Shown here: piece by piece, positions 1-47,620 of the stretch
Layout: each line of letters starts with the position of its first letter
How positions within the stretch are numbered: position 1 is the stretch's first letter
Assembly (NCBI GenBank): GCA_022571885.1
Contig: JACZWZ010000003.1
Location: 1-47,620, forward strand
DNA length: 47,620 bases
Reading direction: 5' to 3'
DNA from: Acidobacteriota bacterium
GTDB lineage: Bacteria > Actinomycetota > Acidimicrobiia > Spongiisociales > UBA11373
Program-made: the position numbers and the translations under genes
Notes under the pieces: model-generated
Databases searched by the model: none
What the model was told of the DNA's origin: nothing
What the model saw: only the letters and a program-made list of their open reading frames with translations

Positions 1-165
1 TGTCAGATTCCCCTACGTATTTGGCCTGTGGTGGATTGACTCCCCCGGGGGGTGTTGTCAGATTCCCCTACGTATTTGGCCTGTGGTGGATTGACTCCCC
101 CGGGGGGTGTTGTCAGATTCCCCTACGCATTTGGCCCGTGGCCGATTGACTCCCCCAGGGAGAGC
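1..165. repeat. Tandem direct repeat, 55-bp unit x3, truncated by the window edge
   Basis: The unit is TGTCAGATTCCCCTACGTATTTGGCCTGTGGTGGATTGACTCCCCCGGGGGGTGT. Copies at 1-55 and 56-110 are identical. The copy at 111-165 has about 8 substitutions. Each unit contains a CCCCCGGGGG palindrome. Confidence 0.9.
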
Positions 166-176
166 GATCTTCCTTG

Positions 177-692
177 CTAATCGCTGATCGTCTTCTTGTA
201 ATCCTTCTCACCGGCACGGATCGGCACCTGAAGCCAATTCTCGCCCGGTGGGAGCGGGCATGAGTATGCGTCGTTGTAGGCACAGAAGGGGTTGTACGCC
301 AGGTTGAAGTCGATCTTCACCTTGCCCCGCGTGGCCGGTTCGACATCCAGGTAGCGACCGGCGCCGTAGGTCTCCTTGCCCGAGGTGGAGTCGCGGAACG
401 GAAGGAAGTAGCCGTGGCTTTGGCCGGTGCCGTAGAGCGTCAGCGAGACCTCACCGCCGTCGACCTCGAATGACACCACCGCCTCGCGGGTGTAGACCCG
501 ATGTTGACCGTCCGAGGTCTGAACGCGAACCTCGGAGCCGTCTGCCGGCTCGATTTCGAGTTCGAGAGAGAGTGACGGTTCCTCGTCGTAGTAGTCGAGC
601 CCCGTGAAACCACTTCGGTCGTCGACGGGTGAATCCGGCGAGGACCCGAAGAAGTCGTCCTTCTGTTTTCTCAATTGAGTGAGTGCGCTCAT
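177..692 (-). CDS. DUF1684 family protein
   Basis: 171-aa ORF. The C-terminal pattern NPFCAYNDAYSCPLPPGENWLQVPIRAGEK and the overall layout match my memory of DUF1684 proteins. Confidence 0.7.
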   Translation of the reverse strand: MSALTQLRKQKDDFFGSSPDSPVDDRSGFTGLDYYDEEPSLSLELEIEPADGSEVRVQTSDGQHRVYTREAVVSFEVDGGEVSLTLYGTGQSHGYFLPFRDSTSGKETYGAGRYLDVEPATRGKVKIDFNLAYNPFCAYNDAYSCPLPPGENWLQVPIRAGEKDYKKTISD

Positions 693-798
693 GGTCTCTG
701 CTCAACCGCGTCGCATTGCTCGGGATTCCCGATCCGGAGAATGTCGATCGTGACTCGGGAGCCTGCATGCTGCCTGCTGCACGCTGCATCCTCCCTTC

Positions 799-1203
799 TC
801 ACATGATTCGGAATGTCCAGGTGAACTGGCCCGGGTCGGGACCCCCGCCGCTGACACGCTCCCAGTAGATCGTGACCTCATGGTCTCCGGCGCCCCAGAG
901 TTCGAACAGCGTTGCAGGCCCGGGCTGCCACAGGTAGCGGCCGGTCGCCGGGGTGAACCCGATCTCGGCCCGGGGGATGGTGATGCCATCGACCTCCAAT
1001 TCCAGCGAATAACCCACCGGAAGGTCGACTTCGATCGCTGTCTGGCGTACCACTATGTCGCCGGGGAGGGGGAACACCTGCTCCAAGGGCCGGGGTAGTA
1101 CCGCATCCTCACCGAGTGGGTTGAAGATCACCACTGCAACGACGAGACCGACCAGGGAAGCGATCGACCAGATGAGGATCTGGCGGTAGCGACGGCTGTT
1201 CAT
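799..1203 (-). CDS. Hypothetical membrane-anchored protein (134 aa)
   Basis: Internal ATG at 1203 gives MNSRRYRQILIWSIASLVGLVVAVVIFNP (a single N-terminal TM segment). The longer 344-aa ORF would run antisense through dapC. Confidence 0.55.
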   Translation of the reverse strand: MNSRRYRQILIWSIASLVGLVVAVVIFNPLGEDAVLPRPLEQVFPLPGDIVVRQTAIEVDLPVGYSLELEVDGITIPRAEIGFTPATGRYLWQPGPATLFELWGAGDHEVTIYWERVSGGGPDPGQFTWTFRIM

Positions 1204-1213
1204 GGCGGAGAGC

Positions 1214-1300
1214 GTAGAGGCCGCCCGTTTCCCGTTTCCCGTTTCCCGTTTCCCGACTGGCTGTGTCGGGCATCGGGCATCGGGTATTCGGCATCGGATC
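1214..1300. repeat. Composite heptamer element (short subfamily): CCCGTTT x4-5 followed by TCGGGCA-type x5
   Basis: 1224-1258 holds four perfect CCCGTTT copies plus CCCGACT. 1266-1300 holds TCGGGCA TCGGGCA TCGGGTA TTCGGCA TCGGATC. The arms are partly complementary through their CCCG/CGGG cores. It lies in the divergent intergenic region. Confidence 0.9.
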
Positions 1301-1314
1301 GCTACCGTTCGCTC

Positions 1315-2463
1315 ATGCGTACCAACCCGGTGCTCGATCAGCTCGGGGCCTATCCGATAACCGAGATCCAGGACACTGCACGCAGCATGCGCGACGCAGG
1401 CGAACGGCTGATCGATTTCTCCATCGGTGATCCACGCGAACCGACTCCTCCATTCATTCGGGAAGCGGTGAGGGCTGCGGTCCCCGAGGTGACGCAGTAT
1501 CCGCAGACATCGGGGTTGGCGGTGTTGCGGGAGGCCATTGCCGGATATGCCCGACGGCGGTTTGGTGCCGAGATCGACCCGGCGACTCAGGTGATGCCGG
1601 TCAGTGGAGCCAAAGAAGCGATCTTCTCGACGCCGTTCGCCTTCATCGACGCCTACGCCAATGACCTGGTCGCCTGGGGGACACCTACCTATCCGGTATA
1701 CGAGCGAGGCGCCCGTTTCGCAGGTGCCGATGTTCTTCCGATCGTGCTCCGAGGCGACTTTGTGCTCAGAGTCGACGACATCCCGGAGGATGCATGGGAT
1801 CGGCTGCGGCTGTTGTGGGTTTGCACGCCGCACAACCCCACCGGAGCGGTCACTTCCGCCGACGAACTGGCCGCGCTATATGAGAAGTGCCGCGAGACCG
1901 ACACCTTGCTCCTTTCGGACGAGGCGTACGGCGACATCTACGCCGATGACCCCCCGGCGTCGATTCTCGACGTCGCCGGCCCGGGTGTGCCCGGTGCGTT
2001 GGCCTTCCTCTCATGTTCGAAGCGATCGGGCATGACCGGATACCGCACCGGGGCCATGGTCGGGGATCCGAAAGCAATCGAAGCCCTCCGCAGGTTGCGC
2101 TCCTCGGCCGGGGTCGCATCTCCAGAGTTCGTCCAGGAGGCTGCTGCTGTCGCTTGGGCGGATGACGCTCACGCCGCCGAACGACGCCGGATCTTCTCGG
2201 CGAAGAGAAAGGTGCTACGAGGCGGATTGGAGGCGGCGGGAATCGAGATTGTGGGATCCGAAGCCGGTCTCTATCTGTGGTTGAAGGTCGATGACGACGT
2301 CGCCTCTACCAAGCGGTTGTTGACCGAAGGAGTGGTGGTCTCGCCGGGAAGGGCCTTCGGGCCCGGCGGCGAAGGGCACTTGCGCATGGCGCTCGTTCCA
2401 ACGGTCGAGGAGTGCGCCGAAGCCATGGAAGTGGTAATCAGATGTCTCAGCACCAAGAGCTGA
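1315..2463 (+). CDS. dapC: Class I/II aminotransferase, probably succinyldiaminopimelate aminotransferase
   Basis: 382 aa with a PLP-lysine context SCSKRSGMTGYRTG. It overlaps the dapD start. The dapC assignment rests on context with dapD/dapE. Confidence 0.65.
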   Translation: MRTNPVLDQLGAYPITEIQDTARSMRDAGERLIDFSIGDPREPTPPFIREAVRAAVPEVTQYPQTSGLAVLREAIAGYARRRFGAEIDPATQVMPVSGAKEAIFSTPFAFIDAYANDLVAWGTPTYPVYERGARFAGADVLPIVLRGDFVLRVDDIPEDAWDRLRLLWVCTPHNPTGAVTSADELAALYEKCRETDTLLLSDEAYGDIYADDPPASILDVAGPGVPGALAFLSCSKRSGMTGYRTGAMVGDPKAIEALRRLRSSAGVASPEFVQEAAAVAWADDAHAAERRRIFSAKRKVLRGGLEAAGIEIVGSEAGLYLWLKVDDDVASTKRLLTEGVVVSPGRAFGPGGEGHLRMALVPTVEECAEAMEVVIRCLSTKS

Positions 2464-3251
2464 TCGACGCCGCATTCGTCGACCTCGATCTGTTGTCGGA
2501 GGCATCCGATGCGGTCCACGCGACGATCGCTCGGCTCGACGCCGGAGAAATCCGCGTCGCCGAGAAGGTCGACGGTGAGTGGGTGGTGAACGAGTGGATC
2601 AAGCGAGCGATCATGCTCTACTTCCGGCTGGCCGGACTCGAGACCTGGCGTGCCGGTCCGATGGAATTCCACGACAAGATTCCCCCCAAGACCGGCCTCG
2701 CCGAACAGGGCATTCGGGTGGTGCCTCCCGGCGTCGTGAGATACGGCGCATTCTGTGAACCGGGCGTCGTCGTCATGCCCGGCTACGTCAACATCGGTGC
2801 ATATGTTGGTTCCGGGACGATGGTGGATACGTGGGCAACCGTCGGATCCTGCGCTCAGATCGGCAAGAACGTACATCTGAGCGGTGGAGTCGGTATCGGC
2901 GGCGTGCTGGAGCCTCCTTCGGCTCGTCCGGTCATCATCGAGGACGGCGCCTTTATCGGAAGTCGCTGCATCCTGGTCGAAGGTGTCGTGATCGAGCAAG
3001 GAGCCGTGCTCGGGGCCAACGTGTCGATCACCGCTTCGACCCCGATCATCGACGTGACCGGACCAGAGCCGGTGGAGCATCGGGGTCGAGTTCCGGCCAA
3101 CTCCGTCGTCTTGCGCGGATCGCGGCCCAAGCAATTCCCGGCGGGTACCTACGAGCTGTCGTGTGCTCTCATCGTTGGCCAGCGCAAAGAGTCGACCGAT
3201 GAGAAGACCTCACTCAACGATGCGCTGCGGGTGTTCGAGGTCCCGTTGTGA
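2442..3251 (+). CDS. dapD: 2,3,4,5-tetrahydropyridine-2,6-dicarboxylate N-succinyltransferase
   Basis: N-terminal LDAGEIRVAEKVDGEWVVNEWIKRAIMLYFRL resembles E. coli-type DapD, and hexapeptide repeats follow. Start chosen at MSQHQ (2442); the ORF opens at 2412. Confidence 0.8.
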   Translation: MSQHQELIDAAFVDLDLLSEASDAVHATIARLDAGEIRVAEKVDGEWVVNEWIKRAIMLYFRLAGLETWRAGPMEFHDKIPPKTGLAEQGIRVVPPGVVRYGAFCEPGVVVMPGYVNIGAYVGSGTMVDTWATVGSCAQIGKNVHLSGGVGIGGVLEPPSARPVIIEDGAFIGSRCILVEGVVIEQGAVLGANVSITASTPIIDVTGPEPVEHRGRVPANSVVLRGSRPKQFPAGTYELSCALIVGQRKESTDEKTSLNDALRVFEVPL

Positions 3252-4354
3252 GCAGCGCTGATGGCTCTTCAGCGTACGGCTCATCGGGCGGCGGTTCGGG
3301 CTCCGGCCCCAACCGACTGGTCGACGATCTCTGCTGGCTGGTCGACATCCGATCGGTGACCGGTGAGGAGCGTGAACTGCGCGATGCCATTGCCGGGCGT
3401 CTCTCTGCCACCGTCGAGGTCGAGAAGGTCGGGGAGTCACTGGTGGTCGGTCGCCGCACCGGCAAGCCGAGGATCGATCTGTACGGCCATCTCGACACCG
3501 TCCCCGAAAACGGGAACCTCCCCGCCAGGATCGAGGCCGGACGGGTTAATGGATTGGGAACCACCGACATGAAGTCGGGCCTGGCCTTGATGCTGGCTGC
3601 TCTGAGGAGCGAGGCGGTTGCGAATGGCCCGTACGACGTGTTTGGGATCTTTTACGACCGCGAGGAGGGCCCGGCAGCCGAGAACGGTCTCGATGGGGTG
3701 TTGGACGAGGTAGGCCATCTCGGTGACGCCGAGTTGGCACTGGTGATGGAACCAACCGACAACGAGCTCCAGTTGGGCTGTCAGGGCACCATCAACGCCT
3801 CCGTCGTCTTCGAAGGTGAAGCCGCTCACAGCGCCCGGCCCTGGTTGGGCGAGAACGCAGTCACCAAGGCGGGGGTGTGGCTGGCGGAGATGCACCGCCG
3901 CGAGGCACGTGATGTCATGGTCGAGGGCCTCATGTTCCGAGAGACCTTTGTGGTCACGACGGCCTCAGGGGGTGTGGCCCGTAACGTCATTCCTGCGTCC
4001 TTCGCCCTCAATGTCAACCATCGTTATCCGCCGGATCGCTCATCCAAGGAGGCCGAGCAGATCCTGGCCGACGTCTGCGCCGCCGCCGATCGCTTTGAGA
4101 TCGTGGATAGGGCGCCGGCGGCCCCGATACCCGGCGACAATCGACACGTCGAGCGACTGAAGGCGTCGGGGGTGGCCGCCGTCACCGCCAAGACGGCGTG
4201 GACCGACGTGGCGCGTCTCGCTCTACGCGGCATCCCGGCGGTCAACTTCGGCCCGGGGGAGGTCTCCTTGGCCCACCGGGCCGACGAGTCGGTGTCGATC
4301 GAGGCGTTGGAAACGGGTTGGACGATCCTGGAGCAGTTCCTGACGACCCAGTAG
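3248..4354 (+). CDS. dapE: Succinyl-diaminopimelate desuccinylase (M20 peptidase family)
   Basis: 368 aa with a GTGA overlap with the dapD stop. M20-type motifs are present (YGHLDTVP, GTTDMKSG, and a C-terminal region with PAVNFGPG..LAHRADE). Confidence 0.75.
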   Translation: MSSADGSSAYGSSGGGSGSGPNRLVDDLCWLVDIRSVTGEERELRDAIAGRLSATVEVEKVGESLVVGRRTGKPRIDLYGHLDTVPENGNLPARIEAGRVNGLGTTDMKSGLALMLAALRSEAVANGPYDVFGIFYDREEGPAAENGLDGVLDEVGHLGDAELALVMEPTDNELQLGCQGTINASVVFEGEAAHSARPWLGENAVTKAGVWLAEMHRREARDVMVEGLMFRETFVVTTASGGVARNVIPASFALNVNHRYPPDRSSKEAEQILADVCAAADRFEIVDRAPAAPIPGDNRHVERLKASGVAAVTAKTAWTDVARLALRGIPAVNFGPGEVSLAHRADESVSIEALETGWTILEQFLTTQ

Positions 4355-4410
4355 TGGTCTGCTCCGGTGCCTTGTTGGGCGAAATCGCGGTGGGAGTACC
4401 ATCTCGGCTC

Positions 4411-4701
4411 GTGCCGATCGACATCGATATCGCCAAGGTTGCTCGTCTGGCGCGCCTCGGATTGTCCGAGGAGGAATTGGCCGCCTACGGGTCACAACTC
4501 GAGAGCATCCTCGAACACGCGGCGCGGGTTCAAGCGCTCCCGACCGAAGGGGTAGAGCCCACCGCTCACCCGCTGCCGATGGTCAATGCCCATCGATCCG
4601 ACGAGATCGAGCCCACGCTCGATCGCGATGAGGTGCTTGCTCAGGCGCCGGATCACGTCGACGGGTTCTTCAAGGTTCCCGCCTTTCTGGAGGATGAGTG
4701 A
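4411..4701 (+). CDS. gatC: Asp/Glu-tRNA amidotransferase subunit C
   Basis: GTG at 4411 gives VPIDIDIAKVARLARLGLSEEELAAYGSQLESIL, a typical GatC sequence. It sits directly upstream of gatA. Confidence 0.85.
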   Translation: MPIDIDIAKVARLARLGLSEEELAAYGSQLESILEHAARVQALPTEGVEPTAHPLPMVNAHRSDEIEPTLDRDEVLAQAPDHVDGFFKVPAFLEDE

Positions 4702-6176
4702 GCGACCCGGCGGACCTTACGATCGTCGAGGCGGCCGCCGCCCTTCGCTCCGAGGATCTGACTGCGGTGGAGCTGCTGGCCGCGGTGCGTCGTCGGGCGG
4801 CGATGACTGAGGCCAACATCCACGCTTACCTGACGATTGATGTCGAGGGCGCCGAGGCGTCGGCTCGGGCGGCCGACGATGCCTTCGCCGGCGGCGAGGA
4901 TCGGGGGCCGCTGCAGGGGATTCCGATCGCCCTCAAGGACAACATGGTGACCCGCGGCTTGGAAACCACCGCCTCGTCTCAGATCCTGGCCGGTTGGCAT
5001 CCGCCCTACGACGCCACGGTGGTCACCAGGCTGCGTGACGCCGGGGCGGTGATCGTCGGTAAGACGAATCTCGATGAGTTCGCCATGGGATCTTCGACCG
5101 AGAACTCCGCATACGGGACGTCGCGCAACCCGTGGGATCCAGAACGAGTTCCGGGAGGCTCGAGCGGAGGTTCGGCGGCCGCGGTCGCAGTCGGGTCTGC
5201 CTTGGCCGCTCTGGGATCGGACACAGGGGGGTCGGTCCGGCAGCCGGCTTCTCTGTGTGGTGTCGTCGGGATGAAGCCGACCTACGGGCTGGTCAGCCGG
5301 TACGGGCTGATTGCCTTTGCCTCCTCGTTGGATCAGATCGGTCCGATCACTCGCAGCGTGGCCGACGCGCTGGCGGTCCTGCAAGGAATTTCAGGACACG
5401 ATCCCGAGGACGCCACCTCCTACCGCGGCGAGCTTCCCGACTTCGGGTCGCAGATCGATCGAGGCGTCGAAGGATTGAAGATTGGAGTGGTGTCGGAACT
5501 CTCCGGCGAGGGCACGGAGCCGGCGGTGGCGGCGGAGTTTCGGACGATGCTCCAACGGCTCGAGGGTGCCGGTGCCGAAATCAAGGAGCTATCGCTTCCC
5601 AGCACCGCCTATGCCCTCAGCGCCTATTACTTGATTGCTCCCGCCGAGTGCTCGGCCAACCTGGCCCGCTTCGACGGCGTTCGGTTCGGGCTACGTCTCG
5701 ATGGTGGGACGGTCGAGGAGATGATGGGTGCCACCCGGGCCGCAGGATTCGGGCCTGAAGTGATCCGTCGCATTCTGCTCGGCACTTATGCCTTGTCGGC
5801 CGGGTATTACGACGCCTTCTACGGTCAAGCTCAGAAGGTGCGGACGCTCGTCATCGACGACTTCAAACAGGCTTACGAACAGGCCGACGTGCTGGTGACC
5901 CCAACAAGTCCGACCACCGCCTTCAAGGTAGGAGAGCGAACCGACGATCCGCTGGCGATGTATCTGAGCGATCTTTGCACGATTCCCAGCAACCTCTCCG
6001 GCGATCCGGGCATCTCGGTGCCCACCGGGGTCGACGACGCCGGACTGCCTATCGGCTTCCAGGTGCTGGCGCCGGCTCTGGCGGAGCCGCTCATGTTTCG
6101 GGTCGCTCAGGCCGTGGAGGATCTTGCCGGCTTCGACGCCAGGCCGACCCTTGCCAGTTCGGAGGGAGCGGCATGA
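4698..6176 (+). CDS. gatA: Asp/Glu-tRNA amidotransferase subunit A
   Basis: 492 aa with the amidase signature GGSSGGSAAAVA. GTGA overlap with gatC. Confidence 0.9.
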   Translation: MSDPADLTIVEAAAALRSEDLTAVELLAAVRRRAAMTEANIHAYLTIDVEGAEASARAADDAFAGGEDRGPLQGIPIALKDNMVTRGLETTASSQILAGWHPPYDATVVTRLRDAGAVIVGKTNLDEFAMGSSTENSAYGTSRNPWDPERVPGGSSGGSAAAVAVGSALAALGSDTGGSVRQPASLCGVVGMKPTYGLVSRYGLIAFASSLDQIGPITRSVADALAVLQGISGHDPEDATSYRGELPDFGSQIDRGVEGLKIGVVSELSGEGTEPAVAAEFRTMLQRLEGAGAEIKELSLPSTAYALSAYYLIAPAECSANLARFDGVRFGLRLDGGTVEEMMGATRAAGFGPEVIRRILLGTYALSAGYYDAFYGQAQKVRTLVIDDFKQAYEQADVLVTPTSPTTAFKVGERTDDPLAMYLSDLCTIPSNLSGDPGISVPTGVDDAGLPIGFQVLAPALAEPLMFRVAQAVEDLAGFDARPTLASSEGAA

Positions 6177-7609
6177 CCTGGGAAGTCGTGATCGGGATCG
6201 AGACTCACGTCGAGCTGCGTACCGAATCGAAGATGTTCTGCGGGTGCCCGGTCGGATTCGGCGCCGAGCCGAACACCGCCGTATGCCCGGTGTGCCTGGG
6301 CCTTCCGGGAGCCCTCCCGGTCCCCAACGAGAAGGCGATCGAGTGGACGATGCGCCTTGGGCTGGCGCTGGATTGCGACGTCACCCAGCAGTCGCTGTTC
6401 CATCGTAAGAACTACTTCTATGCGGACATGCCGAAGAACTACCAGATCTCGCAGTTCGATTTTCCGCTGTGCGTGGGAGGCCACCTCGATGTGACCACCA
6501 GCGACGGAGACCGCCGGATCGGTATCACGCGGGTGCACCTGGAGGAGGACACCGGCAAGAGCACCCATCTCGGTGAGGGTGGGCGCATCGGATCGTCGGG
6601 GGGTGCGCTGGTGGATTTCAACCGGGCCGGGATTCCGCTCATGGAGGTGGTCTCCGAACCGGACATTCGCACACCTGAAGAGGCGCGGGTTTACGCCCAA
6701 GAGTTGCGTGCCGTCGTCTTGGCGCTCGGCGTCTCGGACGCTCGGCTCGAAGAGGGGAGTATGCGCTTCGACGCCAATATCTCGCTTCGCTCCGAGGGAG
6801 CCACCGAGCTGGGGGTCAAGGTCGAAGTAAAGAATATGAACTCGCTGCGAAGCCTGCAGCGGGCCCTCAGTCATGAAATCGAGCGTCAGACCAAGATCCT
6901 CGACGAGGGCGGGGCCATCGCCCAGGAAACTCGCCACTGGGACGAGGAGGCCGGCCGCACTGAGGCCGGGCGCTCCAAGGAAGAGGCGAGCGACTATCGG
7001 TATTTCTCCGAGCCCGATCTGGTACCGCTGGTGGTGACCGACGAAGTCGTCGCCGGACTCCGCTCCGAACTGCCCGAACTGCCTGCTCAGACCGGGGCTC
7101 GCTTCGAGGCTGCAGGCGTAGATTCCATCGCGGCACGGGTTCTGGTCGGCGGCAGCCTGGGATCGCTGTTCGACGAGGCGGTCGTCGCCGGAGCCGCCGC
7201 CCCCGAGGTGGCAAAGTGGCTTACCGGAGAGGTGACGGCACACCTGAATCGAGAGGGCGCCGACCCGCCGGCGTTGTCGCTGGATGGCGCCGCTCTTGCC
7301 GAGCTCATAGCGATGGTCGAGGCGGGTGATCTCTCGTCCACAGCCGCCAAACAGGTCCTCGAAGGCGTGCTCACCGGCGAGGGCCAGCCTCGCCAGGTGG
7401 CGGAGGCGCGGGACCTGATCCAGATTCGCGACGAGGAAGCGCTTGCCGAGGCCGTTGCCGCCGTCGTGGCGGCCCATCCGGAGGAGATGGGGCGGATCGC
7501 AGACGGAGACGGGAAGCTCATCGGCTTCCTGGTCGGGCAGGTGATGAAGGCCACCGGCGGCAAAGCGGATCCTCGACGCGTGTCGGAGCTCATAAGGGAA
7601 AGCAGCTGA
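6173..7609 (+). CDS. gatB: Asp/Glu-tRNA amidotransferase subunit B
   Basis: Starts at MTWEVVIGIETHVEL with an ATGA overlap with gatA. The C-terminal GatB/YqeY-like tail contains LIGFLVGQVMKATGGKADP. Confidence 0.9.
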   Translation: MTWEVVIGIETHVELRTESKMFCGCPVGFGAEPNTAVCPVCLGLPGALPVPNEKAIEWTMRLGLALDCDVTQQSLFHRKNYFYADMPKNYQISQFDFPLCVGGHLDVTTSDGDRRIGITRVHLEEDTGKSTHLGEGGRIGSSGGALVDFNRAGIPLMEVVSEPDIRTPEEARVYAQELRAVVLALGVSDARLEEGSMRFDANISLRSEGATELGVKVEVKNMNSLRSLQRALSHEIERQTKILDEGGAIAQETRHWDEEAGRTEAGRSKEEASDYRYFSEPDLVPLVVTDEVVAGLRSELPELPAQTGARFEAAGVDSIAARVLVGGSLGSLFDEAVVAGAAAPEVAKWLTGEVTAHLNREGADPPALSLDGAALAELIAMVEAGDLSSTAAKQVLEGVLTGEGQPRQVAEARDLIQIRDEEALAEAVAAVVAAHPEEMGRIADGDGKLIGFLVGQVMKATGGKADPRRVSELIRESS

Positions 7610-8249
7610 TCGAGCCCCCCAGTGCGGTCGTATTCGACTGCGACGGTGTCCTGGTGGATTCGGAGCCGCACAGTCGCATCGCCTGGCTGGAGGTGCTCGA
7701 TCAGTTCGGCCATCCGGCGACCGAGGCCGACATCAAAGCCTGCACCGGCCTCGGCTTCGGCTCAACCCATGAGTTCCTCAGCACGATCGAGCCGATTCCT
7801 CCTCCTCGTGACGTGTGGTCGTCGCTGCTGGAAGCGCTGCAGCGGTCCTTCCAACGCGGGCTCGAGGTGTTTCCCGATGCGATCGAGCTCCTCGACGCGG
7901 TTACTGCGGTGGGATTGCCGGTGGCAGTGGCATCGGGTCCCCGCGACAACGCCTCGATCTCACATTGCGGATCGCCGGTTTGATCGATCGTGTTGCAGTG
8001 TCGGTGGCCGGCGACGAGGTGGCGGCGGAGAAGCCCGATCCGGCGGTCTACCTGGCGGCCATCGAGGCTCTAGATCGATCGGCGTCGGGAGTGGTGGCAA
8101 TCGAGGACTCCGTGGCCGGTGCCACCTCGGCCGTTCGGGCCGGTCTCGATGTGATCGCGATCGAGCGCCATCCGGCCGATCTGGCTCTGCTCACCGCGGC
8201 CGGGGTTCGGGTGGTCGACCGTCTCGAACCGGCCTTGATCGGCCTGTGA
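7606..8249 (+). pseudogene. HAD-IA hydrolase (beta-phosphoglucomutase-like), frame-disrupted
   Basis: Frame A encodes AVVFDCDGVLVDSE...LPVAVASG and then stops at 7981. Frame B continues from 7938 as SPRQRLDLTLRIAGL...GDEVAAEKPDPAVYL...VAIEDSVAG. One base is missing near 7936-7938. No ATG/GTG/TTG precedes the DxD motif; only CTG at 7606 or ATC at 7609 is available. Confidence 0.6.
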
Positions 8250-8515
8250 GACCGGAGCAGGCGCGTCGCCTACGGTCGTCGCGTCACCGTCACTCCAATC
8301 CCCAATCCGATGATGAGGACCGCGCTCGCTGGACGGACTCCCGGTTGGTGCAGGCGGCATCGTCATCAGCACCCGATCCAGCAGCGGTGCGACGTGGGTG
8401 AAGGTGAGTTTGGGTCTACCGGATGGCCCCGTACACGAGCCAACTGAAGGCGGTTGAGGTGAATCGGGCGCCGCCTCTGCTCTGAATCGACATCGGTCCC
8501 GTACCATCGGCCCCG

Positions 8516-9496
8516 ATGCACTACTTTGTCACGGGAGCGACCGGGTTCGTCGGCGGCTACGTGACGTCGCAGCTGTTGGCCGCCGGGCACGACGTGACCG
8601 CTCTGGTTCGGACTCGTGACGATGCCCGCGACATCGCCGCCTATGGAGTACGACCTCACATCGGTTCGGTGACCGACAAGGAGGGGATGCGAAGCGGAGT
8701 GCGGGGGGTCGACGGCGTGCTCCACAGTGCCGGCCATCGGCTCGCCTTCTCGGACCGCAAGACGATGGAAGCAGTCAACGTGCTCGGCAGCCGCAACGTC
8801 TTCGAGTTGGTGCGCGAGCTCTCGATTCCGAAGTGCATATTCACCAGCACGCTCAATGTCTTCTCCGATACGCACGGAGCCGTGGTGGACGAGAGCCACC
8901 GATTCACCGGCACCCATTTGACGGAATACGACCGGGTCCGGGCAGAGGCCCACTTCGGAGTCGCGGCGCCGATGATGGACAGTGGGGTACCGATCATCGC
9001 GCTGATGCCGGGCATGGTCTACGGACCTCGCGATACCAGCGCGATGGCGCGGCTCATCACCAGGGCGATGTTGGGGCGGATCATCGCAGTGTCGGCGAAT
9101 ACCGCGTATTCCTGGGCGCATGTGATGGATGTCGCCCATGCGCACGTGCTGGCGATGCAATTCGGGAGGCCGGGAGAGACCTACATCATCGGGGGCCCGG
9201 CGCACACCGTCAGGGAGGCCCTGATCCTCGCCGGCAACTCGGCCGGCAAGAAACGGCAGCCGATTCCGATTCCGTCTTGGGTGGCGGGTTCCTCGGCGGC
9301 GTTGATGCGCCCGTTTTCCTACATCGTCCCCCCGTGGCGTCGAACCGCCGACCGACTGCGGATTGCTGCTGGGGTTACCTATCTCGGTGATGATTCGAAG
9401 GCGCGAGAGGAGATCGGATTCGATCCCCGGTCGCTTGCCGAGGGAATGCCGGATGCGGCCCGGGCGACGCTCGAGGAGATGATCGACGAAGGCTGA
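8516..9496 (+). CDS. NAD-dependent epimerase/dehydratase family (extended SDR)
   Basis: 326 aa with the N-terminal Rossmann motif MHYFVTGATGFVGGYV. Confidence 0.75.
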   Translation: MHYFVTGATGFVGGYVTSQLLAAGHDVTALVRTRDDARDIAAYGVRPHIGSVTDKEGMRSGVRGVDGVLHSAGHRLAFSDRKTMEAVNVLGSRNVFELVRELSIPKCIFTSTLNVFSDTHGAVVDESHRFTGTHLTEYDRVRAEAHFGVAAPMMDSGVPIIALMPGMVYGPRDTSAMARLITRAMLGRIIAVSANTAYSWAHVMDVAHAHVLAMQFGRPGETYIIGGPAHTVREALILAGNSAGKKRQPIPIPSWVAGSSAALMRPFSYIVPPWRRTADRLRIAAGVTYLGDDSKAREEIGFDPRSLAEGMPDAARATLEEMIDEG

Positions 9497-9563
9497 GAGC
9501 CGTCTCCGGCGCGCAATAATGGTGGCGCGGCCGAACGTCCGGCGGCGTTTCTCGGAGGTACTC

Positions 9564-12071
9564 ATGGCAATTGATCGGTTGACGCGCACCGAGGCAGAGG
9601 AGCGCGCCCGGGCGGTGTCGGACGTCACATACTCATTGCATCTCGATCTCGAGCGAGGCGCCAAGTCGTTCAAAGGTGACATCACCATCGCCTTCGCCCA
9701 TCACGGCGGCGATACCTTCATCGAATGGTTGGGCGGACACATCGAGCAGATGAGCGTCAACGGCTCCGATGTCGAGCCCGTCTGGGACGGCGAGAGGATC
9801 TCGCTATCTGCCGGGAGCCTCGAGGCTCAGAATAAGGTGCATATTGCGTACGAGCGCCCATTCGACCACACCGGTGAAGGCTTCCATCGGTTCACCGATC
9901 CCGAGGACGGCGCCGAGTACATGTACACCCAGTTCGAGCCGTACTCGGCCCACCGCGTGTTTCCCTGCTTCGACCAGCCCGATATCAAGGCAACCTTCGC
10001 GGTGAGCGTCACCGCCCCGACCGAGTGGGCCGTCATCACCGCCGGCGCTGAGATCGATGCCGAGGAAGTCCCCGGAGACCGTACTCGCCGGACCTTCGCC
10101 GAGGAGGGCCCTTTCAGCACCTATCTGCTGGCGATCTGCGCCGGCGATTACGTGGGCGTCTTCGATGAACACAACGGCATCCCTCTCGGCCTCTACACCC
10201 GCAAGTCGAATGCCGAGTACCTCGATGCCGAAGCCCTGTTCGACCTCACCAAGCGGGGGATCGACTTCTACGTCGACCTGTTCAGCGAGTCTTATCCATT
10301 CGGGAAGTACGACCAGCTCTTCGTTCCAGAGTTCAACTGGGGCGGCATGGAGAACGTCGCCGCAGTCACCTACACCGACTCGGTGGTGTTCAAGGAGCCG
10401 CCGACCGAGGATCAGATCGTGCGTCGAGCCGAGTTCTTCATGCATGAGTTGGCGCACATGTGGTTCGGCGATCTGGTCACGCTGAAATGGTGGAACGACC
10501 TGTGGCTCAATGAGTCGTTTGCCTCCTATGTGGCATATCTGGCGATGGAACAGGAGTACCCGTTCATCTGGCAGGACTTCAACTTCCGGATGAAGCTGTG
10601 GGCCTATCGCGAAGACCAGCGCCCGACGACCCACCGAATCGCAGACGACATCGAGACGACCGACGAGACCTTCCTCAATTTCGATGGCATCACCTACGGC
10701 AAGGGAGCATCGGTTCTCAAGCAGTTGGTTAGAACTATCGGACGCGACGGGTTCCGCGACGGGCTTCGCACCTACTTTCGGCGCCACCGATACGGCAATG
10801 CCACGCTCGCCGACTTTCTGGCGGCATTGCAGGAGGGGTCCGGAGTCGACCTCATCGACTGGGCGGCCCGATGGCTGCGGACCGCATCCCTCAACACCTT
10901 GTCGGTGGAGTGGCAGGAGATCGAGGGTCGGGTGACTGCGATGAGACTCAAGCAGACTGCGCCGGATGACCATCCGCATCTGCGACCTCATAGGGTCGGC
11001 ATCGCCTTGATCGATTCCGACGGCGAGATGCACACGGTCGATGCGGCGATCGAGGATGAGTCGGAGGTGTCGGTCGACGATGCGGAAGGCCTCCCCGTCC
11101 CCGTGTTTGTCTTTCCGAACCACGGGGACCACGGGTTCGCCAAGATCGCGCTCGACTCCCGCTCGACGAGTTGGGCGAAAGCAAATCTGGGGTCGATCGA
11201 GGAGCCGCTGCTGCGCCAGCAGGTTTGGGCCTCGCTGTGGGAGATGGTTCGCGACCAGCAGCTGTCGTCGCTGGAATACCTCGGCGCGATCCGAACCATG
11301 CTTCCCGTCGAGCGGTCGCTGCCGATCGTGCAGATGGTGAGTGCCACTGCGCTCGGAGCCGTCGGTCGATACGTGCCGGAACATCGCATCGACGCAGAGG
11401 CATCGGCCCTGGTGGGAGCGGCGCGCGCTGCCATCGACTCGGTTCCCTCGGGCGATCTGAGGGTGCTCTGGGCGCGAGCTCTGACCAGGCTTGCGGCCAC
11501 CCCCGATGACGCCGCGGTGGCAGCTCAGTTGCTCGACGATCCACCCGAGGGGCTGGTGGTGGATCAGGACATGAGATGGTCCGTGGCCGTGAGATGGGTG
11601 TCGCTTGGCCTCGATGGGGCCGGGGAGCGGATCGCGGCGGAGCGAGAGCGCGACCCTTCCGATCGAGGAGATCGAGCAATGGCACAGGCCGAGGCGGCAA
11701 CTCCCGATCCTGCGACCAAGGAGGAGGTGTGGGAGCGTCTGCACGGCAGCGGCTATCCGTCACTTCACCTCACCTTGGCGGCCGCCGGCGGCTTCTGGAG
11801 GCGGTCGCAGCGAGAGATCGTCGATCCGTACGTCCCGAGGTTCTTTGCCGGCTTGCCGTCGCTGTTCGATGATTGGGAGCATGAAGCGGCCAAGAACTAC
11901 TACACCGCGTTCTATCCGGGCTATCGAATCGATGAATCGTCGCTGGACCTGATGGTCGGTGTGCTGGCCGACGATTCGATCGGGTCGATGCTGCGCCGCC
12001 AGTTGGTGGAATCGGCCGACGATGTGCGCCGCGCGATGGCATGTCGTGCCTTGGCGGCGAGTGGCCAGTAG
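9564..12071 (+). CDS. pepN: Aminopeptidase N (M1 family)
   Basis: It has the GGMEN exopeptidase motif and HELAHMWFGDLVTLKWWNDLWLNESFA (HEXXH-18-E). ATG at 9564 is preceded by GGAGG. Confidence 0.9.
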   Translation: MAIDRLTRTEAEERARAVSDVTYSLHLDLERGAKSFKGDITIAFAHHGGDTFIEWLGGHIEQMSVNGSDVEPVWDGERISLSAGSLEAQNKVHIAYERPFDHTGEGFHRFTDPEDGAEYMYTQFEPYSAHRVFPCFDQPDIKATFAVSVTAPTEWAVITAGAEIDAEEVPGDRTRRTFAEEGPFSTYLLAICAGDYVGVFDEHNGIPLGLYTRKSNAEYLDAEALFDLTKRGIDFYVDLFSESYPFGKYDQLFVPEFNWGGMENVAAVTYTDSVVFKEPPTEDQIVRRAEFFMHELAHMWFGDLVTLKWWNDLWLNESFASYVAYLAMEQEYPFIWQDFNFRMKLWAYREDQRPTTHRIADDIETTDETFLNFDGITYGKGASVLKQLVRTIGRDGFRDGLRTYFRRHRYGNATLADFLAALQEGSGVDLIDWAARWLRTASLNTLSVEWQEIEGRVTAMRLKQTAPDDHPHLRPHRVGIALIDSDGEMHTVDAAIEDESEVSVDDAEGLPVPVFVFPNHGDHGFAKIALDSRSTSWAKANLGSIEEPLLRQQVWASLWEMVRDQQLSSLEYLGAIRTMLPVERSLPIVQMVSATALGAVGRYVPEHRIDAEASALVGAARAAIDSVPSGDLRVLWARALTRLAATPDDAAVAAQLLDDPPEGLVVDQDMRWSVAVRWVSLGLDGAGERIAAERERDPSDRGDRAMAQAEAATPDPATKEEVWERLHGSGYPSLHLTLAAAGGFWRRSQREIVDPYVPRFFAGLPSLFDDWEHEAAKNYYTAFYPGYRIDESSLDLMVGVLADDSIGSMLRRQLVESADDVRRAMACRALAASGQ

Positions 12072-12135
12072 TCCTTAGTCCTTAGTCAAGACGGTCGCGC
12101 GTTCTGGCTGGAGACTGGGGACTGGAGACTCAGTT
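12069..12135. repeat. Heptamer arrays: TAGTCCT x3 (12069-12089), then GTTCTGG CTGGAGA CTGGGGA CTGGAGA (12101-12128)
   Basis: Read directly. The first TAG is the pepN stop codon. The right end overlaps the stop of the convergent LCP gene. Confidence 0.9.
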
Positions 12136-13641
12136 GCCGGTACCGCAGATGTCGCCGAGCGGAGGAATGTTGAGGGCCTCCGAGGCGGTAGCTGGGTCGG
12201 ATGACAGCACCTTGGCGACCGTTTCGCGGATGACGGTGACGATCGGGATCCAATAGCCCTCGGGGTTCCTGGCGACATAGGCGGTCCCGGTGCCGACAAG
12301 TTCGGGAGCGTTCGGCATGAATCGGACCGAGACGATGGCGGTGGTGTCCACCGATGCGGCGAGTTCGATGAAGTCGGGCCACGCCGGGACGCGGATGTCG
12401 GTGCGGATGCTGCTTTGAATCGCCGGCACCAGACCCGGAAGCGCCCAGATGAGCGCGGTCGGGTTCGCCTGCGCTGCCAGAGCCTCCAGCACACACCGTT
12501 GTCGTCCCATCCGGTTGTAGTCGTCGGTTCCACGCCGTACTCGGGCGTAGGAGAGTGTCTCCTCGCCGTTCATCGAATAGGTGCCGGGCGGGAAGAGGAC
12601 CGGGATCTCGTCCCCGCCGGGCCGGGTGTACTGCTCATCTTCGACCCGGGCCGTGACCGTGATCGTGAGTTCGCCGAGGGCGTCGATGATCGACACGAAA
12701 CCCAGGAGATCGACCAGCGCGTAGTTGTGGATCTCGATGCCGTAGAGGTGGCTGACCAAGTCCATGACCGCGGTTGCTCCTGAGTTGTTGCCGCCCTGGA
12801 ACAACTCAGGATGATCCAGGCCGTATTGGTAGATGGTGTTCGCCAGTTCCGGATAACAATGACATTCCCACACGTCGTAGGCCGGATGATCGGGTGGAAT
12901 CGGCAGCTCGATCTGGTTGCGGGGGAGCTGCAACATGGCGGTGGCACCGGTCACCGGGTCGACCGATACCACGATGATGGTGTCGGTGCGGAGCCCGGGT
13001 CGATCCGGCGCGGCGTCGCCACCGAGCAGCAGGACGTTGAGGCGTCGTTCGGCCAGCGGTGGCAACGTCGTCGTGGTCGTCGGCGCCGGGACGGTCGTAG
13101 TGGTCGGGGGGGCGCTGGTGCCCGTCGTCGTGGTGGGTTCGAGGGTTGTCGTGGTGGAGGGCAGCTCGGTAGTCGTGGTGGCCGCCTGATTCGGATCTAC
13201 CGAGTAGTCGTAGGTGAGGAGGTCATAGAGCGCCAGGTTGCGCTGGGCGGCCCAAGCGTGCGGCGCTGCGGCCGCGGTCGCCAAGATTGCGATCACAGCG
13301 ACCAAGCCGACTACCCGCTTGCCGGCGAACCCGCCTCCGGCGAGCCAGAAGGCGTCGAGCCCTGCCAGGATTCGAAAGACGAACACCGCAGCATTGGCCA
13401 CCACCAAGAGCAGTAGGTAGCCGGGGTGTTCGAAGAAGGGCCGGGCAACGTCCAAGGCGAAGGACTTCCCGCTGCCGAAGAAGATCAGGATCACGATCAC
13501 GGTTGCCGGAAGGGCCGCAATCACCGTGATGCCGATGAGCACGGCGGCTCTTCGTCGATGCCCGGCGTACCAATGCCCCAGACCGGGAATCAGGCCGCTG
13601 AGAACCGCCGCGATCGTCGGAGACAGACGGCGCTTCGTCAC
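12130..13641 (-). CDS. LytR-CpsA-Psr (LCP) family cell-envelope protein
   Basis: 503 aa with N-terminal TM segments, a Thr/Pro-rich linker, and the LCP core LLLGGDAAPDRPGLRTDTIIVVSVDPVTGATAMLQLPRN. Confidence 0.8.
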   Translation of the reverse strand: MTKRRLSPTIAAVLSGLIPGLGHWYAGHRRRAAVLIGITVIAALPATVIVILIFFGSGKSFALDVARPFFEHPGYLLLLVVANAAVFVFRILAGLDAFWLAGGGFAGKRVVGLVAVIAILATAAAAPHAWAAQRNLALYDLLTYDYSVDPNQAATTTTELPSTTTTLEPTTTTGTSAPPTTTTVPAPTTTTTLPPLAERRLNVLLLGGDAAPDRPGLRTDTIIVVSVDPVTGATAMLQLPRNQIELPIPPDHPAYDVWECHCYPELANTIYQYGLDHPELFQGGNNSGATAVMDLVSHLYGIEIHNYALVDLLGFVSIIDALGELTITVTARVEDEQYTRPGGDEIPVLFPPGTYSMNGEETLSYARVRRGTDDYNRMGRQRCVLEALAAQANPTALIWALPGLVPAIQSSIRTDIRVPAWPDFIELAASVDTTAIVSVRFMPNAPELVGTGTAYVARNPEGYWIPIVTVIRETVAKVLSSDPATASEALNIPPLGDICGTGN

Positions 13642-13868
13642 CGGGGAAGCCTACGAGGCATCGCCGGCAACCGGTGGAGGTGATCGTTTGGTGGCGCCGC
13701 GATGGTCTGATTGAGAGCCTTCACCCCGTAAGAGCGTCCGAAAATAGGATGACGTTGTTGAGCCATGCCCATCGCTCTTCGCCATACGACTCATCGCTAG
13801 GCACTCGAGGCCTCAGCCCCAGGCCACCGAGTCGGCGCCTATCGGCGTGGACCCTAAACTTGAGGTCG

Positions 13869-14105
13869 ATGTTGCGTCTCTTCAGGCAGGTCGACGAATT
13901 GGTCCCCGAGGACGTTCGTGAGCGGGCCGACGAAATCATCGAGACCGTCAAGGCGGATCCCACGCTGCTGGCGATACTCGTCGCGATCGGAGTCGCCACG
14001 CTGGCACTCTTCGTGTGGGGCCTCACCAAGCAGGTCTTCAGGGCCGCGATCTTTGCCGGTCTCGCCAGTGCCGGTGTCTGGTACTGGTACTTCAATATTC
14101 GGTGA
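13869..14105 (+). CDS. Small hypothetical membrane protein (78 aa)
   Basis: ATG at 13869. Two hydrophobic segments are present (LLAILVAIGVATLALFVWGL and AAIFAGLASAGVWYWYF). Confidence 0.45.
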   Translation: MLRLFRQVDELVPEDVRERADEIIETVKADPTLLAILVAIGVATLALFVWGLTKQVFRAAIFAGLASAGVWYWYFNIR

Positions 14106-14270
14106 CGCGCCCGTTGGTTGCGCTCGTTGGCAGTCGGAGTTCGCCACTCGCCTCGCTTTGCTCGGCGGGCGATCCTCGGTGGCTGCGCCACCTCGGGGCA
14201 ATCGCGAGCGGGCGATCGCTTCGTGGGCATCACTTCGCTGTGTTCAGCGGCCAGGCGTTTCTGGTTTGCC

Positions 14271-14335
14271 CCGAGCGAAGCGAGGATTGCCCGGACGGAG
14301 TCCGGATCGCCCGAACGAAGTTCGGATCGCATCGC
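14271..14335. terminator. Three tandem 20-mers, two forming perfect 6-bp hairpins; possible bidirectional terminator
   Basis: The units are CCGAGCGAAGCGAGGATTGC, CCGGACGGAGTCCGGATCGC and CCGAACGAAGTTCGGATCGC. Units 2 and 3 fold as CCGGAC-GGA-GTCCGG and CCGAAC-GAA-GTTCGG. They lie between convergent genes, and there is no U-tract. Confidence 0.4.
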
Positions 14336-14365
14336 TCGGTTGGCGATCTTCTTCGGGCAGAGAGC

Positions 14366-14821
14366 TCAGACTCCGAGCCCTGTCAGTGCCCAGCCGACTG
14401 CCAGTCCGTACAGGCCGGCGATCACGTCGTCGAAGGTGATCCCTACCGGTCCGTGAATCCGATCGGCATGGGTGACGCCCGGGAGCACCTTGAAGATGTC
14501 GGCAACCCGGGCGACGACGACCGCTGCGATCCAAGGGATACCGCCAAGGCCGATCATTGCGATGAGCGTTCCTGCGGTTTCGTCCATACAGATCCAACCG
14601 GGGTCGCCCTCATCTGAGAACGGGCGGGCCGACCACAGCGAAGCCCCGACGGCGACGGAAGCGCTGATGAGCGTGACCCACCACTCGGCGTCGGCGGACA
14701 ACAGGAAGATGCCTATCGCGACTGCCATTGCGGCCCCCAAGGTTCCGGCACCCGAGTCGGATCCCCACAGGCGGCGTGGGATGAGACCCAGACCGAACGA
14801 AGAGGCGACCAAACGGTGCAT
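14366..14821 (-). CDS. pgpA: Phosphatidylglycerophosphatase A
   Basis: Starts at MHRLVASSFGLGLIP. DETAGTLIAMIGL and VARVADIFKVLPG are typical PgpA motifs. Confidence 0.75.
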   Translation of the reverse strand: MHRLVASSFGLGLIPRRLWGSDSGAGTLGAAMAVAIGIFLLSADAEWWVTLISASVAVGASLWSARPFSDEGDPGWICMDETAGTLIAMIGLGGIPWIAAVVVARVADIFKVLPGVTHADRIHGPVGITFDDVIAGLYGLAVGWALTGLGV

Positions 14822-14961
14822 GGCGGCGAGGTTAGAACGGCCGGGGACGCGACGAGTGGCGCCTCTCGGCGGAGGGCTCTCGCCACATTTCGAGGTCGCC
14901 GTCGGCGGCCACCCGATCGCAGCGGCGATCGTTGCGACCTGCCTCACTAGCCTCGAACGCC

Positions 14962-16899
14962 ATGCGACCCGAAGATCTCACCGCCTATGCCTCAATGTCC
15001 GATCCCCAGATCCACCCGGACGGCACCCGGATCGCGTTCGTGGTGTCCCGGATGAACTTCGACCAGGATCGCTACGACCGGTCGATTTGGCTGTGGGATG
15101 GCTCCGAGGCACGAGTGTTCACCCACGGCCCGGTGGACAGTCGACCTCGCTGGTCCCCGGACGGCGAGAGCCTCGCCTTCCTGCGGGCTTCCGGCGAGCC
15201 CGGTGAGCACGGCCAGGTGGCGGTGATCGGCGCCGCAGGCGGCGAAGCGACCGTCGTGACCGATTTCGAGATCGGGGCATCGGAGGTCGAGTGGTCGCCA
15301 GGTGGGGCGCAGCTGGCGGTTCTCGGCCTGCGATGGGAGGAGGGGTGGGCCGACCTCGACGACGACGAGCGAGGCAAGACGCCCCGCCGGATTTCGGGCC
15401 CGTTGTGGAGGTTCGACGACAAGGGATACCTCCACGACAGACGCACAATCGTCTACCTGGTCGACCCATCCGGTGGGGACCCGGTTGCGCTCACCGATGA
15501 TGCGTATCGGGACAGCGGCATCGTTTGGCGACGTGACGGTTCGGCGATCGGATTCCTGAGCGCCCGACACGATCGGGCCGGGTTCGACTCGGCCAACCAA
15601 GCATGGGAGGTTTCCATCGGTGGCGGAGCGCCGACTGCCATCGTGGGGCCGGGCATGTGGTCGGTGCTGTCATACAGTCCGGCGGACGTTCCGCATCTGA
15701 TCGGACTCGAGACTCCCGGCGCATACCCGGGAGTCAATGGCCTATTTCGGATCGATGATGGTGCACTCACTCGTCTTGCCGGCGACTACGACCGCAACCT
15801 GTTGTCGCCGGGACCGACAACCACACCGCCGGGACCGCAGTGGCTGTCCGATGGTTCGTGCCGGCTCATCTCCGAGGATCGCGGCACCCACCCGGTGATC
15901 GAGGTGGCTCCACACGGCGCTTGGCATGAGGTTACGGGTGGTAATCGATTGGTCACCGGTATGACCACGCGATCCGACGGCAGCGCAATGGCGCTGGTAT
16001 CGACATCTGTTGCCGATCCCGGGGAGCTTGCCTGGTTCGAAGACGGCGTCGAGACCACGTTGACCGAGATGAACGCATCTTTCCGATCCGAGGCCGGACT
16101 GGTCGAACCGGAACATTTCGTGGCGACTGTGGGCGATATCGACCTCGACGTGTGGGTCTTCTTGCCGCCGGGCGATGAGCCGGTCCCGGTTCTGTTCAAC
16201 ATCCACGGCGGCCCCGCCACCCAGTACGGCTGGGGCTTCTTTGACGAGTTCCAGGTCTACGTCGGCGCCGGGTACGGAGTCGTCGCCACCAACCCGCGTG
16301 GATCGTCTGGAAGGGGGAACGATTTCGTTCGGGCCCCGGTGGAAGTCTGGGGGAAGGACCGCCCGCAGGATATGGAGGATCTGCTCGGAGCATTTGAGGC
16401 CGCCATGGATCGGTTCGACCGGCTCGACCCTGACCGGGCCGGAATCATGGGAGGCTCCTACGGCGGCCTGATGACGGCGAGGATCCTCGCCGTGGACGAC
16501 CGTTGGAAGAGTGCGGTTCCCGAACGCGGCCTCTACAACTTCATGTCGTTCGCCGGCACCTCGGACATCGGCTTCACCTTCCCCCGCAGGTACCTGGGGG
16601 AGTGGCAGTACGACGACTGGGCAGTCTTGTGGGAGGCGAGCCCGCTGAAGCGGGCCCATCTGATCACGACACCTTGTCTGATCCTTCACTCAGAGTCCGA
16701 TCTCAGGTGTCCAATGGAACAAGGCGAGCAGCTGTTCTCCGTTCTGATCGACAACGGCGTGGAGGCGGAGCTGCTTCGATTCCCCGGCGAGGGTCATGAG
16801 TTGTCCCGCGGCGGCAAGCCCAAGCAACGCCGTATCCGCTTCGAGGCGATCCTCGAATGGCACGCCCGGCATCTGGGACCAGTAGCCGGTAACCAGTAA
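14962..16899 (+). CDS. S9 family serine peptidase (prolyl oligopeptidase / acylaminoacyl-peptidase type)
   Basis: It has an N-terminal beta-propeller-like region and a C-terminal hydrolase domain with the GGSYGG nucleophile elbow. ATG at 14962. Confidence 0.85.
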   Translation: MRPEDLTAYASMSDPQIHPDGTRIAFVVSRMNFDQDRYDRSIWLWDGSEARVFTHGPVDSRPRWSPDGESLAFLRASGEPGEHGQVAVIGAAGGEATVVTDFEIGASEVEWSPGGAQLAVLGLRWEEGWADLDDDERGKTPRRISGPLWRFDDKGYLHDRRTIVYLVDPSGGDPVALTDDAYRDSGIVWRRDGSAIGFLSARHDRAGFDSANQAWEVSIGGGAPTAIVGPGMWSVLSYSPADVPHLIGLETPGAYPGVNGLFRIDDGALTRLAGDYDRNLLSPGPTTTPPGPQWLSDGSCRLISEDRGTHPVIEVAPHGAWHEVTGGNRLVTGMTTRSDGSAMALVSTSVADPGELAWFEDGVETTLTEMNASFRSEAGLVEPEHFVATVGDIDLDVWVFLPPGDEPVPVLFNIHGGPATQYGWGFFDEFQVYVGAGYGVVATNPRGSSGRGNDFVRAPVEVWGKDRPQDMEDLLGAFEAAMDRFDRLDPDRAGIMGGSYGGLMTARILAVDDRWKSAVPERGLYNFMSFAGTSDIGFTFPRRYLGEWQYDDWAVLWEASPLKRAHLITTPCLILHSESDLRCPMEQGEQLFSVLIDNGVEAELLRFPGEGHELSRGGKPKQRRIRFEAILEWHARHLGPVAGNQ

Positions 16900-16959
16900 C
16901 CAGTAACCAGTAACCAGTAACCAGTAACCAGTAACCAGTAACCAGTAACCAGTAACCAG
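16879..16959 (+). repeat. Heptamer array CCAGTAA: 9 perfect copies (16893-16955) plus 2 degenerate leading copies
   Basis: Read directly as CCAGTAG CCGGTAA (CCAGTAA)x9 CCAGAGC. The peptidase stop codon at 16897-16899 is the TAA of the first perfect copy. Confidence 0.95.
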
Positions 16960-17105
16960 AGCGTTCCCAGTTCTGGCTGGGTACTGGATACTCGACATCC
17001 GAATAGATGGGCCACCCAGCAGACGGCCTGTGATGCACTCTTCTCGACTTGTCCCCGGCGAGCGGCACGGGGAGGATGTGGCTGCCAACGCGGAAAGGAA
17101 ACTAC

Positions 17106-17531
17106 GTGGGTCACGAGCCGAACATTCGTCCAGGGTTGGAGGACCTGCCGCCAGCCGATCCCACGCCGGGCGCACCGCGCCGGTGGTCACCGCAACGGCC
17201 CGGGGATCTCGGCTCACCGGATGACGTGCCTTGGGGAGGTGCCTTCGGGACTCCGGGGCCGGACACCGGGTTCGCCCATCTGATCGTCAGCAACCGAGAG
17301 CTGCCCGGGTCCGAACATCACCGGTCAGACGTCGAGGCGGTAGTGGCGGCAGTGATGGCGGCTCGGGCTTCGGCCCTCGGGCGGGCTCCTACCCCATCCG
17401 ACGTAGCGGCGGCGATCAACCTGCTGGAACTCACCGATGCCACGGCCGAGTCCTTTGCAGGAATTGCTCACGACCATGCTCGGCTGGGCGCGATTGTTGG
17501 GGCGTTTTCGATCGAGCGCCTCACCGAATGA
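17106..17531 (+). CDS. Hypothetical protein
   Basis: The ORF opens at 17049. GTG at 17106 follows AAGGAAAC, and ATG at 17076 is an alternative start. ATGA overlap with the downstream FAH gene. I recognise no motif. Confidence 0.45.
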   Translation: MGHEPNIRPGLEDLPPADPTPGAPRRWSPQRPGDLGSPDDVPWGGAFGTPGPDTGFAHLIVSNRELPGSEHHRSDVEAVVAAVMAARASALGRAPTPSDVAAAINLLELTDATAESFAGIAHDHARLGAIVGAFSIERLTE

Positions 17532-18292
17532 AGATCGTTCGGATCAGGCTCGAAGATGACGAGATCGCCTACGGAGGCGTCGAGCCGGAGGGGATTCGGG
17601 TCCATCGAGGATCACCCTTTGTTGCGTGGGAGCCGACCGAGACGTTGCTCCCGTTCGCCGATACACAGCTTCTTGCTCCGGTGTTCCCGACCAAGGTCGT
17701 GTGCGTTGCTCGCAACTACGTCGAGCACGCCGCCGAGCAGAACGCCGAAGTCTCCGATGAACCCGTCATCTTCCTCAAGCCGTCTACCGCGGTCATCGGT
17801 CCCGGACAGCCCATCGTGCTGCCGCCGGAGGCAAAGACGGTGCATCATGAGGCCGAGCTTGTGATCGTGGTAGGCAAAGTGAGCCGGAAGGTCAAGGCCG
17901 AGAGCGCATCGGCGCATATCATCGGATACACAGCAGCCAACGACGTATCGGCTCGGGATCTCCAGGCGATAGACGGTCAATGGACTCGTGCCAAGAGCTT
18001 CGATTCGTTCTGTCCGCTGGGACCTGCGATCGAGACGGAACTCGATCCGATCGGGCTATCCGTCACCTGCGCGGTGAATGGTGAGATCCGACAGGAAGGC
18101 AACACCGAAGACATGGTCTTTGGCGTCGCCGAGATTTTCGAGTTTGTGACCGGCGTCATGACCATGCTCCCCGGTGACGTGATCCTGACCGGTACCCCGG
18201 CCGGTGTAGGCCCGATCGTGGCGGGAGATCTGGTGGATGTGTCGATCGAGCGGATCGGCAGTCTCACCAACCCGGTGGTGAACGGGTCATGA
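17528..18292 (+). CDS. Fumarylacetoacetate hydrolase (FAH) family protein
   Basis: Starts at MKIVRIRL. The FAH-like core runs KVVCVARNYVEHAAE...EAELVIVVG...GDVILTGTPAGVG. Its position upstream of gltX is the same as in other actinobacteria. Confidence 0.8.
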   Translation: MKIVRIRLEDDEIAYGGVEPEGIRVHRGSPFVAWEPTETLLPFADTQLLAPVFPTKVVCVARNYVEHAAEQNAEVSDEPVIFLKPSTAVIGPGQPIVLPPEAKTVHHEAELVIVVGKVSRKVKAESASAHIIGYTAANDVSARDLQAIDGQWTRAKSFDSFCPLGPAIETELDPIGLSVTCAVNGEIRQEGNTEDMVFGVAEIFEFVTGVMTMLPGDVILTGTPAGVGPIVAGDLVDVSIERIGSLTNPVVNGS

Positions 18293-19734
18293 CCGTCCGG
18301 GTGCGGTTTGCTCCGTCACCGACCGGCTACCTCCACGTGGGTGGCGGTCGGACGGCGCTGTACAACTGGCTGTTTGCACGTCACCACGGTGGGGCGTTCA
18401 TTCTGAGATCCGACGACACCGACGCCCAGCGATCTACCGATGAGTTCCGCGCCGACATCCTCGACAGCCTCGGCTGGCTGGGCATCGATTGGGACGAGGG
18501 GATAGAGGTCGGCGGCTCCCACGGCACCTATCGCCAGAGCGATCGGTTCGACAGGTATCGGGAGGTGGCCGAGGGGTTCGTGGCGTCGGGTGCTGCCTAC
18601 TACGACGCGGCGACTTCAGATGATCTGAAACTCATTCGTGACCAGGCGACGGCATCCGGCTCGTCACCCGTGTATGACGGGCGTCACCAATTGTCGATCG
18701 AGGCCGCCCAGCACCGGGTGGCGGCAGGCGACCCGCCACCGATCCGGTTCGCGGTGCTGCGTCCCGGCGAGACCCGGTTCGAGGACGCGGTGCGCGGTGA
18801 GGTGGTGTTCGATCACGCCAACGTCGACGACTTCGTGATCCTGCGCAGCGATGGCTCCCCGACGTACCACCTGGCGTCGACTGTCGACGACGTGGATTAC
18901 GCCATCACCCACGTGATTAGAGGAGAGGACATCCTCTCATCGACGCCCAAGCACATCCTCATTACCGAGGCGATGGGAGCGGAGCGTCCGACGTATGCCC
19001 ACCTGTCGCTGCTCAACGGACCGGACGGCAAGAAGCTGTCCAAACGGCACGGCGACACCGCGATCCGCGCCTATCGCGACGCCGGGTTTCTGCCGCCGGC
19101 GGTCGTCAACTTTCTGGCGATCCTCGGTTGGTCGCCCGGTGATGACGAGGAGATCGTCTCCCTACAGGACATGGTGGAGCGCTTCGAACTCGGATCGGTT
19201 TCGAAGAACCCTGCCGTGTTCGACACGACGAAGCTCGAATGGATGAACGGTGTGTATATCCGCCAGATGAGTCCGGAGGCGTTTGCGATCGAGCTGGGGA
19301 GGCTGGTGGCGGGGGACCTGGGCCGAGAGTTGTCCGAGGCCGAAACCCAATCACTGGTCGATCTGGCGCCGTTGGTGCAAGAGCGAGCGAAGCTCCTCAC
19401 CGAGGTGGCACCACAGGTTCGGTTCCTGTTCGTGGACGAGCTGGAGTACGACCGGGCGTCCTGGGACAAGGTCATGGCGACACCGGAGGCGCTGGCGGTG
19501 GTCGAGGGCGCTCGATCGGCTCTGGCAGGTTCCGAGTGGACCCACCAGGGGGTCGAAGCCGCCTTGAGGACGATGCTCGACGAGCAGGGATTGTCGGCCC
19601 GCAAGGGCCTGCAACCGCTTCGGGTAGCCCTCACCGGTTCTTCGGTGAGCCCTCCACTGTTCGAGTCGATCGTGGCCGTCGGGCGCGATCGTGCACTCGA
19701 AAGGTTGGCGGTGGCGAAGAAACGCATCGGGTGA
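18289..19734 (+). CDS. gltX: Glutamate--tRNA ligase
   Basis: RFAPSPTGYLHVGG (HIGH region) and KLSKR (KMSKS region). 481 aa. Confidence 0.9.
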   Translation: MTVRVRFAPSPTGYLHVGGGRTALYNWLFARHHGGAFILRSDDTDAQRSTDEFRADILDSLGWLGIDWDEGIEVGGSHGTYRQSDRFDRYREVAEGFVASGAAYYDAATSDDLKLIRDQATASGSSPVYDGRHQLSIEAAQHRVAAGDPPPIRFAVLRPGETRFEDAVRGEVVFDHANVDDFVILRSDGSPTYHLASTVDDVDYAITHVIRGEDILSSTPKHILITEAMGAERPTYAHLSLLNGPDGKKLSKRHGDTAIRAYRDAGFLPPAVVNFLAILGWSPGDDEEIVSLQDMVERFELGSVSKNPAVFDTTKLEWMNGVYIRQMSPEAFAIELGRLVAGDLGRELSEAETQSLVDLAPLVQERAKLLTEVAPQVRFLFVDELEYDRASWDKVMATPEALAVVEGARSALAGSEWTHQGVEAALRTMLDEQGLSARKGLQPLRVALTGSSVSPPLFESIVAVGRDRALERLAVAKKRIG

Positions 19735-19752
19735 CGTGCACCGGCGGCCTCT

Positions 19753-20646
19753 CTATGGAGAAGCTGACTGGCGCTCGCCGAAAGCACGGTCCAGCCGGTC
19801 CTCGGCAAACTCGAGGTAGTCGAAGTCGATCTCGCTGTAAACCGCCTGGACGAGCGACCAGATGATGTTCCAACACAGGTACAAGTCGATTTGGGCGCCG
19901 AGGTCCCACCTGATGCGATCATCCACCAACTCGAAGTAGGTCCCGAGCAGCAACTCCCGTCCGTCGGAGTCGAGTGGGGAGGCGATTGTCGCCAGATCGT
20001 ACATCCGATCGCCCATGCCGGCGTATTCCCAGTCGACCACCCACAGGGCGTCGTCGTCGAGGAAATTCATGTAGACCAGATCGTTGTGGCACAAGACCGG
20101 ATCAGCCTCACCGGCCATGAGCCGACCCTTCGACGCATCAACTCGTTTCAGCAAGGCGGCCAGTCGAGTGGGCCGAGGCACGCCGAGCTCATCGGTGATG
20201 ACAAGCCAGCGCCGGATGTCATCGTAGGGATCGAAGGTGCCGTCGATCGGATCGAGAGAGTGGATGTCACGCGTCCGGAGTGCAACTCGCCGGATCGTCT
20301 CCTCCGAGGCGAACTCCTCGGCGTCGAACGAGCGCGCCGCAGCCAGGTACCGGGTGACACAGTGGCCTTCCGGTGAGAGGAACGCCACGACGTTGGGGCC
20401 GATGCCGGCGTTCGCCGCCCGTGTGAGTGCGGCCCTCTCCTGAGTTCGGTCGAGGCCGAGGACCCGACCGCTCTCACCCGCCAGACGGACCACATACTGC
20501 ACCCCATCAGCCGACACGACGTAGCTGATGTTGGAGAGCCCACCGACTAGCGGCGCGACGTCGAGGTCTGTTGCTTCTCTCAGGACGGAAACGCGGTCGA
20601 TCACGGCGCCAAGCACCGGATCATGCAAATGACGGTTCGCAGACAT
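19753..20646 (-). CDS. Phosphotransferase, choline/ethanolamine-kinase-like (APH superfamily)
   Basis: Catalytic-loop motif CHNDLVYMNFL and VVDWEYAGMGDRMYDLA. Confidence 0.7.
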   Translation of the reverse strand: MSANRHLHDPVLGAVIDRVSVLREATDLDVAPLVGGLSNISYVVSADGVQYVVRLAGESGRVLGLDRTQERAALTRAANAGIGPNVVAFLSPEGHCVTRYLAAARSFDAEEFASEETIRRVALRTRDIHSLDPIDGTFDPYDDIRRWLVITDELGVPRPTRLAALLKRVDASKGRLMAGEADPVLCHNDLVYMNFLDDDALWVVDWEYAGMGDRMYDLATIASPLDSDGRELLLGTYFELVDDRIRWDLGAQIDLYLCWNIIWSLVQAVYSEIDFDYLEFAEDRLDRAFGERQSASP

Positions 20647-20739
20647 TGATGGTCAAGCTACTAGTTGCTCAATCCCGCTGGGGTGCGCGGCAGCGCCCCA
20701 TAGCCGGGTACCACGGGGCGGGATCTCTAGCATCTCCGG

Positions 20740-21411
20740 ATGTTTCGGGAGCCGTCGTTTCGCAGAGGTCTTCGCGACGGATTCACCATCTTTCTTGCTG
20801 TGGGTGCCTTTGGGGTGGCATTTGGGATGCTCGCCATCGAGGCCGGGATCGCATGGTGGGTGGCGGTTCTGGCATCGGCGTTGGTGGTGTCGGGAGCAGC
20901 GCAGTTTGCTTGGCTCGGTCTGGTGGGTGCCGGAGTGGTTCCGGTTCTCGTCACCACGACCGGCCTTGCCTTGAGGCATGTCCCGATGTCGGCCCGGATG
21001 GCGGCGTTGGTGGGCCGGGCGCCGCTGCGCACCAGGCTCGCACTGGCCTGGGTGCTGACCGACGAGACTTTCGGTCTGACATTGTCGGCAGCGCGACGCG
21101 GCGAAGAAGATCTGGTGGCATACAAGGCCGCCGTCGACCTGCAGCTCTATTCGGGGTGGCTGGCCGGCACCGCCATCGGAGTGGCGATCGGCTCTCGGTT
21201 CGATCCAACGGCGTGGGGTGCCGAGGCCTTCTTCGGGATTCTCTTTGTGGGCCTGGCAGCGGGCCTGGTGCGGAATCGGTGGGACGTCGCCGTGGCCGGC
21301 TTGGCGGTGGGTGCCACGTTCGGTGCGGCTGCACTGCTACCCGAGGCCTGGCAGATTGCGGCGGCGGCAGCAGTTGCCGCCGGTGCCGGAATGGTGCTGC
21401 CCGGTGAGTGA
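20740..21411 (+). CDS. azlC: AzlC family branched-chain amino acid exporter subunit
   Basis: 223-aa polytopic protein. The N-terminus FRRGLRDGFTIFLAVGAFGVAFGMLA is typical of AzlC, and an AzlD-like gene follows. Confidence 0.7.
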   Translation: MFREPSFRRGLRDGFTIFLAVGAFGVAFGMLAIEAGIAWWVAVLASALVVSGAAQFAWLGLVGAGVVPVLVTTTGLALRHVPMSARMAALVGRAPLRTRLALAWVLTDETFGLTLSAARRGEEDLVAYKAAVDLQLYSGWLAGTAIGVAIGSRFDPTAWGAEAFFGILFVGLAAGLVRNRWDVAVAGLAVGATFGAAALLPEAWQIAAAAAVAAGAGMVLPGE

Positions 21412-21412
21412 C

Positions 21413-21709
21413 ATGTTGCTGGTGGTGGCGATGGGAGCGATTACCTACGGCAGTCGCGTCGTGCTGCTGGCCCGGTCAGGCCGAATGGAGGGGCGGGTTG
21501 ATTCGTTCTTGGAGCGGTTCCCTCTGGCCCTGTTCGTTGCTCTGGCGACTGCGACCCTGCTGGTTCCGGACGCCGATGTGGAGCCCGCGCTCGGATATGC
21601 CGCCTTTGTCGGGGCTGTGGCCGCCGGCATCGTGACCCGGGGATCGTTGCCCGGAGTGTTGATTCTCGGGGGAGCGGCGTACTGGGTGGCTCGCCTGGTC
21701 ATCGGCTGA
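21413..21709 (+). CDS. azlD: AzlD family small membrane protein
   Basis: 98 aa, MLLVVAMGAITYGSRVVLL.... It abuts azlC. An in-frame GTG at 21404 is an alternative start. Confidence 0.65.
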   Translation: MLLVVAMGAITYGSRVVLLARSGRMEGRVDSFLERFPLALFVALATATLLVPDADVEPALGYAAFVGAVAAGIVTRGSLPGVLILGGAAYWVARLVIG

Positions 21710-22097
21710 GCCCTCGAGGGGCAGAACTCCAGGAGGACATTGATCTCAAGCTTCTCAGGGGCACTTGCAATGCCCTCGAGTGAGACTCCCAGATCTCCGT
21801 GATGGCCTCGGCGTCTGCTGGATGCCTGAAGAAGATGAAGCTTCGATCTGAGAGGACTGACTCCTAGAGCCGCAGTCAGGATCCGGCGTTGCATCGGTCG
21901 ACGTCATGTCACCAGAATCGACCGCTAGGGACCTCCGACTTCTCCGTGACCCATCGATGAGCCGGTCGTCAGAACTGATTGCAGGCGTTGGACAGCGCCT
22001 TGGTCGAGCCAAGATCCGGGCGAGGCGTTCTCGGGTCGATCGCACCACCAGCACCATCTTGCCTCTCAAGGGTGCGTCGCTACCATTCCCCGGCCTT

Positions 22098-22169
22098 TCG
22101 GGGGTGGTGTAATTGGCAACACACTTGGTTCTGGTCCAAGCATTGAGGGTTCGAGTCCTTCCCCCCGAG
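22098..22169 (+). tRNA. tRNA-Gln (anticodon CTG)
   Basis: Cloverleaf folded by hand. Acceptor is TCGGGGG/CCCCCGA. Anticodon arm is CTTGG-TTCTGGT-CCAAG. T arm is GAGGG-TTCGAGT-CCTTC. No encoded CCA. Confidence 0.85.
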
Positions 22170-22193
22170 CGAAGGTGGTACAACTACCGCCGC

Positions 22194-22266
22194 GGCCCCG
22201 TCGTCTAGCGGCCTAGGACGCTGGCCTCTCAAGCCAGTAACGCCGGTTCAAATCCGGTCGGGGCTA
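22194..22266 (+). tRNA. tRNA-Glu (anticodon CTC)
   Basis: Acceptor is GGCCCCG/CGGGGCT. The D region TCGTCTAGCGGCCTAGGAC is typical of tRNA-Glu. Anticodon arm is CTGGC-CTCTCAA-GCCAG. T arm is GCCGG-TTCAAAT-CCGGT. Confidence 0.85.
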
Positions 22267-22273
22267 CAAAGAA

Positions 22274-22342
22274 GTCATTAGTCGTTAGTCATTAGCAATT
22301 AGCAGGACTCTTCCTAAGGACTAATGACCAAGAACTAATGAC
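22274..22342. repeat. Inverted heptamer arrays: GTCATTA GTCGTTA GTCATTA GCAATTA, then CTAATGAC x2 on the other arm
   Basis: Read directly at 22274-22301, 22321-22328 and 22335-22342. It also holds CTAAGGA (the reverse complement of TCCTTAG) at 22314-22320. It lies between tRNA-Glu and the convergent SDR gene. Confidence 0.85.
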
Positions 22343-22346
22343 TTCC

Positions 22347-23054
22347 TCAGGATCCTCCGTACACGGGGATCATTGCTCCGTTGATCACGGACGAGTCCTT
22401 GGAGGCTAGGAAGTCGATCACGGCGGCGATCTCGGCCGGCGTGGGCCAGTCGACGTAGTTGGCGAATGGCACCACTTGTCGGAATGCGGGGGTGTCGATC
22501 AGGGCGGGCAGGACGACGTTCGAGGTGACCTCGGCGTCCGAGACTTCTTCAGCGATCGATCGGGCCAGAGCGATCACGCCGGCTTTGGCGACGTTGTAGA
22601 TGGCCTGCCCCGAGGGCGGGTCGACCGCAGAGCGGCTTCCCACCATGATGATCCTTCCCCACTCGGCAGCGCGCAGGTGGGGGATCGCGGGCCGTGCGGC
22701 GTTGAACGCCGTTCGCAGATTGAGGTCGATCATGCGCTCGAATCGGACATCGTCCGTCTCGTGGACGTCACGGCCTCCGGCCCAACCACCGATCAGACAA
22801 GCCAGCACGTTGAGCCCCCCGAAGGTCGTCACCACCTCGTCGATGAAGGCGGTTGTGGCTTCGCCGTCGGTGCAGTCGACTCGTTTGAGAAACAGTCGAT
22901 CCTCGGACAGGCGCAGCTGCCGTTCGACCTCGTTGGCTTCTTCCGGCACGAGATAGGTGATCGCAAGACGAAAGCCGCGTCCCGCCAATCGGGCCGCAAC
23001 CTCTCTACCCAATCCACCCGTTCCTCCGGTGAGTACCGCAACAGGATCCGACAC
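22347..23054 (-). CDS. Short-chain dehydrogenase/reductase (classical SDR)
   Basis: VLTGGTGGLGREVA cofactor motif and YNVAK catalytic Y-x-x-x-K. 235 aa. Confidence 0.8.
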   Translation of the reverse strand: MSDPVAVLTGGTGGLGREVAARLAGRGFRLAITYLVPEEANEVERQLRLSEDRLFLKRVDCTDGEATTAFIDEVVTTFGGLNVLACLIGGWAGGRDVHETDDVRFERMIDLNLRTAFNAARPAIPHLRAAEWGRIIMVGSRSAVDPPSGQAIYNVAKAGVIALARSIAEEVSDAEVTSNVVLPALIDTPAFRQVVPFANYVDWPTPAEIAAVIDFLASKDSSVINGAMIPVYGGS

Positions 23055-23140
23055 GTCATTCCTCGCGAGACGGCTACTCGGTCATGGTACAAGCCGTATC
23101 GCTAACCTCAACGCGGCGCCTGTGTCCCCGGGGAGGATCC

Positions 23141-24361
23141 GTGGCAGAGATCAGACTCGAGCAAATCGGCAAGATCTACGACGATGAGACCCGTGCCGTC
23201 GGGGAGGTAGACCTCACCATCGAGGATGGCGAGTTTCTGGTGCTCGTCGGCCCTTCGGGCTGTGGCAAGTCGACGATTCTGCGCATGATCGCCGGGCTCG
23301 AGGAAATTTCCGAGGGCAAGATGTTCATCGGTGACACCGTTGTCAACGATGTCGCGTCCAAGGATCGCGACATCGCGATGGTCTTCCAGAATTACGCCTT
23401 GTATCCGCACATGTCGGTGTACGACAACATGGCGTTCGGCCTCAAGCTTCGCAAGATGGACAAGAAAGAGATCGATCGCAGGGTGCAGAACGCGGCAGAG
23501 ACGCTCGAGATCACCGAGTTCCTGGAACGCAGGCCCAAGGCTCTCTCCGGTGGCCAGCGGCAAAGGGTCGCGATGGGTCGGGCGATCGTCCGCGAGCCCA
23601 AGGCCTTCTTGATGGATGAGCCGCTGTCCAACCTCGATGCCAAGTTGCGGGTTCAGATGCGGACCGAGTTGAGGCTTCTACACGCTCGGCTGGTGACGAC
23701 GACGGTGTATGTGACTCACGATCAGGTCGAAGCGATGACGCTCGGCCAACGGGTGGCGGTGCTCAAGCGGGTCAGCAAGGCGCGGCCGGACAACCTTCAG
23801 CAGGTCGCTCCGCCGTCAGAACTGTTCCAGAACCCGAGGAATTTGTTTGTGGCCGGGTTCATCGGAAGCCCGTCGATGAACCTGGTGGTGGGTCATCTCG
23901 AAGGTTCCGACGGCTCCGTCACTGCGGTGTTCGGTGGCCTTCGGCTCTCGGTGGACCGGCGGGCGCTCGATCGTCACCCAGGTATCGAGAACTACATGAA
24001 CAAGGATCTTGTCATCGGTATTCGTCCCGGCGACTTCGAGCACGTCAGCATGGCCGGCGACGGTGCTGATCGGACGATGTCGGTCACCGTCGAAGTGGCC
24101 GAGGTGCTTGGTTCCGAGACGTTCGTTCACTATCAGGTCGATGTGCCTCCGGTCATCACGCCCGACATCGAGGAGGTGCTCCAAGAGCGGGGCGCCGATG
24201 TGGCCTCGTTGGGGCAGACCTCCAGGTTCACGTCGCGGATTTCCTCCGACGTGTCGGTGAGTCTGGGCGATACCGTGGATCTTGTGGTGGATGTGGCCAA
24301 GTTCCACTTCTTCGATCTCGCCACCGGCGATCGCGTCGGATACCGGGAAGGGAACTATTAG
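23141..24361 (+). CDS. msiK: Sugar ABC transporter ATP-binding protein, MsiK/MalK/UgpC type, without adjacent permease genes
   Basis: Walker A GPSGCGKST, signature LSGGQRQRV, Walker B FLMDEPLSNLD, and a C-terminal regulatory (TOBE-like) domain. GTG at 23141 follows GGGAGGA. The gene symbol is by analogy only. Confidence 0.75.
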   Translation: MAEIRLEQIGKIYDDETRAVGEVDLTIEDGEFLVLVGPSGCGKSTILRMIAGLEEISEGKMFIGDTVVNDVASKDRDIAMVFQNYALYPHMSVYDNMAFGLKLRKMDKKEIDRRVQNAAETLEITEFLERRPKALSGGQRQRVAMGRAIVREPKAFLMDEPLSNLDAKLRVQMRTELRLLHARLVTTTVYVTHDQVEAMTLGQRVAVLKRVSKARPDNLQQVAPPSELFQNPRNLFVAGFIGSPSMNLVVGHLEGSDGSVTAVFGGLRLSVDRRALDRHPGIENYMNKDLVIGIRPGDFEHVSMAGDGADRTMSVTVEVAEVLGSETFVHYQVDVPPVITPDIEEVLQERGADVASLGQTSRFTSRISSDVSVSLGDTVDLVVDVAKFHFFDLATGDRVGYREGNY

Positions 24362-24365
24362 GCGT

Positions 24366-24539
24366 GTCGATCGGGAACCGGTCGTGGCCTGTCGGCCCGA
24401 CGCGGGGTTTCGCATGGCGACGCTTCCCGTTGCCCGTATCCCGTTTCCCGTATGGTGTTGCTGGAGCTGTCGTGGCGCTCGAAGCTGCCGGGACCTGATT
24501 CGGGAGACGGGGAACTGGAAGCGGGAACCGGCTTCGACC
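24366..24539 (-). repeat. Dispersed ~170-nt intergenic element, copy A (minus orientation)
   Basis: The reverse complement aligns over its full length with copies B and C. Shared blocks are GGTCGAAGCCGGTTCCCGCTTCCAGTTCCCCGT, AGCAACACCATACGGGAAACGGGATACGGG and GCGTCGGGCCGACAGG. Confidence 0.85.
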
Positions 24540-24661
24540 GACTCACACCACATATCGGCGCTGCCCCAAAGACCAGCCTGCAGCTTGGATCAGCTCGGTA
24601 GCCGGAACCCCGAACCGAAGATTTGCTATCGGGGCCATCTACCCAGGCCGGGAGTCGGCAC

Positions 24662-25249
24662 TCAGGTCAGAAATGGTGAGAGCCAGGCGCCACCGGGGAG
24701 GCCGGCGGCGGCCGAAAGATCGCCCGGAGTGTCCAATTCGATGAGCGTCTTGATGTCGATGTGCACCGTGGTGGCGAGATTCGACAGCGCGGCAAGGTGC
24801 CGATGGAATGAGCCCGGACCGTAGGACAGCCGAATCCGACCGTGGGAGCCGAGCAGGTTGGTCCCACCGTCGCGTGAAGGGGCGATGACCGACCCTCCGG
24901 CGGCGAGAGTGGCTCGAGCATCGGTCATGGTGGCCCCGTCGAGCAGTGGCAGATCGCCGTGCACGATGATCCAGGGTCCATCGCACTGCTCGATCGCCAC
25001 CCGGCACGCGGCATCGAGTCCCTGCGATGGGTCGGGAATCACGATCGCAGAATGTTGCACGGCCCATGCTGCGACCGCCTCGTCACCGGCCACGATCATG
25101 ATGTCGAGGCCGCCATCGGCGCACGCTCGAACGACATGGCCGGCGGTCGTCCGAGCGAGCGACGATCGTTGCTGTTGATCGAGTACCGGGGCGAGACGGC
25201 CCTTGGCGACGGCGAACCCCTTGAGCGGGATGACTGCAATGGGATTCAT
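24662..25249 (-). CDS. cofC: 2-phospho-L-lactate (phosphoenolpyruvate) guanylyltransferase, F420 biosynthesis
   Basis: IAVIPLKGFAVAKGRL, GDLPLL and SRDGGTNLL...YGPGSFHRH match the CofC/FbiD pattern. 195 aa. Confidence 0.75.
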   Translation of the reverse strand: MNPIAVIPLKGFAVAKGRLAPVLDQQQRSSLARTTAGHVVRACADGGLDIMIVAGDEAVAAWAVQHSAIVIPDPSQGLDAACRVAIEQCDGPWIIVHGDLPLLDGATMTDARATLAAGGSVIAPSRDGGTNLLGSHGRIRLSYGPGSFHRHLAALSNLATTVHIDIKTLIELDTPGDLSAAAGLPGGAWLSPFLT

Positions 25250-25295
25250 GTGGTCGGATCAGCATAAGAGGGCAGGCGGATCGCCGGTGTGGATC

Positions 25296-25462
25296 GGTCG
25301 AAGTCGTTTCCCGTTTCCAGATCTCCGTTTCCGTCAGTCCCCCAGTGGCGTAGAGCGCCACCACAACACTCGCACCACCATTCGGGAAACTGGCACGGCA
25401 AACCTCGCCCGGCCGAACCCAGCGTCGCGTCAACACTTCGCCACCGGGTCGGTATCCGCTAT
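25296..25462 (+). repeat. Dispersed ~170-nt intergenic element, copy B
   Basis: Shared blocks are GGTCGAAGTCGTTTCCCGTTTCCAG, CACCATTCGGGAAAC and CCAGCGTCGCGTCAACA...GCCACCGGGTCGGTATCCGCT. The element ends about 78 nt upstream of the pyk start. Confidence 0.85.
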
Positions 25463-25539
25463 GCCCCCAGAGCCGGTCGCCGCCAAACTGGTGCGAGATG
25501 CTCATCAGGGCCGTGGGCGGGGCCGGGTACAGTGATGAT

Positions 25540-27006
25540 GTGTCGCGTCGGACCAAGATCATCGCCACCCTGGGGCCCGCCAGCGCCGATCCGGAGATCA
25601 TTTCCCAGATGGTCGATGCCGGCATGGATGTGGCCCGGCTCAACTTTTCGCACGGCAGCTACGAGTCGCACGCGGGGCTGATCGCGGCGGTACGAGCTGC
25701 AGCATCGGACCATGATCGGGCGGTCGCCGTGATGCAGGACATCCAGGGGCCGCGCATCCGGGTCGGTAGGTTTCCGGACACTGCTATCCAGATCCAGACC
25801 GGATCCGAGGTTCGACTGGCACCCGGTGACGGAGAGGGCAGCGCCTCACTGGTGTACGTCCAACATCTTGGAGAGGTGACTCTCGAGGTGGGGGCGCCGG
25901 TCGTGATGAACGACGGTCTGATCCAACTCGAAGTCACTTCAGTGGACGGCGAGACCGCCGTCGCCAGGGTGGTCGAGGGCGGCATTCTCAGCAATCACAA
26001 GAGCGTGGCGTTCCCAGGCGCCGCGCTCGACCTCCCGGCGGTCACACAGAAGGATGCTGCCGATCTGGCATTCGGCCTGGAGCAGGGTGTCGACATAGTC
26101 GCCGCCTCCTTCGTCACTTCCGGTGACGACATCGCCCGCGTCAAATCGATCGTGGGGGATCTACCCGTCATTGCCAAGATCGAGCGGGTTGCCGCCTATG
26201 AGAATCTCGACGCCATCCTCTCGGTGGCTGATGGAGCGATGGTGGCCCGAGGAGATCTCGGAGTGGAACTCGGGATCGCGCCGTTGCCACGGGCTCAGAA
26301 GGACATCATTTATCGAACCAACGAGGCCTCCCGCATTTCGATAACGGCGACCGAGATGCTGGAGTCGATGACCTCGTCGCCGCGGCCGACGCGGGCCGAG
26401 GTGACCGATGTGGCCAATGCAGTGCTGGATGGCACCGACGCGGTGATGCTTTCCACCGAGACTGCCGCCGGCGGCTATCCGGTACGAGCGGTGGCGATGA
26501 TGGCTGCAGTCTGCTTGGAAGCCGAGGCCAGCCCGGGTTATCCGCAGAGCACGGCCTCCGTCTCTGGTTTTGAGCGAAGCTTTGCTTCGGCAATAGCCCA
26601 CGCCGCGTCCGACGCCGCAGCCAATCTCGAACTGTCCATGATCGTTGCCTTTACCGAGAGCGGATTGACGGCCCGGCTGGTTGCCAACTACCGCCCGGCC
26701 GCCTCGATCATCGCGTTCACACCCCACGAGTCGACGTTCAATCGCCTGGCGCTGGTGTGGGGGGTGACGCCACTGCGCTTTCCAATCCTCGATTCGACCG
26801 ACACGATGATCGAGGAGGCCGGGCGACGCCTTCTAGAGCGGGGGCTGGTCGAGCCGGGGGATTGGGTGGCCATGGTCGCCGGTATACCTCCCAATCAGCA
26901 AGCCTCGACCAACCTGCTCAAGTTGCATGTCATCGGCTCAGGTTCGACCGGAGCTCCGGGAGGCTCGAAGCAGACCCCTAGGATCATCGGATCCGACGAG
27001 GACTGA
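25540..27006 (+). CDS. pyk: Pyruvate kinase
   Basis: SRRTKIIATLGPAS, NFSHG and MVARGDLGVE motifs. GTG at 25540 is chosen as start; the ORF opens at 25498. Confidence 0.9.
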   Translation: MSRRTKIIATLGPASADPEIISQMVDAGMDVARLNFSHGSYESHAGLIAAVRAAASDHDRAVAVMQDIQGPRIRVGRFPDTAIQIQTGSEVRLAPGDGEGSASLVYVQHLGEVTLEVGAPVVMNDGLIQLEVTSVDGETAVARVVEGGILSNHKSVAFPGAALDLPAVTQKDAADLAFGLEQGVDIVAASFVTSGDDIARVKSIVGDLPVIAKIERVAAYENLDAILSVADGAMVARGDLGVELGIAPLPRAQKDIIYRTNEASRISITATEMLESMTSSPRPTRAEVTDVANAVLDGTDAVMLSTETAAGGYPVRAVAMMAAVCLEAEASPGYPQSTASVSGFERSFASAIAHAASDAAANLELSMIVAFTESGLTARLVANYRPAASIIAFTPHESTFNRLALVWGVTPLRFPILDSTDTMIEEAGRRLLERGLVEPGDWVAMVAGIPPNQQASTNLLKLHVIGSGSTGAPGGSKQTPRIIGSDED

Positions 27007-27008
27007 GT

Positions 27009-27302
27009 ATGGGTCAGCCGATAACCGTGTTGAGTACCACCGTGGAAGCCGGGGTGGTTGCGTTCCACACCGATCGTGCCATAACCGGCCAGGACGGCGC
27101 CCGGTTCTCCTCCGGCGACGACGCGGCCGAGGCCGGAACGATCCCGGGCGCCCTTGCCTCGAAGCTCTTCACGGCCGACGAGGCGATCAACCATGTGTTC
27201 ATCGCCTCGAATCAAGTCGTCGTCGGGCGCGCCGACGGCTGGGATGAAGCATCGCTGGCGATGGCCGCCGAGATGGTCACCACGTTCTTCGTCTTCTATT
27301 AG
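27009..27302 (+). CDS. Small protein resembling the Nfu/NifU N-terminal domain
   Basis: 97 aa. LASKLFTADEAINHVFIASNQVVVGRADGWDEASLAMAAEMVTTFF parallels the Nfu_N pattern (LA..LF...gV..VF.....ItV.K....W). This is from memory, not a search. Confidence 0.45.
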   Translation: MGQPITVLSTTVEAGVVAFHTDRAITGQDGARFSSGDDAAEAGTIPGALASKLFTADEAINHVFIASNQVVVGRADGWDEASLAMAAEMVTTFFVFY

Positions 27303-27337
27303 TCCTTAGAGCCCGTGCCGATAGGTGGCGTGGGATT

Positions 27338-27510
27338 GGTCGAGGCCGTTTCCCGCTTCCAGTTCCCCGTTCCCCGAAATTCAGCCCCAGTAGATGCAGC
27401 CTACGACTGCTCTAGCAACACCATTCGTGAAACGGGAGACGGGAGAGCGTGAGTGTCGCCCTTCGAGTCCAGCGTCGGGCCGACAGGGTGCCACCGGCTC
27501 GCTATCCGCT
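27338..27510 (+). repeat. Dispersed ~170-nt intergenic element, copy C
   Basis: Shared blocks are GGTCGAGGCCGTTTCCCGCTTCCAGTTCCCCGTTCCCCGAA, AGCAACACCATTCGTGAAACGGGAGACGGG and CCAGCGTCGGGCCGACAGGGTGCCACCGGCTCGCTATCCGCT. Confidence 0.85.
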
Positions 27511-27540
27511 GACCCTCTTGGTCCTCGGTCCCGGATCTGA

Positions 27541-27575
27541 CCTCTGACTGGTGACTGGTGACTGGTGACCGGTGA
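27541..27575 (+). repeat. Heptamer array CTGGTGA x3 perfect, flanked by CCTCTGA and CCGGTGA
   Basis: Read directly. It ends 4 nt from the stop of the minus-strand VanW gene. Confidence 0.9.
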
Positions 27576-27579
27576 ATCT

Positions 27580-29604
27580 CTACGCCAGCTCGCCCAGCCT
27601 GACGGTCACTGTGGTTCCCCGGTCTACCCAGGTACCGGGAGGGATGCTCTGTGCTCGCACGGTGTTCTCCGGAGGAGCGGCGACGGGGAACGGCTCGCCG
27701 ATTGCGATCACCAGGCCGACGTTGTTGAGTGCGGTTGTCGCGTCCGGCTGGCTGAGGTTTCCCACCAACGGAACCTGCACCGGACATTCGATCGAGGCGT
27801 CGTACTGGATGTGGTCTTCCGGTAGCTCGCATGGGTGAACCTCATAGATGATCGAGTGAGGGACATAGGTCCAGCTCCATACGTCTACCTCCTGGGTGCC
27901 GTCGGCGAAGGTAATGGTCCTGGTGTCGGTCGCACTGAAACCCGGCGTACCCTCGTCGGTGAGCTCCTTGTCGCCTGGATTGAGATCCTGGTTCGGCTTC
28001 AGGTACTCCTCGGGATCGGTGAAGTTGAACTTGGATGAGATGGCCCCTTCGATTTCGGCCCCCTCCAGGTCGCCGAACATCGTCACCGTGATTCGAGTGT
28101 CGGTGGCTTCGGTCTTGATGTAGATCGCGTGGTTGGTGGAGTTCTTGAATTCCACATCGGGGTCCGGGAATCCGAGCGTCGCTTCTCGTACCACCGGGTA
28201 TCTAGAGAACGAAAGCGTATGCGGCTTGTGAAACACGTCTTCGAGCCCCGACCAGTACACCGCATTCCACAGGGTGGTTGCGAACTGGCTCACGCCGCCT
28301 CCGATGTTGGCAGGGTGGTCGCAGCAGTACACCACCGGGCCGATGATGGCGCCGGCCTTCCGGTAGCCATCCTCGAGCGTTCGCTTGCCGACGTGATCGT
28401 TGAGGCTGAAGGTCTCGCCGGGGAGGATGATCGCTCCGTCGACCTCTGCTGCGATCCGCTTGATGTTGATGATCCGGTTCAGGTTCTTCGTGTCACCGCA
28501 GCACGAGTAGTAGGTCTCGGCTGAGTAGAGCAGGTCTCGGATTCCCAGCGCCTCGGCGTCCTCCGTACTGAAGTCCGCCTCGCGTCCCTCCCGGATCGGC
28601 AGCGGTGCGGTCCGAGTCACCGATGTGGCCGCTCGGTACACCGCATCTGGAAGCTTGCCGTCGTCGATGAGAAGGGCGTTGTATCCGGGAAGGATCAGAG
28701 GAATGTCGTCGGGTCGGATGACCACCTGGGCATCGATCGGGTCGGTTTCTACTTCCTGGCGGATCGGGTTGAGATATCGGGCCAACGGGCCGAGCTGGAA
28801 GAACAACTCGATTTCCGGTGCGAGCGCGGTCCCCACCTGGCGGCTCGATAGTGCCTCGGCCAATACGCTCACCGGGAAGGTGACCGACGCCTCGGGCAGA
28901 ATTCGGCCGAGTGTTATCGGACGTGCGACGAGTTCCTCGGCCCGCTCGACCGCGAGATCTACCAGCTCTTTGGTCACGATCGGAACCCGGAACTCGGTGA
29001 CGCCGCTGACGGTGCCTCGATCCTGTGCGAGGACTTGCGCTTCGATGAGGTCGGCGGTGGCCTCGTAGTCGAGTCCGGTTCCCGGTTGGGGATAGATGGC
29101 GGTGACCTCGGTGCCGGTGACGCTGATTCCACCGTCGGTGGGAGGGTTGTTGATCGCCTGTGGCTCCCAGCTCTTGAGAATGAGGATGAGAGCTTGGCGG
29201 TCAAAGGTGGGTTCGAATGAGATGTCCTTGGAGCCCTCGCCGAAGTGGCCCAGCCACCACCCCATCTCGCTCATGAAGCCTCCGTCGCGACCCCGGGCGA
29301 GGGCCTCATCGAGGATGGCCGCGGTATCGATGTAATAACTGAGTTCGCTGGGGAGCAAGGTGAATGTCGCGTCTTCGATGACGACCCTGATTGGATCACT
29401 CGCCAATCGTGCTTCGACCCCATCGATGACGGCGATCGCTGCCTGCTCGTCGAGTCCGCCGAGGTCGACACCGGCAACCGTTACGCGGCCTAATACCTCA
29501 CCGTCGTTGCTCGCACGGTCCATGGCGAACACGGCCGAAACCCACAGCAGCAACGCGGTGGGTATGGCGGCAGCGATGATCGCGATTCGCAGGCTTGGAG
29601 GCAT
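27580..29604 (-). CDS. VanW domain protein with N-terminal TM anchor and C-terminal PASTA domain
   Basis: Starts at MPPSLRIAIIAAAIPTALLLWVSAVF. The VanW-like core is GYRKAGAIIGPVVYCCDHPANIGGGVSQFATTLWNAVYWSG. The C-terminal sequence VPLVGNLSQPDATTALNNVGLVIAIGE...PGTWVDRGTTVTVRLG is PASTA-like. Confidence 0.7.
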   Translation of the reverse strand: MPPSLRIAIIAAAIPTALLLWVSAVFAMDRASNDGEVLGRVTVAGVDLGGLDEQAAIAVIDGVEARLASDPIRVVIEDATFTLLPSELSYYIDTAAILDEALARGRDGGFMSEMGWWLGHFGEGSKDISFEPTFDRQALILILKSWEPQAINNPPTDGGISVTGTEVTAIYPQPGTGLDYEATADLIEAQVLAQDRGTVSGVTEFRVPIVTKELVDLAVERAEELVARPITLGRILPEASVTFPVSVLAEALSSRQVGTALAPEIELFFQLGPLARYLNPIRQEVETDPIDAQVVIRPDDIPLILPGYNALLIDDGKLPDAVYRAATSVTRTAPLPIREGREADFSTEDAEALGIRDLLYSAETYYSCCGDTKNLNRIINIKRIAAEVDGAIILPGETFSLNDHVGKRTLEDGYRKAGAIIGPVVYCCDHPANIGGGVSQFATTLWNAVYWSGLEDVFHKPHTLSFSRYPVVREATLGFPDPDVEFKNSTNHAIYIKTEATDTRITVTMFGDLEGAEIEGAISSKFNFTDPEEYLKPNQDLNPGDKELTDEGTPGFSATDTRTITFADGTQEVDVWSWTYVPHSIIYEVHPCELPEDHIQYDASIECPVQVPLVGNLSQPDATTALNNVGLVIAIGEPFPVAAPPENTVRAQSIPPGTWVDRGTTVTVRLGELA

Positions 29605-29739
29605 CGAACTCGTGGAGGGGAGATGGAGTGCGGGATTGTAACGGGGGCTGAATTTTGAGAGTCGGCTTTTCGTCTCTCCTCCGAGTTGGTGCAAACGGCA
29701 GGAGCTGAGTGCCATCAGCACGTCCTAGGCTCGGCTCGA

Positions 29740-30525
29740 ATGCCGCTCGATCCTCCCTTTCGCTTTCCGCCGGTAGCCGCCGGCGAGCCGCTGGTGTTGT
29801 CGGCTTCCACATATGTCAGCTTCGAGCGGTGCCCGGAGCAGGCTGCCGGGAGGATGCGTGGGACGTATGGGCCCGAGTCGCGACCTGCTTTCGTCGGCGG
29901 GTTGGCGCACCGGATATTTGCCCGCCATCTGAAGTCGGGCGAAATCGCCGACGCAGATCTCGCATCGGCCTGTCGGGAGGAAATCGGCGGCAGCATGAAC
30001 CAGAAGTTGGCTGCTCTTGGGCTCAAGCCGAGCCAGCTTTCCGCCGTGATCGAAGAGGTGGCGGGTCTGTATCAACGATTCAAGACGCTGCGGACGGAGG
30101 GCTTTGAGGGTGCCGAAGTTGCTCTCGAATCCGAGCCTGCCGATGGTGTTGTTCTGCGCGGCTCGGTCGACGCCGTGTTCGCCGAAGACGGGGGAGTGCG
30201 GTTGGTGGATTGGAAGACCGGAGCCCTCGGTGACCCCGACGCCCAGCTGGCCTTCTACACCTTGCTGTGGGTCATCGAGAAGGACGAGATCCCGGCCCTC
30301 ATCGAGGCGGTCTCAGTCAAGACAGGTGAGCGGAGTGAGACGGTGCCGTCTCGGGCCTTGGTCGATGACACCGCGGTTCGGGTGGCCTCGGCCGTGGATG
30401 CGTTGCGGTCGTCGTGGGATTCCGGCGGGTCTCTCGACCGCATCGCCGGACCCTGGTGCCGATGGTGCCCGCTGCTCGACGAATGCTCTGAGGGCGCGGC
30501 CGCGGTAGATCTACTCGACGGTTAG
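29740..30525 (+). CDS. PD-(D/E)XK nuclease with Cas4/AddB-like Cys cluster
   Basis: One N-terminal Cys (FERCPEQ) plus C-terminal CRWCPLLDEC gives four Cys, the pattern of a 4Fe-4S nuclease. The core motif is GSVDAVF...VRLVDWKTG. Start taken at MPLDPP (29740). Confidence 0.65.
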   Translation: MPLDPPFRFPPVAAGEPLVLSASTYVSFERCPEQAAGRMRGTYGPESRPAFVGGLAHRIFARHLKSGEIADADLASACREEIGGSMNQKLAALGLKPSQLSAVIEEVAGLYQRFKTLRTEGFEGAEVALESEPADGVVLRGSVDAVFAEDGGVRLVDWKTGALGDPDAQLAFYTLLWVIEKDEIPALIEAVSVKTGERSETVPSRALVDDTAVRVASAVDALRSSWDSGGSLDRIAGPWCRWCPLLDECSEGAAAVDLLDG

Positions 30526-31373
30526 CGCTTACGCGTTCCGGGTCGGCCGGCGGCGGAGAAGGGATCTGCCGGGAGGGTCGAAGGGACCGGTGGGCCACCC
30601 GTCAGGTCGATGGTCGTGTCGTCCTCGAACCCGATCGCCAGCAGCCTCGCCAGGGCTGCGGCGGCGTCGGGATCGAATTGGGTTCCTGCGCAACGTCGGA
30701 TCTCGGCGACTGAGATCTCGGCTCCGAGAGCGGCCTCGTATGGCCGGTCGGACGTCATGGCGTCGTACGTGTCTGCCACCTGGACGATGCGAACGATGAT
30801 TGGGAGAGTCCGGGCGTCGATGCCGAACGGGTACCCGACGCCATCCAGGCGCTCGTGATGAGACAGCACCGCGGCTGCCACGTCGCGGTGCACGATGTCG
30901 GCAACCAATCTGTGGCCCTTCTCCGGGTGGGTGCGGATTTGAGCCCACTCGGTCCGGCTCAATCCAGCCGGCTTCCACAACACTGCCTCGGCGACGCCGA
31001 GCTTCCCGATGTCGTGGAGCTGCGCTCCTAGGTAGGCGTGATCGATGGTGGCGGTGTCGAGGCCCATTTCCGCCGCGATGGCTGCAGCCACATGTGCGGT
31101 CCGCTGCCCGTGATCGGCTAGATCGGGGTCACGCAGGCGAATGACCTCGATGAGGCGGGATGCGACCGTTGCCGGTGCATCGGGGTCCCCGTCGAGGGGG
31201 GCGCGTTGGGCGGGGAGGGCGGTCGACATGTCCATGGGTGTGTGCCTGGCGGCAGCGATTGCCAGGTTACGAGTGGGTGCCTTCGGGACCGCGGCTTTCC
31301 GGCGCCACCCGGGTGACCAAGGTAGGTGGCCCAGCGATGTGGCGAGCTTCTCGGCCACAGATCTAACCTCCAC
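30522..31373 (-). CDS. HD-GYP domain protein (probable cyclic-dinucleotide phosphodiesterase)
   Basis: GAQLHDIGKLGV and HHERLDGVGYPFG motifs. The start is uncertain; ATG at 31235 is an alternative. Confidence 0.75.
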   Translation of the reverse strand: MEVRSVAEKLATSLGHLPWSPGWRRKAAVPKAPTRNLAIAAARHTPMDMSTALPAQRAPLDGDPDAPATVASRLIEVIRLRDPDLADHGQRTAHVAAAIAAEMGLDTATIDHAYLGAQLHDIGKLGVAEAVLWKPAGLSRTEWAQIRTHPEKGHRLVADIVHRDVAAAVLSHHERLDGVGYPFGIDARTLPIIVRIVQVADTYDAMTSDRPYEAALGAEISVAEIRRCAGTQFDPDAAAALARLLAIGFEDDTTIDLTGGPPVPSTLPADPFSAAGRPGTRKR

Positions 31374-31425
31374 TTGTGGCGCCGACTCGGCTCCAGGCTC
31401 GCCTCGAATTGGTGACCGCGGTGGA

Positions 31426-32769
31426 TCACTCAGCAGACCTATCGGGTTCGGTACCTCGGCTCAACAGCCGGTCGAGATCGTCGACCTGGGCAAGAACATC
31501 GAGCCGGAGCCCCCCGAGGGTTTCGTGGAGCTTGCCGAGCGATGCCGTGATTGTCGTCACCGAGCGGCGCGCCCCGCTCAATGTTTCGGCCGCCTTGCGG
31601 ATGCGGTCGATTCGGTCTGCGATCGCTCCGGTGTCTAGTTCTGCTCCGGCGCCGGTCGCGTTTGTCGTGGATGCCGCGGCCCATTGCATGGCGATCGACG
31701 TCATCGCTCCGTCACCTTCGTCGACCGTGAGCACTCGATTGCCGTAGACGTTGAAAAGACCTACTTCGGCCGGAAATGCGTCTCGGCCGGCGATGCACAC
31801 CGCCGCATCGGCCCGGCGGTTGGTCATGGCGGCGTCGAGCTCCTCGAGGATCCCACCGGATCCGGCGAGGGTGATCGAGGCGTGCCTCTTGGCCTCGACC
31901 ACGATCCGGAGACCGTCACCGAGGGTGACGACGAAATCTCCGACCTTGGAGGAGGCAGTGAGGGTCCCGACGCTGGTGCTGGTGCGCTCGACGATGCTGC
32001 CCTTAGAGGTGGAAGCCCAACGGCGCAGGTTGGCCTCGACGACGTCTTCGAACTCGAGGCCGTGAGCCGTTCCACGCTCCGCTTCGGTGAGGCGTGCCGT
32101 TTCGGCCGCCCGATCACCGGCGAGATCGTGCCTCAGTTCGTCAAATCGCTCGTCGATCAGGCGGCCCAGCCGGGCGAATGCCGAATCCCCCTCATCCATG
32201 TCGAGGGCGGCGGCGAGCCTGCGTTCCAACGCACCGTCGGGGCCGACGAGGTCGAGGAGCCGCTGGATGAGAACTGTGGCGGCGCTTCCTTCGATTCCGG
32301 GGTCCAGACCGTCGAGGAACTCATCGCGCCACGCAGTGAAATCTGACAGAGCCCTGGCAAGGATGGACGAGCGCTGCTCGGGATCGAACTGCTTGCTGAG
32401 ACTGGCCCGGCTCTCGTCGATGATGGCGCGCACGGTTGCCTGGGCCTCGGTGGTGACCGATTCGAGCACGCGGTGGACCCGGGTATCGATCGCGGTGAGG
32501 TCGATCCCGATGCCCATTGAAGCAACCCCCTGAACTCCGACGCTCATGATTCGGAGTAGCAAATCGGCACGGTCATCGTTGCCGGAAGTGGCGACCATCT
32601 CCACCACGGCGCGATCGGTGACGACGAGGTGCTCGATGATTAGCTGATCGTCATCGAGCAGCACCAGGCCCTTTCCCGGGTCCGGCTCTGGGTCCACCTG
32701 TGGACCCCGTGGCTCTGGGCCCGGTGGCTCTGGGCTCCGAGGATCGATCATGTGGATGCCGGTAGTCAT
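31426..32769 (-). CDS. Hypothetical 447-aa protein with helical N-terminal region and restriction-endonuclease-like motif (DUF2130/RmuC-like pattern)
   Basis: AHGLEFEDVVEANL...KVGDFVVTLGDGLRIVVEAKR fits a G-x-x-F-E ... D ... E-x-K nuclease-fold pattern. The N-terminus is Pro/Glu-rich. The family assignment is not verified. Confidence 0.4.
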   Translation of the reverse strand: MTTGIHMIDPRSPEPPGPEPRGPQVDPEPDPGKGLVLLDDDQLIIEHLVVTDRAVVEMVATSGNDDRADLLLRIMSVGVQGVASMGIGIDLTAIDTRVHRVLESVTTEAQATVRAIIDESRASLSKQFDPEQRSSILARALSDFTAWRDEFLDGLDPGIEGSAATVLIQRLLDLVGPDGALERRLAAALDMDEGDSAFARLGRLIDERFDELRHDLAGDRAAETARLTEAERGTAHGLEFEDVVEANLRRWASTSKGSIVERTSTSVGTLTASSKVGDFVVTLGDGLRIVVEAKRHASITLAGSGGILEELDAAMTNRRADAAVCIAGRDAFPAEVGLFNVYGNRVLTVDEGDGAMTSIAMQWAAASTTNATGAGAELDTGAIADRIDRIRKAAETLSGARRSVTTITASLGKLHETLGGLRLDVLAQVDDLDRLLSRGTEPDRSAE

Positions 32770-32910
32770 GGGCTCAACGTAGGGCCGAGGTGTGACAGGA
32801 ACGAGGGGGCGTCCGTGTCCAGTAGACCTTCTGTATCGGGGGCCGTTCCGTTCCAGGCCGAGCCTTGCTTCAGTGGGTCGACGCGCCTCCCGGACTCACG
32901 TCGGTGTCCC

Positions 32911-33009
32911 GGTCGAGGTTCCCGATTCCCGAATCCCGACGCAGCGGATCTCGATCGGGCATCGGACATCGAGTATCTGGCATCCGGTACCGGGTGTCGG
33001 GAATCGTCC
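32911..33009. repeat. Composite heptamer element (short subfamily): GGTCGAGG + (NTTCCCG)x3, then ATCGGGC-type x8
   Basis: 32918-32938 holds GTTCCCG ATTCCCG AATCCCG. 32954-33009 holds ATCGGGC ATCGGAC ATCGAGT ATCTGGC ATCCGGT ACCGGGT GTCGGGA ATCGTCC. It lies between divergent operons. Confidence 0.9.
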
Positions 33010-33053
33010 CGCCGGTGCGGTGTCGGAGCCGGTGGCGTGCCACAATCCGGACC

Positions 33054-34496
33054 ATGATCGACCACGCTCCGTCACCGGATCAGTTGCTGGGGCTGACCGC
33101 GACTCTGGAGCGACTCGATCTCGGCTCGATCGGTGAGGCGGCCGAGGCCTGTCGTCACAGAGCGGCAATCGCCGCTGGGCAGTATCTCGTGCCCAGGCTC
33201 ACAAGTGAATCCGACACGATTGTGGTCGCCGTAGTCGGTCCGAGCGGCGGAGGGAAGTCCACCATCGTCAACTCACTGGCGCGCCGTCGCATCAGCGAAG
33301 TCGGATCGCTGCGGCCCACTACCGTCGAACCTGTGGCGTGGACGGGTGGAGAAGTCCCACCCACGCTCGATGGCTTGCGAAGTCGGGTTGCAGGTTTCCT
33401 GGTCGATTCGCTTCGCCCGCCTCCCGAGGGCGTGGTCGTCGTCGACACTCCACCGCCCGAAGTCGTTGACGACGCCGGCGTGCCGATCGTTCGGCAGATC
33501 CTCGAGATTGCCGATGCCGTCATCTTCGTTGCGGGAGCCAGCAGGTATGCCGATGCGGGAGGCTTTGCTCTTCTGGGCCTGGCCGCCGAGCGCGGGCTTC
33601 CGACCGTCATGGTGCTCAACCGGCTGCCCGAATCTTCTGAGTCACACCAGGTCGTTGCGGCCGATTTCGCAGCCAAGCTGGCAGCACGTCGACTGCTGCC
33701 GCGCTCCGCGGCAGATCTGGTCATAACCATCGCCGAGGGCATCGTGTCGTCGGACACGGGTGCCCTTGCCCCCGAAATCGTTGCCAGCGTGGCCAAGGAC
33801 CTCGAGGCGATGGCCGATCCGCAGTCGCGGCCCGGCATCATCGCGGCGGCGGTCGCCGGTTCGATCCGCCGGCTGCGGGACGACCTCGCCGTGATCAGGA
33901 CCCACGTCTTCGATCGGGCGACCCGCCGCGTCGAGCTGCTGGATCCAATGAGGGCAATCTATCGGGCGGAGGGGCGCCGTTTGGTGGCAGAGGTGCGCCG
34001 CGGGAAGTTCGCCGGGACCGGCGTCGCCGAATTGGTCGATGGTCTGGCATCGGCAGCCACCCGCCGGGCCGGCCTGGCGGCGCGAACTTCAGCGGAGCTG
34101 TGGCACAAGTCGGAGCCGGCGATCGTCGAATCGGTGCCCGACCTGTTTGGCCACGGTATCGAAACGCTCGAGGTGGCGCATGACCGCCTCGAGTTCTGGC
34201 TCTCGGAACTCGATGATCTGCCGCGGCGCATGTCCCGGCGTCGCCTCGGCGCCCGGAACAGGCGTCGGCTGGCCGAGTCGGTTCGGATCGCTTCGATAGA
34301 CCCGCGTTATGTCCCCGGCCGCAGGGTGGCGCGGCGGCTGGCGAAGATTCCAGGGCTGGTCGAGTCGGCTCGAGACCGGCTGGCCGACGAACTACGAGGG
34401 ATTCTGGAGACGGATTCCCTTCGGTTTGTCGAGCGACTCGGACCGGTCGTCACCGGCCGCGATCTGACCGAACTCTCCGCCGAGGCGTACGAATGA
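33054..34496 (+). CDS. P-loop GTPase, dynamin-like/HSR1-like, with long helical C-terminal region (480 aa)
   Basis: G1 is VVGPSGGGKST and the G3-like motif is VVVVDTPP. The G4 position reads LNRLP, which is degenerate. The C-terminal ~300 aa is Ala/Arg/Leu-rich. ATG at 33054 is the first start after the repeat element. Confidence 0.65.
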   Translation: MIDHAPSPDQLLGLTATLERLDLGSIGEAAEACRHRAAIAAGQYLVPRLTSESDTIVVAVVGPSGGGKSTIVNSLARRRISEVGSLRPTTVEPVAWTGGEVPPTLDGLRSRVAGFLVDSLRPPPEGVVVVDTPPPEVVDDAGVPIVRQILEIADAVIFVAGASRYADAGGFALLGLAAERGLPTVMVLNRLPESSESHQVVAADFAAKLAARRLLPRSAADLVITIAEGIVSSDTGALAPEIVASVAKDLEAMADPQSRPGIIAAAVAGSIRRLRDDLAVIRTHVFDRATRRVELLDPMRAIYRAEGRRLVAEVRRGKFAGTGVAELVDGLASAATRRAGLAARTSAELWHKSEPAIVESVPDLFGHGIETLEVAHDRLEFWLSELDDLPRRMSRRRLGARNRRRLAESVRIASIDPRYVPGRRVARRLAKIPGLVESARDRLADELRGILETDSLRFVERLGPVVTGRDLTELSAEAYE

Positions 34497-35689
34497 GCGA
34501 CGCCATGACGGTCGTCGAAGGTCTGGACTTCGTCGTCAGCCTTGCAGCCGGTCTGGTGCATCCAGAGGACCTCGATGCTGCTCGGAACGTCGCCGACGCG
34601 GCGCGAGAGCGCGCCGGGCATCTCGGGGCGACCATGGTCCTGGCACTGGTCGGAGGGACCGGGTCGGGTAAGTCGAGTCTGCTGAATGCGCTCGCCGGCG
34701 AGGAGGTTGCATCAACCAGTCCGGTGCGGCCTCACACCACGGAACCGTTGGCGTGGATACCCTCCAGAACCGAGCCGTCGCTGTCGCTGCTGCTCGACCG
34801 CCTCGGTATCGGTCGGCGGGTGACGCACAACCAATTCGAGCAGTTGGCGATTCTCGACATGACCGACATCGACAGCATCGCGGCCGGGCACCGGAGTCTG
34901 GTGGAGCGGGTGATGCCCGAGGTCGACTTCGTGGTGTGGGTGCTCGACCCGGTCAAGTATGCGGATCCGGTGCTGCATCGAGACTTCATCGTCCGTCTGG
35001 CAGATTCGTCGGATCGGCTGATCTTTGTGCTCAATAAGGTCGATCGCCTCGATGAGGCCAATCTGAAGCCCGTCACCGACCATCTCGGTCGGTTGCTGGC
35101 AGATGACGGAATCGACCAGCCGGTCATCTTCGAGGTCGCCGCCGACCCGCCCGGCGGCGAGACTCGCGGAATCGAAGAGCTTGTCGCCCACCTCAAGGCG
35201 CGTCTCGACGAGAAGCGAATCCACGTCGGCAAGATCATCGATGATGCTCGGCGGGTCTCGGGGGCGGTGGCCGGTGCCGCCGGCGTGACTGCCGGAGGTT
35301 CACTCGATTTCGAGGAGCGGTGGCTATCGGTTCGGGAGATGATCGTCACCGATGTGGACGAGGGAGGCGGTGCTGCCGCCGTCGAGGAGGCATTGCGGCT
35401 GATTGAGGGCTTCATCCTGAAACTATCTACCGACGCCGGTGGTGTCTTCGGATCGCGATTGCGCCACTCCTTTGATCCGGACCGGATCGAAACGGAGCTC
35501 TTGGCTGCGCTGCAGGCAGCCGCGGTCGGGGTCGACCCCGACCGGGATCTCGACCGTCAGTTGCAGGAGCGGTTCGGGGCACCGTTACGGACACTGCTGT
35601 GGGAACGGGCCTCGCTGGCCGCGGCCGTTGCCGGGCTTGCGGTCGATGCCACGACGGTCGGCGAGAGCATCGGCCGGTCGCCTTCGTGA
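34493..35689 (+). CDS. P-loop GTPase, second member of the pair (398 aa)
   Basis: G1 is LVGGTGSGKSS and G4 is VLNKVDRL. The G3 position reads ILDMTDID, with no Gly. ATGA overlap with the upstream GTPase. Confidence 0.65.
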   Translation: MSDAMTVVEGLDFVVSLAAGLVHPEDLDAARNVADAARERAGHLGATMVLALVGGTGSGKSSLLNALAGEEVASTSPVRPHTTEPLAWIPSRTEPSLSLLLDRLGIGRRVTHNQFEQLAILDMTDIDSIAAGHRSLVERVMPEVDFVVWVLDPVKYADPVLHRDFIVRLADSSDRLIFVLNKVDRLDEANLKPVTDHLGRLLADDGIDQPVIFEVAADPPGGETRGIEELVAHLKARLDEKRIHVGKIIDDARRVSGAVAGAAGVTAGGSLDFEERWLSVREMIVTDVDEGGGAAAVEEALRLIEGFILKLSTDAGGVFGSRLRHSFDPDRIETELLAALQAAAVGVDPDRDLDRQLQERFGAPLRTLLWERASLAAAVAGLAVDATTVGESIGRSPS

Positions 35690-36558
35690 CCGGCTGGCAG
35701 GAGTGGCCGGCGCGGCATCGGCTCGAGGCGCTGGCAAACGCTCCGGAGGGGGGCGAAGCCGAGAACGGATCGCTCATCGCGGCTGAGCTTGCAATCTTCG
35801 TAGAGAGGATCGATGCCAACGCTCCAGAGGCCTTCCCGGAGGCCATCGACTTCGTGGTGCGATCGATCGTTGCTCAACGGCCCACCAGTGCTCCGGTGCT
35901 GACTCTCGCCAACGCAGTCTTTCTCACGATCGACCGGGGGCCGGCGACGGTCATTGCCGAGGTGCGGGCGGTGGCCGAGCGACTCCGGACCTCGGTCGGC
36001 ATCCTGGCCACGATGGGCGCCGCCTTCATTCCGGACGGTGGTTCGGTTCTGGCACATGGGACGTCTTCGTCGGTCAGGCAGCTGCTGGAGACCGCGGCCG
36101 GCGACAAGAAGTTCCGTGTGATGTGCGGCACCGGGTGGGATGGAGCAGGCCGGCTGTTCGCATCCGATCTGGCAGACGCCGGCATCTCCGTGGAGTTGGT
36201 GGATCAGGATCTGGTAGTCGACTCTCTGTTGGGCGTCGACCTGATCATCACCGGGGCGTCTGCATTCGGCCCGGTGACGATGATCAATACCGTCGGCACC
36301 GATGTGCTGGTGAGAGAAGCAGCCGGCCTGGACCTACGGGCTCTGCTGGTGGCGTCCGCCGACAAGGCGCTTCCGGCCCGTCTGTTCGCTCGTGCCGCCG
36401 CGGCAGTAGCAGGAATGCCGGGCCTCGAGGTCGTGGGTCTGGAGCATTTCGAAGCCATCGTCACCGAACTCGGCGTGTTCGACTCGGCGGCCGCCGGTCG
36501 CCTTGCCGAGCGACGTGAGGTCGCTCCTCAGCTGGCGGAGCGCGACCAGCGAGGGTGA
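35686..36558 (+). CDS. IF-2B family protein (eIF2B alpha/beta/delta - MtnA fold)
   Basis: RPTSAPVLTLANAV, IPDGGSVLAHGTSSSV, KKFRVMCGTGWDGAGRLFASDLADAGISVELV and DLIITGASAFGPVTMINTVGTDVLV follow the IF-2B domain pattern. GTGA overlap with the upstream GTPase. Confidence 0.65.
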   Translation: MTGWQEWPARHRLEALANAPEGGEAENGSLIAAELAIFVERIDANAPEAFPEAIDFVVRSIVAQRPTSAPVLTLANAVFLTIDRGPATVIAEVRAVAERLRTSVGILATMGAAFIPDGGSVLAHGTSSSVRQLLETAAGDKKFRVMCGTGWDGAGRLFASDLADAGISVELVDQDLVVDSLLGVDLIITGASAFGPVTMINTVGTDVLVREAAGLDLRALLVASADKALPARLFARAAAAVAGMPGLEVVGLEHFEAIVTELGVFDSAAAGRLAERREVAPQLAERDQRG

Positions 36559-36608
36559 GTCCCGGCAGTCGAACCCCTCTGGTCTTTGGTCGGCGAGGCT
36601 GCTCGGTC

Positions 36609-37517
36609 TTACACCGCCACGATCAGAAGGCTGCGCGACTCGGGTCGAATGGTGATCGAGGAGGCTCGACCAAGAAGCTCGCCATCTGCTTCGATCCAGG
36701 ATGAAGGCTCGGACGTGATTTCCAGCCGTTCGAAGCCTTCCCAGATCTTCACCCCGGGCACCCGCGCCAAATCACGCTTGGCACCTGCCCGGGCGAGTAG
36801 GTAGAACAGGCGCAGGGTTGAGACCCGAGTGATCACAGCTGCGATCGGCTTTGGGCCGGTTCCGAGGGTGAGTGGGATCCGCCCGAGGTAGGTGAAGCGG
36901 TCGTGGACCTGTGTCAGCACTGCCACCGCATCTGCCGTGCTGGTGCCGTCGGTGACCCGAAGGGTCGGAAGCCGATCCCGGAAGGTTCTCGCCACCCTGG
37001 AGGTGCTGCGGGCGTAGTGGAGTGTGCCGAATCCGATCTTGGAGAGAGGGCGCCGTTCCGACTCCTTGATTACTTCGGCGTCGAAGCCGATTCCGGCGGC
37101 GAAGGTGGCGATGTGGCCACGAGTGGATTCGCCTATGCCCTCGGTGATGTGGAGAGTCGGCACCGCTCGGGTCCCAATGGCGTCGGCCAGGAACTCAGCG
37201 GCGTCGCGCGGCTTACGGGGCAAGCGGATGATGCGGCGTAAGACGTTGCTGGTTCCGGCGGGGATGATCCCGAGGGCGGCACTGGTGCCGATTACGGCGT
37301 TGGCCACTTCGTGGACAACACCGTCGCCGCCCATGGCCACGACGACGTCGAAGCCATCGGCTGCGGCGGCAGCCGATTCGGTGCGGGCCTGGGCCGGGCC
37401 GTTGGGCCAAATGGCGGTCACATGGAATCCGCGTTCGAGGATCTCGACCACGTCGCGGTGGAGCGGCGCGGTGAAGCCGGATGCGGCCGGGTTGGCGACG
37501 AGGAGGAGTCGGCGCAT
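36609..37517 (-). CDS. Diacylglycerol/lipid kinase catalytic-domain protein
   Basis: Starts at MRRLLLVANPAASG, with AMGGDGVVHEV (GGDG motif). The longer 416-aa ORF has an Arg/Pro-rich, non-protein-like N-terminus. Confidence 0.75.
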   Translation of the reverse strand: MRRLLLVANPAASGFTAPLHRDVVEILERGFHVTAIWPNGPAQARTESAAAAADGFDVVVAMGGDGVVHEVANAVIGTSAALGIIPAGTSNVLRRIIRLPRKPRDAAEFLADAIGTRAVPTLHITEGIGESTRGHIATFAAGIGFDAEVIKESERRPLSKIGFGTLHYARSTSRVARTFRDRLPTLRVTDGTSTADAVAVLTQVHDRFTYLGRIPLTLGTGPKPIAAVITRVSTLRLFYLLARAGAKRDLARVPGVKIWEGFERLEITSEPSSWIEADGELLGRASSITIRPESRSLLIVAV

Positions 37518-37678
37518 TCGTGGAGCGTACCGGCGGTCTTGGGTCATGCATGGCGTCGCCGTCTCCATCGAAGTTCGGGTTACTTGCGGGGCCGTGGCTG
37601 GGGGAGGAGGGTCGACCGGTGGCTGTGAGGCTTTGTTGCGTCGAGGCCGGCCCGGGCAGAGGGCAGTAACCTCCAGTC

Positions 37679-38302
37679 GTGAGTCGGTACCGGGATCGTT
37701 TAGACGCCGGGTGTTCGCTCGGAGGCTTCCTGACTCATCTCCATGGGTCCACACCGCTGGTGCTGGGGATCCCCCGTGGCGGGGTGGCGATCGCGGCAGA
37801 AGTGGCCGACCTGCTTGAGGGTGAGATCGGGTTCGTGCTCGCCACCAAGGTCGGCGCACCCTGGAGCAGGGAGTTGGCGATCGGAGCGGTCGCTCCCGAT
37901 GGGGTGGCTCTGCTCGACGAGCCGATCATCAAGAGTATGGGCCTGGATCAGACGGAGGTGGATGCCGAGGTCGAGCGTTCGCTGGTGGAGCTTCAACGTC
38001 GGCAGGCAGTCTTCGGTGGAGATGCCCCCCAAGTGGCCGGACGGGTAGTGATTGTCGCCGACGACGGTGTGGCCACCGGAGCCACCTTGCGGGCGGCGTT
38101 GGCCTACGTGCGCCGGCTCGGCCCGGACCGTTTGGTGTGTGCGGTTCCGGTGGGGCCGCCGGCGACAATCGACCAGCTGGCATATGAGGTGGACGAGATC
38201 GTGTGTCCGATGCAGCCGGATCGGCTGCGCGCCGTCGGGGAGTGGTACGACGCCTTCCCTCAATGTTCCGATGCTGAGGTGCTGGAACTGCTGGGCCGGT
38301 AG
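37679..38302 (+). CDS. Phosphoribosyltransferase family protein
   Basis: YRDRLDAG...VLGIPRGGVAIAAEVA and the PRPP-binding motif VVIVADDGVATGATL. Confidence 0.75.
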   Translation: MSRYRDRLDAGCSLGGFLTHLHGSTPLVLGIPRGGVAIAAEVADLLEGEIGFVLATKVGAPWSRELAIGAVAPDGVALLDEPIIKSMGLDQTEVDAEVERSLVELQRRQAVFGGDAPQVAGRVVIVADDGVATGATLRAALAYVRRLGPDRLVCAVPVGPPATIDQLAYEVDEIVCPMQPDRLRAVGEWYDAFPQCSDAEVLELLGR

Positions 38303-38348
38303 CCGGACTCCGGGCTTCTTGTCACACCCGCTCCGTATGGTTTCAGAC

Positions 38349-38498
38349 ATGAACACAGTCATGTTGCTATCTGCCACTCCCGCCATCGGGACGGTCGCCG
38401 ACGCAGTTGCTCTCTTGGCGGATCTGGGGGCCGAGGTCGTCGATCACTGTCCGATCGGCTGCGAGATCTGCGATCGGGTGCTCGACGCGGCTGCCTGA
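38349..38498 (+). CDS. Possible small protein (49 aa) with C-terminal CPIGCEIC motif
   Basis: ATG at 38349. About 75% G/C at third codon positions. Its leader and first codons resemble those of the DUF222-HNH gene at 42301. No homology was recognised. Confidence 0.3.
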   Translation: MNTVMLLSATPAIGTVADAVALLADLGAEVVDHCPIGCEICDRVLDAAA

Positions 38499-38531
38499 GG
38501 GTCGTTGCGGTGGCGCTGGTAGCGTCGCCGG

Positions 38532-39833
38532 GTGAATTCGCAGGTCAACCACGCCGCCGAGCAGTGGCACCCGACGCGGCTGTCGGTCGCATCCTGGGCC
38601 ACATACGACCTTGCCAACACGATCTTTGCCCTCGGCGTCGGGTCTCTCTACTTCGCTCAGTGGCTGACCGACAGCGCCGCCGACCTACCGTCGTGGTTCC
38701 AGCGGTTCGACGAGCCGGCCGACCTTGCTCTGGCGATCACTCTCGATATCGCGATGGTGATCGTGATTGTTCTCGGGCCGTGGATTGGGGCTCGGAGTGA
38801 TCATCGTGGAAGGCGGATCCCATATCTGGCGCCGATGACGGTGCTGGCGGTCGTCCCCACGTTCTTCATCGCCACGGTGGGGGTCACCGCCTCCCTCGGC
38901 CTATTCGTGATCGCGCTGGTCGGTTTCAATCTGGGTTCGGTCGTGTACGACGCGTTGCTGCCGGACGTCTCGACTCCGGCGACCGTGGGGCGGGTCTCCG
39001 GAATGGGAATCGGTGTCGGGTACATCGGATCCTTTGTTGCGGTTCTGCTCGGGGCGTTGTTACTCGACGATTACGGCGAGGCAGCGGTGTTCAAGGCCAT
39101 TGCGGTGTTGTTCCTCATCTTTGCGATCCCCACCTTCCTCTTCGTCAAAGAGCGTCCCAAGGTGGCGGAGTCGGGGCCCCCACCGTCGCTGCGAGCCAGC
39201 GCCCGCAGGCTCATTCAGGCATGGCGCCGGGCGAGGACGTACGACGGCGTCGCACGTTTTCTGGTGGGTCGGTTCCTGTACACCGACGCCGTCAACACCC
39301 TGGTCGGGGGCTTCCTCACCATCTATGTGATCGAGGAGCTCGGCTTCACCGACAGCCAGGTCCAGGGGCTGCTCGGGGTGGCCATTGTCGGAGCGATCAT
39401 CGGAGGATTCGGGGGAGGCCGCTTGGTCGACCGGCGGGGGCCGCGCTGGCTGTTGCATCGAGTTCTTTGGACCTGGATGGTCGCCATATCGTTGGGGATC
39501 GTCGCCGGCGCACTGGGTATCAGTTCGCTGATCTGGGTGCTGGGGGTTCTGGGCGGTCTGGCGCTGGGCGCGACCTGGGCGGCCGATCGGGTCTACATGC
39601 AACGAATCTCGCCCCCGCGACACCTCGGCGAGTTCTACGGCCTCTATGCAACCGTCGGGCGGTTTGCCACGATTCTGGGCCCGTTGTCGTGGGGGGTGAT
39701 CGTCTCCATCCTCGGACTTCCCAGAGAGCTTGCTTTGGGGGTACTGCTCATATTCATCGTGGCGTCCCGGATCGTGCTCCAGGGCGTCGATGACACCGTG
39801 CGTGAATGGGGCGTAGCCGACCTCCGACGGTGA
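38532..39833 (+). CDS. MFS transporter (UMF1/Atg22-like)
   Basis: 433 aa with about 12 hydrophobic segments. The start WATYDLANTIFALGVGSLYF is typical of the UMF1 family. Confidence 0.7.
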   Translation: MNSQVNHAAEQWHPTRLSVASWATYDLANTIFALGVGSLYFAQWLTDSAADLPSWFQRFDEPADLALAITLDIAMVIVIVLGPWIGARSDHRGRRIPYLAPMTVLAVVPTFFIATVGVTASLGLFVIALVGFNLGSVVYDALLPDVSTPATVGRVSGMGIGVGYIGSFVAVLLGALLLDDYGEAAVFKAIAVLFLIFAIPTFLFVKERPKVAESGPPPSLRASARRLIQAWRRARTYDGVARFLVGRFLYTDAVNTLVGGFLTIYVIEELGFTDSQVQGLLGVAIVGAIIGGFGGGRLVDRRGPRWLLHRVLWTWMVAISLGIVAGALGISSLIWVLGVLGGLALGATWAADRVYMQRISPPRHLGEFYGLYATVGRFATILGPLSWGVIVSILGLPRELALGVLLIFIVASRIVLQGVDDTVREWGVADLRR

Positions 39834-39845
39834 GAGGGAGCCTCT

Positions 39846-39880
39846 GTGGCGAGGTCAGGGGTGCTGAGGGGCCTCAGTCC
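39846..39880 (+). repeat. ~30-nt repeat, copy 1 (GTGGCGAGGTCAGGGGTGCTGAGGGGCCTCAGTCC)
   Basis: It shares AGGGGTGCTGAGGG plus flanks with copies at 41721 and 42241. It contains the CTGAG-GGGC-CTCAG hairpin. Confidence 0.7.
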
Positions 39881-40304
39881 CAACCGACCCCCGAGTGATA
39901 AGTGCTGTGATCTCAGGCATTCTCGGATATCACGGCGACGGCGTGGCGTGGCCCGCGTAACGAGCGCCGAAGTGTCGATCTGTTACACCCGGTGGGTTGA
40001 TCGTTAACCGCAGGTGATCTGTGCTGGGAAACCGTGGCGTTGGTGCCGTCTGTCACCATCTTTGATATGACGTTTGGGCGGGGGGACCTTGCTGGCTGCT
40101 GTGGCACTGTTTGCTGGTGCGTGTTCCCGTATGGTTGATGGAAACGCTGCGGACGGTGCCGCCTCACCGGCTGCCAGCATCTAGTCGGCCGTTTTGGATT
40201 TCATCCTGAGGGGAGAGGACGCAAATAGCTGCGACCGCCCTTAGAGTGGATAACGAAGTGCGGGAAGCCGCGCCTACCGGATAGCCGATCGAATGGAGAG
40301 AGTG

Positions 40305-41231
40305 ATGAGAGTGGCCGCCGTCCAAGCCGCTCCAGTGTTCCTGGACCTCGATGCAACTGTCAACAAGGTGCTCGACCTGATGAAGGAGGCCGCGGGCGGA
40401 GGCGCCGAGCTGTGCGCTTTCCCGGAGACGTTCCTGTCCGGTTATCCCGTATGGATCAACTCGACCGACGCCGCCCGGTTCAATGACCCCCTCCAGAAGG
40501 AGGCCTATGCCGCCTACGTGGAGGGTTCCCTGGCGGCCGACGGACCGGAGCTCGAGGCGATCTGCGCCGTCGCTTCGGACCTGGGGATGTTCACCTACCT
40601 CGGCTTCATAGAGCGCTCCACGTCCGGTGGCTCTGTCTACGCCGCGCTGGCCGCCATCCATCCCGACGATGGAGTCGTCTCGGTGCACCGGAAGCTGCGG
40701 CCCACCTACGCCGAGCGCATGGTCTGGTCGGCCGGAGACGGCCATGGTCTAACCGTTCACACATGGAACGGGTTCCGAGTCGGAGGGCTGAACTGCTTTG
40801 AGAATTGGCTGCCGCTCGCCCGCTACAGCCTCTACGCCCAGGGTGAGCAGCTCCACATTGCCACCTGGCCCGGATCGCCCTGGTTGACGCGCGACATCAC
40901 CCGGTTCATCGCCATGGAAGGCCGAATGTACGTGATCTCAGTGAGTGGGGTTCTTAGCGCCGACGACATCCCCGACGATTTCCCGCTGAAGCAACAGATG
41001 CTGGCAGCGGGGGGCGGGTACCCGAGCGGCGGCACCTTCATCGTCGCACCGGACGGCGACGCCATCGAGGGTCCTATCGGGAACGAGGAGACCATCGTCT
41101 ACGCCGACCTGGACGTGCGTCGGGTGCTCGCAGAACGCCAGAACTTCGATCCCGCCGGCCATTACCACCGTCCCGATGTCTTCACGCTTCGCGTCAACCG
41201 AGACCGCCAGGAGCCGTTGGCGCCCTCTTAA
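40305..41231 (+). CDS. Nitrilase / carbon-nitrogen hydrolase
   Basis: MRVAAVQAAPVFLD, AFPETFLSGYP, HRKLRPT and the catalytic Cys context GLNCFENWLP. ATG at 40305 follows GGAGAGAG; the ORF opens at 40293. Confidence 0.85.
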   Translation: MRVAAVQAAPVFLDLDATVNKVLDLMKEAAGGGAELCAFPETFLSGYPVWINSTDAARFNDPLQKEAYAAYVEGSLAADGPELEAICAVASDLGMFTYLGFIERSTSGGSVYAALAAIHPDDGVVSVHRKLRPTYAERMVWSAGDGHGLTVHTWNGFRVGGLNCFENWLPLARYSLYAQGEQLHIATWPGSPWLTRDITRFIAMEGRMYVISVSGVLSADDIPDDFPLKQQMLAAGGGYPSGGTFIVAPDGDAIEGPIGNEETIVYADLDVRRVLAERQNFDPAGHYHRPDVFTLRVNRDRQEPLAPS

Positions 41232-41435
41232 AATCGGGCATTCTGCGTGGCTATGCAGTAACTTCCAGAGGGAACTCCAGGTCGGTGAGGTTTGAATAAA
41301 GGGGCTGAAGGGCTACGTACCGACATGGCGGTTCGAGCGTCTGAGGCGCGGTGACGGCAGCCTATGCTTCCGTCGGCGGATTAGCTTGACCGGCTCGTAT
41401 CGGTCGGTCTCAACTCCATATGCAGGGGGAAGAAC

Positions 41436-41618
41436 ATGGACTCATCAAGAGACCTCAAAGACTGGCTCCGCAACTATCCGCCTGTCGCCTATGGCGTCAG
41501 CTTCGGGATCATCGTCGGTACGGTGGTGTCCGCCATCACTCAAAACCCGGTCTGGATCGCACTCGGAATTCCGATCGGTGCTGCCGTCGGGGCAGCATTT
41601 CAGGCGCTTCGGAAGTAG
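41436..41618 (+). CDS. Small hypothetical membrane protein (60 aa)
   Basis: Two hydrophobic, Gly-rich segments (VAYGVSFGIIVGTVVSAI and VWIALGIPIGAAVGAAF). Confidence 0.4.
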   Translation: MDSSRDLKDWLRNYPPVAYGVSFGIIVGTVVSAITQNPVWIALGIPIGAAVGAAFQALRK

Positions 41619-41720
41619 CTCCCTTCTAGTCCAAAAGCTCCAGGTCGTCCGACATCAACACACCGGACTCGGCCAGTGTGTTGTCACCCGCCCAAGACGA
41701 GGCTGAATGCAACGCCAAGC

Positions 41721-41760
41721 GTGGTGAAGTCCTGACAGGGGTGCTGAGGGTCCTGAGACC
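41721..41760 (+). repeat. ~30-nt repeat, copy 2 (GTGGTGAAGTCCTGACAGGGGTGCTGAGGGTCCTGAGACC)
   Basis: 29 of the first 30 nt are identical to copy 3. Confidence 0.85.
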
Positions 41761-41812
41761 TTGCGTCACCTCGGTGACCTGCCATGTGCCCACTTACAGA
41801 GGTCAGGAATAC

Positions 41813-42079
41813 TCACCCTCTGTGCCATTCCTTGAGCCAACTCTCACTCAGCAGATCGGCCACCATGAACGGGTCCTTGTTCACCAAACGATCGGCCTCT
41901 GAGCGACTCTCGACCTCGAAGCTGATCGAACCGCCGCTGCGATCGGCGAACGGCCCTCCGATGTACCCAGGGAGCTTGAGGTCGGCCCAATAGGCGGCAT
42001 GCTGCGGCGCCACACTCCTCACCCGATCCGGCTCATCCTTGATGAGATAGAAGAACAAGAACCTTTCAATCGTCGCCAC
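41813..42079 (-). CDS. YciI-like protein
   Basis: 88 aa. FFYLIKDEPD...RSVAPQHAAYW...GGPFAD...SRSEADRLVNKDPF fits the YciI fold pattern. Confidence 0.6.
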   Translation of the reverse strand: MATIERFLFFYLIKDEPDRVRSVAPQHAAYWADLKLPGYIGGPFADRSGGSISFEVESRSEADRLVNKDPFMVADLLSESWLKEWHRG

Positions 42080-42240
42080 GAGCCACCTCGCTTTCGATTC
42101 GGCGTCCCTCGACCAATCACCTACGCATCACCTTTTCCTCAGGCGTGTGATTGCGAGGCTAGTGAGGTGAGCACACCCTCGAATGCCCCTTGGGCGGGCA
42201 GCCGTCGCGCTCGATCGTCAACTCAAACGGGATTCCGGGT

Positions 42241-42270
42241 GTGGTGAAGTCTTGACAGGGGTGCTGAGGG
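42241..42270 (+). repeat. ~30-nt repeat, copy 3 (GTGGTGAAGTCTTGACAGGGGTGCTGAGGG)
   Basis: It lies 58 nt upstream of the DUF222-HNH start. Confidence 0.85.
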
Positions 42271-42327
42271 ACCGCATACCTCCCCACTTGCCTCGTCCGT
42301 GTCACACCCGCGCCTTATGTTGTATGA

Positions 42328-43437
42328 ATGACAGCGGTGATGACACCTCCGGCGACCGACGGGTTCCCGATGTTTTCGGAGGACCTGGTGGAGCGGTTGG
42401 TGCAGCAACGTCGTGCGGCGGCTTCGATCGAGGCCGAGTGCACTGCTCTGGTTGCCGAGATGATCCGGCGCGACATCCACGATGATCTCGGTTACCGGTC
42501 GATGACATCGCTGCTGATGGACCGTCTCGGCGTGTCGGCCGGCGTGGCTCGGGCGATGATCAGCGTCGCTACTGCGGTGGCCGACATGCCGCCCACTCTC
42601 GCCGCACTGACGTCGGGTGACCTCGATCTGGCTCGGGTGCGGTTGCTGGTCGCAGCGCGTGAGATCAACTCGACGCTGTTCGCCGATCATGAACAGACGC
42701 TGGTCGACACCATCTCCGGGCTGGGGATGCGTGATGCCGGTCGAGCGTTGGACTACTGGTCGCAGCAGGCCGCCCTCGACGTCGTCGAGCACGATGCCCA
42801 GACGGTGCGGGAACGGCGCCGTCTGCACGTATCGGTCCTGAGCGGGATGGTGCACATCGACGGTCGCCTGGATCCGGTGGCCGGTCAGGTGGTGATCACC
42901 GCTCTCAACAGCCTCACCGATTCCGCCAACCTCGATTCCGACGACGGGCGCACCGCTTCCCAGCGTCGCGCCGACGCCCTGACCGATCTGTGCCGGGATC
43001 ACCTCGACCACAACGATCTTCCGGCCCAGCGCAAGGAGCGTCCCCACGTGATGGTCCATCTCTCGCTTGAAGCGTTGGAAGGCCGGGCCGGCAATCCATG
43101 CGAGTTGGATGACACCGGTGTGATCACTCCACAGACTGCACGACAACTGGCGTGCGACGCCAAGATCACCCGCGTCATCACCCGGGGCGAGTCCCAGGTG
43201 CTCGATGTGGGGCGGGCCACCCGAGTGATCTCAACAGGTCTTCGCAGCGCTCTTGTGACCCGCGACGGCGGCTGCATCATCGACGGTTGCGGAGCTCCCC
43301 GGCGCTGGTGCGATGCGCACCACGTTGTCCACTGGGCCGACGGCGGACCGACCAGTCTCGACAACCTGGTCCTGCTGTGCGGGCGTCACCACACCTTGGT
43401 CCACGACGGCAGAGTCCGACTACCCCGGCGGGAATGA
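42328..43437 (+). CDS. DUF222 domain + HNH endonuclease (13E12-repeat-family type)
   Basis: 369 aa with a DUF222-like N-terminal two thirds. The C-terminal HNH region is CIIDGCGAPRRWCDAHHVVHWADGGPTSLDNLVLLCGRHHTLVH. Confidence 0.85.
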   Translation: MTAVMTPPATDGFPMFSEDLVERLVQQRRAAASIEAECTALVAEMIRRDIHDDLGYRSMTSLLMDRLGVSAGVARAMISVATAVADMPPTLAALTSGDLDLARVRLLVAAREINSTLFADHEQTLVDTISGLGMRDAGRALDYWSQQAALDVVEHDAQTVRERRRLHVSVLSGMVHIDGRLDPVAGQVVITALNSLTDSANLDSDDGRTASQRRADALTDLCRDHLDHNDLPAQRKERPHVMVHLSLEALEGRAGNPCELDDTGVITPQTARQLACDAKITRVITRGESQVLDVGRATRVISTGLRSALVTRDGGCIIDGCGAPRRWCDAHHVVHWADGGPTSLDNLVLLCGRHHTLVHDGRVRLPRRE

Positions 43438-43438
43438 G

Positions 43439-44326
43439 TCAGGTATTGGACAGGACTGCTTCGATCATGCGGTGGCCGTTCTGGACGATGATCGGGTTCG
43501 TTTCCACGTAGTAGGGGATTGCCTGTGCCGCCATCGAGATCGCCCAACCGCGGCCCCGCTCCCAGGTGGCGTCGTCGACGCCGAGCTCTGACCGGAACAC
43601 CGGCCTGCTGTAGGCGTCGAGCAGGCTCCAGGCGACGATCATGTCGATCGCCGGGTCGCCGACTCCGACGCCGCCAAAGTCGATCACGGCTGTGATTCGG
43701 CCGTCGCCGGCAAGCAAGTTCGAGTGCCACAGGTCCCCGTGGGTCCAGACTGGCGGCCGCTCCCAGTCGGGTGCGGCGAGGGCCCTCTCCCAGGCCGCCG
43801 TCACTGTCTCCATGTCGACCACGCCTCCCAGTTGGCCGATGGCGGCACGAGTCGCTTGATCTGCGGTCACCAGCGGCACGCCGCGACGGGTGTTGGCTGG
43901 GGCTCCGGCGGTGTCGATCCCCTGAAATGCCTTGACGAAGTTGGCCACGTCGGTTGCGGCTCGCCTCAGGTCCGGCACCGTGTGGTCGGTCGCCATCTCG
44001 CCGTCGAGCCACCGATGCACCGCCCAGGGGAATGGATAGCTGGCGCCCGGTCTGCCTCTTGCGATCGGGATGGGCACCACCAGAGGCAGATGTGGTGCCA
44101 GGCGAGGCGACCACACGAACTCCGTCTCGATCGCGGGCACACCCCACTCGGCGAGCGGAAGCCGCGCCGCCAGGTCGGTGCCCATCCGGAAGATGGCGTT
44201 GACGGTGCCGCCCGAGTCGATGCGCTCGATGGGAAGGTCGGCCCAGTCCGGGAACTGGTCGCGCACCAGCCGGCTCACGAGTCCGGTGTCGATCGGGACC
44301 TCGTCGGTGTGCAGCTGGGGCGACAT
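43439..44326 (-). CDS. Aminoglycoside/antibiotic-type phosphotransferase (APH family)
   Basis: THGDLWHSNLL catalytic loop and VIDFGGVGVGDPAIDM. 295 aa. Confidence 0.75.
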   Translation of the reverse strand: MSPQLHTDEVPIDTGLVSRLVRDQFPDWADLPIERIDSGGTVNAIFRMGTDLAARLPLAEWGVPAIETEFVWSPRLAPHLPLVVPIPIARGRPGASYPFPWAVHRWLDGEMATDHTVPDLRRAATDVANFVKAFQGIDTAGAPANTRRGVPLVTADQATRAAIGQLGGVVDMETVTAAWERALAAPDWERPPVWTHGDLWHSNLLAGDGRITAVIDFGGVGVGDPAIDMIVAWSLLDAYSRPVFRSELGVDDATWERGRGWAISMAAQAIPYYVETNPIIVQNGHRMIEAVLSNT

Positions 44327-44468
44327 GAGGCCCGATTGTGGTCGGGTCGAGCTTTGAGGGCGTCGTGGCGTCCTTCACAGTGTCGTCGAACGGACACTTG
44401 CGGGGTCGAGACGGCGACGCCACGCTACAACTGTCGAGTGACGGACCAACGCACGAGGGGTTGAGCAA

Positions 44469-44966
44469 ATGGTCGCAAAGTGGCTTGGTGTCCTGTTGCT
44501 CTTTGCCCTTGTTGCGTCGGCTTGTGCATCCGACTCGGCGCCGATGGCGCTCGACGATTACGCGGTAGCGATGCAAGCGGTCGAGACCAGCTTCGAGGGT
44601 GACGCTCCCGATCCGCTGAACCAGCCGGAAGACCGCAGTGGGTACCCGCTGGGTGGGGACCTGGTGGCGGCTAACGCCCTTTTTTCCGAGTTCGACAAAC
44701 GTCTCGATGGATGGCGTGCGATCAGCCCGCCAACGAGCATCGCCGGGCTGCATGATCGACTCGTTGAGGCGCTTGACGCGATCCAGCGAGCAGTCGGCGA
44801 TTACCTCGGCAGCGAGGCGATGGCCGGCACCGAGTTCGAGTTCAGCTCAATTGGAAGTGCGGTTGCTCCCTTTCTTCAGAAAGCGGTCGCAGCCTGCCGC
44901 CAGCTGCGGACGGCTATTCGGGACGCAGGTGCCAAAGTTGACTTCGCCGGGGACTGCGACTTCTGA
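44469..44966 (+). CDS. Hypothetical lipoprotein
   Basis: Signal peptide with a lipobox-like LVASAC (MVAKWLGVLLLFALVASACAS). Confidence 0.55.
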   Translation: MVAKWLGVLLLFALVASACASDSAPMALDDYAVAMQAVETSFEGDAPDPLNQPEDRSGYPLGGDLVAANALFSEFDKRLDGWRAISPPTSIAGLHDRLVEALDAIQRAVGDYLGSEAMAGTEFEFSSIGSAVAPFLQKAVAACRQLRTAIRDAGAKVDFAGDCDF

Positions 44967-45010
44967 CGCCGCGACCATCGACCACCCTGTGTTTGGCCTT
45001 AGCGGCGCCC

Positions 45011-45853
45011 TCAGGCAGCCTGTGCAGCCATCGCCCTGACCAGGTTGCCGTTGGTGGCCCCGATGAAGGAATGGTCGGCGACTTCGACCCAAGTCTCCCG
45101 GGTGATCGGCTCTGAGGCGATGGCGATCGCCCGGTAGCGGCTCTCTCCGGGGCCGCTCAGATGAGTGGCGTCACACACCTCGCAGTCGGTGCGGCCGGTG
45201 CGTTCGGTAAGGTACAGGCTGTTGCCCCAGCGGCTCGCTCCCAGATGGACGCCATCAGTCAGCAAGAAGTTAAGGCGGGCCGGCTCACGAGTGATGGCTG
45301 CCGCCCGGTGACTCAGTTCCGGGACTGCGGTGGCCAGCAGATCGAGGATGTCGTTGACCGAGTCGGCCCCCGACAGGGGATCGAGTCCATGCTCGTGCAT
45401 CCGCCCCAGCAGCCAGAGGAACATCAGCTCACTGTCGGTTTCTCCCCGCCGCTGTCGGAGGAGATGATCCGGGATCTCGGCTTTGAGCTGCGGCCCGAGT
45501 TTGTCGAATCCGGCGAGGGTGCCGTTGTGGGCGAAGAGCCATGGCCCATGGTGGAAGGGGTGGCTGTTGTCGAGGCCACTCGATCCCACCGTCGCGGCGC
45601 GGATGTGTGCGATCACGTTTCGCGACACGACTTGAGCGGCTGTGTTCCTGAACTCGGTGTCGTGAGCTGCGGCGCGAGCGCTCTTGTACACCGCCGGAGC
45701 CCCATGCTCGTAAACCCCTACTCCCCAACCGTCCGGGTTGGCGATACCCCGCGAGTCCAGAATGCTCTGCTGAAGCAGGGCGTTCTGAGCTTCCACGAGG
45801 GCACATTCGACTCGTGCCGGCTGATTGCCGGTGATCCCGTAGAGACGACACAT
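45011..45853 (-). CDS. Class II (Ntn-type) glutamine amidotransferase
   Basis: MCRLYG N-terminus (Cys2 nucleophile), NPDGWGV, and HIRAATVGS...NSHPF...FAHNG. Confidence 0.75.
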   Translation of the reverse strand: MCRLYGITGNQPARVECALVEAQNALLQQSILDSRGIANPDGWGVGVYEHGAPAVYKSARAAAHDTEFRNTAAQVVSRNVIAHIRAATVGSSGLDNSHPFHHGPWLFAHNGTLAGFDKLGPQLKAEIPDHLLRQRRGETDSELMFLWLLGRMHEHGLDPLSGADSVNDILDLLATAVPELSHRAAAITREPARLNFLLTDGVHLGASRWGNSLYLTERTGRTDCEVCDATHLSGPGESRYRAIAIASEPITRETWVEVADHSFIGATNGNLVRAMAAQAA

Positions 45854-46099
45854 GGTGGTTCCTTTCGAAGCCTCGGGAGGAACAACGCTCCACGGTTTCG
45901 ATTGGTCGGGAAACTGTCGGTTGCATGACCATCACCCGGCAAGGTCTCAGCCGACGACGACCACCTCGAAGCCGAGGGTCGCTGCTGGGGATCCGAATTT
46001 GGTCACCACCAGCCGAAGTTCCACGTCGCCGGTAGGTGCGATTGGTTCGTCCAGTCGAATGCTCCATTCCCGGGCGGACCCGCCCAGCGCGGTGTGCGG

Positions 46100-46597
46100 T
46101 CAGCCGGGAGCATGAGCATCGGGTTCGTTCGCCAACGACCCAGTCTCACTGAGGTAGAAGGTGCGCGGTCCGGACGCCAGCTGAATGGTCAGATGATTGT
46201 CGAAGACGCCGCCCGGCGGCACCCCGGGACGTCCCTCGAAATCGGACCAGTCGACCGTGATGCAGCCCGATAGGGGGTGATCGGAATCGCATTGGCGGTC
46301 GGGGCGCTCCACATCGCGCAGGCGCAGCACCAGGGTTTGGCCGGTGACGCTGTCGGGTGGAGTGGTTGCCGTGACCAGCAAGACCTCATGGAAGCCCGGG
46401 TCGGTGAAGGAGCCGGCCGCCGGCACCTCGAACGTGCCCTCGGCCAAGACTATGTCGGCTGCAGCCGGAGCGGGAAGTGCCGACGTTGTTCCCGCGGCTG
46501 TGGGTGGGTCGGTGGGTTGCGAGGGTTCGGACGCCGACGAACCGCACGCGGTCGACAGCAGAGAGGAAATGAATACGATCTTTGCGACCCGGCGCAT
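46100..46597 (-). CDS. Hypothetical lipoprotein
   Basis: MRRVAKIVFISSLLSTACGSS signal/lipobox followed by a Pro/Thr/Ala-rich linker. See the finding on the in-frame TGA and downstream extension. Confidence 0.55.
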   Translation of the reverse strand: MRRVAKIVFISSLLSTACGSSASEPSQPTDPPTAAGTTSALPAPAAADIVLAEGTFEVPAAGSFTDPGFHEVLLVTATTPPDSVTGQTLVLRLRDVERPDRQCDSDHPLSGCITVDWSDFEGRPGVPPGGVFDNHLTIQLASGPRTFYLSETGSLANEPDAHAPG

Positions 46598-46693
46598 CCG
46601 TCGAGCGTAAACCGGCTCTCGCTAGATCCGGTCGACCTGCGCCTGCTCTTTGCCGACCGGACTGCCAACGAGCCGTGCCTGGTCGGGAACCGG

Positions 46694-47620
46694 TTACTGG
46701 CTACCGGTCACCTTGACGTACATGTCGTCGTCGTAGCACCACTTCCACTCATACGGCCCGGGGACTGCCGGCACGGTGTTGGGGTGTCCGGTCTCGAGCC
46801 AGTGCTTGGTGCCGTGTGCCAATTGGCTCTCACAGCAACCGATGTGACCACATGTAACGCACAACCGGGTTTCCTCGTGAGAACCGCACTCCCCACACCG
46901 GGGCCGGTGTCCGGCCTTGTCGACCTGAGGATTCCAGTGGATGCAGGAGCCGGGGATAGTCGGGATCTCGATCGGCCGGGGCGAGTCGGCGGCCAGCCCG
47001 TCGGCCGACAGGATCCTGAGTTCGCCGTCTTCCGTCGCCAGGTAGAGCTCAGCGCCACGAAACAGCGCACGCCGCACCCAGGCCGGTGCCGCGACTCGTT
47101 CGACAGCCTCGCCGAGCGGGGTCCATATCGCAGCGGTCCCGTCGGCCGAGGCCGTCACCAGCCGGTCACCCGATTCGTCCCAGGTCACCGACCACACTTG
47201 AGCGGCATGAGCCGGTATGACGATGGGATCGCCGGCGGCGACGTCGACGATACGCAGGCGACGGTCGCGACCGGTCCAGGCGACGCGCCGGGCGTCCGGG
47301 GACAGGGCGACGCTCCACAACAGCTGGTCGGCACCAGACACAGTGCGACGCAGCCCTCCATCGCCATCGAGCAAGTACAGCTTGCGGTCGCCGTTGGCAA
47401 CCGCAATGACGTCGCCACGCCAGTCCACCGAATTGGTCGGGTAGCCCAGATCGATGCGGCGCACCGCCGAGCCGTTGGGGTCCCAGATTCCGACCGTTCC
47501 GTCCTCGGAACCGCTGGCGATCATGGAATCGTCGTCGGACCAGGTCACCGACATGACCCAGTGAGCGTGGTCGCCCACCACATAACTGCGTCCGATCAGA
47601 GGGTCGTACACCCGCACGGG
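46694..47620 (-). CDS. WD40-repeat protein with C-terminal UBP-type zinc finger (N-terminus outside window)
   Basis: WD units include WVMSVTWSDDDSMIASGSEDGTVGIWD and VWSVTWDESGDRLVTASADGTAAIW. The C-terminal sequence CGECGSHEETRLCVTCGHIGCCESQLAHGTKHWLETGHP...WKWCYDDDMYV fits zf-UBP. Confidence 0.7.
   Translation of the reverse strand, partial: PVRVYDPLIGRSYVVGDHAHWVMSVTWSDDDSMIASGSEDGTVGIWDPNGSAVRRIDLGYPTNSVDWRGDVIAVANGDRKLYLLDGDGGLRRTVSGADQLLWSVALSPDARRVAWTGRDRRLRIVDVAAGDPIVIPAHAAQVWSVTWDESGDRLVTASADGTAAIWTPLGEAVERVAAPAWVRRALFRGAELYLATEDGELRILSADGLAADSPRPIEIPTIPGSCIHWNPQVDKAGHRPRCGECGSHEETRLCVTCGHIGCCESQLAHGTKHWLETGHPNTVPAVPGPYEWKWCYDDDMYVKVTGSQ

Follow-up and report, generated by a model that had tools for sequence, protein, structure and literature searches.

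Three intergenic repeats (copies A, B and C) in the genome of an uncultured marine-sediment Acidimicrobiia bacterium are probably independent old insertions of a ~205-nt non-autonomous transposable element, a MITE, between housekeeping genes. The family is best read as a new, decayed MITE, an ordinary kind of selfish repeat that is unusual only for its hairpin arms of tandem 7-nt units. The original prediction had called the repeats MITE/REP-like. The dispersed MITE part of that description holds, since the element is multi-copy, occupies other loci in relatives, has empty orthologous sites, carries terminal inverted repeats (TIRs) and shows star-like divergence; nothing points to a strictly REP-like element, meaning a short palindrome headed by GTAG and accompanied by a RAYT gene.

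Anatomy and positions of the repeat unit

All three copies were recovered from the window (the whole 47,620-nt stretch of DNA analyzed here) with an HMM built from the three themselves (nhmmer; E = 6e-56, 9e-51 and 3e-56 for A, B and C). They align whole-length, as had been predicted, with a mean column identity of 79% over the span first proposed. The window contains exactly three occurrences of the head motif GGTCGARGYCGKTTCCCGYTTCCAG, at 24515–24539 (minus strand), 25296–25320 (plus) and 27338–27362 (plus), with none expected in shuffled sequences, and the CCCG- and CGGG-centered heptamer runs, the central block, CACCATWCGKGAAAC and the GCGTCGSG tail were all found as claimed. The ends were placed too far inward, however: among eight copies, similarity continues for another ~28 nt past the proposed head end and for a few nucleotides past the tail end.

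The full unit is ~205 nt long (201–221 nt across copies) and forms an end-to-end imperfect palindrome of five parts. Its ends, common to the copies, are imperfect TIRs of 16–17 nt, GAGG(N4)GCSGATAG ... CTATCCGC(N4)CCTC, which match at ~11–12 of 15–16 positions within one copy. Inside the TIRs are an inner 'head', a long stem whose arms each consist of ~four 7-nt units in tandem (GTTTCCC-like units that pair with GGGAAAC-like ones), a center of ~50 nt specific to the family, and, on a single side, an additional ~50-nt tail branch. Conservation is highest in the internal 7-nt arms and lower at the outermost ends; a textbook MITE would show the opposite, and this counts against the reading proposed here. 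The unit has no coding capacity: six-frame translations gave no protein relatives, and protein searches with the consensus reading frame and then with a 1537-aa concatenate of the open frames of seven copies gave no matches.

Copy A (24361–24567, minus strand, 207 nt) lies between the convergent genes for an ABC-transporter ATPase (end 24361) and cofC (end 24662). In plus-strand coordinates its right arm is at 24423–24450, its center at ~24451–24500 and its left arm at 24501–24529, and its flanking trinucleotides are TTA (24358–24360) and AAA (24568–24570). Copy B (25268–25468, plus strand, 201 nt) occupies the spacer from which cofC and pyk diverge (start codons at 25249 and at 25498 or 25540, respectively), with its left arm at 25306–25333 and its right arm, short by one heptamer plus 1–2 nt, at 25383–25403. 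Copy C (27309–27517, plus strand, 209 nt) separates the convergent 97-aa Nfu_N-like gene (stop codon 27300–27302) and VanW/PASTA gene (end 27580); it comprises the left TIR (27309–27324), left arm (27348–27376), center (27377–27425), right arm (27426–27449), asymmetric tail branch (27450–27501) and right TIR (27502–27517). Thought at first to be strictly intergenic, the copies are so except for the terminal G of copy A, which is the last base of the ABC-transporter stop codon. The predicted orientations hold: A and B flank cofC in inverted orientation, heads toward it, and B and C flank pyk and the 97-aa gene as direct repeats.

Given this arrangement, an integron attC/gene-cassette array was considered and rejected, because A and B are mutually inverted and the order of cofC, pyk and the nfu-like gene is unchanged in repeat-free relatives. 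A composite transposon and a local duplication were likewise rejected as sources of the cluster on the basis of orientation, conserved synteny and the fact that A, B and C are not mutual closest relatives.

Dispersal, descent and empty sites

The family is multi-copy in its host genome. Its core is present at ~8–16 genome-equivalents in eight sediment metagenomes, and element depth is 7–10x in four further studies. Contigs at the host's own depth stack on the element, with the center at 12–13x and the arms at 22–29x genome depth (X2, X3), and the consensus-like left end reaches 8–14x genome depth (X2, X3). Assemblies break on the copies, leaving N-gaps in L001, L002 and L004. The fact that three of roughly a dozen copies fall within 3.2 kb was counted against the MITE reading.

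Further copies exist at other loci, and the alignment outside the heptamers holds. Two full-length copies are found in the Acidimicrobiia MAG SCS8bin.7, one (L026) between a sepF/yggT-side gene and ileS, the other (L081) between a tRNA methyltransferase gene and an F420H2 quinone-reductase-like gene, where synteny with the window stops at window position 39845. Almost all of the 92 stretches picked up in a scan of genome contigs were chance matches in other phyla, the only real copies being those of the Acidimicrobiia MAGs SCS8bin.7 and SCS3bin.8; a metagenome scan yielded 3 real copies among 80 stretches, and copies lie on the metagenome contigs L113, L139 and L177. A scan of viral contigs found no copy of the element, and a BLAST search of the plasmid collection with the element found no match.

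Copies are 75–91% identical to the consensus and 65–82% identical to each other. A, B and C are 65–72% identical pairwise over the full unit, with A 86% and B, the most decayed, 75% identical to the consensus. They are closer to the consensus than to each other and not mutual closest relatives, a star-like divergence as expected for transposon copies, and are therefore independent old insertions. All three are present in each of eight metagenomes from seven studies, that is, fixed in every population examined, and no within-population empty-site allele was seen in these metagenomes, with no join skipping any copy. That the copies are old and fixed in the sampled populations counts against the MITE reading, and any mobility may belong to the past.

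Between species, the sites can be empty. The syntenic relatives L179 (~87% nucleotide identity), L182 and L180/L181 are without all three copies, and their cofC-pyk and nfu-vanW spacers measure 0–47 nt. At site A, L179 has a 1.1-kb gene where the window has copy A. At site B, window positions 25274–25480 stand in place of 12 nt of L179; the 'empty' relative already has GAGGGCGCG...GGCGCCC here, which counts against the MITE reading and may be a remnant or a pre-existing palindrome. Site C shows a clean insertion, with the single T(T/G)A-GTC of the relatives appearing as TTA-[209 nt]-TTG-GTC in the window. The insertion point was set by comparison with the empty sites of L182 (CCG-TTA-GTCATTGG), L179 (TCC-TGA-GTCCAGAC) and L180, the occupied site being TCC-TTA-[element]-TTG-GTCCTCGG. 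This comparison defines a putative target-site duplication, TTA at 27306–27308 on the left (TTAG counting base 27309) and TTG at 27518–27520 on the right (TTGG counting 27521), one substitution from TTA(G).

The six copies other than C have TNA/YTAR-like flanks that differ between the two sides. Across the copies and the loose-end flanks of further copies, the sequence at other ends is TTA, TAA, CTA or TCA; loose-end examples include TAA abutting GGGGCC, TTA abutting GACGC and TAA abutting AGGCTCAGCGG. Because the flanking tri- or tetranucleotides are the same on both sides in none of seven copies, and match at only 57% of positions under a 4-bp reading with boundaries chosen post hoc, the case for a target duplication comes from the one resolved site.

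The copies likely lengthen UTRs and the divergent cofC/pyk promoter region and are likely substrates for deletion, copy A sitting exactly where a relative keeps its 1.1-kb gene. The insertions probably widened the divergent cofC/pyk control region ~4-fold, which could have changed the regulation of a glycolytic gene. The copies offer dated markers of insertion and of one adjacent gene loss, and the family provides a named cause for contig breaks and scaffold gaps in marine-sediment Acidimicrobiia MAGs, with a consensus usable for masking or tracing. MITE-type elements, on this evidence, colonized the short intergenic spacers of a streamlined uncultured actinobacterial lineage.

Mobilization, folding and heptamer arrays

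If the unit is a MITE, a transposase encoded elsewhere would bind its ends and cut and paste it into T(T/A)A(G)-type targets just past stop codons, often in or beside heptamer arrays. Insertion would duplicate 3–4 bp of target, and the inserted copies, not being maintained, would decay. The GAG/GGG ends and TNA/YTAR-like flanks best fit an IS5-family transposase, which plausibly mobilized the unit in trans and would belong to the IS1031 or IS5 group; the transposase family, the duplication size and the cut-and-paste mode of movement are inferred. In the ISfinder family table the target of the IS5 group is YTAR (4 bp), and a 'GAG/Ga/g' rule describes the ends. IS1031-group elements insert at TNA and generate a 3-bp repeat (PMC12016507). 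A search for a transposase gene near any copy or within the window found none, and the window, the 189 loci examined and the plasmid collection yielded no autonomous element and no transposase whose ends match. A DUF222-HNH gene (42328–43437) is the only mobile-element-like gene in the window, and nothing ties it to the repeats.

Another way of moving such a unit would be as single-stranded DNA, by a tyrosine (Y1/HUH) transposase that inserts it 3′ of a TTAG/TTAA-like tetranucleotide without duplication; the unit would then be either a REPIN-like doublet mobilized by a RAYT or a palindrome-associated element derived from IS200/IS605. Several features would suit this mechanism: the internal hairpin, and not the extreme ends, is the most conserved and most repeated part, the two-side flanks are identical in no copy, a T-T-A-R motif abuts the ends, and the copies are extragenic and clustered like BIME/REPIN clusters. 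We nevertheless regard it as unlikely. The extra TTG at site C relative to the empty sites fits a duplication, the element ends are mutual inverted repeats whereas IS200/IS605 ends are not, no GTAG/GTGG-headed REP of 20–40 nt is evident, copies number about a dozen and not hundreds, and no locus examined contains a Y1 transposase gene. The absence of all three copies from the corresponding sites of close relatives argues, in turn, against a host-encoded functional element, retained as useful, in which the four direct and four inverted GTTTCCC heptads would be sites for a DNA- or RNA-binding protein or would form bidirectional terminator/insulator hairpins. Such a role could explain why the arms are most conserved and recur elsewhere, both with other centers (L027) and at 1216–1300 and 32905–32990, why heptamer-array hairpins stand at many gene 3′ ends in the window, and why the three copies are fixed in every population sampled. 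It is hard, however, to reconcile with the loss of part of an arm in copy B, the loss of pairing in the copies relative to the consensus, the near absence of compensatory changes and of any T-tract or terminator-like site, and the lack of a single positional logic, with B in a promoter/5′ position and A and C in 3′ positions; we consider a host function quite improbable.

The original prediction had also raised the possibility of a family of structured RNAs and had put the complementarity of the arms at about 70%. Such RNAs would be sRNAs or cis-regulatory leaders or trailers. The figure of 70% undersells the family, in that the consensus arms are close to fully complementary and single copies have decayed from them. 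The consensus folds at −106/−116 kcal/mol, compared to −74 to −96 for single copies. The long predicted hairpin, the fold of copy A relative to shuffles (z = −3.65) and the fact that every copy is sense to one neighboring gene are compatible with a non-coding RNA. However, B (z = −0.46) and C (z = −1.2) fold no better than shuffles, and the two strands of the element fold about equally well, the opposite strand equally well or better. In the RNAalifold consensus the covariation term is unfavorable (+5.6 kcal/mol), a double change is seen in only 3 of 56 consensus pairs, and pairing is lost in about two thirds of the changed cells. An Rfam scan gave no relevant match, with two tRNAs only at gathering thresholds and chance-level hits at E ≤ 10 (BTE, 16 bits against a cut-off of 45). 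Consensus scans detected no promoter-like or terminator-like site, and no T-tract, in or beside the copies. These data argue strongly against an RNA family, which we judge very improbable, and selection for RNA structure is not supported. A search for transcripts in four metatranscriptome runs yielded nothing beyond short matches, which came from other organisms and fell on conserved coding motifs. One 193-nt contig, which may derive from DNA or RNA, covers 24287–24479.

The less ordinary aspect of the family is the tie between a mobile element and lineage-wide heptamer-array hairpins, which stand at many gene 3′ ends in the window and pervade the intergenic DNA of the lineage. The repeat at 1216–1300 (plus strand) forms one such hairpin, in which a terminus-like motif, GAGGCCGCC, is followed by four perfect copies of the GTTTCCC heptamer, a loop of 11 nt and ~four CGGGCAT heptamers. 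A short mosaic relative at 32905–32990 (plus strand) has a GGTCGAGG head, three TTCCCGA heptamers and a CAGCGGAT motif, followed by heptamers of the CGGGCAT type. This relative is a dispersed repeat in its own right (85% identity to L026:6747–6814), and in L001 a scaffold gap falls on it. L027 has the same arms with a different center and different flanks, which speaks against a plain MITE, and module recombination, or another route spreading the arms, must therefore also operate.

It is conceivable, if rather a long shot, that the Acidimicrobiia lineage actively writes arrays of heptamers, together with their complements, at the ends of genes, through a process in which the MITE family is involved. 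On one view the arrays would represent reiterated element junctions or footprints: array units such as TTAGGGG, TTAGTCC and TNACTGG resemble a TNA target plus four terminal bases (3 + 4 = 7). Alternatively, a heptad-binding protein could recognize both the arrays and the element arms. Were such a process real, the arrays would double as all-frame stop signals and terminator hairpins, and they would offer a mechanistic way into the heptamer repeats of other phyla (STRR, TAACTGA), which have long lacked an explanation.

Comparison with known repeat families

The closest parallels to the MITE proposed here are IS5-derived bacterial MITEs, whose eukaryotic counterparts are the Tourist/mPing elements of PIF/Harbinger. 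Like these, the unit is small, non-coding and multi-copy, with TIRs starting GAG/GGG and TTA/TAA(G)-type flanks, and its one resolved site fits a 3–4-bp duplication. Unlike them, it has no partner IS that we could find, its arms are better conserved than its ends, and it is mosaic with a one-sided extra branch. ERIC/IRU sequences, enterobacterial imperfect palindromes of 127 bp, and the Correia elements of Neisseria, which duplicate TA, occur in tens of copies with indel size variants and are co-transcribed with neighboring genes. The unit shares with both an intergenic location and a whole-length imperfect palindrome of 100–200 nt; it differs in having no sequence similarity to either, in its host phylum and in its tandem heptamers, which the ERIC and Correia stems lack.

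REP/BIME/REPIN sequences are similarly extragenic, hairpin-forming and clustered in mixed orientations, and are mosaics of reusable modules. REPs measure 20–40 nt, share a conserved head of the GTAG type, number in the hundreds and flank a RAYT gene (PMC3116915). In size and number the present family departs from this pattern, with a unit of ~205 nt, a distinct center and tail, and about a dozen copies. Heptanucleotide tandem repeats, for their part, are known as the cyanobacterial STRR and as TAACTGA in Beggiatoaceae, Cyanobacteria and Bacteroidetes (PMC4679880); we found no report in the literature of heptamer arrays of this sort in Acidimicrobiia. As in STRR and TAACTGA, the arrays described here are built of 7-nt units, are intergenic only and lineage-abundant, and often hold a stop triplet in the unit. 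STRR and TAACTGA are mostly plain direct arrays, however, often just upstream of start codons, whereas here the heptamers make up both the arms of hairpins at the 3′ ends of genes and those of a mobile element.

Three copies and the extent of the unit

The original prediction described one intergenic element present as three copies, A, B and C, around cofC, pyk and an Nfu-like gene. The 25-nt head motif that it gave has exactly three matches in the 47.6-kb window and none in 100 shuffles. The copies do align end to end (mean column identity 79%), and a profile built from them recovers each one in the window, with E = 6e-56 (A), 9e-51 (B) and 3e-56 (C). An independent repeat finder bears out the orientations, with B and C as direct repeats and A/B and A/C as inverted repeats. 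The gene context was also read correctly: the ABC-transporter ATPase gene ends at 24361, cofC lies at 24662-25249 (minus), pyk runs from 25498 or 25540 to 27006, the Nfu-like gene (27009-27302, 97 aa) has some homologues that match Pfam Nfu_N, and the VanW/PASTA gene (minus) ends at 27580.

To define the ends of the unit, we aligned eight copies with 60-nt flanks, namely A, B and C plus five found outside the window, among which L081 and L177 (fetched loci) represent one locus. The predicted core span holds, but the predicted extent is too short on the head side, where similarity continues for ∼28 nt. In this alignment the full units are 24361-24567 (A, minus), 25268-25468 (B, plus) and 27309-27517 (C, plus). 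They are bounded by imperfect terminal inverted repeats, with GAGG-N4-GCSGATAG at the left end and the complementary sequence at the right end. The family consensus, 219 nt, is an imperfect palindrome from end to end. Its outer stem comprises the terminal repeats plus GGATCGGTCG/CGACCGGTTCC. In the long inner stem, the left arm consists of about four tandem heptamers (GTTTCCC GTTTCCA GTTCCCC GTTTCCC) and the right arm (CGGGAAA CGGGAGA CGGGCAA CGGGAAA) is its near-exact complement. The centre spans ∼50 nt, and an asymmetric branch of ∼50 nt, GTCGCCCTGCGAG...GCGTCGGGCCGACAGG, is present on the 3' side only.

A family of structured RNAs had also been proposed. On the given strand, the consensus folds at -106 kcal/mol and individual copies at -74 to -96 kcal/mol; on the opposite strand, the values are -116 kcal/mol for the consensus and -82 to -117 kcal/mol for the copies. 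Copy A folds better than its shuffles (z = -3.65), while B and C do not. An RNAalifold consensus of seven copies carries a covariation term of +5.6 kcal/mol; double changes are seen in just 3 of 56 pairs, and in about two thirds of the changed cells the pair is broken. The Rfam scan gave no family match. These data argue against a structured-RNA family, and the pattern is that of a palindromic transposon decaying after insertion. A search for promoter-like or terminator-like sites found none. Metatranscriptomes provided no usable signal on transcription of the copies.

Insertion sites in syntenic relatives

Homologues of the 97-aa protein led us to syntenic loci in relatives (L179, L182 and L180/L181). 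The gene order of L179 (∼87% nucleotide identity) is adh-ABC-[extra gene]-cofC-pyk-nfu-vanW; cofC and pyk are practically adjacent there, and nfu and vanW lie 33 nt apart. In L182 and L180/L181, the spacer at site C (the position of copy C) is 29-32 nt. The family profile has no match in any of these loci. In block alignments with L179, window 25274-25480 stands in place of 12 nt at site B, 27303-27584 in place of 47 nt at site C, and 24369-24608 in place of 1115 nt at site A. Copies A, B and C are thus insertions and not ancestral sequence.

Site C is clean. It reads ...TATTAGCCG-TTA-GTCATTGG in L182, ...AGTCC-TGA-GTCCAGAC in L179 and ...TAGTCC-TTA-[GAGCCCG...GACCCTC]-TTG-GTCCTCGG in the window, so that the single T(T/G)A(G) of the relatives matches two copies bracketing the element. 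This comparison suggests a 3-bp (TTA/TTG) or 4-bp (TTAG/TTGG) duplication followed by one substitution. TTA, TAA, CTA or TCA borders the other ends, in the aligned copies as well as in the loose-end flanks of additional ones (e.g. TAA|GGGGCC, TTA|GACGC and TAA|AGGCTCAGCGG). One caveat here is that the left and right flanks are identical in no copy, and hence target duplication is suggested rather than established. At site B, the 'empty' relative contains TAA-GAGGGCGCGTCCGTGGGGCGCCC-AGG, which could be a footprint retaining both termini or a small palindrome that was already there.

At site A, where window 24568-24640 was compared with L179:2803-3924, the extra gene of L179 between ABC and cofC encodes a 373-aa saccharopine-dehydrogenase-like protein. 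Only about the first 29 nt of this gene are left in the window, with copy A at the deletion point; judging from this alignment, the gene looks to have been lost next to copy A.

Copy number, distribution and descent

The host is an uncultured member of the Acidimicrobiia from marine sediment. Its locus recurs, with 99% identity, in several sediment assemblies from ENA and Logan as well as in the NCBI MAG GCA_022561315.1. Further copies, whose absence had been named as grounds for abandoning the original prediction, were found in the same genome and in related species. To estimate copy number, we placed sediment-metagenome contigs on copy A at a likeness of at least 80%. Many further contigs of host-genome depth pile up on the element (in sediment metagenome X2, 36-39 compared to 36.8 for the genome). 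Relative to the genome, depth over copy A is 12-13x at the centre, 22-29x in the arms and ∼3x in the outer parts; over the more consensus-like copy L113, it is 8-14x at the outer left end and 3-5x in the tail. Four runs from other studies gave 7-10x genome depth at 85% likeness. This stacking indicates that the species has roughly a dozen copies that can still be recognised, as well as further elements that have only the arms in common with them.

Pattern scans of public collections identified copies on three metagenome contigs and, at full length, in the Acidimicrobiia MAG SCS8bin.7, which represents a related species. In SCS8bin.7, one lies between a sepF/yggT-side gene and ileS (L026), and another is flanked by genes for a tRNA methyltransferase and an F420H2 quinone-reductase-like protein (L081). 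Window 36974-39833 matches the coding flank of L081 at 87% identity, yet the L081 element sits non-syntenically. Independent assemblies break at copies, leaving runs of 100 N. In L026, a second, lone left-end motif, AGAGGGGGCGCCGATAGGTGCCACC, directly follows the right end of the full copy (3086-3112); it may be a remnant, or part of a copy in tandem.

Clustering of A, B and C might reflect local duplication. Pairwise identities are 65% (A-B), 72% (A-C) and 65% (B-C), the best partners of A are copies in other genomes, and every copy is nearer to the consensus (75-91% identity) than to any other copy (65-82%). These values lead us to reject local duplication; the cluster represents three separate old insertions. 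All three are fixed in each population sampled (eight metagenomes).

Kind of element and the heptamer arrays

The element belongs to a known kind but forms a new family, and the MITE-like reading in the original prediction was right in kind. A MITE is the best-supported reading; as such, the element would derive from an insertion sequence, lack coding capacity and be mobilised in trans. Judged by sequence features, the GAG/GGG... termini and TNA/YTAR-type flanks point to a mobilising partner of the IS5 family. By ISfinder's family rules, the IS5 group uses 4-bp YTAR targets, and the ends start with 'GAG'. Elements of the IS1031 group target TNA and generate a 3-bp repeat (PMC12016507). Neither the window nor the fetched loci nor plasmids yielded a partner transposase, and a single-strand hairpin (Y1/HUH) mechanism is a live rival to transposition as a MITE.

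Two other ORFs in the window bear mention. One (42328-43437) has DUF222 and HNH endonuclease domains, as do the actinobacterial '13E12 repeat' proteins, which are often multi-copy; we saw no link between this ORF and the element. The other (46694-47617), running off the window end, has both WD40 repeats and a zf-UBP zinc finger, an unusual pairing in a bacterium.

The family is a mosaic, as indicated by reused arms and reshuffled short relatives. In MAG SCS3bin.8, L027 (2733-2846) shares the heptamer arms, TTTCCAG variant included, but differs in centre and flanks and is bordered by other heptamer arrays (CCATCGG, CAAGGGC); in L052 (1888-1940), the left arm is joined straight to the end motif. 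Modules have thus been shuffled within the family. Shorter relatives at window 1216-1300 and 32905-32990 (the latter with a homologue at L026:6747-6814) reshuffle head, arm and CAGCGGAT modules.

Perfect short-period tandem arrays in the window are of period 7 only, with none of periods 4-6 or 8-12. About twelve period-7 arrays are present, all intergenic, among them those at 763-789, 1224-1297, 12063-12140, 16878-16990, 22273-22342, 27521-27580 and 32917-32985. Most lie at a gene 3' end, where an array is followed by its imperfect complement (e.g. TTAGTCC/GGAGACT, TAACCAG x11.7/CTGGGTA, TTAGTCA/TAATGAC), an arrangement expected to form a hairpin; others follow a tRNA pair. That pair is a tRNA-Gln(CTG) and tRNA-Glu(CTC) tandem (22098-22267), with the hairpin at 22273-22342 immediately after it. 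Many of the 7-nt units contain TAG, TAA or TGA and hence place a stop codon in all three frames. A longer repeat, a 55-nt unit present 2.9 times at 95% identity beside the DUF1684 gene at the window start (1-160), may be a true tandem repeat or an effect of the contig end.

Copies of the element also occur inside such arrays, L113 within (GGGGTTA)n and another within TTAGTCC. Just 3' of copy C, the TGACTGG x4 array (27540-27575) reaches 15-50 times genome depth in eight sediment metagenomes, so that its repetition, either in this genome or in the community, far exceeds that of the element. Orthologous spacers of relatives contain heptamer arrays of different sequence: CTTAGTC/GTTAGTC x4 after the ABC stop codon (L179:2781-2830), CTCCAGA x4 after the nfu stop codon (L179:6389-6435) and GTCAGAC/TTCAGAC heptamers (L182:1380-1411). 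These data suggest that the arrays turn over fast while their position is kept.

We found no published report of heptamer repeats in Acidimicrobiia. Comparable repeats, of unknown function there, are present in Cyanobacteria, Beggiatoaceae and Bacteroidetes (PMC4679880). The remaining curiosity is the occurrence of heptamer arms in the element together with heptamer hairpins throughout the lineage. Unlike a textbook MITE, this family has internal arms that are more conserved, and more repeated, than its ends.

Follow-up and report, generated by a model that had tools for sequence, protein, structure and literature searches.

The window analysed here, a 47,620-nucleotide stretch of DNA from an Acidobacteriota bacterium (GCA_022571885.1, JACZWZ010000003.1:1-47620), carries a translationally coupled operon of three genes, which encode two short, paralogous dynamin-like proteins (G1 and G2) and a protein of the IF-2B fold that has lost the isomerase catalytic residues (IF2B). 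We give about even chances to the view that G1 and G2 form a dynamin-like heteromer, encoded in the core chromosome, to which IF2B, non-catalytic and lineage-specific, contributes as an accessory subunit of the IF-2B fold; the subunit role is what we infer for IF2B. None of the databases searched has a specific name for the gene trio. The coordinates of all features are collected in Table 1.

Table 1. Features of the operon and its upstream region (positions counted from the first letter of the window)
Feature	Position	Strand	Remark
Heptamer repeats, divergent intergenic region	32919..33006	.	TRF and repeat scan
TGcCACAAT, extended -10-like, putative promoter	33038..33046	+	conserved, 7 nt upstream of G1 ATG
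G1	33054..34496	+	480-aa dynamin-like NTPase
G1, P-loop VGPSGGGKST	33234-33263	+	
G1, switch I RPTT	33312-33323	+	
G1, G3 box DTPP	33444-33455	+	without Gly
G1, G4 box NRLP	33618-33629	+	without Asp
G1, Arg-rich C-terminal helices	34206-34373	+	
G2	34493..35689	+	398-aa dynamin-like GTPase; start overlaps G1 stop
G2, P-loop GGTGSGKSS	34652-34678	+	
G2, switch I RPHT	34727-34738	+	
G2, G3 box DMTDIDS	34856-34876	+	without Gly
G2, G4 box NKVD	35033-35044	+	
IF2B	35686..36558	+	290-aa non-catalytic IF-2B-fold protein; GTG start overlaps G2 stop
IF2B, N-terminal motif (V/M)TGWQEWPARHR	35686-35721	+	family-specific
IF2B, LAHGTSSSV	36049-36075	+	Gly125 at catalytic-Cys position
IF2B, TGASAF	36250-36267	+	Ser192 at catalytic-Asp position

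The three open reading frames and both 4-nt stop/start overlaps were found exactly where the earlier sequence-only reading had placed them, with ATGA at 34493-34496 joining G1 to G2 and GTGA at 35686-35689 joining G2 to IF2B. Overlaps of 4 nt are frequent in high-GC operons. Among 36 related loci, the G2-stop/IF2B-start junction was -4 nt in 30 and was kept down to 41% IF2B identity, five further loci had +1 or +5 nt, and one was unscorable (apparent frameshift); the G1/G2 junction was -4 or -1 nt in every locus where it could be scored. The arrangement exceeds chance, and these overlaps, with their conservation among relatives, bear out the proposed translational coupling of the operon. The ATG at 33054 is supported as the start of G1 because its homologues are also 480 aa long, and the GTG start of IF2B is backed by the N-termini of homologues and by loci in which the -4 start is the sole option. 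Signal scans within the operon gave no internal promoter or terminator signal above expectation, and an Rfam search of the operon gave no match.

Upstream of the operon, 14 distinct loci whose G1 identity ranged from 45 to 86% share a 12-nt motif (cGTGCCACAATC) placed 7-8 nt before the G1 start; the intergenic DNA around the TGcCACAAT element was unconserved, unlike the element itself. No Shine-Dalgarno sequence was found before G1, and a generic sigma-70 scan found nothing. The conserved element, which resembles an extended -10, is probably the promoter of the operon, and transcription from it would yield a leaderless mRNA. The heptamer repeat element that had been described in the divergent intergenic region is indeed present, with three copies of TTCCCGA at 32919-32939 and an imperfect inverted array at 32954-33006. 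Its copy number varies (about nine in L010, an 86%-identical relative), and it is missing in L002 and L023, where the intergenic regions are short or different; the repeats are probably not core to the operon.

The resemblance of G1 and G2 to bacterial dynamin-like pairs, though they are shorter, was borne out by Foldseek on AlphaFold (AF2) models with pLDDT of 90.4 for G1 and 88.1 for G2. The top structural matches of G1 were BDLP (2j68), Fzo1 (9kfd), IniA (6j72), DRP1 and Cj-DLP (5oxf), with E from 3e-7 to 1e-5, and those of G2 were C. jejuni DLP1/DLP2 (5owv), EHD4, mitofusin-2, IniA and BDLP, with E from 2e-9 to 6e-8; the probability was 1.0 in both cases. Two helices precede the G domain in the models and six to ten follow it, and these flanking helices form the bundle (neck/HB1) by which the dynamin superfamily is recognized. 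The two proteins are paralogous (hhalign 99.5%, E 2.4e-22) and share unusual features, namely RP[TH]T, [RK]YAD and a Gly-less G3 box. Kyte-Doolittle profiles in 19-residue windows confirmed that neither has a TM segment; the highest means were 1.57 (G1) and 1.75 (G2), located in the GTPase core and an N-terminal bundle helix. A membrane-binding paddle, TM hairpin or lipid-binding loop was likewise not found, and no TM-like hydrophobicity occurred outside the protein cores. As modelled, G1 and G2 are short dynamin-superfamily NTPases without a transmembrane paddle.

All nucleotide-binding motifs quoted in the sequence-only reading (GPSGGGKST, DTPP and NRLP in G1; GGTGSGKSS, DMTDIDS and NKVD in G2) are present, and both proteins retain their P-loop, switch-I Thr and G3 Asp, although the canonical set (G1 box GxxxxGK[ST], G2 box Thr, G3 box DxxG, G4 box [NT]KxD) is complete in neither. 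The G3 box of G1 had been called near-canonical, which proved incorrect: the DxxG glycine is replaced by Pro, and by Pro or Asp family-wide. With conservation in G1 judged over 46 homologues, the G3 box of the G1 family reads D[TA]P[PD] and that of the G2 family D[ML]TD, and Gly was found at the fourth position in none of the 46 sequences of either. The G4 box follows NR[LV][PT] in the G1 family, without Asp, and N[KQR]xD in the G2 family, so the NKVD of G2 was read correctly but its Lys is not conserved. The idea that the two degeneracies complement each other is therefore weak and stands only in part; the G4 Asp is the sole point at which the two proteins differ, and the G3 Gly is missing from both. 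The Arg-rich C-terminal region of G1 (R..RRR..RR) is conserved and amphipathic.

At the sequence level, both GTPases fell outside IniA/IniC, LeoA and every curated family in NCBIfam, PADLOC and PDB profile searches. Pfam Dynamin_N scored 38.2 bits in G2 and 27.0 bits in G1 against a cut-off of 27, over about 36 residues round the P-loop in each, and MMR_HSR1 matched G1 weakly (26.8 bits). Profile searches of PDB sequences gave only generic Era/Der P-loop and G4 regions; IniA, BDLP, LeoA and Cj-DLP were not retrieved at E <= 0.01. The NCBIfam scores were 30.9 bits for DynA (cut-off 1600) and 14.8 bits for CrfC (cut-off 1146), and the PADLOC LeoA match to G2 (31.7 bits) covered 38 residues, P-loop only. 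Membership of IniA/IniC, LeoA/LeoBC, DynA and CrfC was rejected, as no whole-protein sequence homology was found.

The assignment of the third gene to the IF-2B family was upheld by Pfam PF01008 (48.5 bits against a cut-off of 22.4, E 9e-13) and by alignment to solved members. A profile of the IF2B family matched PH0440 at 8e-26 over residues 36-267, nearly full length, eIF2B-alpha at 1e-23 over the C-terminal Rossmann-like domain, and ribose-1,5-bisphosphate (R15P) isomerase at 5e-23, full length, while the structures of MtnA, the methylthioribose-1-phosphate isomerase, were the weakest IF-2B matches (4e-13 to 2e-4). By sequence comparison, IF2B is a true IF-2B family member that is nearer to PH0440, eIF2B-alpha and R15P isomerase than to MtnA. 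Catalytic columns were located by means of wild-type/mutant PDB pairs: the Cys column (3a11 'HCHS', mutant 3vm6 'HSHS') aligns to Gly125, and the Asp column (5yfs 'GADS', mutant 5yft 'GANS') aligns to Ser192. In MtnA (1t9k), 'LTHCNAG' aligns to 'LAHGTSS' of IF2B. Gly at the Cys position is nearly invariant in the family, and most members also lack the GAD Asp.

Both residues whose presence had been proposed as a check on the third gene are thus missing, and because Cys is replaced by Gly125 and Asp by Ser192, IF2B is, as far as its residues tell, not a sugar-phosphate isomerase by the known mechanism. R15P isomerase identity (TIGR00511) was rejected, as Cys and Asp are lost and the score was 54.6 bits against an equivalog cut-off of 314; MtnA identity was rejected on the same residues, the weakest PDB matches and the lack of a methionine-salvage context, since the window holds no methionine-salvage genes and no AMP-pathway context either. 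The view that prokaryotic IF-2B proteins are known only as isomerases was not accurate: the nearest relatives of IF2B, a large, uncharacterised group to which PH0440 belongs, have Ser at the Cys position and include bacterial members in Hydrogenimonas and Chloroflexota. The IF2B clade is further marked by a unique N-terminal motif, W-x-x-W-P-x-[WR]-R-R, and by degradation of the ESRP (ESxP) and NKxGT motifs of its nearest relatives. A tie to nucleotide exchange had also been hinted at, and nothing links IF2B to it; the partner that eIF2B alpha, beta and delta touch is eIF2-alpha rather than the G domain.

The expected synteny of the trio in related genomes holds across a whole class, the Acidimicrobiia. 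IF2B directly follows G2 in the 36 related loci, even where flanking genes differ; all IF2B relatives with at least 38% identity and enough upstream DNA have G2 directly upstream, and relatives at 32-36% identity have it as well. G1 and G2 always occur together, and hhalign, Foldseek and the loci agree on a paralogous dynamin-like pair. The trio is not an obligate unit, however, as the pair occurs without IF2B in L006, L008 and a Cellulomonas locus (L007), and an IF2B family member without the pair is present in L059, in the order PDDEXK-MscS-IF2B-DAGK. The class-wide syntenic block reads PK-VanW-PDDEXK-HD-unk-G1-G2-IF2B-DAGK-PRT-MFS, and since the entire neighbourhood is syntenic, adjacency alone is weak evidence. 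In a clade of about 42% identity, DAGK and a 447-aa neighbour have been lost with the trio intact.

On the reading we prefer, G1 and G2 would assemble into a heteromeric dynamin-like machine, in the way known for other DLP pairs of bacteria, and this machine may act on the cytoplasmic membrane or envelope, a role proposed by analogy only because the GTPases have no hydrophobic membrane-binding element; the conserved Arg-rich C-terminal helices of G1 would be the likely contact with anionic lipid. Termination-reinitiation would presumably keep the synthesis of IF2B matched to that of G2, and IF2B itself would serve as an accessory subunit particular to this lineage. Since IF-2B-fold proteins are constitutive dimers, it might most plausibly be a dimeric hub that joins two G1-G2 units, or alternatively a phospho-ligand sensor that tunes assembly. 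We propose tentatively, as a possibility on the doubtful side, that the IF2B dimer is a dedicated subunit that bridges two G1-G2 heterodimers or gates the nucleotide cycle by a phosphorylated metabolite. If true, this would be a bacterial, translation-independent case of a sugar-phosphate-isomerase fold turned into the regulatory core of a GTPase complex, and IF2B would have a parallel in the way the regulatory subunits of eIF2B arose.

IF2B might instead be functionally independent, a ribose-phosphate/PRPP-type ligand-binding or regulatory protein that belongs with its metabolic neighbours, a phosphoribosyltransferase (PRT)-fold protein and a DAGK-like lipid kinase, and is simply co-transcribed with the pair, which we regard as rather unlikely. 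The L059 homologue without the pair still sits beside DAGK, L006 and L008 have the pair without IF2B, and in the clade of about 42% identity a same-strand PRT gene follows IF2B by 23-24 nt; PRPP, to which PRT-fold proteins bind, closely resembles the substrate of R15P isomerase. S127, T205, K227 and the TE.G motif are invariant in the IF2B family, which would be compatible with an autonomous ligand-binding role. On the other hand, the catalytic Cys and Asp are gone, the ESRP and NKxGT motifs have decayed, the stop/start overlap with G2 persists down to 41% identity, DAGK lies on the opposite strand and was lost in one clade while G2-IF2B persisted, and the PRT gene has no specific family assignment. 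Action of the pair on DNA rather than membranes, through the Arg-rich C-terminus of G1 and in the manner of the clamp-binding dynamin-like CrfC, would suit the conservation of that region, the PD-(D/E)XK nuclease among the neighbours, RecQ in one locus and the ssb gene that adjoins the homologous Cellulomonas pair; we hold it improbable, as the CrfC match is very weak against its cut-off and the neighbouring genes lie outside the G1-G2-IF2B operon.

An anti-phage or stress defence module, in which a LeoA/DynA-like pair works with the neighbouring PD-(D/E)XK nuclease and HD-domain proteins, appears very improbable. DynA of B. subtilis has a part in phage resistance, and PADLOC gave the weak P-loop match of G2 to LeoA and a DruK-like match of the PDDEXK_1 neighbour, but a PADLOC check of the locus for defence systems returned no real match beyond generic motifs. 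Throughout the class the block has a fixed place in the core chromosome, near gltX, pyruvate kinase, VanW and LytR-CpsA-Psr; over the whole window G+C is 61-66%, the locus does not stand out in composition, and no mobility genes adjoin it. Highly improbable is a pair of Era/Der-type ribosome-associated GTPases that an eIF2B-like protein joins in translation control. Der/EngA and Era give the best sequence-level PDB matches (P-loop and G4 regions), NCBIfam Era/Der matches are weak, 'ribosome biogenesis GTPase A' and 'EngB' are among the automatic names given by JGI, and archaeal PH0440-type proteins have been reported to bind a/eIF2-alpha. The scores are nevertheless far under curated cut-offs (Era 39 bits against 237) and span generic motifs only, neither a KH domain nor another that binds RNA is present, the whole-protein folds match the dynamin superfamily with flanking helical bundles, and we know of no eIF2 in bacteria.

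Among known systems, IF2B shares fold and family with R15P isomerase (T. kodakarensis 3a11, P. horikoshii 5yfs) and MtnA (1t9k, 2yvk), but differs from the former at the catalytic Cys and Asp and in its low TIGR00511 score, and is far more distant from the latter. eIF2B alpha (3ecs; 6caj chain H), a regulatory subunit of the exchange factor for eukaryotic eIF2 and a homodimer that joins two sub-complexes, is likewise a non-catalytic IF-2B-fold protein, with a non-Cys residue at the Cys position (THAYS) and Glu at the Asp position (GAE). However, the host has neither eIF2 nor eIF2B beta, gamma, delta or epsilon, the partner genes of IF2B encode dynamin-like and not translational GTPases, and the likeness to this subunit, which touches eIF2-alpha rather than a G domain, is one of fold and sequence only. 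PH0440 of Pyrococcus horikoshii (1vb5) is the best profile match and also lacks the catalytic Cys, and its group has the same build of about 280-320 aa with a single domain pair; the IF2B clade differs in having Gly and not Ser at the Cys position, in its degraded ESxP and NKxGT motifs and the loss of the GAD Asp in most members, and in its N-terminal motif and coupling to a dynamin-like pair. G1 and G2 resemble the heterotypic bacterial DLP pairs (C. jejuni DLP1/DLP2, 5owv/5oxf; mycobacterial IniA/IniC, 6j72; Nostoc BDLP, 2j68; Streptomyces DynA/DynB) as adjacent, co-transcribed paralogous large GTPases with a GTPase domain between bundle-forming N- and C-terminal helices, and both models have their best structural neighbours among them. 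In contrast to those proteins of roughly 500-700 aa, G2 and G1 have 398 and 480 aa, carry no hydrophobic paddle or TM segment, have Pro or Asp for the DxxG glycine family-wide (G1 also without the G4 Asp) and show no sequence-level match to them, and here a third gene, of the IF-2B fold, is coupled to the pair.

The genes of the two dynamin-like GTPases, G1 and G2, and the third gene, encoding a protein of the IF-2B fold (IF2B), form a conserved, coupled operon (table below). Both 4-nt stop/start overlaps claimed by the sequence-only reading were present, and all the motifs it had quoted for the GTPases were found in the proteins. The G+C content was 61-66% across the whole window, and the operon was surrounded by core genes, namely gltX, pyruvate kinase, CofC, a VanW/PASTA protein and LytR-CpsA-Psr.

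Features of the operon and of the window around it
Feature	Position	Strand	Description
447-aa neighbour	31426-32769	-	Divergent from G1
15-nt tandem repeat	32701-32739		Encodes Pro-rich N-terminus of 447-aa neighbour
Heptamer repeats	32919-33006		Divergent intergenic region; TTCCCGA x3 and imperfect inverted array
12-nt motif cGTGCCACAATC	33036-33047		7-8 nt upstream of G1 ATG; conserved in 14 distinct loci
G1	33054-34496	+	ORF, 480 aa
ATGA overlap	34493-34496		G1/G2
G2	34493-35689	+	ORF, 398 aa
GTGA overlap	35686-35689		G2/IF2B
IF2B	35686-36558	+	ORF, 290 aa, GTG start
207-aa protein	37679-38302		Phosphoribosyltransferase fold
DUF222 + HNH gene	42328-43437		Endonuclease gene
WD40-repeat protein	46694-47617		C-terminal zf-UBP zinc finger; runs to window end

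To follow the operon in relatives, 60 related loci were fetched, 36 of which were scored for the G2/IF2B junction and 27 for the G1/G2 junction; since the genome and metagenome scans used only one or two peptide patterns, the co-occurrence counts reflect a biased sample, anchored mostly on IF2B. For every IF2B relative at 38% identity or more with sufficient upstream DNA, G2 was directly upstream and G1 preceded G2. The distance from the G2 stop to the IF2B start was -4 nt in 30 of the 36 loci and +1 or +5 nt in five, the last (L038) being unscorable for an apparent frameshift, and the G1/G2 junction was -4 or -1 nt in 27/27. This pattern was kept down to 41% IF2B identity, and also in a clade that lacks both the DAGK-like lipid kinase gene (DAGK) and the divergent 447-aa gene (L004, L009, L037, L042, L043). 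A G2 gene was upstream of IF2B members at 32-36% identity too (L057, L053), with an 89-nt gap and a GGAGG of its own before IF2B in L057.

The trio was not obligate. In L006 and L008, G1-G2 was followed directly by DAGK without IF2B, and Cellulomonas flavigena carried a G1-G2-type pair and a second, longer pair of dynamin-like proteins (DLPs), again without IF2B. Conversely, locus L059 (310-4266) had the order PD-(D/E)XK nuclease-type gene (PDDEXK)-MscS-IF2B-DAGK and no GTPases; its IF2B member, P0270, had an intact N-terminal signature (WxxWxxWRR), showing that IF2B can survive in this syntenic block without the pair. Searching from the GTPases led to only five Acidimicrobiia loci, and IF2B was present in three of these and absent from two. 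The synteny of the three genes held across the class, with these exceptions. Since synteny across the class extends to the entire block (pyruvate kinase, VanW, PDDEXK, HD-GYP, unknown, G1, G2, IF2B, DAGK, a phosphoribosyltransferase-fold gene (PRT), MFS), adjacency beyond the operon says little.

The 447-aa neighbour was conserved beside G1 in most lineages and missing from that clade (~42% identity); searches of Pfam up to E 5 and of PDB sequences returned nothing for it. It contains a possible D...E-x-K nuclease-like motif (GDFVV...VVEAKR). The 207-aa PRT protein was conserved, without a specific family assignment. In the clade without DAGK its gene lies 23-24 nt after IF2B on the same strand (L004, 10178-10813), a spacing from which the two may be co-transcribed.

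No Shine-Dalgarno sequence was found before G1. The 12-nt motif cGTGCCACAATC was present in the window and in L001, L003, L006, L010, L013, L014, L022-L024, L026, L029, L031 and L049, loci spanning 45-86% G1 identity with otherwise unconserved flanking intergenic DNA. It can be read as an extended -10 element (TGn + CACAAT), and would drive a leaderless mRNA starting at G1, from which G2 and IF2B would be translated by termination-reinitiation at the overlaps. Rfam gave nothing over 32500-36800, and a generic sigma-70/terminator scan returned no promoter and one terminator-like site, within G1, fewer than the 1.8 that chance would give; inside the operon, nothing stood out as a promoter, terminator or Rfam element. 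The heptamer repeat element noticed earlier is real. Its copies number about nine in an 86%-identical relative (L010, 216-282) and are absent in others, so that, considered at first as an operator, it was rejected as a conserved regulatory part.

To place the GTPases, sequence and structure searches were combined. Their Pfam matches (Dynamin_N/MMR_HSR1) were weak and confined to the P-loop region, and no NCBIfam model came near its cut-off for G1, G2 or IF2B. In homologue searches G1 had 198 relatives and G2 more than 513, nearly always from Acidimicrobiia metagenomes or MAGs; G1 relatives of ~35% identity in cultured Actinomycetes (Cellulomonas, Isoptericola, Promicromonospora) are named 'GTPase' or 'dynamin family protein' in RefSeq. 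The AlphaFold models, built from 46-sequence alignments (pLDDT 90.4 for G1 and 88.1 for G2), alike showed two N-terminal helices, a GTPase domain and a C-terminal helical region, which is Arg-rich and conserved as such in G1. Foldseek against the PDB put the dynamin superfamily on top for both (E 2e-9 to 1e-5, probability 1.0), including the C. jejuni DLP1/DLP2 pair, BDLP, mitofusin/Fzo1 minimal constructs, IniA, EHD, DRP1/dynamin and IRG proteins, with TM-scores of only about 0.3-0.45, as proteins with several domains and hinges would be expected to give. Profiles of the GTPases against PDB sequences went no further than generic similarity to Der, Era and ABC ATPases in the P-loop and G4, and IniA, BDLP, LeoA and Cj-DLP were absent from these matches; the dynamin assignment thus rests on fold. 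The pair thus combines a dynamin-like architecture with sequences that fall in no characterised DLP family. The likeness to bacterial dynamin-like pairs proposed from the sequence therefore stood at the level of fold and not as membership in a characterised family; the proposed lack of a transmembrane segment was borne out in both proteins. In Cellulomonas flavigena (CP001964, L007 8001-17628), two separate overlapping dynamin-like pairs (566+524 aa and 667+542 aa) flank ssb and an ABC-F gene, and G2 is slightly closer to the second gene of the longer pair.

G1 and G2 are paralogous to each other (hhalign 99.5%, E 2.4e-22). The family-wide motifs were, for the G1 and G2 types respectively, GxxGxGKST and GGTGxGKSS in the P-loop, RPTT and RPHT in switch I, D[TA]P[PD] and D[ML]TDxDS at G3, and NR[LV][PT] and N[KQR]xD at G4. 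The DxxG glycine was thus missing from both proteins and the guanine-specifying Asp from G1 only, so the 'complementary degeneracy' suggested earlier held only in part. Judged from these motifs, the residues for nucleotide binding and hydrolysis are retained in both. G1-G2 is a paralogous pair of dynamin-like architecture with a non-canonical switch II.

The assignment of the third gene to the IF-2B domain was confirmed by Pfam (48.5 bits against a cut-off of 22.4) and by alignment of the family profile to solved members: PH0440 (1vb5) at E 8e-26, eIF2B-alpha at 1e-23, ribose-1,5-bisphosphate (R15P) isomerases at 5e-23 to 6e-21, eIF2B beta/delta at about 1e-14 and methylthioribose-1-phosphate isomerase (MtnA) at 4e-13 to 2e-4. 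The close family is small, with 24 clusters in a word-indexed search and about nine 50%-identity clusters aligning over full length at E <= 1e-24 in an exhaustive scan of 1.84 billion representatives. The catalytic positions were mapped through PDB entries available both as wild type and as active-site mutant. In the Cys column, 'THCHS' of T. kodakarensis 3a11 (mutant 3vm6 'THSHS') and 'THCNAG' of T. maritima MtnA correspond to 'AHGTSS' in the family; in the Asp column, 'GADS' of P. horikoshii 5yfs (mutant 5yft 'GANS') corresponds to 'GASA'. Neither catalytic residue of MtnA and the R15P isomerases was kept in IF2B: the Cys is replaced by Gly125, nearly invariant across the family, and the Asp by Ser192, where the family has S, N, F, M or D, the Asp surviving only in more distant clades. 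With both replaced, the known isomerase mechanism is not available to IF2B; the third product is a non-catalytic IF-2B-fold protein. S127, T205, K227 and the TE.G motif are invariant in the family, so it may still bind some phospho-ligand.

Among the nearest 141 representative proteins, 128 had Ser at the Cys position, with ESRP, GAD and NKxGT kept, and only three had both Cys and Asp. PH0440 belongs to this Ser group, which is also bacterial (e.g. Hydrogenimonas, Chloroflexota) and named 'translation initiation factor eIF-2B' there. Within it, the window's clade is an offshoot that has decayed further, with ESRP changed to CGTGW, NKxGT to NTVGT and a unique N-terminal signature (M-T-x-W-x-x-W-P-x-[WR]-R-R). 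On an unrelated metagenome contig (L017, 4781-6618), the stop of P0024, an IF-2B protein whose Cys position is occupied by Ser, overlaps the start of an NTP_transferase gene by 4 nt, a pairing that recalls eIF2B alpha/beta/delta with the NTP-transferase-like gamma/epsilon subunits.

As in other DLP pairs, G1 and G2 would act together as a heteromer at the membrane or envelope, a role of which the envelope-gene context is weakly suggestive, and IF2B would be an accessory subunit serving as a dimeric hub or as a ligand sensor. The strongest competing reading makes IF2B a ligand-binding protein of independent function that merely shares the transcript; it is favoured by the independent losses, and by the same-strand adjacency of IF2B to a PRPP-binding-fold gene in one clade.

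Translation- and DNA-related readings of the operon found little support. eIF2B alpha/beta/delta contact eIF2-alpha and not the G domain, and no evidence was found for the exchange-factor role that the sequence-only reading had evoked for IF2B. Defence likewise found little support and was rejected as the main reading: PADLOC returned no defence system on the locus, only P-loop-level matches of the GTPases to LeoA, PifA and mad3 with nothing near cut-off, and nothing for IF2B.

The databases searched held no specific name for a DLP pair combined with an IF-2B-fold gene; the combination is not known to have been described, nor is the IF-2B fold known to have been reported with dynamins. In Acidimicrobiia, a dynamin-like pair gains a third, coupled component of this fold. 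Should IF2B prove a subunit, it would offer a tractable bacterial model for the conversion of an isomerase fold into a regulatory scaffold, the step behind eIF2B alpha/beta/delta, and a new type of accessory factor for prokaryotic membrane-remodelling GTPases; should it be only a co-transcribed passenger, the finding would come down to a newly annotated DLP subfamily and an IF-2B paralogue that has decayed. DLP pairs as such are of a known kind, and what is new is a short, paddle-less subfamily with a Gly-less G3 and a coupled IF-2B-fold gene. Whereas the known bacterial DLPs are mainly a handful of long, paddle-bearing pairs, these minimal pairs with non-canonical switch II form a class-wide family that extends to cultured Actinomycetes, Cellulomonas among them.
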